DNA from: Candidatus Falkowbacteria bacterium | GTDB lineage: Bacteria; Patescibacteriota; Patescibacteriia; Patescibacteriales; UBA12465 | Length of the DNA: 64,000 nucleotides | NCBI GenBank assembly: GCA_016432645.1 | Contig: CP066698.1 | Location: 20,245-84,244 of the forward strand | Direction: 5' to 3' | Shown here: piece after piece, positions 1 through 64,000 of the stretch | How the letters are laid out: every line of letters starts with the position of its first letter | Position numbering within the stretch: position 1 is the stretch's first letter | Notes under the pieces: generated by a model | Seen by the model: only the letters and a program-made list of their open reading frames with translations | Database searches by the model: none | Told to the model about the DNA's origin: nothing | Translations under genes and position numbers: made by a program

Positions 1-1372
1 GCTTGGAATAATTAGGAATATTTCGAAGCACCGTATCAAAAACAAAAGCTTGTTGAACATTAGCGGCGGGTATTTTTTTGGCCATGGTCTTCGGGACTAG
101 CTCCCAAAGCTTGATGATGGCCGGTTGATAAATTTTTCGCGCCTTATCATTCAAAATCCGGTTTAACGAAAAATTTGCCGGCAAAGTAACCAGCGTATAG
201 GAAATATTGGAAATAGTTTTGAGATCATCGTTGTTTACTGTTTTTGCGTCCACAATCCAAGTATGTTCAATGTTGGGAAGCGATAGGATTTTTTTTATTT
301 TTGCTTTTATTTTTGTTTTGACGCCGGTTTTAGCTGTTGGTTTTTGTGATTTTATCTTTAAGACAGAGTCTATGATTCTTTCATAGTCCCAGATTAGATT
401 TTCTTCGCTCCAATTTTCTTTGGCTTCGCGAAGAACGGCTGCCCCGTTCTCAATAATAGTTTTTAGGGAGTTGTCTTCAATGCAGATAGAGGGATTGAGA
501 TTTAAAATATGCCGGAACATCGAATTTTTTGAAATGGCTATTGGACGATTAACCGCGAGCGCGTAATCGGTAACGCTCGATATGCCCCTGACGCCGGTGT
601 CTTTATATAAAAATACATTTATAGAATTGGCCGCCAAGAAATCAAAAACCTTCTCGTCTTCAAAAAATTCATGAGTTATTTCTAATTTTATGCCCGGTTT
701 GGTTATTAGCTCTCGGCAATTATTTTCTATTTGCTTAGCTTTTATGCCGTTCTCGTCGCCAAAATCAGCTAATGGAATATTTATTTTAATGGTTGCTTCA
801 TCAAACTCTTTCTGGGCTAATATAATAATGTCCTCAAAGCCTTTATTAGCTGTTGCGAAACCAAAGCTGCCGATAATAATGTTATCAGGCAACGCTTGTT
901 TGTTTTCGTATTTTTTAACCAATCTACCGGTTTTATATACTAGCGGATTTTTAAGCAATAAAGTCGGGTCTGGCGTCACATAAAAATCAAAAATAGAGTT
1001 ATGCATTGGCCGGAAAATGATAAAGTTGTTTTTATAGTTTACCCCCCGGTCGGCGAGATCTTGAGTAATTTCATGAATGATGCCGATTTGCGGGATGGTG
1101 ATGTTAGTTAAATTATTACGATAAATTCGGGGCATTATTCTAGTTGTTACCCAAGGGATAGTGAAGGGATGGTAATTATAAATAATTGCCGCCGGATTGT
1201 GTTCTTTTATACTTTCAGCCAGTTCTTTTAAAGACGAGCATTCTTGATAAATAAAATTATATTTTTGAGATTTCTGAAGACTGTTTGCGATATTTTTGCC
1301 GAATTCATAAATGCCGCACCGCTTTTTTTTATGCGATATAAATAATATATTTTTAGACTCAAGTTTCGGCAT
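1..1372 (-). CDS. Glycosyltransferase-like protein; N-terminal ~457 codons present, 3' end runs off the window
   Basis: ATG at 1372-1370 (MPKLESKNILFISHKKKRCGIYEF...) opens a minus-strand frame with no in-frame stop before position 1, so it is absent from the complete-ORF track. The C-terminal half (…GSFGFATANKGFEDIIILAQKEF…, …VFLYKDTGVRGISSVTDYALAVNRPIAIS…) resembles a GT1/GT4 donor-binding domain. It is adjacent to an acetyltransferase and the priming sugar transferase. Confidence 0.5.
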   Translation of the reverse strand, partial: MPKLESKNILFISHKKKRCGIYEFGKNIANSLQKSQKYNFIYQECSSLKELAESIKEHNPAAIIYNYHPFTIPWVTTRIMPRIYRNNLTNITIPQIGIIHEITQDLADRGVNYKNNFIIFRPMHNSIFDFYVTPDPTLLLKNPLVYKTGRLVKKYENKQALPDNIIIGSFGFATANKGFEDIIILAQKEFDEATIKINIPLADFGDENGIKAKQIENNCRELITKPGIKLEITHEFFEDEKVFDFLAANSINVFLYKDTGVRGISSVTDYALAVNRPIAISKNSMFRHILNLNPSICIEDNSLKTIIENGAAVLREAKENWSEENLIWDYERIIDSVLKIKSQKPTAKTGVKTKIKAKIKKILSLPNIEHTWIVDAKTVNNDDLKTISNISYTLVTLPANFSLNRILNDKARKIYQPAIIKLWELVPKTMAKKIPAANVQQAFVFDTVLRNIPNYSK

Positions 1373-1388
1373 AAGATATTTTTTATTC

Positions 1389-1928
1389 TTACTTTTGTAT
1401 GTATTTTATGGTTTTAGCCGGTATGCCGGCGACAACGGTGTTATCGCCAACATTTCTAGTGACTAGACTGCCGGCGGCGATTACGGCATTTTGACCGATA
1501 GTAACTCCTTTTAAAATAGTAGCCCCGGCGCCTATCCAAGCGCCTCGTTTAATAGTAATCGGGGCCTCGGTTATCGCCGCTTGTCTTTCTTTATCGAGTT
1601 TTTGATAATCATGGCCGCGTGCGATTACCATCACTTTGTGGCTGAAAAAGACATAGTCCTCAATAATAATTGAACCATCGGTATCGCCAGCGTTGAGCAG
1701 GACGTCTGTTAAATAAACATTATTGCCAACATTAATATTTTTGGCGCCATGAAAAACTTTAAAGCCTTTATCAAAGCGGACATTGCGGCCGACTTGGGCG
1801 ATACCAAAGATGTATTTTAAGCGTAAATAATCGATTCCTCGGGCAAATTTAACAAAAAACCGGTATATTAGCCTCAGCGGCTTATAAAAAGTTTGATATT
1901 TTTTTAGACGATTAATAATTTTTTCCAT
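1389..1928 (-). CDS. Hexapeptide-repeat (left-handed beta-helix) sugar O-acetyltransferase
   Basis: 179 aa with repeated [LIV]G-x4 hexapeptides (NVGNNVYL, GIPAKTI, VGDNTVVAGIPA), as in WbbJ/maltose acetyltransferase-type proteins. Confidence 0.8.
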   Translation of the reverse strand: MEKIINRLKKYQTFYKPLRLIYRFFVKFARGIDYLRLKYIFGIAQVGRNVRFDKGFKVFHGAKNINVGNNVYLTDVLLNAGDTDGSIIIEDYVFFSHKVMVIARGHDYQKLDKERQAAITEAPITIKRGAWIGAGATILKGVTIGQNAVIAAGSLVTRNVGDNTVVAGIPAKTIKYIQK

Positions 1929-1934
1929 ATTTCT

Positions 1935-3254
1935 TTATTTTCCGCGGCTGCTTAACATCGTGGCGATTGTTTTTAGGGCGATGGTTATGTCTAAAAATAG
2001 GGAGCGATTTTTGATATAAAATAAATCATTTTGCAATTTTTTAAGAGTATCTTCTTTGGCAGGAGAATGGTATTCGCCGGATATTTGATCCCAGCCGGAA
2101 AGTCCTGGTTTAATTATCAGCCTGGTGTTATAAAAAGGAATAATCGTTTCTAAGTCTTTGGCTAGTTCCGGCCTTTCGGGGCGTGGGCCGATAAAACTCA
2201 TTTCCCCTGCCAAAATATTTATCATCTGCGGGATTTCATCCAGCCGAGTTTTGCGCAAAAAATTTCCAAAAGTTGTAATCCTTTTATCGCCATCTACCGT
2301 TAGCGCTCGGTCGTTATTGTCTTCGCGCATCGTGCGGAATTTAATAATGGTGAATAATTTTCCTTGGCGTCCGAGGCGTTTTTGGCGGAAGAAAACTGGT
2401 CCGCGGCTTTCTAATTTAATAACTAACGCAATTAGCGGCCAGAAAATTAAAGAAATAATTAAGACAGTCAAGGCACCGATAAAATCAATAATTCTTTTAA
2501 GAAAATTAAAATAGCGGCGCTGGTTTTCCCTTAAGTTTTCTAAAAACCAGCTGGCGCTGACCTCTTCCACCGGAATTTTACCGCTTAGCAGTTCGTAAAA
2601 ATCAGGATAGCTATAAACACTGATTCGGTTTTGTAAAAGGTTGAGTAGAAAATCAGTGGTTCTCGCGGAGCCGAAATCATCACAGACAACTACTATTTTT
2701 ACTTTTTCGCCCTCTGTTTGATTTTTTAGTTTTTCCAGCTCCTCCTCGCCATTTATTTGCAGCTCTAATTTATAGCCGGCGCCGGGATTTTTATTCAATT
2801 CGCTTTGCAGGGCGCGGCTTTTTTCATTGTTACCCATAATTGCCAAGCCTACTCCAGGAACAGCATGCTGAATAGCTTGGTATAAGTAACGCCAAATAAA
2901 AAAGAGCCCCAAGAAAAACACAATAAATAAGGCTAAGTTGGTTCTCGGGGCGACGCTGGAAGCGACATTTAGATAAAAATAAGTGATGGAAATTAAACTG
3001 GCGACCGCCGCGGCGCTCATCGCCGTTTTTAAAAAACGGCGGCTTCTGGCCCTTAGATTAAGGTCGTAAAGGCCGCTAATATATATGGAAATCAGCCAAA
3101 AAACAAAGACCAACAGGAAGGGCCAAAAATGTTTTTGGAGCTGGTCGCTAAAAGCGGCTTGAGGGTATCTAACCGTTAAAACTAAAACTAGAGCCAGAAA
3201 GAGAGAGACTGAATCTCCGAGCAAGAGAATTATTTTTTTAAAACCGCTGGTCAT
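1935..3254 (-). CDS. Polyprenyl-phosphate glycosyl-1-phosphate transferase (bacterial sugar transferase, WbaP/PglB-like priming enzyme)
   Basis: 439 aa with N-terminal TM helices and the C-terminal bacterial sugar transferase signature ...IIDFIGALTVLIISLIFWPLIALVIKLESRGPVFFRQKRLGRQGKLFTIIKFRTM...DEIPQMINILAGEMSFIGPRPERP. Confidence 0.85.
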   Translation of the reverse strand: MTSGFKKIILLLGDSVSLFLALVLVLTVRYPQAAFSDQLQKHFWPFLLVFVFWLISIYISGLYDLNLRARSRRFLKTAMSAAAVASLISITYFYLNVASSVAPRTNLALFIVFFLGLFFIWRYLYQAIQHAVPGVGLAIMGNNEKSRALQSELNKNPGAGYKLELQINGEEELEKLKNQTEGEKVKIVVVCDDFGSARTTDFLLNLLQNRISVYSYPDFYELLSGKIPVEEVSASWFLENLRENQRRYFNFLKRIIDFIGALTVLIISLIFWPLIALVIKLESRGPVFFRQKRLGRQGKLFTIIKFRTMREDNNDRALTVDGDKRITTFGNFLRKTRLDEIPQMINILAGEMSFIGPRPERPELAKDLETIIPFYNTRLIIKPGLSGWDQISGEYHSPAKEDTLKKLQNDLFYIKNRSLFLDITIALKTIATMLSSRGK

Positions 3255-3348
3255 ATAAGGCCAATATAACAGTTTCCGCTTGAAAAATCAATCATTTTTA
3301 TGTTATCTTTATATAGATATGATATAATAATAACGAAATAGAAATATT

Positions 3349-4521
3349 ATGAAAAATGAGCAAAAAATAGCCGAATTATTAACTCGGGGTGTAGAAGAGG
3401 TTATTGATCTTAAGGATTTAGAGGCTAAGCTATTAAGCGGAAAGCCACTGAGAGTTAAGCTGGGGATTGACCCGACTAGCCCTAATATTCATTTGGGACG
3501 TTCCATTCCGCTTTTAAAATTAAGGGATTTTCAAGAATTAGGGCATCAAATCGTCTTTATTATTGGTGATTTCACGGGAACGATTGGCGATACTTCTGAC
3601 AAGAATAGCGAACGGCCAATGTTAGATGAAGCGGTTATTAAAGAAAATATCAAAAATTATATTGCTCAAGCCGGTAAAGTAATTGATGTTAAAAAATGCG
3701 AGATTCATTATAATAGCGAATGGCTGGCCAAATTAGAATATAAAGAAGTCTGCCGCCAAGCCGATATTTTTTCTATCAATGAATTCATTTCCCGCGATAA
3801 TATCCGCCGCCGTTTAGAGGCCGGTTCGCGCGTTTCTTTACGCGAAGTGATGTACCCGATGATGCAGGGTTATGACTCAGTTATGCTTAAAGCCGACGTG
3901 GAACTTGGCGGCACCGACCAGCGTTTTAATTTGCTGGCCGGACGGGAAATGCAGCGCGCCTATAAACAAGCGCCGCAAAACATTATTACTAATCCTTTGA
4001 TTGAAGGCTTGGATGGTCGCAAAATGAGTTCTAGCTGGGGCAACACCGTCAATCTTTTTGATTCGCCTTCGGAAATGTTTGGGAAACTTATGTCCTTGCA
4101 GGATGAGTTTATCATCAAGTATTTTACTTTATTAACGCGCGTCAGCGTTGAGGAGATTAAGAAATATGAGGATGCCCTAAAAAAAGGCGCTAATCCGCGA
4201 GATTATAAGATATTGCTTGCTAAGGAAATTGTTAGTTTTTACCATAGCAAACAAGCGGCTGACGAGCAGGAAACTAATTTTATTAAAGTTTTTTCTAAAA
4301 AGGAAATGCCGGCTGAAATCGGAGAGTTAAAACCGACCAGTTATGGTTTAGTGGCTGTTTTAATTGAGGCTGGATTAGTCGCTTCTAAATCCGAAGCCAA
4401 GCGCGTCATTGAGCAGGGCGGCGTTAAAGTTGATCAGCAAATAATCAGGGAATTAGATTTTAATATTCCGGCAGGCGCGATTTTGCAGAAAGGAAAATTA
4501 AAATTTCTCAAGATAGTTTAA
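3349..4521 (+). CDS. tyrS: Tyrosyl-tRNA synthetase
   Basis: Class I aaRS HIGH-like region (PTSPNIHLG), KMSSS (KMSKS variant), and a C-terminal S4-like domain (LVAVLIEAGLVASKSEAKRVIEQGGVKVD). Confidence 0.85.
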   Translation: MKNEQKIAELLTRGVEEVIDLKDLEAKLLSGKPLRVKLGIDPTSPNIHLGRSIPLLKLRDFQELGHQIVFIIGDFTGTIGDTSDKNSERPMLDEAVIKENIKNYIAQAGKVIDVKKCEIHYNSEWLAKLEYKEVCRQADIFSINEFISRDNIRRRLEAGSRVSLREVMYPMMQGYDSVMLKADVELGGTDQRFNLLAGREMQRAYKQAPQNIITNPLIEGLDGRKMSSSWGNTVNLFDSPSEMFGKLMSLQDEFIIKYFTLLTRVSVEEIKKYEDALKKGANPRDYKILLAKEIVSFYHSKQAADEQETNFIKVFSKKEMPAEIGELKPTSYGLVAVLIEAGLVASKSEAKRVIEQGGVKVDQQIIRELDFNIPAGAILQKGKLKFLKIV

Positions 4522-4540
4522 AATTTTTAGCCGGATATTT

Positions 4541-5548
4541 ATGGCGGAAACCGATTCCACTTGGCCTAAGATTGGTAATGAGCAAGCGATTGAATTTTTG
4601 AATCGAGCGGTTTCTGGCGGCCGGATTGCCCAAACCTATATTTTCATCGGTCCGGATGACTTAGGCAAATCAACCATAGCCTTAACTTTTGCCCATAATT
4701 TAATGAGTAAGGCTATTGGTCTCCATGAAGGCTTTAATAGTGATCTTCATATTTTAAAGCCGGATGACGGTAAAAAATCCATCTCTATTGAACAGGTGCG
4801 CCAGTTTATTAAAGATTTAAGTTTAAGCCCTTTTCTTAACGCCTATAAGATAGGTATAATTAAGGAGGCTGACAGTTTAAGCTCGGAAGCCCAGAATGCT
4901 ATTTTGAAAACTCTAGAAGAACCTAAGGGGGAGACGTTGATTATTTTGCTCGCTAAGAGCGAAGAAAATCTACTGCCCACAATTTTATCGCGCGGTCAAA
5001 AATTATATTTTAATCCGGTAAAAGCGGAAACAATTTATGATTATTTACTAACTGAGCATCAGGCAAAACGTTCACTCGCGAAAGATTTGGCCAACTTAGC
5101 CCTGGGGCGCCCGCTTAAAGCCGCCAGATTTTTAGAAAATCCAGAAACCTACGCTGCTTATTTGGAAAGGGCGAGTTTATTTTTAAAATTGTTCAATACC
5201 GGTCTCAATGAACGCTTAAGCGTGCTGGACAAATTGTTTAGCGATAAATCTTACGGTGTTGCCGCCGTCAATGGTGCGGAAGACATTTTAACGATGATTG
5301 AGGGCTTATTACGTGATTTATTCCTGCTCCACTTTAATCAACCGGAAAAAATCCAACATTCCGCTTTGGTCTCGGAGCTTAAAGAAGCTTTGCGAGTGAT
5401 TGATCTCCTGGTGGCCTCTAAAAATAGTAATGATAATTTTTCTACTTTTATTTTATTAAAATTCAAATTAACAGCGATGGCGCGGGAGTATTTGTCGGCT
5501 AATGTTAATCCGCGCTTAGTTTTAGAACAATTAGTAATTAATTTATAA
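4541..5548 (+). CDS. holB: DNA polymerase III delta-prime subunit (AAA+ clamp loader)
   Basis: 335 aa with the N-terminal AAA+ box AQTYIFIGPDDLGKSTIALTFAHNLM. The sensor motifs are typical of HolB/DnaX-family proteins. Confidence 0.75.
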   Translation: MAETDSTWPKIGNEQAIEFLNRAVSGGRIAQTYIFIGPDDLGKSTIALTFAHNLMSKAIGLHEGFNSDLHILKPDDGKKSISIEQVRQFIKDLSLSPFLNAYKIGIIKEADSLSSEAQNAILKTLEEPKGETLIILLAKSEENLLPTILSRGQKLYFNPVKAETIYDYLLTEHQAKRSLAKDLANLALGRPLKAARFLENPETYAAYLERASLFLKLFNTGLNERLSVLDKLFSDKSYGVAAVNGAEDILTMIEGLLRDLFLLHFNQPEKIQHSALVSELKEALRVIDLLVASKNSNDNFSTFILLKFKLTAMAREYLSANVNPRLVLEQLVINL

Positions 5549-5553
5549 AATAT

Positions 5554-6666
5554 ATGAAGCACAAAAAAGTTATTCTGGGCGCCTGTTTGGCCTTGTTGGG
5601 CTTGTCTTTATCCGCTTGCTCAATTTCCACCAACTCTTCCAATAATAGTGCTACTCAGGATAGCAGCGTCTTTCTCTCAACCGATAGCGGTAACACTTGG
5701 CGCACGGCCGCCGCTTTAGCGACTACCGGCCAGGCTCAGGACATCAAATCTTTGAATGTTAATACGATGGCCATGGACCCCTCGGATAATTTGGCGGTTT
5801 ATTTGGCGACTTATGAACATGGTTTGTATTATACTTATAATGTTTTAAATACCGGCTGGATTAAAGTTAAAAATCTGCCGGAGGCGACCATTAATGATGT
5901 TAAGGTTGACCCCAAAAGCAAATGCGTAATTTATGCCGCTGTTGCCAATCGTTTATATCGTTCCAGTGATTGCGCCCGTAATTGGGATCAGGTTTATTTT
6001 GATACCGACCCAGCCGTCAGCGTCAATGCGATTGTGGTGGATTTCTATAATACTAAAAATATTTATATCGGCACCTCGCGCGGCGAAATTATTAAAAGTA
6101 TTGATAGCGGCGCTTCTTGGCGGACCATCCGCCGCTTAGAAGAAGGTGTATCCCGCTTGATTATTTCGCCTTTGGACAGCCGCTTAATATTTGTCGCTTC
6201 TGCTAAGAATAAAATTTATAGCTTTACTTCCAACAGTGCGACTAACGCCGCCGATTCCGGCAATATTGACCAGAATTTCATGGTGGTTAATTGGAATGAT
6301 TTAAATACTGTTCTAAAAGATTATAATCTCGGTTCCTCATTTAAGGATTTTGTAGTTTGTGCGGCCGATGGTAAGATGTTTATCGCCACTAATCAAACTA
6401 TTCTGCGTTCTCCGGACAACGGCATTACTTGGGAGCAAATAAAACTCATCCAGCCTGATAAAGCGGCGACCGTCAACGCTTTAGCCGTTAATCCAAAAAA
6501 CTCCAATGAAATATATTATGTAACTAACACAACTTTCTTTAGCTCGACTGACGGCGGCGTTACTTGGGCTACCAAGAAGTTGCCGACAACGCGCGCCGGC
6601 CGCAATTTGTTAGTTGACTTTAATAATCCGAAAAATATTTATTTAGGCACCATAAAATTAAAATAA
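5554..6666 (+). CDS. Secreted lipoprotein with BNR/Asp-box repeats
   Basis: Signal peptide plus lipobox (LGLSLSAC). Four S-x-D-x-G-x-T-W Asp-boxes: STDSGNTWR, SIDSGASWR, SPDNGITWE, STDGGVTWA. Confidence 0.6.
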   Translation: MKHKKVILGACLALLGLSLSACSISTNSSNNSATQDSSVFLSTDSGNTWRTAAALATTGQAQDIKSLNVNTMAMDPSDNLAVYLATYEHGLYYTYNVLNTGWIKVKNLPEATINDVKVDPKSKCVIYAAVANRLYRSSDCARNWDQVYFDTDPAVSVNAIVVDFYNTKNIYIGTSRGEIIKSIDSGASWRTIRRLEEGVSRLIISPLDSRLIFVASAKNKIYSFTSNSATNAADSGNIDQNFMVVNWNDLNTVLKDYNLGSSFKDFVVCAADGKMFIATNQTILRSPDNGITWEQIKLIQPDKAATVNALAVNPKNSNEIYYVTNTTFFSSTDGGVTWATKKLPTTRAGRNLLVDFNNPKNIYLGTIKLK

Positions 6667-6673
6667 AAAATAT

Positions 6674-7228
6674 ATGAATCAATATTTAGCAGACAAACAA
6701 GGTGATTTTTCTAACGCGATTGATTTTTTCAAAAAAGAAATCGCGACTCTTCGCACCGGCCGCGCTAATCCGGCAGTTTTAGATGGCATTCAAGTTGAGG
6801 CTTACGGCGTCATGAATCCGCTTAATACCGTCGCTAATATCGCAGTTTCGGATGCGCGCAATATTTTGATTGCCGCCTGGGATAAGGGGGTTTTAAAAAA
6901 TATTGAAAAGGCGATTGTGGATGCCGGATTGGGCTTGGGAGTTGTTAATGAGGGTGACAAAATTCGCCTAACCGTACCCGCTTTAACCGAGGAAAATCGT
7001 AAAGATTTAGTAAAAAAGCTTAATGAAAAAATGGAAAAAACCAGAGTTATCTTGCGTCAAGTCCGCGAAGCGATAAAAAATACCATTGAAAAGGCTCACG
7101 ATGATAAAGAAATGAGCGAGGATGATAAATTCCGCTTTATTAAGGAGCTTGATGAATTTTCCGCGCGCAAGAATGAGGAACTAAAAGATGTGCGCGATCG
7201 CAAGGAAAAAGATATCATGGAGATTTAA
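6674..7228 (+). CDS. frr: Ribosome recycling factor
   Basis: 184 aa with strong similarity to RRF (VEAYGVMNPLNTVANIAVSDARNILIAAWDK...LTVPALTEENRKDLVKK). Confidence 0.9.
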   Translation: MNQYLADKQGDFSNAIDFFKKEIATLRTGRANPAVLDGIQVEAYGVMNPLNTVANIAVSDARNILIAAWDKGVLKNIEKAIVDAGLGLGVVNEGDKIRLTVPALTEENRKDLVKKLNEKMEKTRVILRQVREAIKNTIEKAHDDKEMSEDDKFRFIKELDEFSARKNEELKDVRDRKEKDIMEI

Positions 7229-7247
7229 GAATTAATTAACAAGACAA

Positions 7248-8417
7248 ATGTTTTTAACAATTATTATATTTATTTTAGTTTTGTCGGTTCTGATTTTTGT
7301 GCATGAGCTTGGTCATTTCATGACCGCGCGGCGTCTGGGAGTCAGGGCTGACGAATTCGGTTTTGGATTTCCGCCGCGGGCTATTGGTTTTTATAAGAAT
7401 AAAAACGGCAAATGGCAACGCGTGGTCGGCAGTAAAACCTATGAAAGCTTAGAGCAGAGTACGGATGCTAAAAAAATTCCGGCTACTGGTTCTACGATTT
7501 ATTCTCTTAATTGGTTACCGATCGGAGGTTTCGTTAAAATCAAAGGCGAAAATGGAGACGGCGAAAACGATCCTGATAGCTTTGCCGCGAAAAAGATTTG
7601 GAAACGGGTAATAATTTTAGCGGCTGGGGTCATTATGAATATCCTTTTAGCTTGGGTGATTTTTACTATTGGTTATGTGATGGGTTTGCCTCAGGCTACT
7701 GCGGAATTGGGCCGTCGAGCGATTGTTAGTGAACAGCGAGTGGCAGTCATTGATATTTTGCCTGGCTCGCCGGCTGAAAGCGCCGGGCTTAAAGCGGGTG
7801 ATTTAATTTCTCGGATAAATGGAGAAACAGTCGCCTCGGAAGTTGATGTTCAAAAAATTATCGGCACTCGCGGAGGGCAGGAAACGGAAATTGTCGTCAG
7901 TAATAACGGCGAAGATAAAGTTTTAAAGGTTATTCCGGCTGCCAATTTAAATGGTGCCGAGGGCCGGGCGGCTATTGGTGTCAGCATTATGGCGGCTGGG
8001 ACTGTCCGTTATCCTTTTTTCAACGCAATTTGGGAAGGAGCAAAAACTACCATTTGGACTTTGAAAGAAATTTTTGTGGCTTTCGGTAATTTAATCGGCA
8101 GTTTATTTCATGGCCAATCAGTGGCTGCTGATTTTGCCGGACCGGTCGGAATTGCCAATATTACCGGGCAGGCCGCGCGTTTGGGCTTGATTTATCTCTT
8201 GCAATTAACAGCTTTGTTATCTCTTAATTTAGCCGTGATTAATATCTTGCCTTTTCCAGCCTTGGATGGTGGCCGTATTTTCTTTTTGTTAATTGAAAGA
8301 ATTAAGGGCAAGCCGGTCCGCCGGGACGTGGAAGCGGTTATTCACAATATCGGCTTCATGCTGTTGATTGCCCTGATTATTTTTATTACCTATAAAGATA
8401 TTGTTAAATTGTTCTAA
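7248..8417 (+). CDS. rseP: RIP zinc metalloprotease RseP/site-2 protease
   Basis: HELGH zinc motif in the first TM, a PDZ domain (ILPGSPAESAGLKAGDLI), and C-terminal TM helices with an LDGG motif. Confidence 0.85.
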   Translation: MFLTIIIFILVLSVLIFVHELGHFMTARRLGVRADEFGFGFPPRAIGFYKNKNGKWQRVVGSKTYESLEQSTDAKKIPATGSTIYSLNWLPIGGFVKIKGENGDGENDPDSFAAKKIWKRVIILAAGVIMNILLAWVIFTIGYVMGLPQATAELGRRAIVSEQRVAVIDILPGSPAESAGLKAGDLISRINGETVASEVDVQKIIGTRGGQETEIVVSNNGEDKVLKVIPAANLNGAEGRAAIGVSIMAAGTVRYPFFNAIWEGAKTTIWTLKEIFVAFGNLIGSLFHGQSVAADFAGPVGIANITGQAARLGLIYLLQLTALLSLNLAVINILPFPALDGGRIFFLLIERIKGKPVRRDVEAVIHNIGFMLLIALIIFITYKDIVKLF

Positions 8418-8434
8418 TTATTAACATTAAATAT

Positions 8435-8761
8435 ATGGAAGTCAAAATTAAATCTTCGCGCCTAGAATTAACCGACGCTATCCGAAAATATATTGAAACC
8501 AAAATGGCGATGACCGAAAAATATTTGGGCGCTAAAGTTAAGGTGATAAATTGTGATTTTGAAATCGCTAAAACAGTCGGCGGCCAAAGCAAGGGGGATA
8601 TTTTCCGGGCCGAAGTTAATTTGCAGGTACCGCATGAAATTTTGCGGGTTGAAAAAACTGAAACCGATTTATATAAAGCCATTGATAAGGTCAAGGATCA
8701 CTTAGAATTAGTCGTTAAAAAGTATAAGGAGAAGCTGATTGATAAGAAGCGGGGGAAGTAG
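8435..8761 (+). CDS. hpf: Ribosome hibernation promoting factor (RaiA/HPF family, short form)
   Basis: 108 aa with the HPF fold signature (MEVKIKSSRLELTDAIRKYIETK...FRAEVNLQVPHEILRVEKTETDLYKAIDKV). Confidence 0.8.
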   Translation: MEVKIKSSRLELTDAIRKYIETKMAMTEKYLGAKVKVINCDFEIAKTVGGQSKGDIFRAEVNLQVPHEILRVEKTETDLYKAIDKVKDHLELVVKKYKEKLIDKKRGK

Positions 8762-8823
8762 ATTTTTTTTGAGGGTGAGCTGTGGATAACTAGAATAATT
8801 TTACTAATAGTTTTAGAATAAAA

Positions 8824-8855
8824 AGCCTAAAAATGTGATTTTAGGCTTTTTTATT
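8824..8855 (+). terminator. Rho-independent terminator after hpf
   Basis: Stem AGCCTAAAA (8824-8832) pairs with TTTTAGGCT (8839-8847), loop ATGTGA, followed by TTTTTATT. Confidence 0.7.
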
Positions 8856-8879
8856 GGGGTTTTGGTGGCTTGTCGCTAT

Positions 8880-8908
8880 ACACTATATATAGTATAATAA
8901 GTAGTATC
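8880..8908 (+). promoter_or_regulatory. Sigma70-like promoter of nrdAB with an embedded NrdR-box-like palindrome
   Basis: TTGTCG (8880-8885), a 17-nt spacer, then TATAAT (8903-8908). The spacer contains the perfect 12-bp palindrome ACTATATATAGT (8892-8903). Within ACACTATATATAGTAT this fits the NrdR box consensus acaCwAtATaTwGtgt. Confidence 0.45.
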
Positions 8909-8966
8909 CCAACCACAACATAACTGAAAAGATGGGAAATTAATAAATCTTAAATAATTTAAAATT

Positions 8967-11498
8967 ATGCCCAAGCAGATTATCTCCTATGAAGGTAAAA
9001 ATCAGGAGCTAGAAACCGTTGATTTAATAAGCCGGCTGGCCGCCGCTAACGATAACGCCGCTTTATCTACGGAAAAATTACAGGCCGTGGCCGCTGAAGC
9101 CTGGCAAACTCTTTATGAAGATATGCCGGAACACGAAGTAGACAAGGCACTTATGCAGGCCGCCGCCCAGCATATTAAGGATGACCCGGATTATGATAAG
9201 TTAGCGGCCGCTTTATTTTTAAAATCAATTTATCGCGAAGTCCTGGGTCTTGATTCCAGTGCGCCCGATTTTTTGGAAGTTTATCGTAGCGGCCTGAAAA
9301 AAGAGTTGCGTTTGGGAATTGACAAAGGCTGGCTGTCGCCTAAGCTACAACGCTTTGATCTTGATAAGCTGGCTGCTATTTTAGACCCGTCTCGCGATGG
9401 ACTTTTTACTTACGCCGGTATTGAAACCCTATCCCGCCGTTATATGATGCGCGATGAAAAGCAGCGCTTAACCGAAGTGCCGCAGTATTTTTGGCTGCGT
9501 GTTTCTATGGGTTTAGCCTGGAACGAAGCGGAACCGGATATTATTGCCGCTGCTTTTTACGAGCGCATGTCTAAGCTTTATTATATTTCCGGCGGCTCTA
9601 CCAACGTTAATGCCGGCGCGCTCAAACCGCGTCTTAGCAATTGTTTTATTATGGAGATGGAAGATAACGTCGACCATATCGGTAAGACCGTTTCTGATGT
9701 TTTAAAATTATCCAAAGCAACCGGCGGCATCGGTTTAGCCGTGACCAAGCTGCGCGCCAGCGGTTCGCCGATTTCCACCAACAATACTTTTTCTTCCGGT
9801 CCCGTGCCCTTTTTACATATCATTGATTCCGCTATCCGGGCAATTTCCCGGGCCGGCAAGAAAATGGGCGCCCTCTGTTTCTATATGGAAAATTGGCATT
9901 ATGATTTTCAAGAATTTTTAGATTTAAAACAGAACGCCGGCGATGATTATCGCCGCACGCGGACGGCTAATACTGCCGTTTATTTATCTGATGAATTTAT
10001 GAAGCGGGTTAAAAACGATGAATATTGGTATTTGTTTGATCCGCAAGAAACACCGGATTTAATTGATTTATACGGCGAGGATTTTAGTGTCCGCTATCAA
10101 AAGTATTGCCATTTAGCCGAGCAGGGTGAAATGCGGGTCTTTAAGAAAGTTAAGGCGCAGGATCAATTCCGGCAGATTATTGTTTCTTTACAAGCTTCGG
10201 CGCATCCCTGGATAACTTTTAAAGATACAATTAATGTCCGCGCTTTAAATAATAATACCGGAACGATTTATGGCTCTAATCTTTGTACCGAGATTACTTT
10301 GCCAACCAATAAGGATAATGTCGCGGTCTGTAATTTAGCATCTATCAATTTGGTTAGACACTTGAAAGAGGAAAACGAAAAATTCAGTGTTGATTGGTTG
10401 GAGCTGGAGCGGAGCGTCCGTTTAGCCGTCCGTCAGCTGGATAATTTAGTGGATATTAATGAGCCGCCGATAATTGAAGCGCGTAATTTTGACAGCCACA
10501 ACCGCGCTGTGGGTTTGGGCGTGATGGGGCTGGCGGATATGTTTGAAAAATTTGATATCGCTTATGACTCTCAAGAAGCCTATGAACTGAGCGACGCCGT
10601 TATGGAGTTTATCAGTTATCAAGCGATTGATGCCAGCGCTAATTTAGCGCAAGAGCGCGGCGCTTATGACAATTTCTACGGTTCCATGTGGTCTAAGGGT
10701 TATGTACCGCTTGATACTGTTAAAGTTTTAGAGCATGGTCGTGATAATCTGGAAAGTTCGGAAATTAATACTTCTTTTCGTTTGGATTGGGATAAATTGC
10801 GTCTCAAGGTAAAGCAGGGAATGCGTAATTCAACTTTAATGGCGGTTGCTCCAACAGCGAACATTGGTTTGGTAGCGGGAACTTCAACCGGGATTGATCC
10901 TCGTTTTGCCCAGATTTTTAGCCGCAACACCCTCGGCGGCAAACACTTAGAATTAAATGTTAATCTGGTTAATAAGCTGAAAAAATTAAATCTTTGGGAG
11001 CGCGCTAAAGATGATATTTTGGCTTCTTATGGCGATATCAGCGGCTTGGATTATATCCCGGAAAATATTAAACATATTTATAAAGATTCTTTCTCTGTTG
11101 ATCCGCAAGCTTTTGTGGAAGTTGCTTCGCGTTCTCAAAAATGGGTTGACCAAGCGATTAGCCGCAATATGTATTTGGCAACCAGAGAAATTGATGAGGT
11201 GATGAATGTTTATATTAAGGCTTGGGAGAAGGGCTTGAAGACCACTTATTATTTACACATGAAGCCTCGCCACAGCGCCGAACAATCAACGGTTGCCGTT
11301 AATAAATCAACCGCTATTGGCAAGGCTGGATTTGGAGCGGTGGCCAAAAAAGTTGGTTTTGGAGCCACGGTGGTAGCGACCAGTGCGGAATTAGAAAAAG
11401 TGGCGACCCCAGTTGAAGTTAAAATTGAAGAATCTGTTCAATTTAAGGCCTGTCCAACTGATCCTCAGGAGCGCGCTCAGTGCGATAGCTGCCAATAA
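8967..11498 (+). CDS. nrdA: Ribonucleoside-diphosphate reductase class I alpha subunit
   Basis: 843 aa with the catalytic-site NLCTEI motif and a C-terminal Cys pair (CPTDPQERAQCDSC). It is followed immediately by an R2 subunit gene. Confidence 0.85.
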   Translation: MPKQIISYEGKNQELETVDLISRLAAANDNAALSTEKLQAVAAEAWQTLYEDMPEHEVDKALMQAAAQHIKDDPDYDKLAAALFLKSIYREVLGLDSSAPDFLEVYRSGLKKELRLGIDKGWLSPKLQRFDLDKLAAILDPSRDGLFTYAGIETLSRRYMMRDEKQRLTEVPQYFWLRVSMGLAWNEAEPDIIAAAFYERMSKLYYISGGSTNVNAGALKPRLSNCFIMEMEDNVDHIGKTVSDVLKLSKATGGIGLAVTKLRASGSPISTNNTFSSGPVPFLHIIDSAIRAISRAGKKMGALCFYMENWHYDFQEFLDLKQNAGDDYRRTRTANTAVYLSDEFMKRVKNDEYWYLFDPQETPDLIDLYGEDFSVRYQKYCHLAEQGEMRVFKKVKAQDQFRQIIVSLQASAHPWITFKDTINVRALNNNTGTIYGSNLCTEITLPTNKDNVAVCNLASINLVRHLKEENEKFSVDWLELERSVRLAVRQLDNLVDINEPPIIEARNFDSHNRAVGLGVMGLADMFEKFDIAYDSQEAYELSDAVMEFISYQAIDASANLAQERGAYDNFYGSMWSKGYVPLDTVKVLEHGRDNLESSEINTSFRLDWDKLRLKVKQGMRNSTLMAVAPTANIGLVAGTSTGIDPRFAQIFSRNTLGGKHLELNVNLVNKLKKLNLWERAKDDILASYGDISGLDYIPENIKHIYKDSFSVDPQAFVEVASRSQKWVDQAISRNMYLATREIDEVMNVYIKAWEKGLKTTYYLHMKPRHSAEQSTVAVNKSTAIGKAGFGAVAKKVGFGATVVATSAELEKVATPVEVKIEESVQFKACPTDPQERAQCDSCQ

Positions 11499-11519
11499 TT
11501 AAAATAGAAATATAAATAT

Positions 11520-12500
11520 ATGATACTTGGAAAACCATTAAATGAAGATATGAATCTGCGTCCCATAAAATATCAGTGGGCCTATGATTTATATAACCAA
11601 GCGGTCGCCAATACTTGGTTCCCGCACGAAATCGCGCTCGGTGAAGACTTGGATGATTGGCGCAAAATGGATGAAGATGAAAAGCAGGCCGTTAGTTTTT
11701 TAATGAGCTTTTTTAATCCCGGCGAGCTGATTGTAAATCGGACGCTGGCGCTTGGCGTCTATCCTTATTTAAAAGCGCCGGAAGCTCATTTATATCTGGC
11801 GAAGCAAATGTGGGAAGAGGCAAATCATTGCGTCGCCTTTGAATATGTTTTAGAAACTTTTCCGCTGAATAAAGAAAAGATTTTTGCCCAGCATTTGGAA
11901 ATTCCGTCTATTAAAGCGAAAGAAGATTTTATTGCCAAGTTTTTAAATCGCATGAGCGACACCAGTCTAGATATTGAAAGTTTAGAGGGGAAACAAGAAT
12001 TCGTCCGCAACTTAGTCGCTTATAATATCGTGATGGAAGGCACTTGGTTTTATTCCGGCTTTATGGTTGCCCTTTCTTTCCGCCAAAAGCAGAAGTTGAA
12101 GAATTTTGGTTCGATGATTGACTGGGTCGTGCGCGATGAAAGTTTGCATCTTAAATTCGGCATTAATTTGATTTTAACGATCTTGGAAGAAAATCCGGAA
12201 ATCGCAACGGCCGAGTTTGCCGAAGAAATTAAAAATATTGTTATTGACGGTGTTAATTTGGAAACCGCCTATAATCGTGATTTGTTCCCGCGCGGAATTT
12301 TAGGTATCAACGCTGATTATGTTAACCAGTATGTAGAGTATGTGGCTGACAGGCGTTTGGAAGAATTAGGCTTTGAGCCGCATTTTAATACGGTTAATCC
12401 GGCGCAGTGGATGGCGACCGAGACAGATACCCTGGAACTCGTCAACTTCTTTGAGGCTCAAAATACTAAATACGAGGTTGATAACCGGGCGCATAAGTAA
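11520..12500 (+). CDS. nrdB: Ribonucleoside-diphosphate reductase class I beta subunit (ferritin-like R2)
   Basis: 326 aa with the di-iron ligand motifs EEANHCVAFEYV and RDESLHLKF, and a conserved Tyr radical region (MEGTWFYSGF). Confidence 0.85.
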   Translation: MILGKPLNEDMNLRPIKYQWAYDLYNQAVANTWFPHEIALGEDLDDWRKMDEDEKQAVSFLMSFFNPGELIVNRTLALGVYPYLKAPEAHLYLAKQMWEEANHCVAFEYVLETFPLNKEKIFAQHLEIPSIKAKEDFIAKFLNRMSDTSLDIESLEGKQEFVRNLVAYNIVMEGTWFYSGFMVALSFRQKQKLKNFGSMIDWVVRDESLHLKFGINLILTILEENPEIATAEFAEEIKNIVIDGVNLETAYNRDLFPRGILGINADYVNQYVEYVADRRLEELGFEPHFNTVNPAQWMATETDTLELVNFFEAQNTKYEVDNRAHK

Positions 12501-12520
12501 TTATTAAATTTTAGATAAAA

Positions 12521-12549
12521 AGGCCGAGTTTTTACACTCGGTTTTTTTG
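12521..12549 (+). terminator. Rho-independent terminator after nrdB
   Basis: CCGAGT (12524-12529) pairs with ACTCGG (12536-12541), followed by TTTTTTTG. Confidence 0.7.
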
Positions 12550-12550
12550 T

Positions 12551-12579
12551 TTGACAAAAATTGAAATATATTTTATAGT
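12551..12579 (+). promoter_or_regulatory. Near-consensus sigma70 promoter for the orphan membrane protein gene
   Basis: TTGACA (12551-12556), a 17-nt spacer, then TATAGT (12574-12579), about 45 nt upstream of ATG 12627. Confidence 0.5.
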
Positions 12580-12626
12580 TAGCGGTTAGATTGAACATTA
12601 AAAATTAATCAAAAAATAAATTAATC

Positions 12627-14240
12627 ATGAAAAAAGATGACAGTATTGTTTTGTCTAAGCCTGAAATCAGGCCGATTTTGAATCCTCAGGATTCAGTGAA
12701 AGTCGTTTTAAACGGCGGCGTCTATCAGCTTGATGATGCAACTATTCCTTTTCGGATGGGTTTTAGTCAGAAGATTGCCGAAAAGAAACCAACCCATGTC
12801 ATGGTTATAGATATAACCGATGATGCCTTCTATCCAAACGGTAATCGTAAGAATTCCGACTCTGTATCTGAGAGAAGTTTATTCACTCTTGAGCCAATAA
12901 ATTATCTTCAGTTAAAAAAATCGGGCGAACATCACTTGATTTTCCTACTTTTTAACGAATTTCCAAAGTATCAGTATGAGCAATTATTATCAAAGAGAAT
13001 CGGCTACGATCATGCTATCGGTTTCTCGCAGATGGAGAATAATAAGGTTCTATTTTATCAAGTAGGATACTGTGAGGTTATAATTAACGTTCCGAAAGAA
13101 CTTTTTGCCAAGAAACCGGAAACCAAATGGTCAAAAGCCGTTTGGAATTGGGTTAATTCCTGGCACAAACTTACGCCGGTAGACGAATGTGAATACCGGA
13201 AACGCAAGATTTTTGCTTTTACCGGTAAGCCTATTATTTGGTTTTTGGGATTTTTGGCCCGTTTGGTGATCGTCTCCATAGTAACGCTTTTACAGTTTAT
13301 TGTGAGAGTTATTTGCCTTATTTTCGGCTATCAGCCGGTTAAATTTTTCCCGCATTTTAAAGAAGCGTGGATAGATTTTCTTTGTCGTTATTCGCAATCG
13401 TCCTTAAAGATGGATCGAATATTTGATGTTGCTGATTATTGGTTCGGAACAACGGTGTCCTTGAAAAACTTTGAAGTCGCTAATGAAGATGAAGAAGATT
13501 TTCATGAATACAAAGAGCATCACTTTTTCGGTTGGAAATTCCATTTGCCAATTACAATTTTTGGCTTTGTATTCTATGTTGGAGGAATATCTATGTATTT
13601 AGTTTTATTAGCTTCGATGTTCTCCTTTGATGGTGTTAGCTTTATCGGTAGTATTGGCGCTCTGGTTTTTACTCTCTTTATTTCTGTTTTAGCTTCTTCG
13701 CTTTTAGCCTTTAATACTTTGCCGACTTTATATGGCAATCAAAATTGGAAAAGAAAATGGGATAGGTTTGAGCTGGATTATAATAACCGGCGTCCTAAAA
13801 TTTTTAGAAATAGTATTATTGCGTCTGGCGGCTTAGCAGTACTAGTTTTTCTTATTTCTGCCTTGGCTCGTTTTATGATGAGTCGTCCGGCTCAAGAAGC
13901 TCCAAGCGAGCCTTCATCTACGGATTTGAGGTTTGTTCTCATCATTGCCGGTTTTATTCTTTTGTATTTTTTATTTTTGTTTATTGCCCGTCTGGTTTCA
14001 CCTTTTTTTAAGAAGGTAGGTAAAAAGGCAAAAACAAAAGTTACCGCTATTGTTAGTGAATCAAAAAAAACCAAAGAAATCAAAAGAGTTGAATGGTTAA
14101 AGAAAAGCTTTAATCTTGAAACAATGCCTGAAAAGGTTGATGTCGCCAAGGCTCCCGAGCCTTCGGTTTTTGTCCATCGTTTTACGATTAAGTTCTGGCA
14201 GGCTAAAGCTAAAGTTTGCCGCCCCTATGCTAAAAATTAA
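12627..14240 (+). CDS. Hypothetical polytopic membrane protein (orphan)
   Basis: 537 aa: a ~190-aa hydrophilic N-terminal domain, about 6 predicted TM helices, and a Lys-rich C-terminal tail. I recognise no motif. It has its own promoter and terminator. Confidence 0.55.
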   Translation: MKKDDSIVLSKPEIRPILNPQDSVKVVLNGGVYQLDDATIPFRMGFSQKIAEKKPTHVMVIDITDDAFYPNGNRKNSDSVSERSLFTLEPINYLQLKKSGEHHLIFLLFNEFPKYQYEQLLSKRIGYDHAIGFSQMENNKVLFYQVGYCEVIINVPKELFAKKPETKWSKAVWNWVNSWHKLTPVDECEYRKRKIFAFTGKPIIWFLGFLARLVIVSIVTLLQFIVRVICLIFGYQPVKFFPHFKEAWIDFLCRYSQSSLKMDRIFDVADYWFGTTVSLKNFEVANEDEEDFHEYKEHHFFGWKFHLPITIFGFVFYVGGISMYLVLLASMFSFDGVSFIGSIGALVFTLFISVLASSLLAFNTLPTLYGNQNWKRKWDRFELDYNNRRPKIFRNSIIASGGLAVLVFLISALARFMMSRPAQEAPSEPSSTDLRFVLIIAGFILLYFLFLFIARLVSPFFKKVGKKAKTKVTAIVSESKKTKEIKRVEWLKKSFNLETMPEKVDVAKAPEPSVFVHRFTIKFWQAKAKVCRPYAKN

Positions 14241-14260
14241 AATTAGCATCAGATATGTTC

Positions 14261-14293
14261 GCCGCCGGTCAATAGATCGGCGGTTTTTTTATT
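14261..14293 (+). terminator. Rho-independent terminator after the orphan membrane gene
   Basis: CCGCCG (14262-14267) pairs with CGGCGG (14278-14283) around a 10-nt loop, followed by TTTTTTTATT. Confidence 0.7.
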
Positions 14294-14416
14294 ATCCGAT
14301 TTAATGTCCAAAAACATCCATTTTGTCAATATTTATTTTATTAAATATCCGTATTATACTGGAATTGAATAGAAAGCCGTTTAGACGGCAATTTTTTGGT
14401 TATTAATAGAAAAATT

Positions 14417-17152
14417 ATGAGTATTTTTAGCAAGTTGTTTCCTGATGCCAATCAGAAAGTAATTGACAGCCTGAAACCAACAGTCGCCAAGATAAATAGT
14501 TTAGAAAAAGAGTATCAAGCTTTGAGCCCGGAAGATTTAAAATCTAAGACGGCTGATTTTAAAATGCGCTTAGAAAAGGGTTCAACTTTAGACGATGTTT
14601 TGCCGGAAGCTTTTGCAGCCGTTCGAGAAGCGTCGGTGAGAATTTTGGGGCAAAGACATTACGATGTTCAGCTTATTGGTGGCATCGTGCTTCATCGTGG
14701 CCAAATAGCGGAAATGCGTACCGGCGAAGGCAAAACTTTAGTCGCGACTTTGCCGCTTTATTTAAATGCCCTTGATGGCCAAGGGGTTCATTTAATTACT
14801 GTTAATGATTACTTAGCGCGCGTCGGCGCTGGTTGGATGGCGCCAGTTTATTATGCTCTAGGACTAACAACAAGTGTTATCGTTCATGATAACGCTTATG
14901 TTTATGATCCGGAATATATTGATGAGAGCCAATTTGATGAGCGCTTGCAGCATTTCCGTCGCGTACCGCGCCGCGATGCTTATTATTGCGACATAACTTA
15001 TGGAACCAATAACGAGTTTGGTTTTGATTATTTGCGCGACAATATGGTTTATACGCTGGCACAAACAGTACAAAGACCCCTTCATTATGCCATTGTTGAT
15101 GAAATTGATTCTATTTTAATTGATGAGGCGCGCACCCCTTTAATTATTTCCGCACCAGCTGAAGAGTCGGGCGAAAAATATGCCCGCTTTGCACAAATAG
15201 TTGAACATCTTGAAGAAAATGATGATTATAATGTTGATGAAAAAATGCGTGCCGCGACTTTAACTGAAGGCGGGATTGCAAAAGTAGAAAAAATCTTAGG
15301 TTTGGGAAATATTTATGTCGAAGGCGGCGTGAAGGAGGTTCATCACTTGGAGCAGGCCTTAAAGGCGCGCGTCTTATTCAAACGCGATAAAGATTATGTG
15401 GTTAAAGACGGCGAAATAGTTATCGTTGATGAATTCACCGGCCGCATGATGCCTGGCCGCCGTTATAGCGAGGGTTTACATCAAGCAATTGAAGCCAAGG
15501 AGGGTGTTAAGGTTCAAAAAGAATCTCAGACCATGGCCACGATTACTTTCCAAAACTTATTTAGAATGTATCACAAGTTGTCTGGTATGACCGGAACCGC
15601 GGCCACCGAAGCGGAAGAATTCCATAAAATTTATAATTTAGAAACGATTGTTATTCCAACTAACCGCCCGAATGTCCGAAAAGACATGAATGATTTAATT
15701 TATCGCACTGAAGAAGATAAGTTCAAGGCGGTTATCCGCGATGTTAAAGAACGCAGTGAAAAGGGCCAGCCGGTTTTAATTGGTACGATTTCCATTGAGA
15801 AGAACGAAATCCTAACGGAAATGATGGAACGTGAAGGACTAAGGCCGCAAATGTTAAATGCTAAAAACCATCAACGGGAAGCGGAAATTATCGCTCAGGC
15901 CGGACGCCGGGGAGCGATTACTCTGGCGACTAATATGGCCGGCCGCGGTGTTGATATTATTTTAGGAGGCAATCCTCCAGAGAAATCTGAGCAAGAGGCG
16001 GTTCAAGCCGCAGGAGGATTACATGTCATTGGCACGGAACGTCATGAATCGCGTCGTATTGATAACCAGTTGCGCGGCCGCGCCGGCCGCCAAGGCGATC
16101 CCGGTTCTTCACAGTTTTATGTTTCTACCGATGACGATTTGATGCGGATTTTCGGCGGCGACCGGATGAAGAATTTGATGAAGACTTTGAATGTCCCGGC
16201 CGATATGCCGATTGAAAATAAGATGATTTCCAAATCAATTGAAAGCGCCCAGAAAAAAGTTGAAGGCAATAATTTTGATATCCGCAAACATTTAGTTGAA
16301 TACGATGATGTTATTAATAAGCACCGGACTGCGATTTATCGTCGTCGCCGCGAAATAATTGATTTAAGTGAAGGAATTATTAAGTCGGAAGAAGGCGCGC
16401 CTAAAACTTTAGCGGAGATTGTTATTCCGATGGTTAAGGATGAAGTTAAAGGAGTTGTTGATTTTCATACTGCCGCTGAACAGGCTGCCGCTTGGAATCT
16501 CAAAGAAATTTTTGAAACCGTTAAAACTATTATGTCGGTTTCTGAAGAAGTTAAGGAAAAATTAAATTCTTTAGTTGCTGCCGGTGGGCGCCCAGAAATA
16601 ATCAGGGAAAATATAATTTCTTATTTAGAAACCGAAATTGAAAATCGCTATGCTCTTATGTCTGATAAGTTTTCAGCGGCGGGCGTTGATTTTAAAGAAA
16701 TAGAAAAGGGAATCCTTATTAGAACGATTGATAATTTTTGGGTTGAGCATTTGGAAACTGTTGACTACTTGCGCCGCGGCATCGGTTTGCGCGGCTATGG
16801 CCAGCGCGACCCGCTAGTGGAATATAAAAAGGAAGCTTATTTGATGTATCAAGAATTAAATAATTTAATTAATCGGGATGTTGCTTATTCAATTTTCAAG
16901 GCCGGAGAAGCTTTTGCGGCAGCCGCTGAACGAGCATTGGAAACTGAGGCGGTGAAAATGTTTGCTAATCAACCAGCCGCTAAATTGGAATTCACCGGTG
17001 CCCAAAAAGAAATGCATAAACAGGCGGAAGCGCGTAATACCGCCGACTTAGTTCATGAAAAGACTAAGGATGAAAGTGGCGAGAAGGTTGGCCGCAACGA
17101 TCCTTGTCCTTGCGGCAGCGGTTTGAAGTATAAAAAGTGTCATGGGAAATAA
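14417..17152 (+). CDS. secA: Preprotein translocase ATPase SecA
   Basis: The N-terminus MSIFSKLF...EMRTGEGKTLVATLPLYLNAL aligns with E. coli SecA. DEAD-like motor domains are present, and the C-terminal zinc-binding motif is CPCGSGLKYKKCHG. Start taken at ATG 14417 rather than the TTG at 14396 used by the ORF track. Confidence 0.9.
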   Translation: MSIFSKLFPDANQKVIDSLKPTVAKINSLEKEYQALSPEDLKSKTADFKMRLEKGSTLDDVLPEAFAAVREASVRILGQRHYDVQLIGGIVLHRGQIAEMRTGEGKTLVATLPLYLNALDGQGVHLITVNDYLARVGAGWMAPVYYALGLTTSVIVHDNAYVYDPEYIDESQFDERLQHFRRVPRRDAYYCDITYGTNNEFGFDYLRDNMVYTLAQTVQRPLHYAIVDEIDSILIDEARTPLIISAPAEESGEKYARFAQIVEHLEENDDYNVDEKMRAATLTEGGIAKVEKILGLGNIYVEGGVKEVHHLEQALKARVLFKRDKDYVVKDGEIVIVDEFTGRMMPGRRYSEGLHQAIEAKEGVKVQKESQTMATITFQNLFRMYHKLSGMTGTAATEAEEFHKIYNLETIVIPTNRPNVRKDMNDLIYRTEEDKFKAVIRDVKERSEKGQPVLIGTISIEKNEILTEMMEREGLRPQMLNAKNHQREAEIIAQAGRRGAITLATNMAGRGVDIILGGNPPEKSEQEAVQAAGGLHVIGTERHESRRIDNQLRGRAGRQGDPGSSQFYVSTDDDLMRIFGGDRMKNLMKTLNVPADMPIENKMISKSIESAQKKVEGNNFDIRKHLVEYDDVINKHRTAIYRRRREIIDLSEGIIKSEEGAPKTLAEIVIPMVKDEVKGVVDFHTAAEQAAAWNLKEIFETVKTIMSVSEEVKEKLNSLVAAGGRPEIIRENIISYLETEIENRYALMSDKFSAAGVDFKEIEKGILIRTIDNFWVEHLETVDYLRRGIGLRGYGQRDPLVEYKKEAYLMYQELNNLINRDVAYSIFKAGEAFAAAAERALETEAVKMFANQPAAKLEFTGAQKEMHKQAEARNTADLVHEKTKDESGEKVGRNDPCPCGSGLKYKKCHGK

Positions 17153-17157
17153 ATTTT

Positions 17158-17481
17158 ATGAAAACGCTAAAGTTTAGAAAAAATTTAGCAGAGGAAATAT
17201 TGGCCGGCCGGAAGACGGCAACTTGGCGTTTGTTTGATGATAAAGATTTGCAAATTGGCGATCAGGTTGAATTATTAGTTTGGGAAACTAAAGAAAAATT
17301 TGCTACCGCCGAGATTATCGCGCTTAAAGAAAAGAAATTACAAGACATTAAAGAGGAGGATTTTATTGGTCATGAAAAATTCGCGAGCCGCGAAGATATG
17401 CTTGAAAACTATCAATCTTTTTATGGCGATAAAGTAAATTGGGAGACGCCTATTAAAATGTTAGATTTTAAAATAATTTAG
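17158..17481 (+). CDS. ASCH-domain protein, YqfB-like (candidate modified-nucleoside amidohydrolase)
   Basis: 107 aa from ATG 17158. The motif EEILAGRKTATWRL matches the YqfB/ASCH signature (E. coli YqfB ...DDILAGRKTITIRD...). Confidence 0.65.
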   Translation: MKTLKFRKNLAEEILAGRKTATWRLFDDKDLQIGDQVELLVWETKEKFATAEIIALKEKKLQDIKEEDFIGHEKFASREDMLENYQSFYGDKVNWETPIKMLDFKII

Positions 17482-17486
17482 AAAAT

Positions 17487-18227
17487 ATGAGCTCTGAAAA
17501 GATGCCAAATTTTTCAGCTAGTCCGGAGAAAAAGAAAGAACTCGGTGCTTTGCAATATATTAATCTGCAAATGAAAGAAGCAATTTCTGAGGAAGACTAT
17601 GAACAAGCAGTCTGTCTGCGGGATATCCAAGAAAAATTAAGCAAAAATAATCAGCCGCTACCTTGTATTCGTCAGGAAGATATTCTGGAAGATGAAAAGG
17701 AAAAATCAGAGTCAGAGGACGAGGAGGATAGTCCGGCTATGAGAGCTTGGCAGGGAATTGAATCAAAGCAAATGGCTGATTTGTATGTTGGCAAAGATAT
17801 TGTTAAGTCATCTTCTTTTTCTCATTATTTAAAAGGCAATGATAAATATTTGGGCGGGTTTGCCAGGGAACTTTGGGATGATGTCAGACATTACAAGCAT
17901 CTTGAAGATTTAGACGAGAGAACTGATTATTTATCTTCTCTTCACAATTTATACAGCGAAGCGCAAGAGCTAAGAAATATTGCGAAAGCAAAGATTGATA
18001 ATATTTTTCAAATGTATAATAAGCGCGAACCGATTTTAAAAGCTGACACTGAAAGTATTCCGAAATATTTTCCGGGTCTGCCAAAAACGCAGGATATATT
18101 GCGTAAGAAAATGGAAGCGATGCCGGATTTTATCAGTGAACCGCTCGCTTATTGGAATGGTGTGTATGATAATTCTAGTCAAATCGCCGATGATTTAGAG
18201 CTGGCGATTAAAGAAATGACCGAATAA
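17487..18227 (+). CDS. Uncharacterised protein with N-terminal UVR-type motif (paralog A)
   Basis: 246 aa. The motif LQYINLQMKEAISEEDYEQAVCLRDIQEKL matches the UvrB/UvrC UVR domain pattern, then an acidic linker. The RAWQGIESKQ and C-terminal YWNGVYDNSSQIADDLELAIKE motifs are shared with the 18850 paralog. Confidence 0.6.
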   Translation: MSSEKMPNFSASPEKKKELGALQYINLQMKEAISEEDYEQAVCLRDIQEKLSKNNQPLPCIRQEDILEDEKEKSESEDEEDSPAMRAWQGIESKQMADLYVGKDIVKSSSFSHYLKGNDKYLGGFARELWDDVRHYKHLEDLDERTDYLSSLHNLYSEAQELRNIAKAKIDNIFQMYNKREPILKADTESIPKYFPGLPKTQDILRKKMEAMPDFISEPLAYWNGVYDNSSQIADDLELAIKEMTE

Positions 18228-18231
18228 ATTT

Positions 18232-18819
18232 ATGAATAACGATATTAATTTTTTATTTGAATTAGGCACAATGCGCAATGTGCCGCGCGCTTGGCGCCAG
18301 CATTTTGGTTTAGATTGCGCGAGCGTCCATGAGCACACTTATCGCGTTGTTTGGCTGGCTTTAATGTTAGCCCGGATGGAAAAGAATGTTGATGAAAATA
18401 AAATTATTAAAATGGCTCTAGTCCATGATATTTCTGAAATTAGAACTTCTGATTTAGGTTATATTCAAAAAGTTTATACTAAAGCGAACGATGACCAGGC
18501 GGCTCATGATTCTTTGGCGGAGACTATTTTTGCTGATTTTTATAGTGAGGTGTTTAAAGAATATGAAGAACGAAATTCTTTGGAAGCCAAAATTGTCAAA
18601 GATGCTGATAATTTGGATATTGATTTAGAACTGAAAGAGTTAGAAGAACGTGGTTCAAAACTACCAGCCAAATTACAAGATTTTCGCAAATTAGTCAGAA
18701 ATGAAAAATTATATACCGCATCCGCCAAAAAAGTTTGGGATGAAATCCAGGCAACCGACGTTTCCGATTGGCATCTGAAGGCTAATAAATGGGTGAAGAT
18801 GCCGGAAACCGGGAGATAA
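18232..18819 (+). CDS. HD-domain phosphohydrolase, YfbR-like 5'-deoxynucleotidase
   Basis: 195 aa with the H...HD...E metal-binding pattern (SVHEHTYRV...LVHDISEIRTSDL...DADNLD), which aligns with E. coli YfbR. Confidence 0.75.
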   Translation: MNNDINFLFELGTMRNVPRAWRQHFGLDCASVHEHTYRVVWLALMLARMEKNVDENKIIKMALVHDISEIRTSDLGYIQKVYTKANDDQAAHDSLAETIFADFYSEVFKEYEERNSLEAKIVKDADNLDIDLELKELEERGSKLPAKLQDFRKLVRNEKLYTASAKKVWDEIQATDVSDWHLKANKWVKMPETGR

Positions 18820-18849
18820 TTTTTATTAATTCGTATTAATTTTAAATGT

Positions 18850-19578
18850 ATGGGTTTGGAAAAAATGGAAATGACTCCGCGTACCTCCGAACTTAAAAAA
18901 GAAAATCCGGATTTAAAATTGGTTTCGGCTCAGTTGGATGAAGCGATAAAACAGGAGGACTTTGAACAAGCAGCGATCTTGCGCGATTATTTGCAGGAAC
19001 ACGCCAGTCAAGGTGATGCCTATGAATTAAATAAAAAAGATTTTATTGAGCCAACCAGAGGCGGCGTTTATATTTTTCTTAAAAATAATCCTCGCCATCG
19101 TGCTTGGAAAGGGATAGAAGAAAAGCAAGAGCGGTATTTTTATGAAGACAAAGAAAAGGTTGATAAGAGCCGTTTTGCCGGAGATTTAACTTTTTTGCCT
19201 CGGACTTATGGAGTCCTAGAAGAAGATGATTGGCAAAAAATCAGGAATTTGAAGGAAACTCGAGGTGGAGATAAAGTAGACATGATGATTAGTTTGCAAG
19301 ATAAGATTGCCGAAGCAAAAAGTTTAGTAGATTTAGCAGAGGAAAAATTTCAGCGTCTCTGGCAACCATATTGCAAGAAACATGGGCTAGCCGGGCAGGA
19401 ATTTGAAGAAATGCACAGTCTCTATAATGAAGCCGCCGGCTGGACGGAAGAAAAAAATAGTTTTCTCAACCAAATTCCTAGAAGTTTAGGCGACCCTTTA
19501 CGCTACTGGCAGAATGTTTATGATAATTCGCGGTTTATCAGAGACGAACTAGAAAAGGCCTTGGCGGAATTGCAATAG
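18850..19578 (+). CDS. Uncharacterised protein with N-terminal UVR-type motif (paralog B)
   Basis: 242 aa. The UVR-like motif is LVSAQLDEAIKQEDFEQAAILRDYLQE. It shares RAWKGIEEKQ and the C-terminal YWQNVYDNSRFIRDELEKALAEL with paralog A. Confidence 0.6.
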   Translation: MGLEKMEMTPRTSELKKENPDLKLVSAQLDEAIKQEDFEQAAILRDYLQEHASQGDAYELNKKDFIEPTRGGVYIFLKNNPRHRAWKGIEEKQERYFYEDKEKVDKSRFAGDLTFLPRTYGVLEEDDWQKIRNLKETRGGDKVDMMISLQDKIAEAKSLVDLAEEKFQRLWQPYCKKHGLAGQEFEEMHSLYNEAAGWTEEKNSFLNQIPRSLGDPLRYWQNVYDNSRFIRDELEKALAELQ

Positions 19579-19606
19579 TTTATTATTTATTTTTTAATAA
19601 ACCAAT

Positions 19607-19996
19607 ATGAAATCAGTCGTGATGTGTGGCAGCTCCAGTTTTGCTTCCGAGATGAGAGACTTTTCTGAGCGTCTTAAAAATTTAGGCGCGGTTGTTTATG
19701 AGCCTCATCTTTATCGCGCTTCTGGCGGCGTTTGGAGTGAGATTAAAGAATCTGATCGTAAATATGTGGCGCTTGGTTTGACTCATGATCATTTTTATAA
19801 AATGCGCATGGCTGACGTAATTTATGTTTATAATAAGGATGGTTATGCGGGGGTAAGCGTTAATATGGAAATTGGTTATGCTGTCGCGCTTAATAAGCCG
19901 ATTTATGTCCAAGATGAAAATGATGCCGAACCTTGCCGTAAAGCGTTATTTAGCGGCGTTGTTAAAACCCCAGAAGAATTGATAAAATTTTTATAA
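19607..19996 (+). CDS. Nucleoside 2-deoxyribosyltransferase / DNPH1 (Rcl)-fold protein
   Basis: 129 aa. The N-terminus VVMCGSSSFASEMRDFSERLKNLGAVVYEPH, together with ADVIYVYNKDGYAGVSVNMEIGYAVALNKPIYV, matches the PF05014 pattern (compare human DNPH1 YFCGSIRGG... and ADVVVAEVTQPSLGVGYELGRAVAFNKRIL). Confidence 0.55.
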   Translation: MKSVVMCGSSSFASEMRDFSERLKNLGAVVYEPHLYRASGGVWSEIKESDRKYVALGLTHDHFYKMRMADVIYVYNKDGYAGVSVNMEIGYAVALNKPIYVQDENDAEPCRKALFSGVVKTPEELIKFL

Positions 19997-20000
19997 TTTA

Positions 20001-20474
20001 ATGAAGAAATTAACACTAGTTATAATTTATCAAAATGGCCAAGTGTTGCTCGGAATGAAAAAGCGCGGTTTTGGAGCGGGCCGTTGGAATGGTTTTGGCG
20101 GCAAAGTTGAAGAAGGCGAGGCTATTGAAGAAGCGGCGGCGCGTGAGTTATTTGAAGAGGCAAATATTGTAGCTGGTGATTTGCTGGAAGTGGGAGTTTT
20201 AAACTTTAACTTTGCCGACGCGACGCCTGATTTAGAGGTCTATGTTTTCCGAGTTGATAAATTTTCCGGTGAGCCGCAAGAAACCGAAGAAATGCGGCCG
20301 CAATGGTTTAAGATTAATGATATTCCTTATAAGAAGATGTGGGCGGATGATATTTTCTGGTTACCCCTATTAATTAACGGGGAGAAATTCAAGGGTGAGT
20401 TTGTTTTTGATAAGCCTTCAACCGCCGAATACGCCGCCAAAATAATTAGCCAAAAATTAGAAATTAGCAAATAA
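20001..20474 (+). CDS. Nudix hydrolase, MTH1/NUDT1-like oxidised-purine nucleoside triphosphatase
   Basis: 157 aa with the Nudix box GGKVEEGEAIEEAAARELFEEANI. The segment LGMKKRGFGAGRWNGFGGKV is essentially identical to the corresponding segment of human MTH1, as are MRPQWF and DIPYKKMWADDIFWLPLL. Confidence 0.75.
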   Translation: MKKLTLVIIYQNGQVLLGMKKRGFGAGRWNGFGGKVEEGEAIEEAAARELFEEANIVAGDLLEVGVLNFNFADATPDLEVYVFRVDKFSGEPQETEEMRPQWFKINDIPYKKMWADDIFWLPLLINGEKFKGEFVFDKPSTAEYAAKIISQKLEISK

Positions 20475-20489
20475 ATTTTTTAATATTAT

Positions 20490-23400
20490 ATGAATAAGCC
20501 AGCAGAAAAAGAAAAAACAAAAAGCCCCTATGTCTCAATGGAAGAAGAGGCTTTAGCTTTTTGGAATAATTCTAAAATTTTTGAAAAATCTCTCGCGCAA
20601 GAGGCGCCTAAAGGCGATTATGTTTTTTATGACGGCCCCCCATTTGCTACCGGCACGCCGCATTACGGGCATTTAGTTGCTAGTATAATGAAAGATGTCG
20701 TACCACGTTATTTTACGATGAATGGTTACCATGTAGAGCGAAAATGGGGCTGGGATTGCCACGGTTTGCCGATTGAAAATATTGTGGAAAAAGAATTAGG
20801 AACTAAACAGAAAAAAGATATTGAAGAACTCGGTGTTGGTAAGTTTAATGATATTTGTCGTTCTAAAGTGATGACTTATGCCGGCGAATGGGAGAAAGTT
20901 ATTAATCGTTTGGGCCGCTGGGTAGATATGAAAAATTCGTACCGCACCATGGATTTGAATTTTATGGAATCGGTTTGGTGGGTTTTTAAGGAATTATGGG
21001 ATAAGGATTTGATTTATCAAGATTATCGTTCCATGCATATTTGTCCGCGCTGTGAAACGACTTTGTCGCAATCGGAAGTAACCGAAGGTTATCGCGATAT
21101 TAAGGATTTAAGCGCGATTGCGAAGTTTGAATTAGTTGATGAGCCGGGAACTTTCATTTTAGCCTGGACAACAACGCCTTGGACTTTAATCGGTAATGTC
21201 GCTTTGGCCGTTGGCCAGGAGATTGAATACGTGAAAATTAAAATGGATGACGTTCAATATATTGTCGCTAAAGAACGGTTGGCAACGATAATTTTTCCAG
21301 GGTATTCAATCGTTAATGTTAGCAGTGAAAAAAATGAGGTTTTGGCTAGAAAAGGATCTAATGATAGTGATGAAACATATGATATTAAAATAATCAACGG
21401 CAATGAGCTTGTCGGCAAATCCTATAAACCCCTATTCAGCTATTACGCGAGTGATACTAAATTAGCCAATCATGATAATGGCTGGAAAATTTACGCTGGT
21501 GATTTTGTAACCACGACTGATGGCACCGGTGTCGTTCATATTGCACCCGCTTTCGGCGAGGACGATATGAATTTAGGCAAAGCCAATAATTTACCTTTTG
21601 TTCAACACGTTGGTATGGATGGCATTTTTAAACCGGAAGTCACTGATTTTCCCGGGATGCATGTTAAGCCGATTGGCGACCACACTACAACCGATATAGA
21701 GATTATTAAATATTTAGCCAAGAATGGATTGTTATTTCATAAAGAAAAATATGAACATAGTTATCCGCACTGCTGGCGATGCGATACGCCACTGATTAAT
21801 TACGCGACCTCTTCTTGGTTTGTGAGTGTTAGCAAAATTAAAGATGGCTTGCTAGAGAGCGCTAAAAAAATCAATTGGTTCCCGGAACATATTAAAGAAG
21901 GCCGCTTCGGTAATTGGTTGGAGGGCGCGCGTGATTGGTCTATTTCTCGTCAGCGTTTTTGGGCCAGTGCTATTCCAATCTGGGAATGCGCCTGCGGCGA
22001 GCGCCAGGTTATCGGCAGTGTCGCGGAATTAGAAAAATTAAGCGGCCAGAAAATAGATGATATTCATAAAGATAAAGTTGACGGTTTAACTTTTGCTTGC
22101 GCTAAATGCGGCGGCGCCATGAAGCGCATCCCGGACGTTTTGGATTGTTGGTTTGAGTCCGGCTCTATGCCTTATGCTCAGTATCATTATCCCTTTGAAA
22201 ATAAAGAAAAGGTTGAGCAGAATTTTCCGGCGAAATTCATCGCTGAAGGCGTTGATCAAACTCGTGCTTGGTTCTATTATCTCCATGTCATTTCCGGCGG
22301 CATCAAGAAAAGCCACGCTTTTGAAAATGTGATTGCTAACGGCATTGTGTTAGCTGAAGATGGCAAAAAGATGTCTAAGCGCTTGCAAAATTATCCCGAT
22401 CCTTATTTGGTGATGGAAAAATATGGCGCCGATGCTCTGCGCGCCCAACTTTTATCTTCACCGGTCATGGCCGCCGAAAATTTAAATTTTTCAGAAAAGG
22501 GAACCGAGGAGTCTTTACGCAAGAACATCATGCTGCTCTTTAATGTTTATAAGTTCTATGAGCTCTATGCGCAAGAAAATCAGGAAATTATTTTAGATTT
22601 AAGCTATGGCGATTTAAAGAACGAAGTTTTAAATAGCGATAACGTTTTAGATAAATGGCTGATGTTAAAGTTTAATGCGCTACTAGCGGAAGTCGGAGCA
22701 GGAATGGAAGCTTATAACTTGCCGAAAGCAGTGCGGCCAATTACCGAGTTTATTGATGAGTTTTCTACTTGGTATTTAAGAAGAAGCCGTGATCGGTTTA
22801 AGTCGGATGATGAGACTGATAAGAAAAATGCGCTACTGACCACTAAATTGATAATGTCGGAATTAGCTAAAGTAATGGCGCCATTTATGCCGTTTATGGC
22901 GGAGAATTTATGGCAGAAATTAAATGGGCTAGATTTTCAAAATGGCCAAGCATCAGTTCATTTAGAATCTTGGCCGGTCTTTCTTAAAATAGAAAAAGAT
23001 GAAACTCTGGAAAAGATGGCCATGGTCAGAAGGATTGTGGAAATTGGTTTAGCCAAACGCGACGTCGCGGGTATTAAGATTAGACAGATGCTGAACCAAG
23101 CGATTGTGAAAGGCAGCATCGATTTAGAGGAGGCTTATCAGGAATTAATTAAAGATGAACTTAATATTAAGAGTTTGGATTTGGCGGCTGGTTTTGAAAA
23201 CCTGGAAGTAGAATTAGATATAGAGATTACCCCAGAACTTAGGTTGGAAGGAATTAAGCGCGAACTTATTCGCTTTATTAATTTATCGCGCAAGGATGCC
23301 GGTCTTAGTTTAGGAGATAAGGTTGATGTGGAAATTATTTCAGAGTCGGCGGAAATTTCTGAAGCCGTTAAAAAATTAGGCGCTGAGATTGCCAAAGAAA

Positions 23401-23510
23401 CTTTAAGCGAATCATTAGTTTTAGCTGCCGAAACCTCAACCTCTGATTTTAGTAAAGAAATAAAGATTGACGGGCAGCCGGTGGTTATTAATTTGAAAAT
23501 AATTAAATAA
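20490..23510 (+). CDS. ileS: Isoleucyl-tRNA synthetase, type 2 (eukaryote-like)
   Basis: 1006 aa. PFATGTPHYGHLVASIMKDVVPRYFTMNGYHVERKWGWDCHGLPIE matches the cytosolic-type IleRS HIGH region. Also carries KMSKR and Zn Cys motifs (CPRCET, CWRCDTP). Confidence 0.9.
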   Translation: MNKPAEKEKTKSPYVSMEEEALAFWNNSKIFEKSLAQEAPKGDYVFYDGPPFATGTPHYGHLVASIMKDVVPRYFTMNGYHVERKWGWDCHGLPIENIVEKELGTKQKKDIEELGVGKFNDICRSKVMTYAGEWEKVINRLGRWVDMKNSYRTMDLNFMESVWWVFKELWDKDLIYQDYRSMHICPRCETTLSQSEVTEGYRDIKDLSAIAKFELVDEPGTFILAWTTTPWTLIGNVALAVGQEIEYVKIKMDDVQYIVAKERLATIIFPGYSIVNVSSEKNEVLARKGSNDSDETYDIKIINGNELVGKSYKPLFSYYASDTKLANHDNGWKIYAGDFVTTTDGTGVVHIAPAFGEDDMNLGKANNLPFVQHVGMDGIFKPEVTDFPGMHVKPIGDHTTTDIEIIKYLAKNGLLFHKEKYEHSYPHCWRCDTPLINYATSSWFVSVSKIKDGLLESAKKINWFPEHIKEGRFGNWLEGARDWSISRQRFWASAIPIWECACGERQVIGSVAELEKLSGQKIDDIHKDKVDGLTFACAKCGGAMKRIPDVLDCWFESGSMPYAQYHYPFENKEKVEQNFPAKFIAEGVDQTRAWFYYLHVISGGIKKSHAFENVIANGIVLAEDGKKMSKRLQNYPDPYLVMEKYGADALRAQLLSSPVMAAENLNFSEKGTEESLRKNIMLLFNVYKFYELYAQENQEIILDLSYGDLKNEVLNSDNVLDKWLMLKFNALLAEVGAGMEAYNLPKAVRPITEFIDEFSTWYLRRSRDRFKSDDETDKKNALLTTKLIMSELAKVMAPFMPFMAENLWQKLNGLDFQNGQASVHLESWPVFLKIEKDETLEKMAMVRRIVEIGLAKRDVAGIKIRQMLNQAIVKGSIDLEEAYQELIKDELNIKSLDLAAGFENLEVELDIEITPELRLEGIKRELIRFINLSRKDAGLSLGDKVDVEIISESAEISEAVKKLGAEIAKETLSESLVLAAETSTSDFSKEIKIDGQPVVINLKIIK

Positions 23511-23512
23511 TT

Positions 23513-23908
23513 ATGGAACAAGAAAATATTAACAGTCCTGTTAATGCCGAACAAACTGTTAATTCCGGGTCCACATTTGACAAAGAAGAATCAATCCCTC
23601 CACAAGCTCAGAAGATAATGATGACTTTTTTTAGGTTTATCATGGGCAGAATCAAGTCTGTCTTGTTAATCCCGATAATTCTGCTTGTTTCCGCTTTAAT
23701 TAAGAATCGCGACTCTTTTTTTAGCGTTGAATCTCTAAGCTTTTTGGTGCCATTAATATTTCTGATTGTTTTTTATTTCCGTTCAGGCAACAAATTTTTA
23801 GATGATTTTGAGAAGGGCATGAAAAGTGTTAGATTTGACCCGGCTGAATATAAAACTGTCAGAATTGGATTTAAAAAGAAAGGCCAGGACGTTAACTTGA
23901 AAAAATAG
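23513..23908 (+). CDS. Hypothetical small membrane protein (2 TM)
   Basis: 131 aa with two hydrophobic helices (LLIPIILLVSALI; LSFLVPLIFLIVFYF). Start abuts the ileS stop. No recognised motif. Confidence 0.4.
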   Translation: MEQENINSPVNAEQTVNSGSTFDKEESIPPQAQKIMMTFFRFIMGRIKSVLLIPIILLVSALIKNRDSFFSVESLSFLVPLIFLIVFYFRSGNKFLDDFEKGMKSVRFDPAEYKTVRIGFKKKGQDVNLKK

Positions 23909-23971
23909 CCATTTTCTGTTATAATATTTTAAAGTTTTATAAATTAATTTAACAAAAATAATTAAAAATTT

Positions 23972-24535
23972 ATGACTATTCTTTATGTAATTTTGGGAAT
24001 TGTCGTCGTGGTTGCATTATTTGTAATCGCTATGTATAACGGCCTAATTCGCTTAAAAAATCGGGTGGACGAGGCTTGGAGCGATATTGATGTTCAGCTT
24101 AAGCGCCGTTATGATTTAATTCCTAATTTAATTGAAACCGTTAAAGGTTATGCCGCCCACGAGCAGGCTACCTTTGAAAAAGTAATTAATGCCCGTAATC
24201 AAGCGATGTCTGCTCAGCAAGGCGGCGACGCTGAAGCACAAGCCAAAGCAGAAAATGCTTTATCAGGAACCTTGAAGTCAATTTTCGCGCTCGCCGAAAG
24301 TTATCCTGATTTAAAAGCCAACCAAAATTTCTTAGAATTACAAAGAGAATTAACCGATACGGAAGATAAAATTCAAGCTTCCCGCCGCTTCTACAATACT
24401 AATGTTCGCGATTTTAATACCAAGATTCAAGTTTTCCCGAATAATATGATTGCCGGCTGGTTAAAGTTTAGCGCGCGCAAATTTTTTGAGATTGAGGATG
24501 CGGCTGAAAGAAAAAATGTAGAAGTTAAATTCTAG
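23972..24535 (+). CDS. LemA family protein
   Basis: 187 aa with an N-terminal TM, then NGLIRLKNRVDEAWSDIDVQLKRRYDLIPNLIETVKGYAAHE, typical of LemA. Confidence 0.8.
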   Translation: MTILYVILGIVVVVALFVIAMYNGLIRLKNRVDEAWSDIDVQLKRRYDLIPNLIETVKGYAAHEQATFEKVINARNQAMSAQQGGDAEAQAKAENALSGTLKSIFALAESYPDLKANQNFLELQRELTDTEDKIQASRRFYNTNVRDFNTKIQVFPNNMIAGWLKFSARKFFEIEDAAERKNVEVKF

Positions 24536-24570
24536 TTTAGTTCCTAGATAATTAATTTAATTAAAATTAT

Positions 24571-25320
24571 ATGCCAGCACTTTATCTTATTGCCATTGTC
24601 GTTATTTTTATTCTCAGTAGTTTAAAACAAATTAATCAGTATGAACGCGGTGTTCGGTTCACGATGGGAAAATTTTCCGGGATTATGGAGCCGGGGTGGC
24701 GTATTTTGATTCCGGTTTTTCAAACATATAAAAAAGTTGATATCCGCGTTAAAGCGGTTGATGTTCCAGACCAAAAGGCAATTACCCGCGATAATGTTTC
24801 GGTAACTGTTAATGCCGTTATTTATTACAAAGTTGCCTTTGCTGAAAAGGCGGTAATTGAAGTAGAGAATTTTTTCTACGCTATCAGCCAATATGCGCAA
24901 ACAACTATGCGTAATATCGTCGGTTCTGTCACTTTGGATGAACTTTTAAGCAAGCGCGATGAAATTGCCGATCGCATTAAAGAAATTGTTGATAAGGAGA
25001 CTGATGAATGGGGAATTAAAGTCAACAACGTAGAGCTGAAAGATGTTTCTTTGCCGGAATCAATGGAAAGAACTATCGCTAAACAAGCAGAAGCGGAACG
25101 CGAAAAGCGCGCGGTAATAATTAATTCTGAAGGCGAGCTGGCCGCCGCCGCCAATATTGCCGCGGCCGCCAAAATGTTAGCTGCCTCTGACGGCGCCTTG
25201 CATCTGAGAACTTTGCAAGCAATTAACGATATTTCTTCCGACCAATCCAATACCGTTGTCTTTATGACCCCAATGGAAGTTTTAAAGGCCTTTGAGGGGT
25301 TTGGTAAAAAGAAAGAATAA
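24571..25320 (+). CDS. SPFH/band-7 (stomatin/prohibitin-like) membrane protein
   Basis: 249 aa with an N-terminal TM and an SPFH domain (GVRFTMGKF...VDVPDQKAITRDNVSVTVNAVIYYKV), followed by an Ala-rich coiled coil. Confidence 0.8.
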   Translation: MPALYLIAIVVIFILSSLKQINQYERGVRFTMGKFSGIMEPGWRILIPVFQTYKKVDIRVKAVDVPDQKAITRDNVSVTVNAVIYYKVAFAEKAVIEVENFFYAISQYAQTTMRNIVGSVTLDELLSKRDEIADRIKEIVDKETDEWGIKVNNVELKDVSLPESMERTIAKQAEAEREKRAVIINSEGELAAAANIAAAAKMLAASDGALHLRTLQAINDISSDQSNTVVFMTPMEVLKAFEGFGKKKE

Positions 25321-25322
25321 AT

Positions 25323-26222
25323 ATGGCTAGTCTTTATACTCATAGCGATTCTAACAAGCGAAAAACCTGGGCCTATTTGGCCGGGTTTTTTGTCTTTATT
25401 ATTATTGTCGGCTATATTTTTAGCGTTGCCATGGAAGACTCTTCCATTTTATATATTGCCGTAATTTTTAGTATTGTGGCCAATTTCTTTGCTTATTATA
25501 ATAGCGATAAAATGGTACTTATGATGAGCCAGGCGCATGAAATAGACCATGATTCTAATCGGGAATTGTATCATTTGGTAGAAAATCTTTGTATTACAGC
25601 GGGCCTCCCGACGCCGAAAATTTATATTATCGACGATACTGCCCCTAATGCTTTTGCTACCGGCAGAGATCCAAAACATGCCGTGATTGCCGTTACTTCC
25701 GGTCTATTACAGAAATTAGATAAGGCGGAATTAGAAGGCGTAATTGCCCATGAACTTTCGCATATTGGTAACCGCGATATTTTATTATCAACGGTAGTTA
25801 CGGTTTTGGTTGGCTTGGTAGTTCTTCTTGCCGACTGGTTCCGCCATTGGTCATTTTTTGGCGGCCGGCGCAGTAATAGTGAAAATAATCAACTGCAGTT
25901 AATTATTACGATTGTCGCGATTGTTTTATCAATCTTAGCACCAGTGTTTGCCTATATGCTGCAGTTTGCTATTTCGCGCAAGCGAGAATTTGCGGCCGAT
26001 GCTGATGGTGCCTTGCTTACTCGTTACCCTGAAGGTTTAGCGCGGGCTCTAGAAAAAATTTCGGCTGACCGGGAACCGCTGGAAGTCGCTAATCGCGCCA
26101 CCGCTCATTTATATATCGCCTCGCCATTTAAAGAGACTAACAGGATTGGTTGGTTGACGCGGATGCTAGCAACTCATCCGCCGGTAGAAGAGCGGATTAA
26201 AAAATTGCGCGGTTTGATTTAA
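25323..26222 (+). CDS. htpX: M48 zinc metalloprotease HtpX
   Basis: 299 aa with N-terminal TMs and the HELSH zinc motif (IAHELSHIGNRD). The C-terminal ATHPPVEERI is typical of HtpX. Confidence 0.85.
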   Translation: MASLYTHSDSNKRKTWAYLAGFFVFIIIVGYIFSVAMEDSSILYIAVIFSIVANFFAYYNSDKMVLMMSQAHEIDHDSNRELYHLVENLCITAGLPTPKIYIIDDTAPNAFATGRDPKHAVIAVTSGLLQKLDKAELEGVIAHELSHIGNRDILLSTVVTVLVGLVVLLADWFRHWSFFGGRRSNSENNQLQLIITIVAIVLSILAPVFAYMLQFAISRKREFAADADGALLTRYPEGLARALEKISADREPLEVANRATAHLYIASPFKETNRIGWLTRMLATHPPVEERIKKLRGLI

Positions 26223-26260
26223 ATAAAAAAATCAAGTTATTAATATTTAAGTAATAATAT

Positions 26261-27208
26261 ATGAAGACAAAAGAAATTTATGATTTAGCCATTAAACTGG
26301 GGATGAAAGCTGATTTGCGCGGAGAGGCGGAAGTTAAAAAATATTTGGCACGCGTCAATAAAAAATATGAAGCCTTGCCTGAGAAAGATAAGGGATTTTT
26401 TGATATGGAAAAATTAAGCAATCCTTATTCCGATGCCCGGGTTTTATTTGACAACGGCCGGGAAGTTAAAAAAATTATGGTTGGAATCGATATTGAAACA
26501 GCCGAGCTTTTATTGGCTAAGCAATTAGGGGATATTGATTTAGTAATAGCTCACCATCCCGAAGGTAGCGCTTTAGCCGATTTATCTGATGTGATGGCTC
26601 TGCAGGCCCAAGTTCTGGCTAGTTATGGCGTGCCGATTAATATTGCTGAGTCAGTGATTAAATCGCGCATTAGTGAAGTTCACCGCGGAATTTCGCCAAT
26701 TAATCATGACCGCGCAGTTGACGCCGCTAGAGCTTTGGACACTAATTTTATGTGTATTCATACACCGGCCGACAATTTAGGTGCTAGTTTTATGGAGAAT
26801 CTTGTCCAGGAAAATAGAGAAAAATTAGATACTGTCGGTGATTTAATGGAACTTCTAATGTCCATTCCTGAATATGCCGAAGCGAAGAAACGCAAAGCTG
26901 GTCCGATGATTTTTGCCGGCTCCGAAGATAGCAGCTGCGGCAAGATTGTCGTGACTGAATTTACTGGCGGCACCAGCGGCTCAAAAGATATTTATGAAAA
27001 AATGTCGCAGTATGGCATCGGCACCATTATCGGCATGCATATGTCTGAAGAGCATCGCAAGGAAGCTGAAAAATATCACATCAATGTTGTAATTGCCGGC
27101 CATATGGCTTCGGATTCTTTAGGTATGAATTTATTGTTAGATGAAATTGAAAAGCAAGGAATTGAAATAATGTCAGTAAGCGGATTAATCAGAATAAAAC
27201 GTTCTTAA
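26261..27208 (+). CDS. Nif3-family dinuclear-metal protein (YbgI/YqfO-like)
   Basis: 315 aa. Motifs DLVIAHHPEG and C-terminal VVIAGHMASDSLGMN correspond to the NIF3 family HHP / AGHHATE metal-ligand motifs. Confidence 0.55.
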   Translation: MKTKEIYDLAIKLGMKADLRGEAEVKKYLARVNKKYEALPEKDKGFFDMEKLSNPYSDARVLFDNGREVKKIMVGIDIETAELLLAKQLGDIDLVIAHHPEGSALADLSDVMALQAQVLASYGVPINIAESVIKSRISEVHRGISPINHDRAVDAARALDTNFMCIHTPADNLGASFMENLVQENREKLDTVGDLMELLMSIPEYAEAKKRKAGPMIFAGSEDSSCGKIVVTEFTGGTSGSKDIYEKMSQYGIGTIIGMHMSEEHRKEAEKYHINVVIAGHMASDSLGMNLLLDEIEKQGIEIMSVSGLIRIKRS

Positions 27209-27211
27209 ATT

Positions 27212-28522
27212 ATGACCACCGAAGGCGTTAAAATAAAAAAACCGAAATTAGAATTGTTAGCGCCGGCGGGCAATATGTTAAAGTTGCAAACAGCTTTAGT
27301 TTATGGCGCCGATGCGGTTTATCTCGGTATTCCTGATTTTTCTTTGCGCGTGCGCATTAATGATTTTGATTTTTTAGGAATTAAAAAAGCGGTTGCTGAC
27401 GCGCACCAACAGGGAAAGCGAGCTTATATTACAGTTAATATTTTTGCGCATAATCAGCATTTTAGTAAGCTAGAAGCCTATTTGAAAAAATTGAAACCGC
27501 TGGGAGTTGACGCGTTTATTGTCTCCGATCCGGGAGTTCTTAGTTTGATTAAAAAAATTATTCCGAGTGCTGAATTGCATTTATCGACTCAAGCTAACTG
27601 CACGAATTTGGAAGCCGCTCGTTTTTGGTTTAACCAGGGCGTTAGCCGCGTTGTTTTGGGCCGGGAAGTAACCTTGGCAGAAATTAAAGCTATCCATCGA
27701 GCTTTGCCAAAATTAGAATTAGAATATTTTGTGCACGGAGCAATGTGTATGGCCTATTCCGGCCGCTGCTTTCTTTCTAAAATGTTTGTTAACCGCAGCG
27801 GGAATCTCGGTGACTGCGCCCAGCCCTGCCGCTGGCAATATGATGTTAATCGTTACACTATTAAGGCGCGCGGGCATGAGGAAGATTTAGAGTTGGTGGA
27901 AGAGGAACATGGGACTTATTTGCTGAACTCTAAAGATTTATGTTTGATTAAGTATTTACCGGAATTAATTAAGGCGGGTGTGACCAGTTTTAAAATAGAA
28001 GGCCGCGCCAAAAGTGTTTATTATCAAGCGACCGTCTGCGCTATTTACCGTCGCGCCCTTAATTTAATCGCCAGCAAAACTGCTGCGCCAAAATTAAAAA
28101 AAGAGCTTGCTTATCTATACAAAGAGCTGGAAACTAAATTAATTCATCGCGGCTATACGACCGGATTTTTATTGGGCGATAAGGCTGAGCAGAATATCGC
28201 TGATTCTCATAACAAAAGTGATTGGGAGTTTTGCGGCCAGGTTGTCAGAACCGTTCAAGATAAAGATGGTAAAACCAGTTTATTGTTTAAGGTTCATAAC
28301 ACTATTAAGCTTGGCGATGAAATCGAGATTATTGGCTTTGATTATGATATAATAAAAATGAAGTTGCAGAAATTGATAAGTGCTAAGACTCAAGAAGAAT
28401 TAACGGAAGCTCATGGCGGTGGTGGCGCCCAGAAGTGCCTAATTCAGTTGAAAAAAAATATTATTTTGCCGGAACTGGCGGTTATTCGCCGTCAGCTAAA
28501 GTCGGAAATTAAAAAACAGTAA
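27212..28522 (+). CDS. Peptidase U32 family protein
   Basis: 436 aa. LELLAPAGNMLKLQTALVYGADAVYLG and EYFVHGAMCMAYSGRCFLS are U32 signatures. Confidence 0.85.
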   Translation: MTTEGVKIKKPKLELLAPAGNMLKLQTALVYGADAVYLGIPDFSLRVRINDFDFLGIKKAVADAHQQGKRAYITVNIFAHNQHFSKLEAYLKKLKPLGVDAFIVSDPGVLSLIKKIIPSAELHLSTQANCTNLEAARFWFNQGVSRVVLGREVTLAEIKAIHRALPKLELEYFVHGAMCMAYSGRCFLSKMFVNRSGNLGDCAQPCRWQYDVNRYTIKARGHEEDLELVEEEHGTYLLNSKDLCLIKYLPELIKAGVTSFKIEGRAKSVYYQATVCAIYRRALNLIASKTAAPKLKKELAYLYKELETKLIHRGYTTGFLLGDKAEQNIADSHNKSDWEFCGQVVRTVQDKDGKTSLLFKVHNTIKLGDEIEIIGFDYDIIKMKLQKLISAKTQEELTEAHGGGGAQKCLIQLKKNIILPELAVIRRQLKSEIKKQ

Positions 28523-28528
28523 TAAAAT

Positions 28529-29107
28529 ATGATTTCTTATTTACGGGGCACAATTATTTCTAAATCTACTAGTTATTTTATTTTGGATGTCCGTGATATT
28601 GGCTATGCGATTTTTGCCGGTGAAAATTTTTTAAATGAAATCAAAACCGGAGAATCGCTGGAGGTTTTTACTCATCATCACGTTCGCGAAGAGGCTTCCG
28701 ATTTATATGGTTTTAAAAGTTTGGAAGAACTAGATTTATTTGAAATGTTAATTAGCGTTTCTGGAGTCGGTCCTAAATCGGCTTTAGGCGTATTAGCGAT
28801 TGCGACGGCCGGCGACATCAAAGAATCAATTGTCAGGGGCGACGCCGAGCTGTTAACTAAAGTTTCCGGCATTGGCCGTAAGACCGCAGAGCGCTTGGTT
28901 TTAGAACTTAAGGGCAAGATTATGAAAATCGCCCCCAGTTCTAAATTGGGCGTTGGCGGCCCCTTGTCTTCGAGTGATGAGTTAGATGCCTTAATGTCTT
29001 TGGGATATTCTTTAAGTGAAGCTCGGGCGGCGCTTGGAAGCGTAGATCCGGAGCTTAAAGATACTAGCGCCAGAGTAAAACAAGCCTTAAAAATTATGAA
29101 AAAATGA
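28529..29107 (+). CDS. ruvA: Holliday junction branch-migration complex subunit RuvA
   Basis: 192 aa with the N-terminal OB domain MISYLRGTI, HhH motifs (VSGVGPKSALGVLA; VSGIGRKTAERLVLEL), and a C-terminal RuvB-interacting domain. Confidence 0.9.
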   Translation: MISYLRGTIISKSTSYFILDVRDIGYAIFAGENFLNEIKTGESLEVFTHHHVREEASDLYGFKSLEELDLFEMLISVSGVGPKSALGVLAIATAGDIKESIVRGDAELLTKVSGIGRKTAERLVLELKGKIMKIAPSSKLGVGGPLSSSDELDALMSLGYSLSEARAALGSVDPELKDTSARVKQALKIMKK

Positions 29108-29155
29108 AGCTTTACAAGCGCTCATTTTTTGGATAGGATAAAAGAAAAGAACTAT

Positions 29156-30592
29156 ATGGCAATTAGCGAAAAAAGAACAATTACAAAACAAGAAGTTGAT
29201 TTTCCCGCCTGGTATCAAGATGTCGTCCGTGAAGCGGAATTAGCTGAATCTTCCGAGGTCCGCGGCTGCGGTATTGTCCGCCCTTATGGCTTAAAAATCT
29301 GGGAATTAATTAAAGCTGAACTTAGTCGCCGTCTGGAAGATGATGGCGTGGAAAATGTTTATTTTCCGGTTTTTGTGCCTCTGGAGAATTTGGAAGCGGA
29401 AAAAGATCATGTTGAAGGATTCGCGCCTGAACTGGCTGTTGTTACTCATGCCGGCGGCGAAGAGTTAACTAATAAACTGGCTATCCGCCCCACTTCCGAA
29501 GCGGCGATGTATAAAACTTATGCTAAATGGATTCAGAGTTATAAAGATTTGCCTTTGCGTTTAAATCAGTGGGCGAATGTTGTTCGTTGGGAAAAGCGGC
29601 CGCGTGCTTTTTTGCGCTGGAGCGAATTTTTATGGCAAGAAGGCCATACGGCTTTTGCTAATGAAGATGAGGCTCGATCCGAAGTGATAAAAATGTTGGA
29701 TATATATAAGGATGTTTATGATTTTATGGCCATCCCGACTTTTACTGGCCGAAAATCAGAGAATGAAAAATTTGCCGGTGCGGTTATGACGACCACTGTT
29801 GAAGTAATGGCTAAAGATGGCAAGGCTATTCAAGGAGCTACCAGCCATTATTTAGGAACTAATTTTGCTAAAGTGTTCGGCGTAAATTATTTGGGTGCAG
29901 ATGGGAGTTCTCATCTTGCTCACCAAAATAGCTGGGGGCTCTCTTGGCGTTCAGTGGGCGCTTTGGTTATGGTGCACGGCGATGATAATGGTTTGCGCTT
30001 GCCGCCGAATATCGCGCCTATTCAAATTGTAATTGTGCCGATTTATAAAGATGAAGTTTCCCGTCAGCAAGTTTTGGATTTTTGCCAGACCATTAAAAAT
30101 AAATTTGGAATTAGCTATCGCATCAAAATTGATGAACGCGATGGACAAACCCCGGGATTTAAGTTTAATTATTGGGAAGTTCGCGGCGTGCCTGTCAGGT
30201 TGGAAGTCGGCTTAAAGGAGCTTGCGGAAAATAAAGTAACTTTATTCAGACGAGACAATGGAATTAAGGAGGTGGTGGCCGTTGAAGATTTAGATAAGTC
30301 CTTGCCGTCCATCATGTCTGATATTCATCAGAGCCTCTATCAGCAAGCAGTTGATTTTTCTAAGAAAAATATTAATAGAATTGAAAGTTGGGATGAAATT
30401 AAGGAGCAGACTGGCTGGTTTGAGGCTAGTTGGAGCGAGGATCCGGAAACTGAAAAACAGCTAAAAGAAAAATATGGAATTGTCTCTCGGGTATTGCTAA
30501 GAGAAAAAGAAAATGAGGCGCCAAAAAATAAAAAATGCTTTATCAGCGGCCAAGAGGCTAAGCATGATTGGCTATTTGCTAAGTGTTACTAA
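29156..30592 (+). CDS. proS: Prolyl-tRNA synthetase, archaeal/eukaryotic type
   Basis: Class II ProRS: FPAWYQDVVREAELAESSEVRGCGIVRPYGLKIWELI, motif 2/3 regions, and a C-terminal zinc-binding domain. ATG 29156 chosen over the TTG at 29129. Confidence 0.85.
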   Translation: MAISEKRTITKQEVDFPAWYQDVVREAELAESSEVRGCGIVRPYGLKIWELIKAELSRRLEDDGVENVYFPVFVPLENLEAEKDHVEGFAPELAVVTHAGGEELTNKLAIRPTSEAAMYKTYAKWIQSYKDLPLRLNQWANVVRWEKRPRAFLRWSEFLWQEGHTAFANEDEARSEVIKMLDIYKDVYDFMAIPTFTGRKSENEKFAGAVMTTTVEVMAKDGKAIQGATSHYLGTNFAKVFGVNYLGADGSSHLAHQNSWGLSWRSVGALVMVHGDDNGLRLPPNIAPIQIVIVPIYKDEVSRQQVLDFCQTIKNKFGISYRIKIDERDGQTPGFKFNYWEVRGVPVRLEVGLKELAENKVTLFRRDNGIKEVVAVEDLDKSLPSIMSDIHQSLYQQAVDFSKKNINRIESWDEIKEQTGWFEASWSEDPETEKQLKEKYGIVSRVLLREKENEAPKNKKCFISGQEAKHDWLFAKCY

Positions 30593-30605
30593 AATACTCT
30601 AAACT

Positions 30606-31646
30606 ATGTTCAATAGATTAATCGGAAAATTCAGCCATGATTTAGGAATCGATTTAGGTACTAGAAATACCCTAGTTTATCTTAGCGATAAAGGTTTAGT
30701 GATTAACGAGCCGAGCGTGGTCGCCATTAATAAGAGAACTAATGAAATCTTAGAAGTTGGGGAAGCCGCTAAAAAAATGGTCGGCAAAACGCCGGGACAT
30801 ATTGAAGCGATTAAGCCGCTGGTTGACGGGGTGATTTCAGATTTTGAAGTTACCGAAAAAATGCTTAAATATTTTATCGGTAAAGTCCACAGTGATAATT
30901 TTGCTTTAGTTTCTCGGCCGCGCGTGGTGATTGGCATCCCGCTGGATTTAACGGAGGTAGAAAAAAAAGCGGTGGAAGATGCCGCTAAATCAGCTGGCGC
31001 GCGCAAAGTTTATTTAATTGAGGAAGCGATGGCGTCGGCGATTGGGGCTCGTTTGCCAGTAACCGATGCTACGGCCACCATGATTGTGGATATCGGCGGT
31101 GGCACCACGGAAATTGCGGTTATTTCTTTGGGAGGCGTGGTTACTTGGAAATCTCTAAAAGCCGCCGGCAACGAATTCGACAGCAATATTATTGAATATA
31201 TCCGCGAGGAATTTAATATTTTAATCGGCGAGCAGCTGGCTGAAAGCATCAAAATTGGGATTGGGTCGGCCGTGCCGCTTGATGAACCGAAAGAAATGGA
31301 GGTTCGCGGCCGCGATTTATTAACCGGGTTGCCAAAAGCGATTATGATTAATGATAAGCAAATTAGAGAAGCGATTGGGCGTACCGTCAGTAAGATAATT
31401 GATAATATTAAAACTATTTTAGAAACTACGCCGCCGGAATTAGTTTCCGATATTTATGAACGCGGCCTTTATTTATCAGGTGGCGGCGCTTTGCTTCGCG
31501 GTTTAGATAAAGCAATTTCGGCTGCCTCTAAGATTCCGGTTAAAATTGTGGATGATCCTTTAACTTGCGTTGCCCGCGGGACCGGTTTATTGTTAAATAA
31601 CAAAGAATTATTAGAAAAAGTAATTCTCCCAACCAGTTCTGATTAA
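30606..31646 (+). CDS. mreB: Rod shape-determining actin homolog MreB
   Basis: 346 aa. DLGIDLGTRNTLVYL, the phosphate-binding loops (VDIGGGTTEIAV) and the adjacent mreC gene support the call. Confidence 0.9.
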   Translation: MFNRLIGKFSHDLGIDLGTRNTLVYLSDKGLVINEPSVVAINKRTNEILEVGEAAKKMVGKTPGHIEAIKPLVDGVISDFEVTEKMLKYFIGKVHSDNFALVSRPRVVIGIPLDLTEVEKKAVEDAAKSAGARKVYLIEEAMASAIGARLPVTDATATMIVDIGGGTTEIAVISLGGVVTWKSLKAAGNEFDSNIIEYIREEFNILIGEQLAESIKIGIGSAVPLDEPKEMEVRGRDLLTGLPKAIMINDKQIREAIGRTVSKIIDNIKTILETTPPELVSDIYERGLYLSGGGALLRGLDKAISAASKIPVKIVDDPLTCVARGTGLLLNNKELLEKVILPTSSD

Positions 31647-31675
31647 TTCCTATTTTTTAAGAAACTTGCGTTTAT

Positions 31676-32488
31676 ATGATTAGGATTAAGAAAAACAATC
31701 CTTGGTTAATTTTTACGGTAGTTCTCGGACTACTGGTTTTTTTACATGGAATCGGGGTTATTCGCCCTCTAGAGAACGCTTTGCTGTTTTTGATAAAACC
31801 GGTAAGCAGTAAACTGTATGTTTGGGGTACAGGGGTCAGCTCTTCTTATAGCGAAAATCGAGAAAAAGCTGATTTACTTTCGGAAATTAATCGCTTGCAA
31901 CAAACAGTCGCTGCCCTAACTATCCAAGATTCTCATTGGCGGGAAGTTGAAGGAGAGAATGAAAAATTACGCGGACAATTAAATTTTGTAGCCGCCAATA
32001 AATTTCGCGTGGTTTTGGCTAACATAATTGCCAAGGAAGAATCTTTTTCGGCAACTGAAAATAGCCGTGATTTAGTGATTAATCGGGGGCAAAAAGATGG
32101 TTTGCGTCCCGACTACGGCGTACTTAGCCCCGACGGCGCTATTATTGGCAAGATTGTGGAGGTTAATGATACGAGTTCCCGGATTTGTTTGGTGACTAGC
32201 CCCGGCTGCCAATTAGCCGCTAGCCTGCAAAATGAGGATAAAACCAAGGGAATTACCGATGGCAATTTAGGGCTGACAATTAACATGAATTACATTCCGC
32301 AATTAGAAAAGATTGCCCTGGGCGATATGGTAATTACTTCCGGATTGGGCGGAAACATTCCTCGCGGCCTGGTAATCGGCAAAGTTTCGGAAGTTAAAAG
32401 TGAAAGTAATGAAGTTTGGCAGGCGGCCATTATTGAGCCGTTAGTTAATTTAAATGATTTAACGGTTGTTTCCATCGTCATTCCTTAA
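31676..32488 (+). CDS. mreC: Rod shape-determining protein MreC
   Basis: 270 aa with an N-terminal TM, a coiled coil (NRLQQTVAALTIQ), and a C-terminal beta domain. Sits between mreB and a polytopic membrane gene. Confidence 0.8.
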   Translation: MIRIKKNNPWLIFTVVLGLLVFLHGIGVIRPLENALLFLIKPVSSKLYVWGTGVSSSYSENREKADLLSEINRLQQTVAALTIQDSHWREVEGENEKLRGQLNFVAANKFRVVLANIIAKEESFSATENSRDLVINRGQKDGLRPDYGVLSPDGAIIGKIVEVNDTSSRICLVTSPGCQLAASLQNEDKTKGITDGNLGLTINMNYIPQLEKIALGDMVITSGLGGNIPRGLVIGKVSEVKSESNEVWQAAIIEPLVNLNDLTVVSIVIP

Positions 32489-32496
32489 AAGAATTT

Positions 32497-33039
32497 ATGC
32501 TTAAAAAAGTCGGACAAATCTTAATTTTTGCCGCGGTTTGCTTGGTGGCTGCTACTTGGCAATTTGCTTTTATTTCCTCGCTTCCCGGCGTTTTTAATCA
32601 AATAAATCTCGGTTTAATGCTCTTAATATTTATTTTATTCTTTTTTGGGGCTAGGGCCGCTTTATTTTTTATTTTTTCTTTTGGATTTTTGATGGATACT
32701 TTTTCTTTTCAATTTTTTAGCTTTTATTTTATCTGTTTGGCGGTGGCCGCGGTAGCCTCGTATTTAATTTTAGAGAATTGGCTAACCAATAAATCTTTAT
32801 ATTCTTTTTGGGTTTTATTTTTAGTGGCGACTTTGGTTTATAATTTGGCGGCGGGTATTCTTACTTTTTTAGCGGCTAATTTTCAAGGTTTGCCTGGATT
32901 TTTAACCTTTTCTTTTTGGCGCAATGTTTTTTATCAATCAGCCTGGAATATTTTAGCGGCCGCTTTATTTTTTAATATTTCGGTGGTTTTAGCCAAAAGA
33001 TTCCAGCCGTTCTTTCTGGAAAAGAAAAGCGGGTTGTGA
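32497..33039 (+). CDS. mreD: Rod shape-determining protein MreD (putative)
   Basis: 180-aa polytopic membrane protein immediately after mreC. Assigned by position and hydrophobicity only. Confidence 0.55.
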   Translation: MLKKVGQILIFAAVCLVAATWQFAFISSLPGVFNQINLGLMLLIFILFFFGARAALFFIFSFGFLMDTFSFQFFSFYFICLAVAAVASYLILENWLTNKSLYSFWVLFLVATLVYNLAAGILTFLAANFQGLPGFLTFSFWRNVFYQSAWNILAAALFFNISVVLAKRFQPFFLEKKSGL

Positions 33040-33063
33040 TATTATAAAAGTAATCTAAAAAAT

Positions 33064-34056
33064 ATGATTTACGATTTTATTACTATCGGCGGCGCTACTC
33101 GAGATATCAGTTTTTTTACTGATCAAGGGATTTTAATTAATAATCCGCGGGATATTTTACGCCAACAGCTTTTAGCCTTTGAATATGGCGCTAAAATTAG
33201 AATTGATAAGTTCAACTATAGTTATGGCGGCGGCGCGGCTAATGCCGCAGTTAATTTGGCTCATTTCGGCTTTAAGGCTGGATGTTTATCGGCCATCGGC
33301 GATGATGAAAATGGCCGGGCGATAATTAAAAATTTTCAAGAACGACAAGTAGCGGTTTCTTTGATAAAAAAAATAGCGGGCGTACATAGTGGTTTTTCAT
33401 TTATTATAATTTCTAAAACCGGCGAACGGATAATTTTTACCGAACGCGGGGCTAACGGCCTATTGCAAATTTCTAATAAAGAAGAAGCCGCGCTTAAGAA
33501 TGCCAAAAATATCTACATTTCTTCTCTGTCAGGTAATTGGCCGGCAATTTTGAAAAAAGTTTTTGCTATTGCTTCGCGGCAGGGAATCAGAGTTGCCTGG
33601 AATCCGAGCGAGGCGCAATATTCCAGCGGCTTGAAAAGATTAATGCCGTTCTTAAAAAATACTTTTATTTTTTCGGTGAATAAGGATGAGGCAATTGAAC
33701 TGGCCCTGGCTCATTCCAAACTGCGCGGCCAAAAAATAAAAACCGCCTTTCTTAATGATGAAAAAAATTTGCTCCAAATAATTAAAGGTTATGGTCCGAA
33801 AATAGTATTGATTACTTCTGGCAGCGCCGGCGCCTACGCTTACGATGGACAGAAATTTTACTACCAGCCGATATGCCAAGAAAAAAAACGAGTTGACACT
33901 ACTGGTGTTGGCGATATTTTTAATTCTACGTTTGCGGCTGGCGTTGAATTGTTCAAGGGAGATATTAAAAAAGCTTTGCTGCTAAGTGCGCGCAACACCG
34001 CTTCTAAAATTGCCCATTTGGGAGCACAAAATGGATTATTAAAAATAAAAATGTAA
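33064..34056 (+). CDS. PfkB-family carbohydrate/nucleoside kinase (ribokinase-like)
   Basis: 330 aa with an N-terminal GG motif (YGGGAANAAVNLAHFG) and the C-terminal anion-hole motif DTTGVGDIFNSTFAAG. Confidence 0.75.
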   Translation: MIYDFITIGGATRDISFFTDQGILINNPRDILRQQLLAFEYGAKIRIDKFNYSYGGGAANAAVNLAHFGFKAGCLSAIGDDENGRAIIKNFQERQVAVSLIKKIAGVHSGFSFIIISKTGERIIFTERGANGLLQISNKEEAALKNAKNIYISSLSGNWPAILKKVFAIASRQGIRVAWNPSEAQYSSGLKRLMPFLKNTFIFSVNKDEAIELALAHSKLRGQKIKTAFLNDEKNLLQIIKGYGPKIVLITSGSAGAYAYDGQKFYYQPICQEKKRVDTTGVGDIFNSTFAAGVELFKGDIKKALLLSARNTASKIAHLGAQNGLLKIKM

Positions 34057-34066
34057 AGATAATTTT

Positions 34067-34519
34067 ATGATAAATGAGGTAATAATTAAAGAACTTACTA
34101 AAAATAATGATGAACGCGGCTTTTTAACCGAACTTTTTCGAGCCGATGAATTAGATTTTAAGCCAGCCATGTCTTATGCTAGCTTTACTAATCCCGGGGT
34201 AATTAGGGGTCCGCATGAGCACGTAGCTCAAAGCGATTGTTTTGTTTTTCTGGGTCCGGGTAGTTTTGCGCTCCATCTTTGGGATCGAAGAGAAAACTCC
34301 AGTACTAACGGCGAGAAAATGGAAATTATTGTTGGTGAAAATAACCCCACTCTAGTAATTGTTCCTCCAGGGGTAGTTCATGGTTATAAATGTGTTTCGG
34401 AAATTCCAGCTTTAAGTCTTAACTTTCCGGATAAGCTTTACCGTGGTGAAGGCAAGAAGGAAGAAGTCGACGAAATCCGTTGGGAGAAAGACCCTGAAAG
34501 TCCTTATAAAATAAGCTAA
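34067..34519 (+). CDS. RmlC-like cupin (dTDP-4-dehydrorhamnose 3,5-epimerase-like)
   Basis: 150 aa. DERGFLTELFR and the His-containing cupin core (GPHEHVAQSDCFVF) resemble RmlC/WxcM cupins. It is shorter than canonical RmlC. Confidence 0.6.
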   Translation: MINEVIIKELTKNNDERGFLTELFRADELDFKPAMSYASFTNPGVIRGPHEHVAQSDCFVFLGPGSFALHLWDRRENSSTNGEKMEIIVGENNPTLVIVPPGVVHGYKCVSEIPALSLNFPDKLYRGEGKKEEVDEIRWEKDPESPYKIS

Positions 34520-34530
34520 TCAAAAAATAT

Positions 34531-34926
34531 ATGTGTATTTTTTGCAAAATTGTGGCCGGTGAGCTGCCTGCTTATAAGATTTATGAAGATGAAAAAACTT
34601 TGGCTTTTTTAGATATTAAGCCTACTACCAGCGGCCATGCCTTGGTTATTACCAAAGCTCATTACGCCAACTTGGAAGAAATATCGGAAGTTGATTTAAC
34701 AGCGCTGGCTTTGGCAACTAAAAAGGTCGGTGCGCTTTTAAAGGAAAAATTAAATGTTCCTGGTTATAATATGTCATCCAATAATGACCCAGTGGCCGGG
34801 CAAGAAATTCCTCATATTCATTTTCATTTAATACCGCGCCATGAAGGGGATGGTCTGGTAAATTGGCCAAAAATTGAATATGGTCCCGGTGATATGGAAG
34901 AAATAGCTAAAAAATTAACCGCTTAA
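34531..34926 (+). CDS. HIT-family (histidine triad) nucleotide hydrolase/transferase
   Basis: 131 aa with CIFCKIV at the N-terminus and the H-x-H-x-H-xx triad IPHIHFHLIPR. Confidence 0.85.
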   Translation: MCIFCKIVAGELPAYKIYEDEKTLAFLDIKPTTSGHALVITKAHYANLEEISEVDLTALALATKKVGALLKEKLNVPGYNMSSNNDPVAGQEIPHIHFHLIPRHEGDGLVNWPKIEYGPGDMEEIAKKLTA

Positions 34927-34928
34927 TT

Positions 34929-35894
34929 ATGAAGTTACTTGTGACTGGCGGCGCCGGTTTTATCGGCTCCAATTTTATCCACTACTGGTTGAATAAATAT
35001 CCACAAGATCAAATTAGAAATCTCGATCTTTTGACTTATGCCGGTAATCCAGATAATTTAAAAGATCTTGAAAACAATCCTAATTATGAATTTATTCATG
35101 GCGATATTTGCAACCAAGCATTAGTAGAGACAGCTGTTCAAGGCGTAGATTTAATTGTCCATTTTGCGGCCGAGAGCCATGTTGACCGTTCAATCAGCGA
35201 CAGTTCTGATTTTGTTAAGACTAATGTCGAAGGTACGCGCGTTCTGCTGGATGCCGCTAAAAATAACGGCGGGATTAGGTTCCACCATGTTTCTACCGAT
35301 GAAGTTTTTGGCGCCTTGGAGATGGGCGATAAGAAATTCACTGAAGATACGCCTTATTCGCCGCGCTCTCCTTATAGCGCCTCTAAAGCTGCCAGTGATC
35401 ATTTAGTTAGAGCTTATTTTCATACCCATAAATTGCCGATTACTATTTCCAATTGCTCTAATAATTATGGGCCCTATCAATATCCTGAAAAATTAATCCC
35501 CTTATTCGTTACTAATTTAATGGAAGGTAAAAAGGTTCCGGTTTATGGCAACGGTTTGAATATCCGTGATTGGATTCATGTTGATGATCATAATTACGGC
35601 GTTGATTTAATTATTAAACAGGGAAAAATCGGTGAAACTTATTGCCTCGGTGGTAATAGTGAAAAAACTAATTTAGAAATTACCAAAGCTGTTTTAAATT
35701 TGATGGGCCAGGGGGAAGAAATGATTGAATATGTCGGCGATCGTTTAGGTCATGATTTAAGATATGCCATTGATTTTTCCAAAGCGGAAAAAGAATTAGG
35801 ATTTAAACCACAGCATTCATTTGAGAATGGCCTAAAGGAAACAGTGGAATGGTATAAAAATAATCAGACCTGGTGGAAAAAATTAAAAAAATAA
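34929..35894 (+). CDS. rmlB: dTDP-glucose 4,6-dehydratase
   Basis: 321-aa SDR. LLVTGGAGFIGSNF Rossmann motif, catalytic YSASKAASD, and a typical RfbB C-terminus. Confidence 0.8.
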   Translation: MKLLVTGGAGFIGSNFIHYWLNKYPQDQIRNLDLLTYAGNPDNLKDLENNPNYEFIHGDICNQALVETAVQGVDLIVHFAAESHVDRSISDSSDFVKTNVEGTRVLLDAAKNNGGIRFHHVSTDEVFGALEMGDKKFTEDTPYSPRSPYSASKAASDHLVRAYFHTHKLPITISNCSNNYGPYQYPEKLIPLFVTNLMEGKKVPVYGNGLNIRDWIHVDDHNYGVDLIIKQGKIGETYCLGGNSEKTNLEITKAVLNLMGQGEEMIEYVGDRLGHDLRYAIDFSKAEKELGFKPQHSFENGLKETVEWYKNNQTWWKKLKK

Positions 35895-35908
35895 GTAATA
35901 AAATAAGT

Positions 35909-36340
35909 ATGAAATCTAAAAAAATCTTTATTATTGAAGATGACGCCAATATCCTCTATGGCTTAGAGGCACAATTTTCTAATTCTGGCCTGGAAGTGGA
36001 AGTAAGCGAGGCAGAAGAAGAGGCGGAGGAGCTAATGGATAATTTGCGAGAGTTCCAACCGGATTTTATTGTGTTAGACTTAATTTTACCAAAAATTGAT
36101 GGCTTTGAAATTGTGAAGCGTTTAAAATCAGATGAGGAACTCGGTGAAAGGCAAATTTTTATTTTTACTGATTTAAGCGACGAGGACAGCCGCCAGCGCA
36201 GCTTGGAGATCGGTGCTGATTATGTCTTTTTTAAGGATGATTTTGATACTTTTCAATTTGCTGAAAAAGTGCTAAAAATAATTGATAATCAGGAAAAAAG
36301 TGAAGACAGCGACGATGACGATGAGCAGATGATTGATTAG
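35909..36340 (+). CDS. Stand-alone response-regulator receiver domain with acidic tail
   Basis: 143 aa from ATG 35909. Receiver motifs are IFIIEDD...DFIVLDLILPKIDGFEIVKRLK. No output domain. C-terminal tail is EKSEDSDDDDEQMID. Confidence 0.75.
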   Translation: MKSKKIFIIEDDANILYGLEAQFSNSGLEVEVSEAEEEAEELMDNLREFQPDFIVLDLILPKIDGFEIVKRLKSDEELGERQIFIFTDLSDEDSRQRSLEIGADYVFFKDDFDTFQFAEKVLKIIDNQEKSEDSDDDDEQMID

Positions 36341-36401
36341 CAAATATCTCTAAATTGACTAAAGGCGCGTAAGCGGTTAGAATAGGTCTGTATATTATCT
36401 T

Positions 36402-37409
36402 ATGTTTATTAAACAAATCGGGATTGATTTGGGTACAACTTATACCTTGGTTTATTTGCCTCGGCGAGGCATTGTTGTTAATGAACCGAGCGTTGTGGCC
36501 GTATCAATTGCAGACAAAAAAATATTGGCCGTTGGCAATGAAGCCAAAGATATGTTGGGTCGCACTCCCGATACTATTATGGCGGTTAAACCCTTAAAAG
36601 ACGGGGTGATTGCTGATTATCGGGCGACGGAAGCCATGATTAGATATTTTATTAATAAGACTTTGGGTGGTTTGCGCTTATTTAGACCAGAGGTAATGGT
36701 TGCGGTTCCGGCCGGGATTTCCTCGACTGAAAGACGGGCGGTAATTGAAGCGACGATTGCGGCGGGAGCCAAAGCCGCCTATATTATTAAGGAGCCGGTG
36801 GCCGCAGCTATCGGCGCTGATATTCCAATCGGTTCGGCGACCGGGCATATGGTCATTGATATCGGTGGCGGTACCGCCGAAATGGCAGTTATCTCTTTAG
36901 GCGGCGTCGTGGCCTCCACTTCAGTAAGAGTAGGCGGGAATAAATTTGATGCTGCAATTTTAGAGTATGTCCGCAAAAAATATAATCTAGCAATCGGCGA
37001 ACGGACCGCGGAGGAAATTAAAATAAATATCGGCTCAGCTTTGTATATGGAAGATAAGCTGCACATGGAAGTCCGCGGCCGCGATATTGTTACCGGTTTG
37101 CCGCGCAGTATTACTGTTTCCAGCGATGATGTTACCGAAGCTATCCAACACGAATTAGAAGCAATAATTTCCGCCTCCAAGAAAGTTTTGCAAAAAACCC
37201 CTCCGGAATTATCGGCGGATATTATGGATAAGGGAATTGTCTTAACAGGAGGGAGCTCTTTGCTTCGTAACATGGACCAATTAATTGCGCGCACGACTGG
37301 TGTGCCGGCTTATGTTGCTGACGATGCCATGCTCTGCGTTGCCAAGGGAACCGGGATTGCCCTAGACAATTTAGATTCATATAAGCGCAGTATTTTAGCA
37401 ACCAAATAA
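36402..37409 (+). CDS. Second MreB-like actin homolog (paralog)
   Basis: 335 aa. IGIDLGTTYTLVYL and VIDIGGGTAEMAV are present. About half of positions are shared with the mreB at 30606. Confidence 0.85.
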   Translation: MFIKQIGIDLGTTYTLVYLPRRGIVVNEPSVVAVSIADKKILAVGNEAKDMLGRTPDTIMAVKPLKDGVIADYRATEAMIRYFINKTLGGLRLFRPEVMVAVPAGISSTERRAVIEATIAAGAKAAYIIKEPVAAAIGADIPIGSATGHMVIDIGGGTAEMAVISLGGVVASTSVRVGGNKFDAAILEYVRKKYNLAIGERTAEEIKINIGSALYMEDKLHMEVRGRDIVTGLPRSITVSSDDVTEAIQHELEAIISASKKVLQKTPPELSADIMDKGIVLTGGSSLLRNMDQLIARTTGVPAYVADDAMLCVAKGTGIALDNLDSYKRSILATK

Positions 37410-37442
37410 GCGGCTAACCTATCGGTTAGCTGCTATTTATTT
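37409..37442 (+). terminator. Rho-independent terminator after second mreB
   Basis: AGCGGCTAACC pairs with GGTTAGCTGCT (11 bp, one G-U) around loop TATC, followed by ATTTATTT. Confidence 0.55.
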
Positions 37443-38654
37443 ATGACTATTGGAATAGACGCCTCCAGGGCTAATTTAAAAAGAAAGACTGGTACTGAAT
37501 GGTACTCTTTTTACTTAATTAAAAATTTAGCCAAAATTGATAAGGAAAATAAATATCTTCTTTATTTGAATGATTTGCCGTCTTCGGAGTTACAGGAGAT
37601 TATTAAAGATAATCCGAATTTTTCTGTTAAATTTTTACATTGGCCTTTCCTTTCTTTTTGGACCTTAGGTCGTTTGACTTTAGAAATGATTTTTCATAAG
37701 CCCGACATCCTATTTATTCCGGCCCATACCATGCCCTTAGTTTATCCTAAACGAACAATTAACACGATTCATGACATTGCTTTTGCTCGGGATAGAAATC
37801 TCTATCAATCCAAGGGAGTTAAGACTGATCGCGCCCTATCTAAAAAAATTGTGGAGTTTTTAGTGCGCTTATTTACTTTAGGAAAATATCACTCCGAATC
37901 TTTAGATTATTTATATTGGTCAACTGATTTTGCCTTGCGTCGCGCTAAAAAAATAATTACAGTATCCAATTTTACTAAGCAAGATATTTTGAGTTTTTAT
38001 CCGCGCGCTAAGGCTGATAGCATTAGTGTTGTCCATAACGGTTATAACGATGATTTATATAAGATGGGCCGTGACCAAGAAAAAATTAAAGCTAAGCTGG
38101 AAAAATATAATTTAGAGCAGCCTTATTTTTTGTATGTCGGACGGTTAGAAAAGAAAAAAAATACTCCCGCTTTGATTGAAGCTTTATCTATCATGCACGA
38201 TGGTCATCCAGAAATTAAGGAAAAATTAGTTTTGATTGGCGATGCCAGCTTCGGTTATGATGAAGTTAAATATGTTATTGAAGAGTTTAATTTAAACAAT
38301 GAGGTCTTGATGCCCGGCTGGGTAGCCGAAGAAGATATGCCCTGTATTTTTAACGGCGCTAGCGCTTTTATTTTTCCTTCCAAACATGAAGGTTTTGGCA
38401 TTCCTATTTTACAAGCTATGGCTTGCGGTTTGCCGGTCGCTTGTTCAGATATTCCGGTTTTTAAAGAAGTTGCCGCTGATGCCGCTTTATATTTTAACCA
38501 TGAAGATAAAAAGGCGATTGCCGAGGCGATGGCTAAAATTATTAATGACCGCGAGCTACATCAAGAATTAATAAATAAGGGCCTGGAAAGAGCGCGGAAT
38601 TTTAGCTGGCAAAGATGCGCCGAAGAAACTTTAAAAGAAATTTTAAGCGCTTAA
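37443..38654 (+). CDS. Glycosyltransferase family 1 (GT4-type)
   Basis: 403 aa. The C-terminal FPSKHEGFGIPILQAMACGLPVACSDIPVFKEV is the GT1 E-x7-E region. Confidence 0.8.
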   Translation: MTIGIDASRANLKRKTGTEWYSFYLIKNLAKIDKENKYLLYLNDLPSSELQEIIKDNPNFSVKFLHWPFLSFWTLGRLTLEMIFHKPDILFIPAHTMPLVYPKRTINTIHDIAFARDRNLYQSKGVKTDRALSKKIVEFLVRLFTLGKYHSESLDYLYWSTDFALRRAKKIITVSNFTKQDILSFYPRAKADSISVVHNGYNDDLYKMGRDQEKIKAKLEKYNLEQPYFLYVGRLEKKKNTPALIEALSIMHDGHPEIKEKLVLIGDASFGYDEVKYVIEEFNLNNEVLMPGWVAEEDMPCIFNGASAFIFPSKHEGFGIPILQAMACGLPVACSDIPVFKEVAADAALYFNHEDKKAIAEAMAKIINDRELHQELINKGLERARNFSWQRCAEETLKEILSA

Positions 38655-38710
38655 ATCGATTGTTTTACAATTTGTAAAAACCCCCGTTTGTGGTATTATA
38701 TAGATGTTAT

Positions 38711-40735
38711 ATGAATAAAATAATAACATCTTTTTTTATACTTCTAAGCGCGCTCGCCGTGCCGGTTTATGCTGGTTTTACGCCTAATGACTCTTTTTTT
38801 GGCAATCAGTGGTATCTCTCTAAAATTAAAGCCGATAGCGCTTGGGAAAAAGTTTCGGAAAGCCCAGAAACAGTAATTGCTGTTATTGACTCCGGCGTTC
38901 AAATAAATCATCCCGATTTGCGCGATAATATTTGGACAAATAATCGCGAAATTTCTGGTGACGGAGTTGATAATGATCACAACGGTTTCATTGATGACGT
39001 TAATGGTTGGGATTTTTCAACTAATATTCCCGACCCCTCGCCTAAATTTGCCGACGGTTGGACAGAGGCTGGGATTTCCCATGGAACCATGGTAGCGGGA
39101 ATTATTGCTGCTCGCGGCAATAATAATCAAGGCGTAGCCGGAGTAACTTGGCGCGCTAAAATTATGCCGCTTAAGGCTTTAAACGATAAGGGCGAAGGGC
39201 GAGTCAGTGACGTTATCCGGGCTATCGACTATGCTCTTAATAACGGCGCCGATATTATTAACCTTAGTTTTGTCAGTTTTAATTATAGCGCCGGTTTGCA
39301 AGAAGCTATTACCCGCGCTCATAATGCCGGAGTGATGATTGTGGCGGCTGCCGGAAATGAACAGGCTGCCGGTGAAGGCTATAATATTGATAAGACTAAA
39401 ATTTACCCTGCTTGTTATGATGGCAGCTTGGTCGGTGAAAATATGGTTATCGGCGTGGCCGCTACTGACGCGCTTGATCAAAAAACTAAATTTTCCAGCT
39501 ATGGTTTTAGCTGTGTAGATATTGCGGCTCCTGGAATTAGTTTTTTTAACACCGTAACCGGCGATAGCCGTGCCGGAGCGATTAAATATTACGATGGCTA
39601 CTGGTCGGGAACTTCCATGGCCGCGCCTTTGGTTTCGGCGACGCTCGCTTTAATCCAACAAGCTAATCCAGAGTTAAGTCGCCGCGAAACCGTTAACATT
39701 TTATTTGCTTCGACGGATAATATCAGCCGCTTGAATCCTGACTATCTCGGCCAGCTCGGTAACGGCCGCTTAAACGTCAATCGTGCCGTTGAGATGGCTA
39801 AAGAAAAATTATATAATCATCTCGGCCGTTTATTAATTTTACCAGCTACCCAAAAGAATAAACTGAAAGTCGCAGCTGCTAACGGCGATTTGGTTTATTA
39901 TTTGCCTGATGGCGCTATTAAAACCGGAGCGCCTTTTGTAACCGGTGATGTTAATGATAACGGGGTTGATGAAATAGTGGTCGGTGCCGCTGCTGGCGAT
40001 GAGCCCAAAATTAAAATTTTAAGCAGTCAAGGAAAATTATTAGGAGAATTTTGGGCGGCCGATAAAAAATTCCGCGGCGGCTTAAACGTCGCTTTAATAG
40101 ATTTGGATAATAGCGGCGCTAAAAAAATAGTTGTCGCTCCCGCTTCCGGCGGCAGCCCGCAAATTAAAATTTTTGATTATCAAGGAAATTTAAAAGTGCA
40201 ATTTTTTGCGGCCCCGAGTAACTGGCGCGGCGGATTCAATATTTCCGCTGGCGATATTGACGGCAAGGGTTTGCCGGAGATTGTAGTCGGCTTTGGAAAA
40301 GGCAGCGAACCGCAAGTCAGAATTTTTAATGCCGAAGGGAAATTAATCGGTAGCTTTTTAGCCTATGAAAAAAAATTTCGTGGCGGCGTTAATGTAGCGG
40401 TCGCTAATTTAGATGGCCGCAAAGATCATAATAAGGCAGAAATTATAATTACTCCCGGAGCCGGGCGGGAACCCCAAGTTAAAGTCTATAACCATCGAGC
40501 CCAGTTGATTAATAAGTTCTTGGCTTATGGTAAAAGTTGGCAAGGCGGCGTTAACTTGTCTGCCGGAGATATTAATAGCGACGGTATTTCTGAAATAATT
40601 CTCAGTACTTATAGCGGCGCTGCTCCTCATGTCCGAGTCTTCAGCGGCAATGGACTAATTTTAGAATCATTCTACGCCTATGATCAGGACTTTAACGGCG
40701 GCGTTAATGCTGGTATAATAAGAATAAATAACTAA
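38711..40735 (+). CDS. Secreted subtilisin-like serine protease (S8) with C-terminal FG-GAP/VCBS-like repeats
   Basis: Signal peptide MNKIITSFFILLSALAVPVYA. Catalytic triad motifs VIDSGVQINHPDL (Asp), HGTMVAGIIAA (His) and GTSMAAPLVSATLALI (Ser). The C-terminal ~280 aa carry five ~55-aa repeats. Confidence 0.8.
   Translation: MNKIITSFFILLSALAVPVYAGFTPNDSFFGNQWYLSKIKADSAWEKVSESPETVIAVIDSGVQINHPDLRDNIWTNNREISGDGVDNDHNGFIDDVNGWDFSTNIPDPSPKFADGWTEAGISHGTMVAGIIAARGNNNQGVAGVTWRAKIMPLKALNDKGEGRVSDVIRAIDYALNNGADIINLSFVSFNYSAGLQEAITRAHNAGVMIVAAAGNEQAAGEGYNIDKTKIYPACYDGSLVGENMVIGVAATDALDQKTKFSSYGFSCVDIAAPGISFFNTVTGDSRAGAIKYYDGYWSGTSMAAPLVSATLALIQQANPELSRRETVNILFASTDNISRLNPDYLGQLGNGRLNVNRAVEMAKEKLYNHLGRLLILPATQKNKLKVAAANGDLVYYLPDGAIKTGAPFVTGDVNDNGVDEIVVGAAAGDEPKIKILSSQGKLLGEFWAADKKFRGGLNVALIDLDNSGAKKIVVAPASGGSPQIKIFDYQGNLKVQFFAAPSNWRGGFNISAGDIDGKGLPEIVVGFGKGSEPQVRIFNAEGKLIGSFLAYEKKFRGGVNVAVANLDGRKDHNKAEIIITPGAGREPQVKVYNHRAQLINKFLAYGKSWQGGVNLSAGDINSDGISEIILSTYSGAAPHVRVFSGNGLILESFYAYDQDFNGGVNAGIIRINN
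39885..40732 (+). repeat. Five tandem ~165-nt coding repeats (FG-GAP-like beta-propeller blades) inside the S8 protease gene
   Basis: Repeat units: GDVNDNGVDEIVVGAAAGDEPKIKIL... / IDLDNSGAKKIVVAPASGGSPQIKIF... / GDIDGKGLPEIVVGFGKGSEPQVRIF... / ANLDGRKDHNKAEIIITPGAGREPQVKVY... / GDINSDGISEIILSTYSGAAPHVRVF... Each ends in F(L/W)AxxxxFRGG(V/L)N. Confidence 0.7.
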
Positions 40736-40741
40736 TCATAT

Positions 40742-41767
40742 ATGCCTAAGAAAATTATTTTTGATAAAAAGAATGTCCTGGTCGCCGGCGGCGCTGGTTT
40801 TATCGGTTCTCATCTTTGCGATGAATTAATTAAGACCTGCAAAGTTATCTGCATTGATGATTTTATTTCCGGCAGTGAGCGCAATATCGACCATTTATTG
40901 GCTAACCCTAATTTTGTTTTTATTAACCATGATTTAGCTAAGCCGCTTGATTTGATGGCTATTAATGAACTAAAAAAGTTTAAGGTGGAGTTTCAAGGTA
41001 TCCAAGAAGTCTATAATTTAGCCTGTCCAATGTCGCCACGCAATTTTTTGAATAATCGCTTGGCAACCCTGGAAGCTAATTCTTTAGTTGTTAAAAATTT
41101 ACTGGATTTAGCCTTGGCTCACAATGCGAAGTTTTTACACTTCTCTTCATCAGTTGTTTATGGCCCTCGTCGTTCTGATGACCCTGAATTCAAAGCGCGC
41201 GAATCAGATCCGGGAGTTGTTGACCAGCTTTCCAGCCGCGCTTCTTATGATGAAGGCAAACGATTTTCGGAAACTTTAGTCTCGACATATCGCGATATTT
41301 ACCAGCTTGATACCAAAATCATCAGAGTGTTTAGAATTTATGGTCCGCGCATGGAATCAAATGACGGCCAGATGATTCCTGATTTCATTAATAACGCCCT
41401 GGAAGACAAGGATTTGGTAATTAATGGCGATGAAAATTTTTCTTCCTCTTTCTGTTATATTGAAGATTTATTAGATGCCGTTTCTAAAGTTATGAGCACC
41501 GATATTGCCGGTCCGATTAATATCGGTTCAGACGTTGATTGTAAATTGGTGGATTTAGCGCAGATTATAATTAATGAAACTGGATCAAAGTCTAAGATTG
41601 TTTATGCTGAAAATTTGGTCTTTATGACGGAACTGATTTTGCCGGATATCAAGTTGGCCCGCAACGAGCTCGGCTGGATGCCGGTAGTTACTTTAGAGAA
41701 CGGTTTGCGCAAGACTATTTTTGACGTTAAAGCCCAGAAAAAATTGCATGAGTTTGGAGCTTATTAA
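40742..41767 (+). CDS. NAD-dependent epimerase/dehydratase (UDP-glucuronate decarboxylase/UXS-like SDR)
   Basis: 341 aa with the Rossmann motif VLVAGGAGFIGSHLCDEL and a catalytic YDEGKR. Confidence 0.75.
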   Translation: MPKKIIFDKKNVLVAGGAGFIGSHLCDELIKTCKVICIDDFISGSERNIDHLLANPNFVFINHDLAKPLDLMAINELKKFKVEFQGIQEVYNLACPMSPRNFLNNRLATLEANSLVVKNLLDLALAHNAKFLHFSSSVVYGPRRSDDPEFKARESDPGVVDQLSSRASYDEGKRFSETLVSTYRDIYQLDTKIIRVFRIYGPRMESNDGQMIPDFINNALEDKDLVINGDENFSSSFCYIEDLLDAVSKVMSTDIAGPINIGSDVDCKLVDLAQIIINETGSKSKIVYAENLVFMTELILPDIKLARNELGWMPVVTLENGLRKTIFDVKAQKKLHEFGAY

Positions 41768-41786
41768 TTTAAAAGATTGTTTAATT

Positions 41787-41824
41787 AAAAAAATCTGGCC
41801 TTAGGGCCAGATTTTTAATTTTTA
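41787..41824. terminator. Bidirectional rho-independent terminator between convergent genes
   Basis: AAAAAATCTGGCC - TTAG - GGCCAGATTTTT is a perfect 12-bp stem, flanked by A-tract and T-tract. The stop of the minus-strand GT (41815) lies in the 3' arm. Confidence 0.7.
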
Positions 41825-42870
41825 TTTATTTCCGCAAATAAACTTTCAGCATCTCCAGGCTTAAAGAGCCAACCTCCATTTTTAAGGGCTTCCGGAATAC
41901 CGCCGATACCAGAGGCGATAATCGGTAGCTCTGCTTGCCGCGCTTCAATTATTGTTAGTGGATAATTTTCATAGCAGAGCGAGGGGACAATGAGTACATC
42001 TGCTTCTTCAAACGACTTTTCTAAATTTTCTTTGCTTAAGCGCCCTAAAATTTTAAGACGCTTGTCTTTAGAAAACCGTTCACGAATAAGCGGCAAGAGG
42101 GAGCCGTCGCCGGCAATCGTCAGCTTCATTTCCGAGCCGGCTAATTTTTCGAAAGCTTCAAGCAGAAAGAGAATTCCTTTGTGTTTTTCTATTTGGCCGG
42201 CAAACAAAAGATTTTTAAATGGCGGCTGTTTGGTATTAGCGGTTGCTGGTAATTTAATATTTAAAATATCTTCTAGATGTTTGATCTCCGTTTTTGATTT
42301 TTTAAAAAATCCGCGCTTTAAATGTTCGTCCAAGAGCCAGCGGGAAGGGGAAATTATTAAATCGGGCGAACCCAGAAAGAATTGAGTTGCTTTTTGATAG
42401 AGTTTAGCGCTTAAACTGTCGGCACTATTTTCCTGGCCGTAAATTATCAACCCCGAAGGATGCAATAGCTGGATATCGTGTAAAAAATGATGGTGTTCAA
42501 TTTTTAAATCTTGAATCGTCTGCGCTGTTTTAAAATCCAAACCCATTAGATTATGCGAAATTACTAAGTCCGGTTTTTCCGCCTGTAAGATTTTTTTTAT
42601 GGCGTGGTATTTTTTGGTCGCACGCAAATTATAAAGATGCCAAAATAAGCGGCTGATCTTTGGTTTTTTATTTAAATTATAAAATTCTGATGATATATAA
42701 AAAGTTCGGCAGTCTTTATTTTCTCCTAAATCAAGACTTTCCGGCCGGGTAGTTATTAAAAAAACTTCATGGCCCGAATTTTGATAAGCTTTAATCATTG
42801 CCGCCACGACATTTTCCGCACCGCCGCGGTTATAAGGCTTATAAAGATTGTTCAGTAAACAAATTTTCAT
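41815..42870 (-). CDS. Glycosyltransferase family 1
   Basis: 351 aa with the GT1 C-terminal region (ADVLIVPSLCYENYPLTIIEARQAELPIIASGIGGIPE). Confidence 0.75.
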   Translation of the reverse strand: MKICLLNNLYKPYNRGGAENVVAAMIKAYQNSGHEVFLITTRPESLDLGENKDCRTFYISSEFYNLNKKPKISRLFWHLYNLRATKKYHAIKKILQAEKPDLVISHNLMGLDFKTAQTIQDLKIEHHHFLHDIQLLHPSGLIIYGQENSADSLSAKLYQKATQFFLGSPDLIISPSRWLLDEHLKRGFFKKSKTEIKHLEDILNIKLPATANTKQPPFKNLLFAGQIEKHKGILFLLEAFEKLAGSEMKLTIAGDGSLLPLIRERFSKDKRLKILGRLSKENLEKSFEEADVLIVPSLCYENYPLTIIEARQAELPIIASGIGGIPEALKNGGWLFKPGDAESLFAEINKN

Positions 42871-43978
42871 ATTTTTGCTTCATCAGCTCTTGATCATATT
42901 TTCGAATAGCCAGATGTCTTGCCGCCTTGGCCATCTCTTGACGCAGGCTTTCATTTTTTAGGATAAACTCCAGTTTATGATTTAAGTCTTCAACGCTTCC
43001 GGGGACAGCCAGTAAGCCTTCGCGTTTATTTTCAAAAACACTTCTAACTCCCGGCAGATCGGAAGCGACTACGGGGACACCGCAGGCCAGCGCTTCAATT
43101 AAAACCAGACCGAAAGCTTCATTGTTGTTGATTGAAGGCAGAATTAATAAATCGGAATTTTGTAGAGCCTTAATCATTTCTTGATCACCCAGTTTGCCTA
43201 CAAATTCTACGCGTTTGCCAAGATTCAGTCGAGTCGCCAGGGTTTCATATTCTGAGCGCAAATCTCCGTCACCCACAATCTTTAAGTTCCATCTTCTTTG
43301 ATCTAAGCTAGGCAGGGAATTAAGCAAAATGCTAACCCCTTTGAAATAGTGCGCTTTATCCAGTCCGCCGATAAAGATTAAATCAAGCCGATCTTTTTTG
43401 ATGAATAAGTCATTAATATGCTTGACGATGTTTTTAACCTTAGCGACCAAGTTGTTGGCACTAGGCTGGCTGATAGGATTGGGTTGGAATTTATTCAAGT
43501 CTATCCCAAAGGGGATTTCTTGAAACTTATCCATGTGAGTTTCGTAGTATTTTTTTATTTGGCTATTTTTGACATAGTCTAGGCTGGCACTAACGATTTT
43601 TTCTGCTCGGTTAAAAAGAGAATCGCGAATCAGTCGACTGGGCAGGCTGAGGATTTTAGCGGCTGGAGATTGGTTTTTAACATCCATGTGGTATTGGATG
43701 ACTAATTTTGGCCGCTTGAAAAAAATTTTAAATAACCAGACGATTTCCGCCGTACCGAAAAAGGGGTAATGTAAGTAAATATAATCAAATTTTCGTAGTT
43801 TCCATAAAAGTTGCGGCAAAACTGCTCCGTGGCCGCGACGTAAAAATGGCCTGGTGTTATCGGGCGTGAAGTTAATAATTTCATGTTTGGCGCTTAACAG
43901 TTCATGGAAGCGATAAGCGCTATTGCCGATGCCGCCGGCATAAGGCGGGTAAGCACAGACTATCTGGGCAATTTTCAT
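42839..43978 (-). CDS. Glycosyltransferase family 1 (GT4-type)
   Basis: 379 aa. The N-terminus MKIAQIVCAYPPYAGGIGNSAYRF is GT4 N-domain. The C-terminus is SDLLILPSINNNEAFGLVLIEALACGVPVVASDLPG. Confidence 0.8.
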   Translation of the reverse strand: MKIAQIVCAYPPYAGGIGNSAYRFHELLSAKHEIINFTPDNTRPFLRRGHGAVLPQLLWKLRKFDYIYLHYPFFGTAEIVWLFKIFFKRPKLVIQYHMDVKNQSPAAKILSLPSRLIRDSLFNRAEKIVSASLDYVKNSQIKKYYETHMDKFQEIPFGIDLNKFQPNPISQPSANNLVAKVKNIVKHINDLFIKKDRLDLIFIGGLDKAHYFKGVSILLNSLPSLDQRRWNLKIVGDGDLRSEYETLATRLNLGKRVEFVGKLGDQEMIKALQNSDLLILPSINNNEAFGLVLIEALACGVPVVASDLPGVRSVFENKREGLLAVPGSVEDLNHKLEFILKNESLRQEMAKAARHLAIRKYDQELMKQKYENLFTEQSL

Positions 43979-43981
43979 AAA

Positions 43982-44341
43982 TTATCTTTGTGGTTCCTGA
44001 TGGTTATGATTAGGATTGCTATTTTCTAAAAGTGCAATTTTTCTCACGATACTTGTTAAATTGGCATCCATTTTAGCGAGCGCCAAGCGGAGCTTGAAAA
44101 CCATGTAGAATAAAATCATCACTGTTAGATAGAGTAGGAAGTTGATGCCGGAGCCGGAAAAGCCGAGCGCGCCGACTAAGCGGTCTAACTGCTTTATCAA
44201 AATAATCGCCACCACGCCTAGAAGCCAAAAAGCAAGCCAGAAGATAAATTCGTTTTGGCCAATCTTTTTTTTCTTTTTTTGTTCGCTTAGACGCCAGATA
44301 AAAATAGCGATGAGAGCGAGGGCGATAATTTGTTGCAACAT
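43982..44341 (-). CDS. DUF2304-like small membrane protein (GT2 partner)
   Basis: 119 aa with 3 TM helices and a KKKKK loop. It is the typical companion of the DPM1-like GT2 found nearby. Confidence 0.5.
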   Translation of the reverse strand: MLQQIIALALIAIFIWRLSEQKKKKKIGQNEFIFWLAFWLLGVVAIILIKQLDRLVGALGFSGSGINFLLYLTVMILFYMVFKLRLALAKMDANLTSIVRKIALLENSNPNHNHQEPQR

Positions 44342-44481
44342 ATTTTTAGGGGTTATTAATTATTGATTATTGACAGTATTTAGGATTAATGATAAATTAG
44401 GATGATTTGCCAATTTTTGCCGATGTTTTAGCAAATAGGCATCATAGTACATTACAATATATAAATCAAAAAATTTTCTAC

Positions 44482-44976
44482 ATGAAACAAAAATCAAATT
44501 GGTTGAAAGAGCTCGGGATGAGCTTCTTTCTCCTGGGCGCATTTGGGCTTATCAGATTTATCTTGATAGCCCAGGGTTCTAACTTTCATATTAGCGATGA
44601 AGTTGTCGCTGGTATTCTACTGGCTGCTGCCGTTATTGCGGTTGTTCTGACTTATTTGATGGAGAAATTAAGGAAGGTCTTCTCATTCTCCTTCGATACC
44701 TGGATACTGACAATAGTCGGGTTATTTCTTTGGGATTTACAAGGATCCGCTGGCAGCATCTTATGGTTTGCTTTTGCTATTTTTGGTCTGCTAACCGTTA
44801 CTAGCGCTTGGACAGCCATGAATCTTTTCTGGAAAAAACAGCACACCTCGGAACAAGCCGCAGAAATGATGGAGCTCCACGATTTTATTAATCGTTGTTT
44901 GGGAATTAAATTTCTCGCAATGGCCTTGGGAGCACTCCTAATCGAAAAAATTCTAGTGCCGATTATTGCCGGCTAA
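44482..44976 (+). CDS. Hypothetical 4-TM membrane protein
   Basis: 164 aa from ATG 44482 (the ORF track started at the TTG at 44407). Hydrophobic throughout, with no recognised motif. Confidence 0.45.
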   Translation: MKQKSNWLKELGMSFFLLGAFGLIRFILIAQGSNFHISDEVVAGILLAAAVIAVVLTYLMEKLRKVFSFSFDTWILTIVGLFLWDLQGSAGSILWFAFAIFGLLTVTSAWTAMNLFWKKQHTSEQAAEMMELHDFINRCLGIKFLAMALGALLIEKILVPIIAG

Positions 44977-44994
44977 ACGGTCGTAACGGCGCGG

Positions 44995-45028
44995 AAAAGG
45001 GCTCTTTTTTAAAGAGCCTTTTTTATTT
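44995..45028. terminator. Bidirectional rho-independent terminator
   Basis: AAAA-GGGCTCTTT-TTT-AAAGAGCC-TTTTTTATTT. An 8-9 bp stem with A/T tracts on both sides. The stop of the minus-strand GT2 gene falls in the T-tract. Confidence 0.65.
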
Positions 45029-45685
45029 GATAATTTTTTTAATGGCCAAATCTTTAATAATTCTTACGCCGCCGGAAAATTTTTGGCCAAATTCGTGATA
45101 AACGACAGTAATTGGAACTTCTACAGTCTTTATTTTATTTTTAAATAATTGATGTAAGATTTCGCTGCAATGTGCCATGCGATCGTTGGTAATCTCGATT
45201 TTTTCAACAGCGCCGCGGCTTAAGACCCGGAAGCCGCTTTGAGGATCGCTTAGACGGATATTAAAAAACCAACGGTTAATCAGGCGAGCCAGAGGCATGA
45301 TTAATTTTTTTTTCAGAGCCGGCAAATCAGATTTTTTTGATAAGAAGCGCGAGCCCAGTACGGCTTCCGCTTGTCCGGATTCTATTGGGGCGGTCAACTC
45401 GGGGATTTCTTCCGCTTGGAATTGATTGTCAGCGTCAAAATGGATAACGATGTCCGCCCCCCGTTTTAAAGCGTATTCATTGCCGGTTTGTAGAGCTGCA
45501 CCTTGTCCGCGATTAATACTGTGCCTTAAAACAGTCGCGCCGGCTTGTTGGGCGATAATTGCTATTTCATCTTGCGAGCCGTCATCAATGACGACGATTT
45601 CGTCTACGAAAGGATTAACGCGCTTGATGACTTCGCTAATATTTTTGGCTTCATTATAAGCCGGGATGATACAGATTTTTTTCAT
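45023..45685 (-). CDS. Glycosyltransferase family 2 (DPM1-like polyprenol-phosphate glycosyltransferase)
   Basis: 220 aa. IIPAYNEAKNI...VIDDGSQDE (DxD) and a GT-A fold. Paired with the DUF2304 gene. Confidence 0.8.
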   Translation of the reverse strand: MKKICIIPAYNEAKNISEVIKRVNPFVDEIVVIDDGSQDEIAIIAQQAGATVLRHSINRGQGAALQTGNEYALKRGADIVIHFDADNQFQAEEIPELTAPIESGQAEAVLGSRFLSKKSDLPALKKKLIMPLARLINRWFFNIRLSDPQSGFRVLSRGAVEKIEITNDRMAHCSEILHQLFKNKIKTVEVPITVVYHEFGQKFSGGVRIIKDLAIKKIIK

Positions 45686-45690
45686 GGTTT

Positions 45691-46713
45691 TTAAACTAGT
45701 CCGTCTTTTTTCTTTTGATTTTTATCAACGATTAATGGTCGGTAGCCATTTTTATGTGCCAGTCGGAAAAAATCTTCCCAAAATTTAGCCGTCGTTAAGT
45801 GTTTATAGTTTTCCTTGATAAAACCGATTGTCTCCGGGCGGGGAATAAAAGTTTCAAAAACGCCGATTTGTTGTCTTTGGCGGCTGCGCTTTTTTTTATC
45901 TTTAAACGCCATTCTTTTTAGGGGAATCAGTTCTTGGCCGCTTATCATCTTAAGATTATCTAAAATTAATTTCAAGGACAGACCGCTCCTTAAAATTTGG
46001 TAAAGAGCCTGCAAAGAATTAATAGATTTGATGGTGACTAGCACTAAACGCCCGGTATGGGCCGCCATAATTGCCCGTTTAAGGCTTTCTTGATCATTTT
46101 CTTCAATTTCTAGAGCGATAATATCTGAGTCATGGTTTAAAATTCTGCTCCAATTTTCGGGAGTATTTTTTAAAAAATTTACTCCTTGAATATTGAATTC
46201 CTCGGCACCTAGAAAATAAATATTTTTATTTTCTTGGTTAAGATCATTTAAGATGGCCTGCAGAGTAGTGCTGCGCCCCTGTCTTTCGGGGGAACTGATA
46301 ATAATTAAGCCTGAACCGGAAAGATTGATATTATTTAATAATTCTAAATCGTTTTTTTGCCATCCCAGTTGGTTTAAGCTTAGAAATTTTTTATCTTCCT
46401 GAATAATACTGATAATTATCTTTTCCCCGAGTTTATCAGGCACGATGCTAAGTCTAAAATTTAAATCATTATTTTTATCGCGCCACTGGCAATATTTTTC
46501 GGTCGCCAGTTCTCCGGGAGCGATTTTTAACAAAGCGCGTAAGTTTTCGGCTAGGTCATTTTCTAGCTTTTTGGGTAGATTAAAAATTGCCTCTTCGCCG
46601 CCCGGAAGATGACAGTGGCAAGAATGGCCTTTTTCTGACCGGGAAATTACAATTCTTTCTGCTTTTTCCTGTTTGGCAAAATTAAATAAGCCGCTGAAAG
46701 TTTTATTTATCAT
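45691..46713 (-). CDS. PilB/GspE-family secretion-ATPase homolog with degenerate catalytic motifs (likely pseudo-ATPase)
   Basis: 340 aa. N2-domain-like FRLSIVPDKLGEKIIISII. Walker A replaced by IIISSPERQGRSTTL (compare GPTGSGKTTTL; Lys replaced by Arg, G-rich loop lost). Asp/Walker B region DIIALEIEENDQ retained. His box replaced by GRLVLVTIKSIN (compare GHLVLSTLHTN). Confidence 0.55.
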   Translation of the reverse strand: MINKTFSGLFNFAKQEKAERIVISRSEKGHSCHCHLPGGEEAIFNLPKKLENDLAENLRALLKIAPGELATEKYCQWRDKNNDLNFRLSIVPDKLGEKIIISIIQEDKKFLSLNQLGWQKNDLELLNNINLSGSGLIIISSPERQGRSTTLQAILNDLNQENKNIYFLGAEEFNIQGVNFLKNTPENWSRILNHDSDIIALEIEENDQESLKRAIMAAHTGRLVLVTIKSINSLQALYQILRSGLSLKLILDNLKMISGQELIPLKRMAFKDKKKRSRQRQQIGVFETFIPRPETIGFIKENYKHLTTAKFWEDFFRLAHKNGYRPLIVDKNQKKKDGLV

Positions 46714-46795
46714 AATGCTATTATGTTAGCATATTTTATATTATTTTAAAAATATGTTAAGCTAATAATTAAGATATAATTATCTCGTTTTTTCT

Positions 46796-47209
46796 ATGAA
46801 TTATTCTAATTTTTACGCCCGTTTTTATACTTTTTTGCAACTTTCAGGAGCGGCTTTCAAGCGTATTTTTAAATTCAATTTTGCTAAGGTTTATGCGGGG
46901 CTAATTATCTTTTTGCAGGTGCTGGCTTGGCTGCAAACTATTTCAATTTATCGCCGTTTAACTGGTGATTTTACAATTTTACATTATAATATTGATTTTG
47001 GCGTCGATTTGATTGGCCGCCCGCAATCCATTTTTTATTATCCGCTTCTTGGCTTAGGAGTAGCCCTGCTTAACATTGTTTTAACCGCTATTTTGGCTAG
47101 ACGTCGGGAAGCACGGCTAATAATTCATTTTTTAATGGGAGCGGCGCTGGCTTTTGCCGTTTTCTTGAGCTTAGCTCTTTTGGCTCTTAATTTTATAAAT
47201 TTTAGATAA
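46796..47209 (+). CDS. Hypothetical small membrane protein upstream of mraY
   Basis: 137 aa with 3-4 hydrophobic helices. First gene of the mraY-ftsW-murG-murC string. Confidence 0.4.
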   Translation: MNYSNFYARFYTFLQLSGAAFKRIFKFNFAKVYAGLIIFLQVLAWLQTISIYRRLTGDFTILHYNIDFGVDLIGRPQSIFYYPLLGLGVALLNIVLTAILARRREARLIIHFLMGAALAFAVFLSLALLALNFINFR

Positions 47210-47219
47210 AACTCCGGCT

Positions 47220-48266
47220 ATGGAATATCAAATTATCAGGATTCTATTTTTTTCAACCTTATCTTTTGTATTTGCGGTTTTAGCAACTCCGCTATTAACT
47301 CATTTTTTGTATAAATATAAATTAGGAAAGAAAATAAGAAATAGCGGTGCTACTCCAATTTTTAGCGAACTCCATGCCCATAAGGCTGGCACGCCGACTA
47401 TGGGTGGAATTTTGATTTGGGGAACCGCCTTAATTTTAATCGGCTTCTTTTATCTCTTGTCAGAATTATTCCCAGGCGGTGTTTTTCAGCAATTTAATTT
47501 TTTATCGCGGGCCGAAACCCTTCTGCCTTTAGGCGCATTAGTGGCCACTGCTATTATTGGCTTAGTTGACGATTGGCTGGATGTTAGGGATAAAGGAGTC
47601 TTCGGCGGCGGCGGCTTGAAACTGCGCCATCGTTTATTGATTTATGCGCTAATCGCTTTAATTGGTGCCCTGTGGTTTTATTTTAAACTAGATTGGACTG
47701 TAATGCATGTACCGTTTTTCGGTAATTTTGAAATTGGCGCTTGGTATATTCCGATTTTTATTTTTATTATTGTCGCCACTTCCTTTTCGGTAAATGAAAC
47801 TGACGGCCTGGATGGTTTGGCTGGTGGAACTTTATTAATCGCCTTTGCTTCTTATGGCGTGATTGCCTTTGTAATGGGACGTTATGATTTAGCGACCTTT
47901 TGCGCGGTAATTATCGGGGCACTGTTGGCTTTTTTGTGGTTTAATATTCCGCCGGCAAGATTTTATATGGGCGACACCGGTGCCATGAGCTTAGGAGTCA
48001 CTTTAGGCATTATTGCCATGTTAACCAATAACGCCTTGTTGCTTGTTTTTATCGGTTTAATCTTTTTATTAGAATCCTTGTCCGTGATTATCCAGACCTT
48101 ATCTAAACGCTTGCGCCATAAAAAAGTTTTTATATCTTCGCCAATTCATCATCATTTTCAGGCCATCGGCTGGGCTGAATCCAAGGTGGTTATGAGATTT
48201 TGGGTAATTGCCGGCTTAGGCGCTGTCATGGGACTTATTATTTTTCTTCTAGATAAGCAGATATGA
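47220..48266 (+). CDS. mraY: Phospho-N-acetylmuramoyl-pentapeptide transferase
   Basis: 348-aa polytopic protein with NETDGLDGLAGG and HHHF motifs. Confidence 0.9.
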   Translation: MEYQIIRILFFSTLSFVFAVLATPLLTHFLYKYKLGKKIRNSGATPIFSELHAHKAGTPTMGGILIWGTALILIGFFYLLSELFPGGVFQQFNFLSRAETLLPLGALVATAIIGLVDDWLDVRDKGVFGGGGLKLRHRLLIYALIALIGALWFYFKLDWTVMHVPFFGNFEIGAWYIPIFIFIIVATSFSVNETDGLDGLAGGTLLIAFASYGVIAFVMGRYDLATFCAVIIGALLAFLWFNIPPARFYMGDTGAMSLGVTLGIIAMLTNNALLLVFIGLIFLLESLSVIIQTLSKRLRHKKVFISSPIHHHFQAIGWAESKVVMRFWVIAGLGAVMGLIIFLLDKQI

Positions 48267-49414
48267 AATTGTCTGCCTTAAAAAAAAGATTTTTTTCTGC
48301 GCAATCAGGAGAACATGAACCGGACAAGAGCTTGATTGCTTCGGTTATGGTTTTATTGGTTTTTGGTCTAGTCCTTTTGTTTAGTGCCTCTTCGGTTGTT
48401 TCTTACGCTCGTTTTGGCAATACTTATTTTTATTTTCTAAATCAATTAACTGCAGTTGCTATCGGCCTAGCCGCTTTTTTTATCGTTTCTAAAATTGATT
48501 ATCGAGTTTGGCGCAAATACGCCTTTTTGTTTCTGATTTTTTCAGTCGTGCTTTTAACGCTGGTGTTTGTTCCGGGAATTAGATCGGAATACGGAACGGC
48601 CCGCAGCTGGATTAATCTTTTTGGGCACTCTTTTCAGCCGGCCGAGCTGGTAAAATTATCATTCTTGATTTATTTGGCAACTTGGCTGGAAGCCAAGAAG
48701 GGTGATTTGAATAGCTTTTCTGACGGTATTGTCCCGTTTTTGTTTATTTTAGGCATTATTAGCTTGTTAATGTTGGCCCAGCCGGATTTGGGGACTTTAT
48801 TTATAATTACTTTTACCGCGATGATGGTTTTTTTTGTCGGCGGCGGCAAGATAAAACACATTTTTTTAGTAGTGGTATTCGCCGGCTTATTGCTTTTTTT
48901 AATGTTGAGCATGAAGTCGTCTTATCAGAGCGATCGCTTTAAATGCTTGAAGGACCCTAGCTATAGCGCTCAGGATAAATGTTACCAGATTAGCCAGTCT
49001 TTAATTGCAGTTGGTTCCGGCGGCTGGTTTGGCCGCGGCTTAGGCCAAAGCCGCCAAAAGTTTATGTATTTGCCGGAGGTTTGGGGTGACTCGATTTTTT
49101 CTATCGCTTCTGAAGAAATCGGTTTTGTTTTTAGTTCGTTGTTATTATTGCTTTTTTTGTTTATTTTTTATCGCGGCCTGATGATTGCCGCCGCTGCGCC
49201 GGATTTGTATGGTCAAACTTTGGCTACCGGGATTGTGGTGTGGCTGGCAGTCCAGACTTTTTTGAATATTGGCGGCATGATTAATTTAATACCAATGACT
49301 GGCGTTCCTTTGCCCTTTGTTTCCGCTGGCGGTTCGGCCATTTTATCAGCCTTGATTGCCATGGGAATTTTAGTTAATATCAGTAAACAGACCCGCGGTC
49401 TTAAGCGTTCCTAG
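48263..49414 (+). CDS. ftsW: SEDS-family peptidoglycan polymerase FtsW/RodA
   Basis: 383 aa, 10 TM. SEDS motifs GSGGWFGRGLGQS and PEVWGDSIF. Lies between mraY and murG. Confidence 0.85.
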   Translation: MKLSALKKRFFSAQSGEHEPDKSLIASVMVLLVFGLVLLFSASSVVSYARFGNTYFYFLNQLTAVAIGLAAFFIVSKIDYRVWRKYAFLFLIFSVVLLTLVFVPGIRSEYGTARSWINLFGHSFQPAELVKLSFLIYLATWLEAKKGDLNSFSDGIVPFLFILGIISLLMLAQPDLGTLFIITFTAMMVFFVGGGKIKHIFLVVVFAGLLLFLMLSMKSSYQSDRFKCLKDPSYSAQDKCYQISQSLIAVGSGGWFGRGLGQSRQKFMYLPEVWGDSIFSIASEEIGFVFSSLLLLLFLFIFYRGLMIAAAAPDLYGQTLATGIVVWLAVQTFLNIGGMINLIPMTGVPLPFVSAGGSAILSALIAMGILVNISKQTRGLKRS

Positions 49415-49417
49415 ATT

Positions 49418-50530
49418 ATGAAGATTGATAATTCTAAAACCATTATTTTAAGCGGTGGCGGCTCCGGTGGGCCGGTAACACCTCTTTTGGCGGTTGCTAA
49501 AGAATTAGCCGCCGATAATTTTAATTTGGTTTTTGTAGGCACTAAGACTGGCCCGGAAAAATCAATGGTAGCGTCTTTTAACTTGCCGGGAAATAAAAAA
49601 TTAAAGTTTATTTCTTTGCCGGCCGGAAAATTACGCCGTTATTTTTCTCTGCATAATTTTTCTGATTTATTAAGAATATTCGCGGCTTTTATTCTTTCTT
49701 TTCCGCTTTTGCGCCGCGAGCGCCCCAGTTTGATAATTAGCGCCGGCGGATTTGTCAGCGTGCCATTGGTTTGGGCGGCCAGATTAAAAAATATCCCGAT
49801 TATTATTCATCAGCAAGATGTCCGCCCGGGATTGGCCAATAAGCTGATGGCGCCGGCGGCGCGCCTGATAACCGTTTCTTTTGAAAAATCTTTGCGCGAT
49901 TATGGGCCTAAAGCTGTTTGGATTGGCAACCCAATCGTTGCCCTGGAAAATCAGGCTGACGCGATTAAAATTATCAAAGAAAAATATCAACTCTCGGACT
50001 CCAAGCCTTTAATTTTAGTCACTGGTGGCGCTACCGGAGCCGTGGCTTTGAATGATTTGATTGTCGGCGCTAAATCAAAGATTCTGGAATTTGCGCAAAT
50101 TATCCACATCAGCGGCAAAGGGAAGCTGCCGCCGCTGCCAATTAGTTCTGAACCAGCGAGCGATTATCAGGTTTTTGAATTGCTTTCACCGGCTGATGTC
50201 CTGCAGTTAATGGCTGCCGCTGATTTAGTTATTTCGCGTTGCGGTTTGGCAACTTTGACCGAGTTATGTGAGTTAGGCAAGGTGGCCATTTTAATTCCTA
50301 TTCCTAAATCTCAGCAAGAAGATAACGCTGTTATTTTTAAACGTCTCAATGCCGCTCGCGTTTTATCGCAGTCAGAATTAAGCGCCGATGATTTGGTAGC
50401 GGAAATAAAAAATATTCTCAGCAGTTCGGAATTGCGCGCCAAATTAAGTTCCAATATTTCTAAAGTTATGAAGCGCCAGGCCTCGGAAACAATGGCCGCC
50501 TTAATTAAAGAAATTTTAGCCGCTAATTAA
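49418..50530 (+). CDS. murG: UDP-GlcNAc:lipid I N-acetylglucosaminyltransferase
   Basis: 370 aa with the N-terminal G-loop ILSGGGSGGPVTPLLAV and a GT28 C-domain. Confidence 0.85.
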   Translation: MKIDNSKTIILSGGGSGGPVTPLLAVAKELAADNFNLVFVGTKTGPEKSMVASFNLPGNKKLKFISLPAGKLRRYFSLHNFSDLLRIFAAFILSFPLLRRERPSLIISAGGFVSVPLVWAARLKNIPIIIHQQDVRPGLANKLMAPAARLITVSFEKSLRDYGPKAVWIGNPIVALENQADAIKIIKEKYQLSDSKPLILVTGGATGAVALNDLIVGAKSKILEFAQIIHISGKGKLPPLPISSEPASDYQVFELLSPADVLQLMAAADLVISRCGLATLTELCELGKVAILIPIPKSQQEDNAVIFKRLNAARVLSQSELSADDLVAEIKNILSSSELRAKLSSNISKVMKRQASETMAALIKEILAAN

Positions 50531-50537
50531 ATTTGTC

Positions 50538-51977
50538 ATGTTCAAGAAAAGCCAGACAATTTATATGATTGGTATCAAGGGCGTTGGGATGGCGACTCTC
50601 GCCCAGTTTTTAAAGGCGGGCGGCGCTTTGGTTTCCGGTTCTGATGTGGCGGAAACTTTTATGACCGACAAAATTTTGGCGCGCTTGAAAATAAAAGTCA
50701 AAACTCCATTTAGTTCAAAAAATTTACCGCTTGATGCTAGTTTAATAATTTATTCCATTGCTTATAATCCAGCAAATAATTCCGAATTGAAATTTATTAA
50801 GGATAATCCTGAATTATTTAAGAAGGCGCGCATTTTAACTTATTCTGAAGCCTTGGGTGAGTTATTTAGTTCCCATCAAGGGATTGCTGTTTGCGGCAGC
50901 CACGGCAAGACTACGGTCTCTGCTTGGCTGGGTTATGTTTTAGCTAAATCCGGAAAAAGACCTAATGTTTTTGTGGGCTCTAACGTTCCGCAGTTTAAGG
51001 GTGGAAGTTTGAGCGGTAGCGGTAAGATTTTTGTTTCTGAAGCTGATGAATATGGCGATAAGCTTCAATATTTAAATCCCTATGGCGTCGTGTTAAATAA
51101 TATTGATTATGATCACCCTGATTTTTTTAAGACCGAGGCTGATTACCTTCAAGTTTTTTCCAAATTTGTTAAACGGATTCCTGTTGCCGGATTTTTAGTG
51201 ACAAACAATTGCGACGCTTTAAGCCGGAAAATCAAAAAATATTGCCGGGCGCAGATTATAAACTATGATGTCGCCGATGATAATTACAACAACGCCACGG
51301 TTAATTATCTGGCGCATGGGCTCAGAATTAAAAATGGTTATCAATATTTTTTTGTTAATAATTTAGGAGAATTTAAAATTAGGCTTTGGGGGAAGCATAA
51401 TATTTTCAATGCGCTGGCCGTGATTGCTGCCGCCCGCGAACTAGGAGTTTCTTTGGCGGGGCTTAAGAAGTATTTATTTGATTTTCGTGGCACGGAACGC
51501 CGCGCGCAAATTCTGGGAAAATACCAAGGTGCTTTAATTATTGACGATTATGCGCATCACCCCACGGAAATAATAGCAACTTTGGAGGGAATAAGGCGCC
51601 ATTATCCAGATAAAAAATTGCGCGTTATTTTTCATCCCCATACTTTTACCAGAACTAAGGCGCTGTTTAATGATTTTGTCGCCAGTTTCGGCAGTGCGCA
51701 GGAATTAATTATTTTGGATATTTATGGTTCGGCGCGCGAGCAGCAGGGCGGCGTCTCCAGCGCGCAATTAGTCAAGGCTATTCAAAAATTCAATAAACAG
51801 CACGCAATTTCCCAGCCGGTTTCTAATCTTAAAAATATTGCGCAAACTGTTGATTATTTGTGCACCAATGTTCAGAAGGGCGATTTAATAATATTGATGG
51901 GAGCGGGCGATGTTTTTAGAGTGGGCGAAGAATTATTATGCAAAAAATCAAAACCAAAACAACTGAAAAAAAAATAA
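50538..51977 (+). CDS. murC: UDP-N-acetylmuramate--L-alanine ligase
   Basis: 479 aa. Mur ligase motifs are IYMIGIKGVGMATLAQFL, the P-loop AVCGSHGKTTV, and DDYAHHP. Confidence 0.85.
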   Translation: MFKKSQTIYMIGIKGVGMATLAQFLKAGGALVSGSDVAETFMTDKILARLKIKVKTPFSSKNLPLDASLIIYSIAYNPANNSELKFIKDNPELFKKARILTYSEALGELFSSHQGIAVCGSHGKTTVSAWLGYVLAKSGKRPNVFVGSNVPQFKGGSLSGSGKIFVSEADEYGDKLQYLNPYGVVLNNIDYDHPDFFKTEADYLQVFSKFVKRIPVAGFLVTNNCDALSRKIKKYCRAQIINYDVADDNYNNATVNYLAHGLRIKNGYQYFFVNNLGEFKIRLWGKHNIFNALAVIAAARELGVSLAGLKKYLFDFRGTERRAQILGKYQGALIIDDYAHHPTEIIATLEGIRRHYPDKKLRVIFHPHTFTRTKALFNDFVASFGSAQELIILDIYGSAREQQGGVSSAQLVKAIQKFNKQHAISQPVSNLKNIAQTVDYLCTNVQKGDLIILMGAGDVFRVGEELLCKKSKPKQLKKK

Positions 51978-51988
51978 ATTCTCAAAAA

Positions 51989-53755
51989 ATGGCAGCTCTC
52001 AGCCGCCGCCGCAGTTTTTGGTCTGATTTTTGGTTTTTACTTAAGCCTTTCCGCAAGTTCTTTATCAGAATTGTTATTATTTCATTGATTATCGGCGCTT
52101 TGGGCTTGCTAAAACCCTATCTTTTAAAAGTGGTGGTTGATAGTTTAAACAATTTTGATAAAGAGCGTATTATTTTTTTGTTGAAGCTAATTGCTCTTTA
52201 TTTGACGACCGAAGAAGTACATTCTTTTATTCATTATTTCAGTGATCGTCAGATTTTACGGATGCTCGTGGAAGTTGAGTATGCTCTAGGCATGAGAGCA
52301 CAGGAGAAATTAGTTTCTCTCAGTTTAGGATATCATGAGAAACAAAATACCGGCGCCAAGATAATTAAAATTGAAAAAGGAGTTGATAAGATTTCTGAAT
52401 TTTTAAATAATTTTTTCTGGGAGTTTTTTCCGACGCTTATTCAGCTGACCTTTACGCTCGCTGCCTTATTTTGGTCTGATTGGCGAATTGGCTCATCGTT
52501 CTTATTTTTTGCTGGTATTTTTATCGGAATTGTCTATTGGTCTAATCGCCGCATGTACCCAGTTAGAAAACAAATTTATCGCGATTATGAAACGGCGTCT
52601 GGTAAAATGGCTCAATCAATCATTAATATTAATGCCGTGCAATCGTTTGTTCAGGAAGATCGTGAGCTTAGCGAGTTCGGTAAAATTAAAAATGATTTAA
52701 GAAAAAATGAAGATAAGCAATGGGGCTGGATGATGAAAATCGGTTTGGTGCGGAATTCCATTTCTGATATCGGCCGGGCCACTGTTTTGTTGCTGGGCGT
52801 TTATTTGGTAGCGGCGGGTTCAATGAGCGTCGGTACTTTAATATTTATTTTTACTCTTAGTGAAACAGCTTATTCCTCTTTATATCGTTTAACCAGATTT
52901 TACGACAAGATGGAAGAAGGCCGCGAAGGCGTTAATCGCTTATTGCAACTATTTAATGCTCCCGATGAAATAAAAAATAAAGTTCGAGGTTTTATTCCTA
53001 AAAAAATAATCGGCGAAATCGCTTTTAAGAATGTTTCCTTCGCTTATGGCGATAATTTGCGCACCGCGGTTTCTAAGTTAAATTTTAAAATCAGTTCTGG
53101 TTCAGTGGTTGCTCTAGTGGGGCCATCCGGTGGCGGCAAAACAACAGTTGCCCGCTTAATCTATCGGCATTACGATCCGCAGTCTGGACAAGTTTTACTT
53201 GATGGCCGTGATTTGCGTTCTTATGATTTAAAAGCGTTTCGTAAGTTTTTAGCGATTGTCCCCCAAGAAGTAGAAATTTTTGATTTAACGGTCGCGGAGA
53301 ATATCGCTTATGCCAAGCCGGAGGCTACTCAACAGGAGATTCAAGCAGCTGCCAGAATTGCTAATGCCGAAGAGTTTATTCTTAAACTGGAAAAGGGCTA
53401 TGATTCTTTAGTCGGCGAACGGGGAATTAAATTGTCCGGCGGCCAGCGGCAACGCCTAGGAATCGCCAGGGCGATTTTAGCCAATCCTCGAGTTTTGATT
53501 TTTGATGAAGCAACTTCCAGTTTGGACAGTGAAAGCGAGCGTTTAATTTCCGATGCGATGAAGAAAATCAGCCGCGGACGCACCATGATTATTATCGCCC
53601 ATCGCTTGAGTACTATTAAAAATGCTGATAAAATAATTGTCTTGGAAAACGGCCAAGTTGCCGAAGAAGGAAATCATCTGGAATTAGCTAGAGTCTCCGG
53701 CGGTCTATATTCCAAACTATTAAAATTGCAAGAAGTCGGCGAATTGGAAGAATAA
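51989..53755 (+). CDS. ABC exporter, fused TMD-NBD half-transporter (MsbA-like)
   Basis: Six TM helices, then an NBD with Walker A GPSGGGKTT, signature LSGGQRQRLGIARAIL, Walker B VLIFDEATS and an H-loop IAHRLS. The alternative ATG at 51938 would overlap murC by 40 nt. Confidence 0.8.
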   Translation: MAALSRRRSFWSDFWFLLKPFRKFFIRIVIISLIIGALGLLKPYLLKVVVDSLNNFDKERIIFLLKLIALYLTTEEVHSFIHYFSDRQILRMLVEVEYALGMRAQEKLVSLSLGYHEKQNTGAKIIKIEKGVDKISEFLNNFFWEFFPTLIQLTFTLAALFWSDWRIGSSFLFFAGIFIGIVYWSNRRMYPVRKQIYRDYETASGKMAQSIININAVQSFVQEDRELSEFGKIKNDLRKNEDKQWGWMMKIGLVRNSISDIGRATVLLLGVYLVAAGSMSVGTLIFIFTLSETAYSSLYRLTRFYDKMEEGREGVNRLLQLFNAPDEIKNKVRGFIPKKIIGEIAFKNVSFAYGDNLRTAVSKLNFKISSGSVVALVGPSGGGKTTVARLIYRHYDPQSGQVLLDGRDLRSYDLKAFRKFLAIVPQEVEIFDLTVAENIAYAKPEATQQEIQAAARIANAEEFILKLEKGYDSLVGERGIKLSGGQRQRLGIARAILANPRVLIFDEATSSLDSESERLISDAMKKISRGRTMIIIAHRLSTIKNADKIIVLENGQVAEEGNHLELARVSGGLYSKLLKLQEVGELEE

Positions 53756-53776
53756 CCCCCGCTAATAAATATTTAT

Positions 53777-54796
53777 ATGTTGAAAATAGAGACTAACCAC
53801 TCGCTGGGACAATACACAACCATCAAGGTCGGCACGATTGCTGATTATTTTGCGGTGCTTAAAAGTAAAGCGGATCTCTTGGAGGCTTTAGCTTTTTCGA
53901 AAAAAAATAAACAGCCGATAACCGTTTTGGGCGGCGGCTCTAATATTTTATTTTCCCAAAGGATTAAGGGCTTAGTTTTAAAGAATGAAATTAAAGGGAT
54001 AAAAATAATCGAGAAAAATAAGACCCGCGTTCTCGTTGAGGGCTTATCCGGCGAGTCTTGGTCAAAGTTTGTTGCTTTTACGGCTGACCACAAATTTTAT
54101 GGTTTAGAAAATTTGTTTTTGATTTATGGTACGGTCGGCGCGGCCCCGGTCCAGAATATCGGCGCCTACGGCGTGGAGTTTAAAGATTCTTTCCATCATC
54201 TTTTGGCTTTTGATTTGAAAACCGGCCAGGAAAAAATATTTTCCTCGGCCGATTGCCATTTTGGTTATCGGGACAGCGTTTTTAAAAATAAATTTAAAGG
54301 GCGCTATTTTATTTATTCAGTCGTTATGTCTTTAGCGCTTAAGCCTAATTTTCAATTAGGCTACGGCTCTATTAAGGAAAAATTAGCTGAAAAGGGAATT
54401 AAGAAAATTAAAATTCGGGATATCGTCAATGTAATTGCCGAAATTAGGAACGGCAAATTGCCAAATCCTCAGAGTTTGCCTAATTCCGGTTCCTTTTTTA
54501 AGAATCCGGAAATAAGCAAGCTAAAATTTAAAAAATTGCAGCAAAAATATTCGGAAATACCTTCTTTCCCCGGCCAGGCGAATAAAGTAAAAATACCAGC
54601 CGGCTGGCTGATTGAACAATCCGGTTTTAAGGGCAAGAAATTCGGACCGGTACGGATGTATGAAAAGCAAGCACTGATTTTAGTTAATGAAGGCGGTGCC
54701 AGCGCTAAGCAAGTTTTGAGCTTAGTGAATAAAGTTAAGGCAGCGGTTAAAAAGAAGTTTGACCTTGATTTAAGTGAGGAAGTTAATATAATATAG
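53777..54796 (+). CDS. murB: UDP-N-acetylenolpyruvoylglucosamine reductase
   Basis: 339 aa with the FAD-binding N-terminus (ITVLGGGSNILF) and a MurB C-domain. Confidence 0.8.
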   Translation: MLKIETNHSLGQYTTIKVGTIADYFAVLKSKADLLEALAFSKKNKQPITVLGGGSNILFSQRIKGLVLKNEIKGIKIIEKNKTRVLVEGLSGESWSKFVAFTADHKFYGLENLFLIYGTVGAAPVQNIGAYGVEFKDSFHHLLAFDLKTGQEKIFSSADCHFGYRDSVFKNKFKGRYFIYSVVMSLALKPNFQLGYGSIKEKLAEKGIKKIKIRDIVNVIAEIRNGKLPNPQSLPNSGSFFKNPEISKLKFKKLQQKYSEIPSFPGQANKVKIPAGWLIEQSGFKGKKFGPVRMYEKQALILVNEGGASAKQVLSLVNKVKAAVKKKFDLDLSEEVNII

Positions 54797-54826
54797 TAAA
54801 GCCTAAGATAAATTAGAATTTTATAT

Positions 54827-56710
54827 ATGAATGCTAACGAACTACGCCAAAAATATTTAGATTTTTTTAAAGCTCAGGGGCATGCGGTTATTCCCAGCGC
54901 CTCTTTAATACCGGAAAATGATTCTACTTTGTTATTTACAAATTCCGGTATGTTTCCGCTCGTGCCTTATCTTTTAAGCGGCAGTCATCCGGCCGGAGTC
55001 AGATTGGTTGATAGCCAAAAATCTTTTCGGACTGAAGATATTGATGAGGTCGGTGATAGCCGCCATAATACTTTTTTTGAAATGCTCGGCAACTGGTCGC
55101 TCGGTGATTATTTTAAAGAGGAGCAGCTGTCCTGGTGGTTTGAATTTTTATTTGTTGAGTTAAAAATTGATCCGAGCAGGATTTACCAGACTGTTTATGC
55201 CGGTAGCGAAGACGGCAAAATTTCTAAGGATAATGAAGCGGTGGCTATTTTACAAAAAATATTCGCCAAATATGGAATTAACGCATCCGAAGGACCAATG
55301 ACAGTCGGTAAAGGCGCTCTCGGTTCCGGCCAGCAACTTGATTTTTCCAGCCAGCGTATTTTTGCCTATCGTGACAAAAATTGGTGGCAGCGCGGCGATG
55401 CGGTTGGCGAACTTGGGGGTCCGGATAGTGAAACTTTCTATGATACCGGCAAAGAGCATAATAAAGCTTTCGGTGAATTCTGCCATCCTAATTGCGATTG
55501 CGGACGTTTCTTGGAAATTGGAAATTCGGTTTTTATGCAATATCAGAAATTTGCTGACGGCTGGAAAGAGCTGGCTAATAAAAACGTGGATTTCGGCGGC
55601 GGCTTAGAGCGCATTTTAATGGTTTTGAATAATCAAGATAGTATTTTTAAAACGGACTTATTTACCAGAGCGATTGTTAGAATTGAAGAGTTGTCCGGGA
55701 AAAAATATGAAGATAATAAGCGCGCTTTTGAGGTCGTCGCCGACCATCTCAAAGCAGCGACTTTTATTGTCGGCGATGACCGCGGCGTGCCGCCATCCAA
55801 TACCGACCAGGGCTACATTGTTAGACGTCTTTTGCGCCGGGCTATCCGCTACGGCCGCCAGTTAGGAATCGTCCAAGAAAAATGGTTGAAAGAAATCGCC
55901 AGTGTTTTTGTGGAAGACTATCAATCGGCTTATCCGGAATTAACCAAAAATCATGATTTTATTTTTGAAGAATTTGATAAGGAGGAAGAAAAATTTAATC
56001 GCACTCTAGAAAAGGGTATTATAGAATTTAACAAATTGGCCAGTGCTGATATTAATGGCCAGGACGCCTTTAGACTTTATCAGAGCTATGGTTTTCCTCT
56101 GGAAATTACCGAGGAGCTAGCCGCCGAAAAGGGAATTAAAGTTGACCAGGAGGGTTTTGCCGCTGAACTGGCTAAGCATCAAGAGCTTTCCCGAACGGCT
56201 TCAGCCGGAAAATTTAAGGGCGGGTTAGCCGATTCTAGCGAGGAAACAACCAAACTTCATACCGCGGCTCATTTATTACTGGCCGCTTTGCGGCAAGTTT
56301 TAGGCGAGCATGTTACTCAGAAAGGCAGCAATATTACGGCCGAGAGACTGCGTTTTGATTTTTCGCATAATGAAAAAATGACCCCTGAGCAAATTGCCAA
56401 GGCTGAAGAGCTGGTTAATGGGGCAATCGCTGCTAAATTACCGGTAACTTGCGAGGAACTATCACTGGGGGAAGCTAAAGAACGGGGAGCTATGGGTGTC
56501 TTTGATTCTAAATATGGCGAACGGGTTAAGGTCTATACTGCCAGCCAGCTTTTATCAGATGGGACGCCAGATTTTAAAAGCGCTTTTTCTCAAGAAATTT
56601 GTGGTGGCCCGCATGTAAATAATACTGGAATATTAGGTAAATTTAAGATTCAGAAGGAGGAGTCCTCAAGCGCCGGCGTCAGACGCATTAAAGCCGTCCT
56701 AGAAGCCTAA
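54827..56710 (+). CDS. alaS: Alanyl-tRNA synthetase, short form (catalytic + editing domains, no C-Ala domain)
   Basis: The N-terminus LDFFKAQGHAVIPSASLIPENDSTLLFTNSGM...HNTFFEMLGNWSLGDYFK aligns with AlaRS. Editing-domain motifs are HTAAHLLLAAL and CGGPHV. It ends at 627 aa. Confidence 0.85.
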   Translation: MNANELRQKYLDFFKAQGHAVIPSASLIPENDSTLLFTNSGMFPLVPYLLSGSHPAGVRLVDSQKSFRTEDIDEVGDSRHNTFFEMLGNWSLGDYFKEEQLSWWFEFLFVELKIDPSRIYQTVYAGSEDGKISKDNEAVAILQKIFAKYGINASEGPMTVGKGALGSGQQLDFSSQRIFAYRDKNWWQRGDAVGELGGPDSETFYDTGKEHNKAFGEFCHPNCDCGRFLEIGNSVFMQYQKFADGWKELANKNVDFGGGLERILMVLNNQDSIFKTDLFTRAIVRIEELSGKKYEDNKRAFEVVADHLKAATFIVGDDRGVPPSNTDQGYIVRRLLRRAIRYGRQLGIVQEKWLKEIASVFVEDYQSAYPELTKNHDFIFEEFDKEEEKFNRTLEKGIIEFNKLASADINGQDAFRLYQSYGFPLEITEELAAEKGIKVDQEGFAAELAKHQELSRTASAGKFKGGLADSSEETTKLHTAAHLLLAALRQVLGEHVTQKGSNITAERLRFDFSHNEKMTPEQIAKAEELVNGAIAAKLPVTCEELSLGEAKERGAMGVFDSKYGERVKVYTASQLLSDGTPDFKSAFSQEICGGPHVNNTGILGKFKIQKEESSSAGVRRIKAVLEA

Positions 56711-56720
56711 GGGATAACTA

Positions 56721-56749
56721 TTGACAACTTTCAAACTTATCTCTATAAT
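56721..56749 (+). promoter_or_regulatory. Consensus sigma70 promoter for the infA-rpmJ-rpsM-rpsK-rpsD-rpoA-rplQ-rplM-rpsI operon
   Basis: TTGACA (56721-56726), a 17-nt spacer, then TATAAT (56744-56749). Both hexamers are perfect consensus. Confidence 0.7.
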
Positions 56750-56842
56750 AATTTTATTAAGAATATTATATTAAATAAGCAAAAATATTTTTAAAAAAAC
56801 TTTGATAAGGCTAACTTGTCTTTATCAAATTTTTTTGTGTTA

Positions 56843-57100
56843 ATGTCAAAAGACATGGGAAACAACAACGAAATATCCAGTGATTTGAAAGCCAAAGATT
56901 TTATCGAAATGCAGGGCGAGGTATTAGAACTAATGCCAGCCGCGAGTTTTCGCGTGGCCCTAGAAAACGGCCACGAAATCTTAGCTCACCTTTCCGGCAA
57001 AATGAGAATGAACCGTATCCGCTTGCTTCCGGGAGATAAAGTAAAGCTTCAAATCAGCCCTTACGATTTAAGCAAGGGGCGGATTACCTATCGCATGTAA
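56843..57100 (+). CDS. infA: Translation initiation factor IF-1
   Basis: [69 protein letters not shown] aligns with E. coli IF1. There is an ~12-aa N-terminal extension. ATG 56843 was chosen, but ATG 56855 is also possible. Confidence 0.85.
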
Positions 57101-57176
57101 TTATAAAAAATATAGAATTGTTTTATATATTAAACCTCGCAGTTTAATTAAGAAAGACAAGTAAAACGTACCACAT

Positions 57177-57290
57177 ATGAAAGTGAGAGCCAGCGCTAAG
57201 AAAATTTGTAAAGACTGCAAAGTAGTGCGACGCAAAGGTCGGGTCCACGTAATTTGCAAAAACCCTAAACATAAACAAAGACAAGGGTAA
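57177..57290 (+). CDS. rpmJ: 50S ribosomal protein L36
   Basis: 37-codon [40 protein letters not shown]. It is too short for the ORF track. Classic L36 C-x2-C...C-x4-H zinc ribbon, located between infA and rpsM. Confidence 0.85.
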
Positions 57291-57302
57291 TTTTTAATAT
57301 CT

Positions 57303-57698
57303 ATGGCAGTAAGAATAGCGGGAGTTAATATCCCTAACGAAAAAAGAATCGAAATCGCTTTAACTTATATCTATGGCATTGGACGCACTCGTTCCAATAA
57401 GATTTTGGAAACCGCCAAAGTCGATAAAGATATTCGGGTTAAAGATTTAAAAGAATCAGATGTTAATCTTTTACGAGAATTGGTAGAAAAGAAATTTACA
57501 GTTGAAGGCGATTTGCGCCGCGAGGTTCAAAGCAATATCAAGCGGTTGAAAGAAATCGGTTGTTATCGCGGTTTGCGGCACGCCAAACATTTACCGGTTA
57601 GAGGTCAGAGAACTAAAACTAATAGTCGTACTGTTCGTGGCAATAAGCGTATGACCGCGGTGAGCGGCAAGAGCAAAGCCGGATTACAGAAGACCTAA
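57303..57698 (+). CDS. rpsM: 30S ribosomal protein S13
   Basis: [31 protein letters not shown]...[25 protein letters not shown]. Confidence 0.9.
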
Positions 57699-57721
57699 TT
57701 AAAATTCTAAGAGTTTAAAAT

Positions 57722-58303
57722 ATGTCTGAAGAAGTAAAAAAAGACGCAGAAAAATTAGAAGAGACTTCGCTTCCGGTTGCTGATAAAGCGCTTAACAGCG
57801 AAGAAAAAGAAGAACGCGATGAAATGGCGGCCTTTTCTTTTGATTCCTCTGATGAAGAACTGCCTGAAGAAATCAAGCAGAAACTTGAAAAAAACAAGGC
57901 TGCTCGCGCCAAGAAAAAATTAGTTAAAAAGAAAAAGAAAAAAACAGCTAGAGTAGTTAAAGTTGGACGCGCTTATATTCAAGCGACCTACAACAATACC
58001 ATGATAACCTTAACTGATAATAATGGTGATGCTATTGCTTGGGCCTCAGCTGGTTTAGCCGGATTTAAGGGAGCCAAAAAAGCGACTCCTTACGCCGCTC
58101 AAATTATTACTAAAATTGCCGCGCAGAAAGCTAAGGAGGAATACGGCTTGCAAGAAGTAAGCGTCTTTGTTTCCGGTGTTGGCACCGGCCGCGAAGCTGC
58201 TATCCGCGCTTTAAATGCTAATGGTTTGGACGTCTCGTCAATCAAGGACACCACCCCGGTTCCTCATAATGGTTGCCGTCCGAAGAAACCGAGAAGAGTT
58301 TAA
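57722..58303 (+). CDS. rpsK: 30S ribosomal protein S11 with ~70-aa N-terminal extension
   Basis: The C-terminal 125 aa are canonical S11 ([43 protein letters not shown]...[15 protein letters not shown]). The N-terminal 70 aa are acidic then Lys-rich (…[20 protein letters not shown]…[12 protein letters not shown]). Confidence 0.8.
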
Positions 58304-58318
58304 ACTAATCACAAAAAT

Positions 58319-58948
58319 ATGGGAAGAAATATTGATAATAAATGCAAACAATGCCGCCGCGTCGGTGAAAAACTTTTCCTCAAAGGGGAAAGATGTTTTT
58401 CGCCAAAATGCGCGATGGTTAAGCGTAACTACGCTCCTGGCTTCCATGGCCCTAAAGGACGCAAACGTTTAAGCGACTTCGGAACTCAGTTGACTGAGAA
58501 GCAAAAAGCTAAGAAATATTACGGCGTTTCCGAAAAACAATTCCGTTTGACTTTTGAAAAGGCGGCTAAGAAACAAGGTGATGCCGGTAAAAATTTCTTG
58601 AAATTATTGGAATCTCGTTTGGATAACGTTATTTTCAAGGCCGGTTTTGCCAGTTCTCGCGCGCAAGCCCGCCAATTAGTAAATCACGGTCATTTTACCG
58701 TTAACGATCGCAAGACCGATGTCCCATCTTTCAGTGTTAAGCTTGGGCAAGTTATTAAGATTAAAAAATCTAGCCAAAAGAGTCCATATTTTAGAAATGC
58801 CAACGAGAAAATTGCTAAAGCCGAAAGACCGAGCTGGATTAATTTCAACAATACAGAGATGGCCGCGAAGATTTTACATGAACCTAAGGATGAGGATCTT
58901 CCACAAAGCATCAATGTTCATATGATCATTGAATATTATTCAAAATAA
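58319..58948 (+). CDS. rpsD: 30S ribosomal protein S4
   Basis: N-terminal zinc finger CKQCRRVGEKLFLKGERCFSPKC, then an S4 RNA-binding domain. Confidence 0.9.
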   Translation: MGRNIDNKCKQCRRVGEKLFLKGERCFSPKCAMVKRNYAPGFHGPKGRKRLSDFGTQLTEKQKAKKYYGVSEKQFRLTFEKAAKKQGDAGKNFLKLLESRLDNVIFKAGFASSRAQARQLVNHGHFTVNDRKTDVPSFSVKLGQVIKIKKSSQKSPYFRNANEKIAKAERPSWINFNNTEMAAKILHEPKDEDLPQSINVHMIIEYYSK

Positions 58949-58957
58949 AAAAATAAT

Positions 58958-59803
58958 ATGCAAAACATCGCTAATCCTAAGAAAATTGATTTTAAAGCCG
59001 TTGGTAATGCCAACGAAGGAATCATTACTATCGAGCCTTTATTTCCTGGCTATGGTATGACCTTGGGAAACTCTTTACGCCGCGTGCTCTTGTCTTCTTT
59101 GCCGGGGGCTGCTGTTATTGGAGTTAAAATTAAAGGCGCTAGCCATGAATTTATGGCTCTGCCTCATGTCAAGGAAGATGTTTTAGAAATGATTTTGAAC
59201 TTGAAGCAATTAAGACTTAAAGTTTTTACTGAAGAAGAAATTCGCTTGGAATTAAAAGTTAAAGGCAAAAAAGTGGTTACTGCTGGTGACATCGCTAAAA
59301 ATAGCGATGTAGAAATTAAAAATCCGGAGTTGGTAATCGCTAATATCACCGATGAGGCCGGCAGCCTGGAAGCGGAAATTTTAGTTAAAGGTGGACGCGG
59401 TTATAAGATGTCTGAAGGTAATAAAAAAGAGAATAAAGAAATTGGTTTCATTGAAGTCGATTCTATCTTCTCCCCAGTAACATTAGTTAGCATCCAAGTT
59501 GACAATGCTCGTGTCGGTAAAATGACCAACTGGGATAAATTAGTTTTAGATGTTAAGACCGATGGTACTATCAGCCCGGAAGACGCTTTTAATGAAGCGG
59601 TTAAGATATTAGTTGAACAATATAAAGCTTTATTGCCGGAAAACATCGGCAAAGAAATGGCGGCAGAAGCCGAAGCTGATCCAGCCGAAGTTGAAGAGAT
59701 TTCTGAGGCTGAAGAAGACGTTGTTGAAGAAGATGAAGAAGAGGAAGCCCCAGCAGCCGCTAAAAAAGAAAAAAAAGAAAAAGTTAAAAAACCAAAGAAA
59801 TAA
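58958..59803 (+). CDS. rpoA: DNA-directed RNA polymerase alpha subunit lacking a canonical C-terminal domain
   Basis: The alpha-NTD aligns (TIEPLFPGYGMTLGNSLRRVLLSSLPGAAV...). After ~235 aa the protein ends in an acidic/Lys tail (AEAEADPAEVEEISEAEEDVVEEDEEEEAPAAAKKEKKEKVKKPKK) instead of the HhH alpha-CTD. Confidence 0.8.
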   Translation: MQNIANPKKIDFKAVGNANEGIITIEPLFPGYGMTLGNSLRRVLLSSLPGAAVIGVKIKGASHEFMALPHVKEDVLEMILNLKQLRLKVFTEEEIRLELKVKGKKVVTAGDIAKNSDVEIKNPELVIANITDEAGSLEAEILVKGGRGYKMSEGNKKENKEIGFIEVDSIFSPVTLVSIQVDNARVGKMTNWDKLVLDVKTDGTISPEDAFNEAVKILVEQYKALLPENIGKEMAAEAEADPAEVEEISEAEEDVVEEDEEEEAPAAAKKEKKEKVKKPKK

Positions 59804-59815
59804 TCAATCCTGTTT

Positions 59816-60166
59816 ATGCGTCACAGAAATAAAAACAAAATTTTAGACCGTGAAAAAGGTCCACGCGAACTGATGCTTCGGAATTTAGCATCCAGCATTC
59901 TTTTATATGAAAAAGTGAAAACAACCAAAGCTAAGGCCCAGGCTGTTAGACCTTTAGTTGAGAGAATGATTACGGCTTCTAAAGCTGGAGATTTGGCGGC
60001 TCGCCGCGGTTTAATCAAAGTTCTCTTACAGAAGAACGCTATTAAAAAAACCATGGAAGTTTTGGGTGTCCGCTATAAAGAACGCGCTGGAGGTTACACC
60101 AGAATCGTTAAGCTGGGAGTCAGACAGGGCGATGGTGCGGAAATGGTTCAAATTGAATTAGTATAA
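59816..60166 (+). CDS. rplQ: 50S ribosomal protein L17
   Basis: MRHRNKNKILDREKGPRELMLRNLASSILLYEKVKTTKAKAQAVRPLVERMIT. Confidence 0.9.
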   Translation: MRHRNKNKILDREKGPRELMLRNLASSILLYEKVKTTKAKAQAVRPLVERMITASKAGDLAARRGLIKVLLQKNAIKKTMEVLGVRYKERAGGYTRIVKLGVRQGDGAEMVQIELV

Positions 60167-60170
60167 AAAT

Positions 60171-60527
60171 ATGAAAAATATTGAAAGAAAATTGCATCAG
60201 CTGGACGCCACTGATCAAACTGTCGGCCGTTTAGCCACTAAGATTGCCAATCTGCTTCATGGAAAAAATAAACCGGAATACCAAGCCCATATTGATATGG
60301 GCGATATTGTGGAAGTCAAAAATATCAGCAAGTTGAAATTTACCGGCAAGAAACTGGACCAAAAAGAATATCATCATTTTTCCGGCTATATCGGCGGCTT
60401 AAAATCTAAAAAAATGTCCACGGTTTACGCGCTTAATCCGGGAGAAGTTTTACAAAGAGCAGTTAAAGAAATGTTGCCGCCAACTAAATTGCGCGTTAAT
60501 ATGCTCAAAAGATTAATCATAAAATAA
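60171..60527 (+). CDS. rplM: 50S ribosomal protein L13 (short)
   Basis: LDATDQTVGRLATKIANLLHGKNKPEYQAHIDMGDIVEV...YHHFSGYIGGLK aligns with L13. 118 aa. Confidence 0.8.
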   Translation: MKNIERKLHQLDATDQTVGRLATKIANLLHGKNKPEYQAHIDMGDIVEVKNISKLKFTGKKLDQKEYHHFSGYIGGLKSKKMSTVYALNPGEVLQRAVKEMLPPTKLRVNMLKRLIIK

Positions 60528-60528
60528 T

Positions 60529-61029
60529 ATGGCAGATAAAAAAACCAAAGACATCATGGAAGATGAATTTGAAGCCGCAATTGACGACACTACTTTTGAT
60601 GATAAGGAATGGGCCAAGAATGAAAGTGTAGTTGAATTTTCCGGTAAATATATAAAAGCTGTCGGCCGCCGCAAACAGGCTTCCGCTCAGGTTCGCTTAT
60701 ACGAAGGCGGCAAGGGCGTGATTATGGTCAACGGCAAACGCGCCGCGGAATATTTCCAAGGTGAAGGATTTAATAACATTGTTCAACCCCTGAAAGTAAC
60801 CGGACATAATCGTGATTTTAATTTTTCTGTAATTGTTAAGGGTGGCGGCAAGTTCGGCCAAGTTGATGCTGTTAAATTAGGTATCGCCCGTGCTATTTTT
60901 ACGCTTGACCCGAATACTAAAGAAGCTTTAAAAGTTAATGGCTTTTTAACCCGCGATCCAAGACAAGTTGAAAGAAAGAAACCGGGTTTAAGAAAGGCGA
61001 GAAAAGCCCCACAATGGAGTAAGCGTTAA
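60529..61029 (+). CDS. rpsI: 30S ribosomal protein S9 with ~35-aa acidic N-terminal extension
   Basis: The C-terminal part GRRKQASAQVRLYEGGKGVIMVNGK...GFLTRDPRQVERKKPGLRKARKAPQWSKR is canonical S9. Confidence 0.85.
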   Translation: MADKKTKDIMEDEFEAAIDDTTFDDKEWAKNESVVEFSGKYIKAVGRRKQASAQVRLYEGGKGVIMVNGKRAAEYFQGEGFNNIVQPLKVTGHNRDFNFSVIVKGGGKFGQVDAVKLGIARAIFTLDPNTKEALKVNGFLTRDPRQVERKKPGLRKARKAPQWSKR

Positions 61030-61050
61030 TTTCTGTATCTATATATATCA

Positions 61051-61083
61051 AAAAGTCGTTCTTTCCGGACGGCTTTTTGCTTT
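61051..61083 (+). terminator. Probable rho-independent terminator after rpsI
   Basis: AAAAGTCG pairs with CGGCTTTT (one G-U), loop containing TCCGGA, followed by TTTTTGCTTT. The stem is weakish. Confidence 0.4.
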
Positions 61084-61110
61084 ATAATATGTGTTTGTTA
61101 TAATCAAGAT

Positions 61111-62205
61111 ATGGAAGCAATCCTCGAAAAATTAAAAGAACTGCAAACCAGATTATTAAAAATCAAGGCGCTTTTGAATATTGAAAGTAAAATTGGTCGT
61201 GAGCAGGAGTTGCGCGCACAGATGTCGGCGCCTGATTTTTGGAGTAATCAAGAGGCGGCTGTTAAGGTTGGCCAAGAAGCGGAGGAGTTAGCGACGGAAA
61301 TTAAGCAGTGGGCCGCGATTGAACAAGAAATTAAAGAAACCCAAGAAATGGCTGCTTTAGCTAAACTCGAAGCGACAGATGATTTGACTCAGGAGCTGGA
61401 AAAGAAAACTAACTTTTTGGAGAAGGATTTTTCCCAATTAGAGTTCTTTTCGCTATTTTCGGGATTACATGATAGAGCTAATGCTTTTGTCTCCATTCAC
61501 GCCGGTACGGGCGGCGTGGACGCTCAGGATTGGGCTCAGATGCTAGAACGCATGTATTTACGCTTTGCCGAGCGTAAAGATTTTAAGGTAGAAATTTTGG
61601 ACAGAAATTATGGTAATGAGGCGGGAATTAAAAGTGTTGATTTGCGGATTAGTGGCGCCTATGTCTATGGCTACTTGAAAAGCGAGAATGGCGTTCATCG
61701 TTTGCTGCGTAATTCGCCATTTAATGCTGACGGTTTGCGTCAGACCTCCTTTGCCTTAGTGGAAGTTATTCCAGAAATTGCCGATGAAGGCGCGGTCGTT
61801 ATTAAGGATGAGGATATTAGAATTGACGTCTTTCGTTCCAGCGGTCCGGGAGGCCAAAGTGTGAACACAACTGATTCGGCGGTGCGCATTGTTCATATTC
61901 CGAGCGGCATTACCGTCTCCTGTCAAACTGAGCGCTCACAACATCAAAATAAGGAAAATGCTTTTAAAATTTTACGGGCTAAATTAAATCAGCGGCTTTT
62001 AGAAGAACGGGAAGCCGAAGAAAAGAAGTTAAAAGGTGGCGTCCAGAAAGCGGAATGGGGCAAACAAATCCGGTCTTATTTTATGTATGGCAACAAGTTG
62101 GTTAAAGATCACCGCAGTGAATACGAAACCTCTAACGTGGATGCAGTTTTAGACGGTGATTTAGAACCGTTTATGGAAGCCTATTTAAGATTTTTAAAGA
62201 AATAG
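61111..62205 (+). CDS. prfB: Peptide chain release factor 2, encoded in a single uninterrupted frame
   Basis: SPF tripeptide (LLRNSPFNADGLRQTSF), GGQ motif (SSGPGGQSVNTTDSAVRIVHIPSGI). Full-length alignment to E. coli RF2 with no internal frameshift site. Confidence 0.85.
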   Translation: MEAILEKLKELQTRLLKIKALLNIESKIGREQELRAQMSAPDFWSNQEAAVKVGQEAEELATEIKQWAAIEQEIKETQEMAALAKLEATDDLTQELEKKTNFLEKDFSQLEFFSLFSGLHDRANAFVSIHAGTGGVDAQDWAQMLERMYLRFAERKDFKVEILDRNYGNEAGIKSVDLRISGAYVYGYLKSENGVHRLLRNSPFNADGLRQTSFALVEVIPEIADEGAVVIKDEDIRIDVFRSSGPGGQSVNTTDSAVRIVHIPSGITVSCQTERSQHQNKENAFKILRAKLNQRLLEEREAEEKKLKGGVQKAEWGKQIRSYFMYGNKLVKDHRSEYETSNVDAVLDGDLEPFMEAYLRFLKK

Positions 62206-62233
62206 TTTATCCTCATTTCATTACCAGTTAGTT

Positions 62234-62266
62234 AAAATACTCTCATCATGAGAGTATTTTTTTATG
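62234..62266 (+). terminator. Rho-independent terminator after prfB
   Basis: TACTCTC pairs with GAGAGTA (loop ATCAT), followed by TTTTTTTTAT. Abuts the comEC start. Confidence 0.6.
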
Positions 62267-63526
62267 CTAACGCCATCTAAAATATTTTTTATTATCAATT
62301 TAGGTTTTATTCTGTTTATTGGCCTGCGCAGTTTCAATAACTGCGCTTTTTTGCCGGTTTTTAAAAATACCGACGTCGCTTTTTATAATGACCGGAACTT
62401 AGATTTTAAAGGCTGGGTTTGTGAAGAAGCGGATGTCGATTATAAAAGTCGGCGGCTGACCGTCTGTGCCGGCAGTCGGGTTTTAATAACAACCAATCTT
62501 TATCCAGAATATGAGTATGGCGATTTTTTACAAATCAGCGGTTTAGTTCAGAAGCCAGAAGAATTTAAGGGTTTTGATTATGAACGCTATTTGGCGCGTT
62601 ATGATATTTATTCAGTGATGTATTATCCGAAAATTACTCGGGTTAACGGCGAACTAAATTTTGGACAGAAAATTTATGAGCAGCTTCTAAAAATTAAACA
62701 GGGAATTAAATTAGTGATTGATAAATCTTTGCCGGAGCCGGAAGCAGGCTTGGCAGATGCTCTTCTGCTTGGTTATCGCCGCACTATCTTAAAGGAGAAT
62801 TCAGATATTTTTGCGCGCGTAGGCCTAAGTCATTTGATTGCCATTTCCGGCTCCCATATTACAATTATGAGCGCCATGGTTTTAAATGCCGCTTTGTTTG
62901 TTGGTCTGCGTCGCCGGGCCGCTTTAAAAATTGTTTTTGCGTTTTTAGTTATTTATCCACTGGTGACTGGGTTGAGCGCTTCCGCTGTCCGCTCGGCGAT
63001 TATGGGCGGCCTAGTATTTCTAGCTTTATATTATGGACGTTTATCATCAATTATTCGCGCCTTAGTTTTTTCCGCGGCGCTCATGTTAATGTTTAATACG
63101 CGGTTGTTGCGGAGCGATATTGGTTTTCAACTTTCGTTTGCGGCGGTTTTAGGTATTATTTATATTTATCCTTTGTTTTCGCCACTCACTCAGAAAATAA
63201 AAAAGAAATTTTCTGGGCTGCTTGGAAAAATAACGTCGTCCTTATGGGAAATATTTAGTTTGACGCTCGCTTGTCAGTTAGCGGTCTTGCCGATTATGAT
63301 TCATAATTTTAAACAATTTTCCATAATTTCTTTTGTGGCTAATCCGGCGGTTATTTGGATATTTCCATTTTTGCTCGCCGCTTTAATTATTCCAATTATC
63401 CCGGCATTAATATTTCCCAGTCTAGGCCCTTGGTTGTTTGCGCCCGCTTATTTGATGTTGAAGTTTATTTTTGTGGCGTCTCATTTTTTTGCGGCACCGA
63501 GTTGGGCGGCGATAAGTTTTAATTAA
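62264..63526 (+). CDS. comEC: ComEC/Rec2-family DNA uptake channel protein (competence domain only, no metallo-beta-lactamase domain)
   Basis: 420 aa, polytopic. Has the PF03772 core LSHLIAISGSHITIMSAMVLNAALFVGLRRRAALKIVFAFLVIYPLVTGLSASAVRSAIMGG and ends before any beta-lactamase domain. Confidence 0.75.
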   Translation: MLTPSKIFFIINLGFILFIGLRSFNNCAFLPVFKNTDVAFYNDRNLDFKGWVCEEADVDYKSRRLTVCAGSRVLITTNLYPEYEYGDFLQISGLVQKPEEFKGFDYERYLARYDIYSVMYYPKITRVNGELNFGQKIYEQLLKIKQGIKLVIDKSLPEPEAGLADALLLGYRRTILKENSDIFARVGLSHLIAISGSHITIMSAMVLNAALFVGLRRRAALKIVFAFLVIYPLVTGLSASAVRSAIMGGLVFLALYYGRLSSIIRALVFSAALMLMFNTRLLRSDIGFQLSFAAVLGIIYIYPLFSPLTQKIKKKFSGLLGKITSSLWEIFSLTLACQLAVLPIMIHNFKQFSIISFVANPAVIWIFPFLLAALIIPIIPALIFPSLGPWLFAPAYLMLKFIFVASHFFAAPSWAAISFN

Positions 63527-63533
63527 ATTAAAA

Positions 63534-63566
63534 CAAAAATCCCGCAGTTAGCGGGATTTTTATATT
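63534..63566. terminator. Bidirectional rho-independent terminator (comEC / rpmB)
   Basis: AAAATCCCGC - AGTTA - GCGGGATTTT is a perfect 10-bp stem with A/T tracts on both sides. Confidence 0.7.
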
Positions 63567-63585
63567 TTGGAAACTAGAGGTAAAA

Positions 63586-63873
63586 TTATTTTTTAGCTGC
63601 TGTCTTTTTAACTTTGGCAACCTTCACAATTTTCTTACCGGTCTTGCGAGCGGTTCCGGCTTCACCAACTTTAAGAGCTGGTTTTCTTTTAGCCTTAACT
63701 CTCACCGGTTTAGCTAAGGTTCTCATACAAGAAGTGCAGACCTTAACTTTGACACCTTCAATAACCTTGCTTTGCAAGTTGATATTTTGTCTTTTTAGGG
63801 TTTGAATCTTGGAGTGGGAACGGCTGGCGCCTTTAGTTGCGCCCCGTCCGCATAAATCACATTTTTTGGCCAT
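63586..63873 (-). CDS. rpmB: 50S ribosomal protein L28 with Lys/Ala-rich C-terminal extension
   Basis: MAKKCDLCGRGATKGASRSHSKIQTLKRQNINLQSKVIEGVKVKVCTSCMRTL matches L28. It is followed by a ~40-aa histone-H1-like KAKRKPALKVGEAGTARKTGKKIVKVAKVKKTAAKK tail. Confidence 0.8.
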   Translation of the reverse strand: MAKKCDLCGRGATKGASRSHSKIQTLKRQNINLQSKVIEGVKVKVCTSCMRTLAKPVRVKAKRKPALKVGEAGTARKTGKKIVKVAKVKKTAAKK

Positions 63874-63953
63874 ATTGGTTTATTTGCTTATTTTAATGGT
63901 TTTATTCTAACAGCATTTTTAAAATTAATCAAGTTATGTTATAATTGGCCTAT

Positions 63954-64000
63954 ATGATAGAGATATTTCAAATAATAGTGCTGATTCTATCAGCCATAAT
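63954..64000 (+). CDS. Start of an unidentified gene (membrane protein?), truncated by window end
   Basis: ATG at 63954 opens MIEIFQIIVLILSAI..., hydrophobic. Only 15 codons are visible. Confidence 0.25.
   Translation, partial: MIEIFQIIVLILSAI

Follow-up and report, generated by a model that had tools for sequence, protein, structure and literature searches.

Six consecutive genes of a Candidatus Falkowbacteria genome probably form a lineage-specific, compositionally variable "house-cleaning" island, which occupies a slot downstream of secA in this bacterium and in related Patescibacteria; this explanation is considered somewhat better than an even bet. In the window, that is, the whole 64-kb stretch of DNA analysed, the island consists of six ORFs of the + strand at 17158-20474, positioned between secA (14417..17152, +) and ileS (20490..23510, +). 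The intergenic gaps inside it are, in order, 5, 4, 30, 28 and 4 nt, as the earlier note had described in reporting six same-strand genes 4-30 nt apart between these flanks. The secA stop (17152) lies 5 nt from the first island gene, and the last one ends 15 nt before the ileS start (20490). The left flank is conserved: secA orthologues begin with MSIFSKLF, and Pfam SecA domains were found in the relatives. Upstream of secA, the ORF map shows the genes of the large (8967-11498, +) and small (11520-12500, +) subunits of ribonucleotide reductase. Outside the island, the window contains only one gene of the house-cleaning type, a HIT gene at 34531. Purifying selection acts on all six island genes (dN/dS 0.03-0.16).

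Profile, sequence and fold searches upheld all the domain assignments of the earlier note. The last gene (20001-20474, +) encodes an MTH1/NUDT1-like Nudix hydrolase of 157 aa. In a phmmer search of PDB, this protein matched zebrafish and human MTH1 chains with E-values from 1.8e-50 to 5e-44, while the best Nudix matches other than MTH1 reached 4.6e-9 or weaker and E. coli MutT (1mut) 2.9e-5. Its similarity to vertebrate MTH1 is at the subfamily level, with 55% identity over 136 aa free of gaps. The alignment to MTH1 contains the Nudix box GGKVEEGEAIEEAAARELFEEANI (pattern GX5EX7REUXEEXGU) and the motifs WNGFGG and MWADD, which carry the base-recognition residues equivalent to hMTH1 Asn33, Trp117, Asp119 and Asp120. 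The protein thus shares the Nudix box and base-recognition motifs with human and vertebrate MTH1, a pyrophosphatase of oxidised purine dNTPs, and differs from it in being bacterial (Patescibacteria), encoded inside a hydrolase island and of predicted activity. It is remote from bacterial MutT (E 1e-5 to 1e-9), and the NCBIfam MutT equivalog cutoff was not reached.

The HD-domain phosphohydrolase (195 aa; 18232-18819, +) belongs to the YfbR/HDDC2 (5'-deoxynucleotidase) group. It matched HD_3 (PF13023) with 79.9 bits (E 2.6e-22) and the YfbR-like family (PF12917) with 44.1 bits against a cutoff of 25.9. Among PDB sequences it matched 1xx7 (9e-15), HDDC2 4dmb (1.4e-12) and YfbR 2paq (0.009), and the metal ligands H...HD...D are aligned (HEH, VHD and DAD against 1xx7). 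These Pfam matches and ligands are shared with the HD 5'-(deoxy)nucleotidases of the E. coli YfbR, human HDDC2 and P. furiosus PF0395 types; YfbR is more distant from the island protein than the archaeal/HDDC2 branch is, and the protein did not reach the cutoff of the NCBIfam YfbR equivalog PRK03826 (30.7 bits vs 122). Judged by its sequence, it is of the monophosphatase class and not a SAMHD1 or dGTPase-type depleter. Its identity across relatives is 93-94%.

The NDT-fold protein (129 aa; 19607-19996, +) belongs to the nucleoside 2-deoxyribosyltransferase/DNPH1/MilB superfamily. Its PF05014 score of 25.4 bits is under the gathering cutoff (28.8), as is that of the L043 orthologue (27.5 bits); of the 120 homologues listed, the majority have a precomputed match to PF05014. 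The NDT fold was recovered with the catalytic Glu where the central strand ends. This fold is common to NDT, TIR and MilB enzymes, and TIR domains score against the protein similarly to the NDT superfamily; it may be a transferase or a hydrolase of either dNMP or CMP. Compared with the nucleoside 2'-deoxyribosyltransferases, DNPH1/Rcl and MilB, the island protein is shorter and similar to PF05014 only at the threshold. It represents a distinct, highly conserved Patescibacteria-wide family of more than 1,200 homologues, of which the 120 listed are all at least 60% identical.

The first gene of the island (17158-17481, +) encodes an ASCH-domain protein of 107 aa (PF04266, 43.9 bits vs cutoff 21.2, E 4.2e-11). 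In its alignment to 1te7/9kyf, the N-terminal motif GRKTATWR corresponds to GRKTITIR of YqfB, so that K19, T22 and R24 fall on YqfB K21, T24 and R26. In YqfB, Lys21, Thr24 and Arg26 are catalytic (PMC6972931), and the YqfB type also has His70, Glu74 and Tyr89. The C-terminal half of the island protein did not align, and equivalents of the latter three, possibly HE...FY, were not confidently placed. The ASCH domain and the conserved Lys, Thr and Arg of the catalytic motif are what likens this protein to the ac4C amidohydrolases E. coli YqfB and human EOLA1, whereas the unaligned half and a score below the NCBIfam ac4C amidohydrolase equivalog cutoff (31.4 bits vs 93, only model positions 5-69 aligned) set it apart. 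Deacetylation of free ac4C by ASCH proteins as a salvage step has been published (PMC6972931; bioRxiv 10.64898/2026.08.01.741249), and tRNA ac4C, instead of free nucleosides, can also be the target (bioRxiv 10.64898/2026.02.27.708502). The published gene contexts of ASCH proteins are TmcA and R-M systems, in contrast to the Nudix/HD/NDT context of the island.

These enzymes could act on nucleotides in sequence. The MTH1-like Nudix hydrolase would convert oxidised or non-canonical (d)NTPs into (d)NMPs and PPi, the YfbR/HDDC2-type HD enzyme would convert (d)NMPs into nucleosides and Pi, and the NDT-fold enzyme would cleave or transfer the N-glycosidic bond, thereby releasing or exchanging the base. 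The ASCH protein would remove N4-acyl groups from cytidine or cytosine and return the pyrimidine to salvage. For the substrates proposed previously (ac4C, dNMPs and 8-oxo-dGTP), homology is in agreement, but none of the corresponding NCBIfam equivalog cutoffs (YqfB, YfbR, MutT) was reached; thus, the actual substrates may differ.

The remaining two genes encode UVR-A (246 aa; 17487-18227, +) and UVR-B (242 aa; 18850-19578, +). The supposition that the two are paralogous was borne out by BLASTP over the full length (30% identity, E 1e-27). Both are acidic (pI 4.8 and 5.1), hydrophilic (GRAVY -0.9) and modelled as all-alpha; the N-terminal residues ~20-57, modelled as a helical hairpin, match the UvrB/UvrC-type UVR motif. 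With PF02151 (cutoff 21.5), UVR-B scored above the cutoff (26.4 bits) and UVR-A below it (19.4 bits), and 23 of the 28 family members matched the motif (best E 3.1e-8). UVR motifs are protein-protein interaction hairpins, as in UvrB-UvrC. The N-terminal motif is common to the island proteins and to the hairpin of the UvrB C-terminus and UvrC; the remainder differs. This remainder (~180 residues) gave no match to Pfam, PDB or viral structures and contains no nuclease or helicase domain, and neither the structure nor the sequence searches gave a functional clue or an informative fold match. Weak NCBIfam matches of the UVR proteins were to UvrC and McsA. No signal peptide or membrane feature was evident in the sequences by eye.

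The family is rare, with ~20 representatives among 1.8 billion sequences. In its tree, the A-type and B-type clades are sisters nested in single-copy diversity, and UVR-A and UVR-B descend from a single ancestral gene. Compared with HD or secA, the protein sequences change 3-8 times faster (dN), although at a dN/dS of only 0.05-0.16, and two diverged UVR "haplotypes" exist despite equally similar flanks. The UVR proteins are probably non-enzymatic and most likely pair by their helical hairpins, as a homodimer where the gene is single-copy and as an A/B heterodimer in the window genome. Their putative role is that of dimerising accessory proteins, perhaps with binding partners in the island.

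The slot was read in 14 relatives (15 loci with the window; in four, its start was not captured). The nucleotide hydrolases that it holds behind secA differ from locus to locus: two MazG, up to five Nudix, Ham1/ITPase, HIT, an extra ASCH, HD and NDT. The order is DUF2000-MazG-MazG-Nudix-ASCH-UVRA-NDT-HD-UVRB-MTH1 in L001, MazG-MazG-Nudix-ASCH-UVRA-HD-UVRB-NDT-MTH1 in L005, MazG-ASCH-UVRA-NDT-HD-UVRB-MTH1-gmk in L008 and UVRA-HD-UVRB-MTH1 in L010. Loci with one UVR gene read Nudix-MazG-Nudix-Nudix-UVR-NDT-MTH1 (L043), HIT-UVR-Nudix-ASCH-ASCH-DUF1653-orf-Nudix-Nudix-MTH1-Nudix-orf-Ham1 (L040) and UVR-Nudix-orf-Ham1 (L042), while L002 has the UVR gene alone, with no enzyme gene. L048 (BroN-HD-NDT-MTH1) and L047 (ASCH-orf30-DUF3850-NDT-orf100) have none. 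Genes for a Bro-N protein and for a 23S-rRNA-IVP protein likewise occur in the slot, as do several unknown ORFs. Conservation of the gene order in relatives, which the earlier note wanted checked, was confirmed, with varying content. The HD gene is bracketed by UVR copies in every duplicated-clade locus seen (L001, L005, L008, L010, L014, L016 and the window). The UVR gene adjoins secA directly in L002, L010 and L042, and in all UVR loci with a captured start the position downstream of secA is the sole constant; the content varies freely even where secA is 88-93% identical.

The earlier suggestion of a sanitation cluster was strengthened by the genes for MazG, Ham1 and HIT and by the additional Nudix and ASCH genes found in the same slot of more diverged relatives, since these are further house-cleaning hydrolases. 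MazG-type and Ham1-type NTP pyrophosphatases, more Nudix enzymes and HIT would extend the scheme above. A ribonucleotide reductase pair orthologous to that of the window lies directly upstream of secA in L005 (Pfam Ribonuc_red_lgN/lgC and Ribonuc_red_sm) and in L016, and gmk takes the place of ileS as the next gene in L008, L014, L016 and L041, which extends the nucleotide theme. It follows that the cluster does not generally feed into ileS, as had been stated; ileS is the right flank of the window genome and not a conserved neighbour. The UVR paralogues also proved not to be integral to the enzyme set. Because L048, with a secA 88% identical, has HD-NDT-MTH1 without UVR genes and L002 has a UVR gene without any slot enzyme gene, the UVR proteins are dispensable, an optional accessory of the island and not a required enzyme subunit; it is therefore by position that they are linked to nucleotide metabolism.

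Tight spacing had been taken as a sign of one operon. However, 57 of the 65 window ORFs are on the + strand with gaps mostly below 60 nt, and small same-strand gaps being the norm across the genome, they are not evidence of an operon. Consensus scans suggest one long unit that begins with secA, takes in the island and ileS and ends with a 131-aa ORF. Its probable 5' boundary is a terminator-like hairpin upstream of secA (14261..14284, +; a 10-bp stem with seven G-C pairs and a T run behind it). The scan found no terminator-like site on the + strand between 14978 and 23020, and the best downstream promoter-like site (23897..23925, +; 11 of 12 positions matched, extended -10 TG), before lemA, is the probable start of the next unit. 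The island genes would accordingly be co-transcribed, probably constitutively, with secA and ileS.

The same packing could mean that individually useful hydrolases and unrelated helical proteins were inherited side by side, without shared function, in a permissive insertion slot between conserved genes of a compact genome with nearly all its genes on one strand. This is consistent with the small gaps throughout the window, the free shifts of slot content at 88-93% secA identity, the entry of Bro-N, 23S-rRNA-IVP and unknown ORFs, and the solitary UVR gene of L002. Still, the slot is dominated in 15 distinct loci by differing hydrolase families (Nudix in up to five copies, MazG, HD, NDT, ASCH, Ham1, HIT), the rest of the 64-kb window having only the HIT gene, and a recurring theme with non-identical members is hard to obtain by chance. 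Mere juxtaposition is thus judged unlikely, although gene-position inheritance in a compact genome could partly account for the co-location; it is the functional theme, recurring as it does in relatives, that goes beyond chance, not the same-strand packing. It is rather improbable that the UVR proteins serve another process, such as SecA-linked secretion or quality control or docking on UVR domains of UvrB, UvrC or Clp type, and merely neighbour the hydrolases. Their constant position, next to secA in three loci, their interaction hairpin with weak UvrC and McsA matches, and the UVR-less enzymes of L048 would agree with this. Against it, a general partner of SecA or Uvr would be expected to be far more widespread than this family, both copies bracket HD throughout the duplicated clade, and the proteins are acidic and hydrophilic without an evident signal peptide or membrane feature.

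A very unlikely explanation is an anti-phage or conflict module, in which the hydrolases deplete or destroy nucleotides (for example, the hypermodified dNTPs or dNMPs on which phages with modified genomes depend, or signalling nucleotides) and the fast-changing UVR proteins are sensors or regulators. The variable content and order, the raised UVR dN and diverged "haplotypes" between equally similar flanks, the Bro-N gene of L048, the match of the HD protein to phrog_7076 ("dATP triphosphohydrolase") and that of the Nudix protein to the PADLOC candidate single-gene model PDC-S07 could be read in this way. The latter match is generic, however, and PADLOC was blank for the other five proteins. 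Searches for mobile genes, tRNA and boundary repeats were negative, and UVR-B and the MTH1-like protein, the two searched, had no phage or viral-contig match. In line with the earlier view of housekeeping flanks and no mobile genes, the flanks are of housekeeping type, and they contain neither mobile nor defence genes. Conservation of HD, NDT and MTH1 is at the housekeeping level, dN/dS is far below 1, and the HD protein is of the monophosphatase class.

The island and its counterparts in relatives consist of the very families that make up the functional class of house-cleaning NTP pyrophosphatases (MutT, MazG, RdgB/Ham1, dUTPase). House-cleaning genes of model bacteria are scattered around the chromosome, whereas here up to ~nine genes share one conserved slot with a lineage-specific UVR-motif protein. 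The literature search found no description of such a house-cleaning locus, and this looks like a real nucleotide-cleaning locus of moderate novelty. As a doubtful extension, the UVR proteins might be a new regulator family that pairs via UVR hairpins and gates the island nucleotidases. If they restrain HD and NDT, a nucleotide-auxotrophic organism would be spared destruction of its own canonical dNMPs; in another version, the island would be an innate barrier to phages needing hypermodified nucleotide pools. On this view, the quick divergence of the UVR genes beside a 93-94% conserved HD would be a mark of co-evolution with partners or phage factors that themselves change. A Falkowbacteria bacterium with a tiny genome retains, in one slot, four predicted enzymes against damaged or modified nucleotides together with two copies of a rare helical protein.

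The slot immediately downstream of secA repeatedly holds differing members of the house-cleaning enzyme families (Nudix, MazG, Ham1, HIT, HD, NDT and ASCH types) across lineages. In the window, part of a metagenome-assembled Candidatus Falkowbacteria genome, it lies between secA (14417-17152, +) and ileS (20490-23510, +) and is occupied by six plus-strand open reading frames at 17158-20474, placed by the earlier note exactly to the base. They encode an ASCH protein (17158-17481, 107 aa), the UVR-motif protein UVR-A (17487-18227, 246 aa), an HD protein (18232-18819, 195 aa), the second UVR-motif protein UVR-B (18850-19578, 242 aa), an NDT-fold protein (19607-19996, 129 aa) and an MTH1-like Nudix protein (20001-20474, 157 aa).

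Gene order, which the earlier note had proposed comparing across relatives, is kept within the window's clade. In locus L005 nrdA-nrdB-secA is followed by MazG-MazG-Nudix-ASCH-UVRA-HD-UVRB-NDT-MTH1-ileS; L001 carries DUF2000-MazG-MazG-Nudix-ASCH-UVRA-NDT-HD-UVRB-MTH1-ileS, L008 MazG-ASCH-UVRA-NDT-HD-UVRB-MTH1-gmk, and L010 UVRA-HD-UVRB-MTH1-ileS, while L014 and L016 have a window-like slot and then gmk. More diverged loci have a single UVR gene, in the arrangements Nudix-MazG-Nudix-Nudix-UVR-NDT-MTH1-ileS (L043), HIT-UVR-Nudix-ASCH-ASCH-DUF1653-orf-Nudix-Nudix-MTH1-Nudix-orf-Ham1 (L040), UVR-Nudix-orf-Ham1 (L042), NDT-UVR-Nudix (L003) and UVR-orf80 only (L002). UVR genes are missing from L048 (BroN-HD-NDT-MTH1-ileS; secA 88% identical to that of the window), from L047 (ASCH-orf30-DUF3850-NDT-orf100-ileS) and from L046, where several unidentified ORFs, NDT and DUF1653 precede secDF. 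The earlier suggestion that the cluster feeds into ileS did not hold, as ileS is no conserved partner and gmk takes its place in four loci; a functional link between the island and ileS was thereby ruled out. Ribonucleotide reductase genes upstream and gmk downstream extend the nucleotide theme.

Genomes whose secA is equally similar (92-93%) fall into two island haplotypes. In L005, L016, L014 and L010 the NDT gene, where present (L010 is without it), follows UVR-B, and UVR identity to the window proteins is 75-80%. In L001 and L008 the NDT gene has its place between UVR-A and HD, and UVR identity reaches only 53-65%; for HD it is 93-94% in both haplotypes. Between UVR-A and an intact HD gene, L014 additionally carries two shortened genes (2755-3641), one for an HD protein of 84 aa and one for an A-type UVR protein of 151 aa with 80% identity to the window UVR-A; the arrangement resembles either an incomplete tandem copy of the UVRA-HD unit or an artefact of assembly. 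The slot of L048 (4550-6868) holds a Bro-N protein, HD, NDT and MTH1, without UVR genes and without ASCH; the phage-type Bro-N gene suggests that the slot is an insertion hotspot. The Nudix protein directly after secA in L043 (3917-4438) has at its C-terminus the SEC-C zinc-binding motif (PF02810, E 8e-6) with which SecA also ends. A conserved Cys-rich ORF of 65-74 aa (CNWG.C..CG) without a Pfam match lies directly 5' of Ham1/ITPase in L040 (10395-10619) and L042 (5769-5966). DUF1653 recurs in the slot, in L040 and L046. The HIT gene of L040 is within the slot, and a HIT-family gene of the window (MCIFCKIV..., 34531-34926) is situated away from the island.

The genes of the cluster are separated by 5, 4, 30, 28 and 4 nt, with 5 nt between secA and the cluster and 15 nt between the cluster and ileS. 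The ORF map assigns 57 of the 65 ORFs in the 64-kb window to the plus strand, with gaps mostly below 60 nt. Such packing is normal in this genome, and spacing alone is therefore uninformative on function. Consensus scanning placed a strong terminator-like hairpin (14261-14284) a short way upstream of secA and the next good promoter-like site (23897) in front of lemA; between 14978 and 23020 it gave no plus-strand terminator-like site. The operon, if there is any, would start with secA, take in the six genes and ileS and end with a 131-aa ORF; it would not be a private six-gene unit. A predicted multi-pass membrane protein of 537 aa is encoded between nrdB and secA in the window (12627-14240); its gene is missing from L005 and L016, in which nrdB is directly 5' of secA.

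The island enzymes all belong to known families, of which they are new members. The ASCH protein matched PF04266 with 43.9 bits (cutoff 21.2), and its K19, T22 and R24 align to Lys21, Thr24 and Arg26 of E. coli YqfB, which are catalytic in that enzyme (PMC6972931). Against the NCBIfam ac4C-amidohydrolase equivalog it scored 31 bits, not reaching the cutoff of 93 and aligning over the N-terminal two thirds only. By sequence, it is an ASCH protein with a YqfB-like motif and at most a candidate YqfB orthologue. The HD protein matched HD_3 (2.6e-22) and the YfbR-like model (44.1 bits, cutoff 25.9). Among solved structures its best matches were P. furiosus 1xx7, human HDDC2 and yeast YGL101W, and YfbR itself was a weak one; the H...HD...D ligands are aligned. 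The Nudix protein aligned to zebrafish MTH1 with E 1.8e-50 and 55% identity, gap-free over 136 aa; non-MTH1 Nudix matches in the PDB were 1e-9 at best (E. coli MutT 2.9e-5). The window protein retains an intact Nudix box and intact WNGFGG and MWADD motifs. Judged from these alignments, its similarity to vertebrate MTH1/NUDT1 is unusually high, and this is the most surprising single item of the island; it may stem from eukaryote-bacteria transfer or from an MTH1 lineage that is ancient in Patescibacteria.

The NDT-like protein had no PDB match with a single sequence or a shallow profile, and with a 30-sequence profile the sole matches were NDT entries below the threshold (E about 0.13). The NDT fold, left open by these searches, was settled by fold search. 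The family (129-130 aa) is very large, comprising over 1,200 homologues; those listed (120) are all at least 60% identical. Its gene was in the slot after secA in 11 of the 11 loci where it was found, the slot start being uncaptured in L003 and L014. The NDT-fold protein is a candidate core enzyme.

The UVR proteins constitute a previously unrecognised and very narrowly distributed helical family. UVR-A and UVR-B share 30% identity over their full length (E 1e-27). PF02151, the N-terminal UvrB/UvrC-type motif, was matched by UVR-B above the cutoff (26.4 bits) and by UVR-A below it (19.4 bits); 23 of the 28 family members matched it, and no other Pfam domain was found among the 28. The family forms 20 clusters among 5.8 billion proteins. 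An exhaustive HMM search of 1.84 billion representatives recovered about 20 full-length relatives, the remaining matches covering the UVR motif alone (roughly 35 aa). Scanning GTDB genomes with the motif as a pattern returned mostly unrelated UVR-motif genes and two true loci; the metagenome scan for relatives used the C-terminal alignment (A5). The AF2 model (pLDDT 81.6, pTM 0.75) is entirely helical: the UVR motif forms a hairpin at residues 20-57, and residues 81-241 make up a helical domain. The two proteins are hydrophilic and, with pI values of 4.8 and 5.1, acidic. Outside the motif, most conserved residues have an aromatic or core-like character (RAW-G, W-PY, PL-YW--VYDNSR), and no catalytic signature was seen among the conserved positions.

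In close relatives with secA 92-93% identical, UVR-A is 65-81% and UVR-B 53-79% identical to the window proteins, and the HD protein encoded between them 93-94%. UVR dN amounts to 3-8 times the HD or secA value, with dN/dS of 0.05-0.16; these values are rough, dS being near saturation. The UVR genes are genuine and evolve fast under constraint. In a neighbour-joining tree the A-type clade is sister to the B-type clade, both nested within the wider diversity of other types, and every more diverged locus recovered has a single copy. A phage or mobile origin was rejected: the MTH1-like protein had no phage match, nor had UVR-B in viral contigs, INPHARED and BFVD, and no tRNA, Rfam element or island-boundary repeat was found. 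The only notable repeats, D2 and D12, are conserved motifs common to both UVR paralogues.

Patescibacteria (CPR) generally lack de novo nucleotide synthesis and scavenge nucleotides instead, thereby ingesting damaged and modified bases supplied by hosts and the environment. A pathway deduced from the known activities of the enzyme families fits an organism living in this manner. The MTH1-like enzyme, and in relatives also MazG-, Ham1- and other Nudix-type enzymes, would convert non-canonical (d)NTPs into monophosphates, which the YfbR/HDDC2-type HD enzyme would dephosphorylate; the NDT-fold enzyme would then cleave or exchange the base. ASCH would remove N4-acyl groups, making cytidine salvageable. 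Such a salvage role of deacylation has been demonstrated in the case of YqfB and put forward for human EOLA1 (PMC6972931; bioRxiv 10.64898/2026.08.01.741249). By analogy with UvrB and UvrC, the UVR proteins could pair via their UVR hairpins, giving a homodimer in lineages with a single copy and an A/B heterodimer in the window, and act as an optional scaffold or regulator; confidence in this part of the explanation is low.

Since the recurrence of differing house-cleaning families in one slot is hard to obtain by chance, it supports the nucleotide-sanitation theme, and purely positional inheritance in a compact genome is an unlikely account of the island. It is improbable that the UVR proteins serve SecA, Uvr or Clp-type partners instead of nucleotide metabolism; both copies bracket the HD gene in every duplicated locus, which hints at HD as the partner. 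Their role as obligate HD subunits was ruled out, the L048 HD being 93% identical in a locus without UVR genes, and is also contradicted by UVR genes without HD in L002, L040, L042 and L043. As UVR genes and enzyme genes are each found in slots that lack the other, the UVR proteins are an accessory and not an obligate subunit. An anti-phage or conflict role could be read from the variability of the island, the fast evolution of the UVR genes, the resemblance of the NDT fold to the TIR fold and the Bro-N gene in the L048 slot, but it is improbable given the low dN/dS, the enzymes conserved at housekeeping level, the lack of a PADLOC signal beyond a generic Nudix match and the lack of phage matches for UVR-B and the MTH1-like protein.

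No description of such an enzyme cluster in CPR, or of the slot gathering with the UVR family, was found in the searchable literature. What appears new is the gathering of house-cleaning enzymes in one conserved yet variable chromosomal slot, together with a UVR-motif helical family. The island supplies a bacterial MTH1 with unusual likeness to the vertebrate enzyme, an NDT-fold enzyme found across Patescibacteria and a new narrow helical family. Current ideas are not overturned; the house-cleaning concept is extended to a clustered form, which is plausible and useful to the specialist and not startling. If the nucleotide-sanitation reading is true, a dedicated locus with MTH1-, MazG-, Ham1-, Nudix-, HD-, NDT- and ASCH-type enzymes would give a concrete, testable answer to the question of how ultra-small symbionts keep their scavenged nucleotide pools clean.

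Follow-up and report, generated by a model that had tools for sequence, protein, structure and literature searches.

Here we describe two tandem genes, A and B, in a 64-kb window (the whole stretch of DNA analysed) of a Candidatus Falkowbacteria bacterium, whose sequences identify them as true paralogs belonging to a small protein family that is restricted to Patescibacteria. Each protein combines an N-terminal UVR motif with a predicted all-helical C-terminal domain, which neither sequence nor fold searches could assign to a family, in agreement with the sequence-only reading. In the reading that we favour, with a probability of about 35%, the proteins are non-catalytic UVR dimerisers, present here as an A:B heterodimer, whose conserved patch would bind a partner or ligand of a nucleotide-sanitation module. 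Patescibacteria lack de novo nucleotide synthesis and must scavenge their nucleotides, and to our knowledge the control and cleaning of this salvaged pool are poorly understood.

Both open reading frames of the sequence-only reading were recovered on the plus strand, within a tightly packed co-directional run that extends from secA to ileS (Table 1). The ASCH-domain gene overlaps the end of secA with its first 16 nt, and its last nucleotide lies 5 nt before A. Judging from its profile matches, the HD gene encodes a probable 5'-(deoxy)nucleotidase of the YfbR/HD_3 type. The Nudix gene product also gave MutT-type NCBIfam matches, every one under its curated cut-off. No terminator-like site was found in the paralog region, from the end of secA to the start of ileS, and the best such site (14261-14284) is located just upstream of secA. 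An RNA element or repeat was rejected as an explanation because Rfam yielded no match in the window and the remnants of the duplication consist of coding sequence only.

Table 1. Features of the secA-to-ileS run, numbered from the first nucleotide of the window.
Feature	Position	Strand	Evidence or remarks
secA	14396-17152	+	Co-directional run
ASCH-domain gene, directly 5' of A	17137-17481	+	Pfam ASCH E=5.1e-11; ORF
Paralog A, 246 aa	17487-18227	+	ORF; BLASTP vs B; Pfam UVR 19.4 bits; AF2
Predicted UVR helix-loop-helix hairpin of A, residues ~22-53, LQYINLQMKEAISEEDYEQAVCLRDIQEKL	17550-17645	+	Pfam UVR residues 28-52; AF2
HD gene, 195 aa, between A and B	18232-18819	+	Pfam HD_3 E=2.6e-22; YfbR-like E=2.3e-11
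Paralog B, 242 aa	18850-19578	+	ORF; Pfam UVR 26.4 bits; AF2; column conservation
Predicted UVR helix-loop-helix hairpin of B, residues 20-57, ...LVSAQLDEAIKQEDFEQAAILRDYLQEH...	18907-19020	+	Pfam UVR residues 25-49; AF2; PDB profile matches
NDT-like gene, 129 aa	19607-19996	+	Pfam Nuc_deoxyrib_tr E=1.7e-5, 25.4 bits, below GA 28.8
MutT-like Nudix hydrolase gene, 157 aa	20001-20474	+	Pfam NUDIX E=4.6e-18
ileS	20490-23510	+	Same tightly packed co-directional run

The two proteins align end to end (BLASTP, 30% identity, E=1e-27), and all strings quoted in support of their paralogy were found, namely the UVR-like segment, RAW(Q/K)GIE(S/E)KQ and PLxYW..VYDNS...D(D/E)LE.A. The identity is unevenly distributed (residues 1-19, 42%; 20-57, the UVR segment, 34%; 58-80, 9%; 81-110, 47%; 111-205, 19%; 206-242, 43%), which bears out the proposed divergence of the centre. 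Two remnants of the duplication are detectable at the DNA level (17572-17610 vs 18935-18973, 74%; 18150-18175 vs 19504-19529, 77%), both at the two best-conserved motifs. Protein A begins with a disordered tail that contains an MxxEK motif, followed by the UVR hairpin, an acidic disordered linker (residues ~60-82) and the all-helical C-terminal domain. The AF2 models of A (pLDDT 78.6, pTM 0.74) and B (pLDDT 81.6, pTM 0.76) have an identical all-alpha architecture with a confident hairpin. B is the ancestral-type copy and carries the family motifs P81-x2-RAW-x-G, G100-K-x2-V-x2-S, K166-F-x2-IWQPY174 and P216-L-x-YWQ-x-VYDNSR228. A is a derived copy, as judged from its long branch in a neighbour-joining tree; its WQPY motif is degenerate (FQMY), DNSS replaces DNSR, and the conserved patch has suffered the changes W171F, P173M/T and R228S.

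The N-terminal motif is a genuine UVR motif, as had been proposed. B (26.4 bits) exceeds the gathering score of Pfam UVR (PF02151; 21.5 bits) and A (19.4 bits) falls just below it; 30 of the 32 family members match at E<=0.1 (best, 3.1e-8), and the A orthologs P0010 and P0011 have precomputed PF02151 matches. Against the PDB, the family profile matched only the UVR hairpins of McsA, UvrB, ClpC and ClpE, and the partial matches to a 1.84-billion library that were scanned (10 of about 24) all carry a bona fide Pfam UVR motif (38-73 bits). AF2 predicts an antiparallel helix-loop-helix hairpin in both proteins, with helices at residues 22-34 and 38-53 in A (pLDDT >90) and at 20-34 and 38-57 in B (pLDDT 93-95). 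The loop Phe and the Ala three residues later that have been highlighted in the UVR dimer interface (PMC13273187) correspond to position 38, which is aromatic in 31 of 32 members, and to Ala41, the sole invariant column (32/32), so that by alignment the interface residues are intact in the family. Compositional noise was thus ruled out as the source of the match by the Pfam score of B, the profile matches and the conservation of the interface. The pTM values of about 0.75 suggest that the hairpin may pack against the C-terminal bundle, in which case it could form an integral part of the structure instead of being free to act as a dimerisation handle. P0033 has an apparent second UVR motif; the other family members have one each.

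UVR is the only Pfam or NCBIfam domain in A and B. Residues ~78-242 gave no significant sequence or fold match in Pfam, NCBIfam, PHROGs, PADLOC or the PDB, and neither a catalytic-type motif nor a match to an enzyme family was found in either protein. A degenerate second UVR repeat was rejected for this domain (hhalign of N- vs C-terminal sub-profiles, probability <=6%, 13 columns), and so was the idea of a protein from a defence system or a phage (neither PADLOC nor PHROGs gave a match, and tblastn found nothing in phages, plasmids or IMG/VR). A literature search returned no match for the family. The most conserved positions outside the UVR motif are aromatic and polar and occur in contiguous runs, including an unbroken run of ten conserved residues (Y219-R228); as a helix could not bury all of them, a functional surface is implied.

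The family is very small, with about 20 full-length representatives among 1.84 billion. A scan of GTDB genomes with the UVR motif as pattern detected at least two true family loci, a metagenome scan with the C-terminal motif detected four loci in one sample, and a protein search with the 32-sequence profile added a single new member (P0063). The order A-HD-B is present in the window and in all five independent related loci that were read fully (L001, L002/L006/L031, L007, L035 and L037), with the ortholog of the NDT-like gene located between A and HD in L001 and L035; in L040/L041 and L038, A and HD are visible before the contig ends. The distant members (L033, L034 and L005) have one B-like copy and no HD gene nearby, which places the origin of A-HD-B in a duplication within one closely related Falkowbacteria clade and indicates that the family predates the HD gene at this locus. 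Wherever SecA could be compared, all genomes with A-HD-B proved to have SecA proteins of 92-93% identity, and the arrangement therefore represents roughly one evolutionary event. The family is consistently associated with a wider cluster of nucleotide-hydrolysing enzymes that runs from secA to ileS: in every locus read, the adjoining genes encode Nudix, MazG, NDT-like, ASCH, Ham1 or GMP kinase proteins, and downstream of the B-type gene a Nudix gene is the neighbour that recurs most consistently.

No gene of the cluster evolves faster than A and B, yet both are under purifying selection. Their dN/dS values (0.05-0.23; A alone, 0.07-0.14), against 0.01-0.04 for HD, identify them as real genes. 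Their identity is 53-80% in comparisons that give 88-94% for SecA, IleRS and HD, and that of B is 35-44% in comparisons that give 71-84% for SecA. The HD proteins of related loci are 91-94% identical to the window copy and 93-98% identical among themselves; extreme conservation of HD beside rapid change in A and B gives no hint of a tightly co-evolving complex with HD. Adaptors typically evolve fast, and the rates of A and B fit an adaptor better than a core enzyme.

According to our preferred reading, A and B would be cytoplasmic, non-catalytic, all-helical members of a small and fast-evolving family, which self-associate by head-to-head dimerisation of their UVR hairpins as in UvrB/UvrC, the UVR proteins of Clp systems and DISC1. 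The ancestral single-copy protein would have been a homodimer, and the tandem duplication in the Falkowbacteria clade would have produced a conserved B and a degenerate A, which most likely pair. Given that UVR serves as a dimerisation module, the heterodimer already suggested by the sequence-only reading is plausible, and degeneration of the patch in A would be expected of the secondary subunit of a heterodimer. The motifs RAW-x-G, IWQPY and YWQ-x-VYDNSR would form a conserved aromatic/polar patch by meeting at one pole of the C-terminal bundle, a placement deduced only from helix order and topology. This patch may bind a protein partner or ligand belonging to the presumably co-transcribed module for nucleotide-pool sanitation and salvage (Nudix, NDT-like, HD, MazG, ASCH), with A and B acting as regulatory or scaffolding subunits and not as enzymes. 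We infer the dimerisation, the A:B pairing and any link to the neighbouring enzymes from these observations.

Three other explanations were weighed against it. The genomes behind the loci form a narrow, related set, so that the conserved context may reflect inherited synteny and not functional coupling, and secA accompanies the family as constantly as the nucleotide enzymes do: it lies upstream in all loci read that extend far enough and is directly adjacent to the family gene in L005, L034, L037 and L040. The protein could then act elsewhere through UVR contacts: it might regulate a Clp/AAA+ chaperone or serve it as an adaptor, in the manner of McsA or plant ClpF, or else interact with UvrB/UvrC or be a SecA-linked factor. 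Rapid evolution of the adaptor kind, the closest sequence matches of the UVR segment (McsA, the M-domains of ClpC/ClpE, and UvrB) and the repeated ties of UVR proteins to Clp systems (PMC8889267; reference 25 cited in PMC13273187) speak for this possibility. We nevertheless regard it as rather unlikely, given that the McsA/Clp/UvrB matches are limited to the motif of about 35 residues (E 0.007 to 0.1), that A and B have no McsA zinc fingers and no Clp, Uvr or Sec domain, and that the scan of 10 large ORFs of the window revealed neither a clp nor a uvr gene. The sequence-only reading had suggested scaffolding or regulation of the bracketed enzyme, but this did not generalise, as distant members are single-copy without HD and A-HD-B is about one event. 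A specific role of A and B in regulating or scaffolding the HD 5'-nucleotidase, for example in an A:B:HD complex that gates dephosphorylation of dNMPs, is in our view improbable. The triad is held in the five related loci and the window while other cluster genes come and go, and the A-type copy and HD always co-occur, both being missing from single-copy loci; against this stand the very close relationship of the triad genomes, the greater age of the family at the locus, and the drift of A and B to 53-80% identity where HD remains at 91-98%, which argues against an intimate co-evolving interface.

We also judge it unlikely that the C-terminal domain is an all-alpha domain of unrecognised type for small-molecule binding or hydrolysis, acting directly on (modified) nucleotides or nucleosides, with UVR serving for dimerisation only; in that case the conserved aromatic and polar cluster (W86, W171, Y174, Y219, W220, Y224, D225, N226, S227 and R228) would be a base-stacking pocket. 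Such an activity would suit a neighbourhood made up entirely of nucleotide hydrolases and transferases (Nudix, MazG, HD, NDT-like, Ham1, GMP kinase, ASCH and a weak HIT match) and the aromatic and polar character of the conserved runs, and it has a precedent in all-alpha nucleotide hydrolases, an existing class that includes MazG and dimeric dUTPase. However, a MazG-like all-alpha pyrophosphatase was rejected, as alignment of the family profile with the neighbouring MazG proteins gave a probability of 0.1% (hhalign) and there was no Pfam MazG match. D225 is the only nearly invariant acidic residue outside the UVR motif, and the metal-binding pattern ExxE...ExxD of MazG, or anything like it, is absent from the family columns. 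Moreover, A and B outpace the adjacent enzymes two- to fivefold in their rate of evolution, and several residues of the putative pocket are lost in A. Decidedly doubtful is the most far-reaching version, in which the C-terminal domain would be an undescribed Patescibacteria-specific module, either a regulatory subunit that joins Nudix, NDT-like and HD proteins in one complex or a new nucleotide-binding all-alpha fold, with A and B forming an asymmetric heterodimer around the HD nucleotidase. If true, this module would help auxotrophic, scavenging bacteria to clean or channel salvaged nucleotides.

On our preferred reading, the family is a lineage-specific candidate organiser or regulator that stays embedded in the secA-to-ileS cluster for nucleotide house-cleaning, and in its C-terminal domain the UVR module for self-association gains a new partner. 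The family has very few members, spans a narrow range of taxa and contradicts no current expectation; the evidence on it is comparative, and its value is that of a defined, testable orphan family.

The UVR motif of UvrB and UvrC (PF02151) folds as a helix-loop-helix hairpin about 35 residues long, of signature A-x3-(E/D)-(F/Y)-E-x-A-A-x-L-R-D, which is shared by the A/B family together with the loop aromatic residue and the Ala of the head-to-head dimer interface. However, the motif is C-terminal or internal in UvrB/UvrC and N-terminal in A and B, which have no helicase, GIY-YIG or endonuclease domain; the remainder, an orphan helical domain, is unrelated; the genes lie among nucleotide-pool enzymes and not among repair genes. 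Membership in UvrB/UvrC was rejected because only the motif matches (UvrC equivalog, 12.3 bits vs cut-off 1021). A and B can also be likened to McsA, the M-domain of ClpC/ClpE and plant ClpF, small non-enzymatic UVR proteins in which the motif mediates protein-protein contacts. McsA, the activator of the protein-arginine kinase McsB, is the best sequence match in the PDB (8wtb_B, E=0.0067), over its UVR segment. Membership in McsA was likewise rejected (NCBIfam, 12.9-15.6 bits vs cut-off 210, UVR segment only); neither A (two Cys) nor B (one Cys) has the N-terminal zinc-finger CxxC pairs of McsA, and mcsB and clpC are absent from the gene neighbourhood. The eukaryotic DISC1 core has no detectable homology to A and B outside the UVR motif, and it carries two such motifs per chain and forms tetramers, whereas A/B proteins have a single motif (P0033 with its apparent second aside). 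It is nevertheless a helical scaffold in which UVR hairpins drive oligomerisation and separate surfaces bind clients (PMC13273187), the same logic that we propose for A and B.

The UVR-motif proteins A and B, which the sequence-only reading took for tandem paralogs, align over their full length with 30% identity (BLASTP, E=1e-27), and all motif strings quoted in that reading were found. Its claim of a diverged central part also holds, with 19% identity over residues 111-205 against 47% (81-110) and 43% (206-242); values are 42% for residues 1-19, 34% for 20-57 (UVR) and 9% for 58-80. At the UVR motif and the C-terminal motif the two genes still resemble each other in DNA sequence, offset by some 1360 nt, the trace that an ancient tandem duplication should leave. 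Selection on both is purifying (dN/dS 0.07-0.14 in A, 0.05-0.23 in B, ratios that are approximate, with dS near saturation in many pairs). The deposited annotation of this Candidatus Falkowbacteria MAG lists B as 'UvrB/UvrC motif-containing protein' and A as 'hypothetical protein'.

Coordinates of the features (window positions unless a related locus is named)
Feature	Position	Strand	Remarks
Membrane protein	12627-14240		537 aa, predicted multi-pass
Terminator-like site	14261-14284		top site of region, immediately 5' of secA
secA	14396-17152	+	ORF
ASCH-domain gene	17137-17481	+	Pfam domain call; 5' end overlaps secA 3' end
Paralog A	17487-18227	+	246 aa
Disordered tail of A	17487-17545	+	
HD_3/YfbR-like gene (HD)	18232-18819	+	Pfam domain call
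Paralog B	18850-19578	+	242 aa
Disordered tail of B	18850-18906	+	
NDT-like gene	19607-19996	+	domain call; after B
MutT-like Nudix gene	20001-20474	+	domain call
ileS	20490-23510	+	domain call
Subtilase (Peptidase_S8) + FG-GAP repeat fusion	38690-40735		681 aa
NDT-like gene	L001 5446-5838		between A and HD
NDT-like gene	L035 4283-4660		between A and HD
Nudix hydrolase	L033 5902-6423		173 aa; C-terminal SEC-C zinc-binding motif (Pfam E=8.1e-6)
A-like member P0063	L040 237-992		

The N-terminal motif proposed in that reading is a real UVR, judging from scores, predicted structure and interface residues. In Pfam, B scores 26.4 bits (gathering score 21.5) and A 19.4 bits, and 30 of the 32 family members match (best E=3.1e-8). 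Searched against all PDB sequences, the family profile retrieved UVR hairpins only (McsA, UvrB, ClpC, ClpE); partial hits among 1.84 billion representatives covered only its N-terminal part, and all ten that were scanned were bona fide UVR proteins (38-73 bits). A helix-loop-helix was confidently predicted in both paralogs (AF2). The UVR pocket contains a loop Phe that is highly conserved and, three positions further on, an Ala (PMC13273187). In this family 31/32 members have an aromatic residue at the first of these positions and 32/32 have Ala at the second, the sole invariant column of the alignment. Because these tests were positive, compositional coiled-coil noise was rejected as the source of the match. 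P0033, a 328-aa protein from the representative library, alone among family members matched over two stretches, because its N-terminal extension apparently holds another UVR-like segment in degenerate form.

The AF2 models (pLDDT 81.6 and pTM 0.76 for B, 78.6 and 0.74 for A) share one architecture. A disordered tail (16-18 residues) precedes the UVR hairpin, and a variable linker, which in A is acidic and disordered, leads on to a helical domain made up mainly of three long helices (~81-97, ~140-177 and ~211-241 in B). Comparison with curated families gave no match for the C-terminal domain, which the sequence-only reading likewise could not place. Its conserved motifs are P81-xx-RAW-x-G88, G100-K-xx-V-xx-S107, K166-F-xx-IWQPY174 and P216-L-x-YWQ-x-VYDNSR228 (numbering of B). 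Judging by the succession of helices, all of these but the second should lie at one pole of the bundle, and part of this conserved patch is probably a functional surface, because ten consecutive conserved helix residues cannot all be buried. The tail (pLDDT below 50) carries a family-conserved motif, M-x-[FLS]-E-K ... E-x-x-K, which may be a short linear interaction motif or degron.

The family is very small, with about 20 full-length members (218-328 aa) among the 1.84 billion representatives, 21 clusters in a collection of 5.8 billion sequences, and at least two loci in GTDB species representatives, both from Patescibacteria or Falkowbacteria MAGs; tblastn found no relatives in phages, plasmids or viral contigs. 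Since divergence is fast, this rarity may partly reflect sequences that have passed beyond detection. In a neighbour-joining tree (no support values), A-type proteins form a single long-branch clade inside the family, beside the B-type clade, and all members outside the A-type clade are B-like. P0063 is named 'chromatin remodeling complex protein RSC6' in one source, a label to which domain matches gave no support.

The genes from secA to ileS all lie on the + strand and are closely packed (4-30 nt between genes). Co-transcription is likely, since no terminator-like site was found on that strand from the end of secA to the start of ileS. Further upstream are ribonucleotide reductase genes, followed before secA by a predicted membrane protein without a Pfam family. 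Across the whole 64-kb window GC skew is positive, the + strand holds nearly all genes, and neither tRNA genes nor Rfam matches at gathering thresholds were found; the subtilase fusion is probably a secreted or surface protease.

Gene order in the window and in related loci
Locus	Genes
Window	secA, ASCH, A, HD, B, NDT, Nudix, ileS
L001	secA, DUF2000, MazG, MazG, Nudix, ASCH, A, NDT, HD, B, Nudix, ileS
L002	secA, MazG, MazG, Nudix, ASCH, A, HD, B, NDT, Nudix, ileS
L035	secA, MazG, ASCH, A, NDT, HD, B, Nudix, GMP kinase
L037	secA, A, HD, B, Nudix, ileS
L040	secA end, A-like, HD, contig end
L033	secA, Nudix(+SEC-C), MazG, Nudix, Nudix, single copy, NDT, Nudix, ileS
L034	secA, single copy, Nudix, Ham1
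L005	secA, single copy, 80-aa ORF, ileS
L039	most divergent family member, weak HIT-like gene

In every locus reaching far enough secA lies upstream, usually with ileS downstream, and the family consistently sits amid genes for nucleotide-hydrolysing enzymes of salvage or 'house-cleaning'. The NDT (nucleoside 2-deoxyribosyltransferase)-like gene changes place between genomes that are very similar in other respects, which indicates that the cluster is rearranged rapidly at the local scale. The Nudix/SEC-C fusion in L033 is unusual; its gene directly follows the secA end with slight overlap, and the secA product also ends with SEC-C.

Within the cluster, A and B evolve fastest; rapid change around a few strictly conserved patches is a pattern more typical of adaptors and regulators than of core enzymes. 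In the A-HD-B loci (L001, L002, L035, L037) amino-acid identity to the window proteins is 92-93% for SecA, 88-92% for IleRS, 94% for HD, 84-93% for NDT, 82-84% for Nudix, 82-87% for ASCH, 65-80% for A and 53-79% for B. The single-copy loci gave SecA 84%, IleRS 73%, NDT 74%, Nudix 65% and B 35% (L033), SecA 71%, Nudix 34% and B 39% (L034), and SecA 76% and B 44% (L005). HD and its orthologs (those four loci and L040) share 91-98% identity, with dN/dS of 0.01-0.04 at near-saturated synonymous sites (dS about 1 or more), a conservation exceeding that of SecA and IleRS of the same genomes.

The best-supported reading, still tentative (probability about 0.35), is that the protein is helical and non-catalytic, would self-associate through UVR and would use its conserved patch to bind a ligand or partner belonging to the probably co-transcribed nucleotide-sanitation module. 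The ancestral single-copy protein would have been a UVR homodimer and, after duplication, A and B would form a heterodimer, with A as the degenerate subunit that has lost W171, P173 and R228 of the patch. Less probable is that the context is inherited synteny only and that the protein uses its UVR to contact the machinery of Clp, Uvr or SecA.

An unrecognised all-alpha protein that itself binds or hydrolyses nucleotides is unlikely. We are equally doubtful that the pair specifically regulates or scaffolds the HD nucleotidase, which the sequence-only reading proposed. A and HD occur together in one clade only, and comparison of the gene orders gives one B-like gene without HD as the ancestral state; the genomes with the A-HD-B arrangement are so closely related that it amounts to about a single event in evolution. 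Some other function takes the remaining probability.

This is a clean and testable finding, taxonomically narrow and with nothing surprising to a specialist. By its score above threshold, its predicted hairpin and its interface residues, the N-terminal motif belongs to the UVR family; the protein lacks the domains that define UvrB, UvrC and McsA and is therefore none of these. What appears to be new, from the sequences, is an orphan effector domain tethered to a known UVR module.
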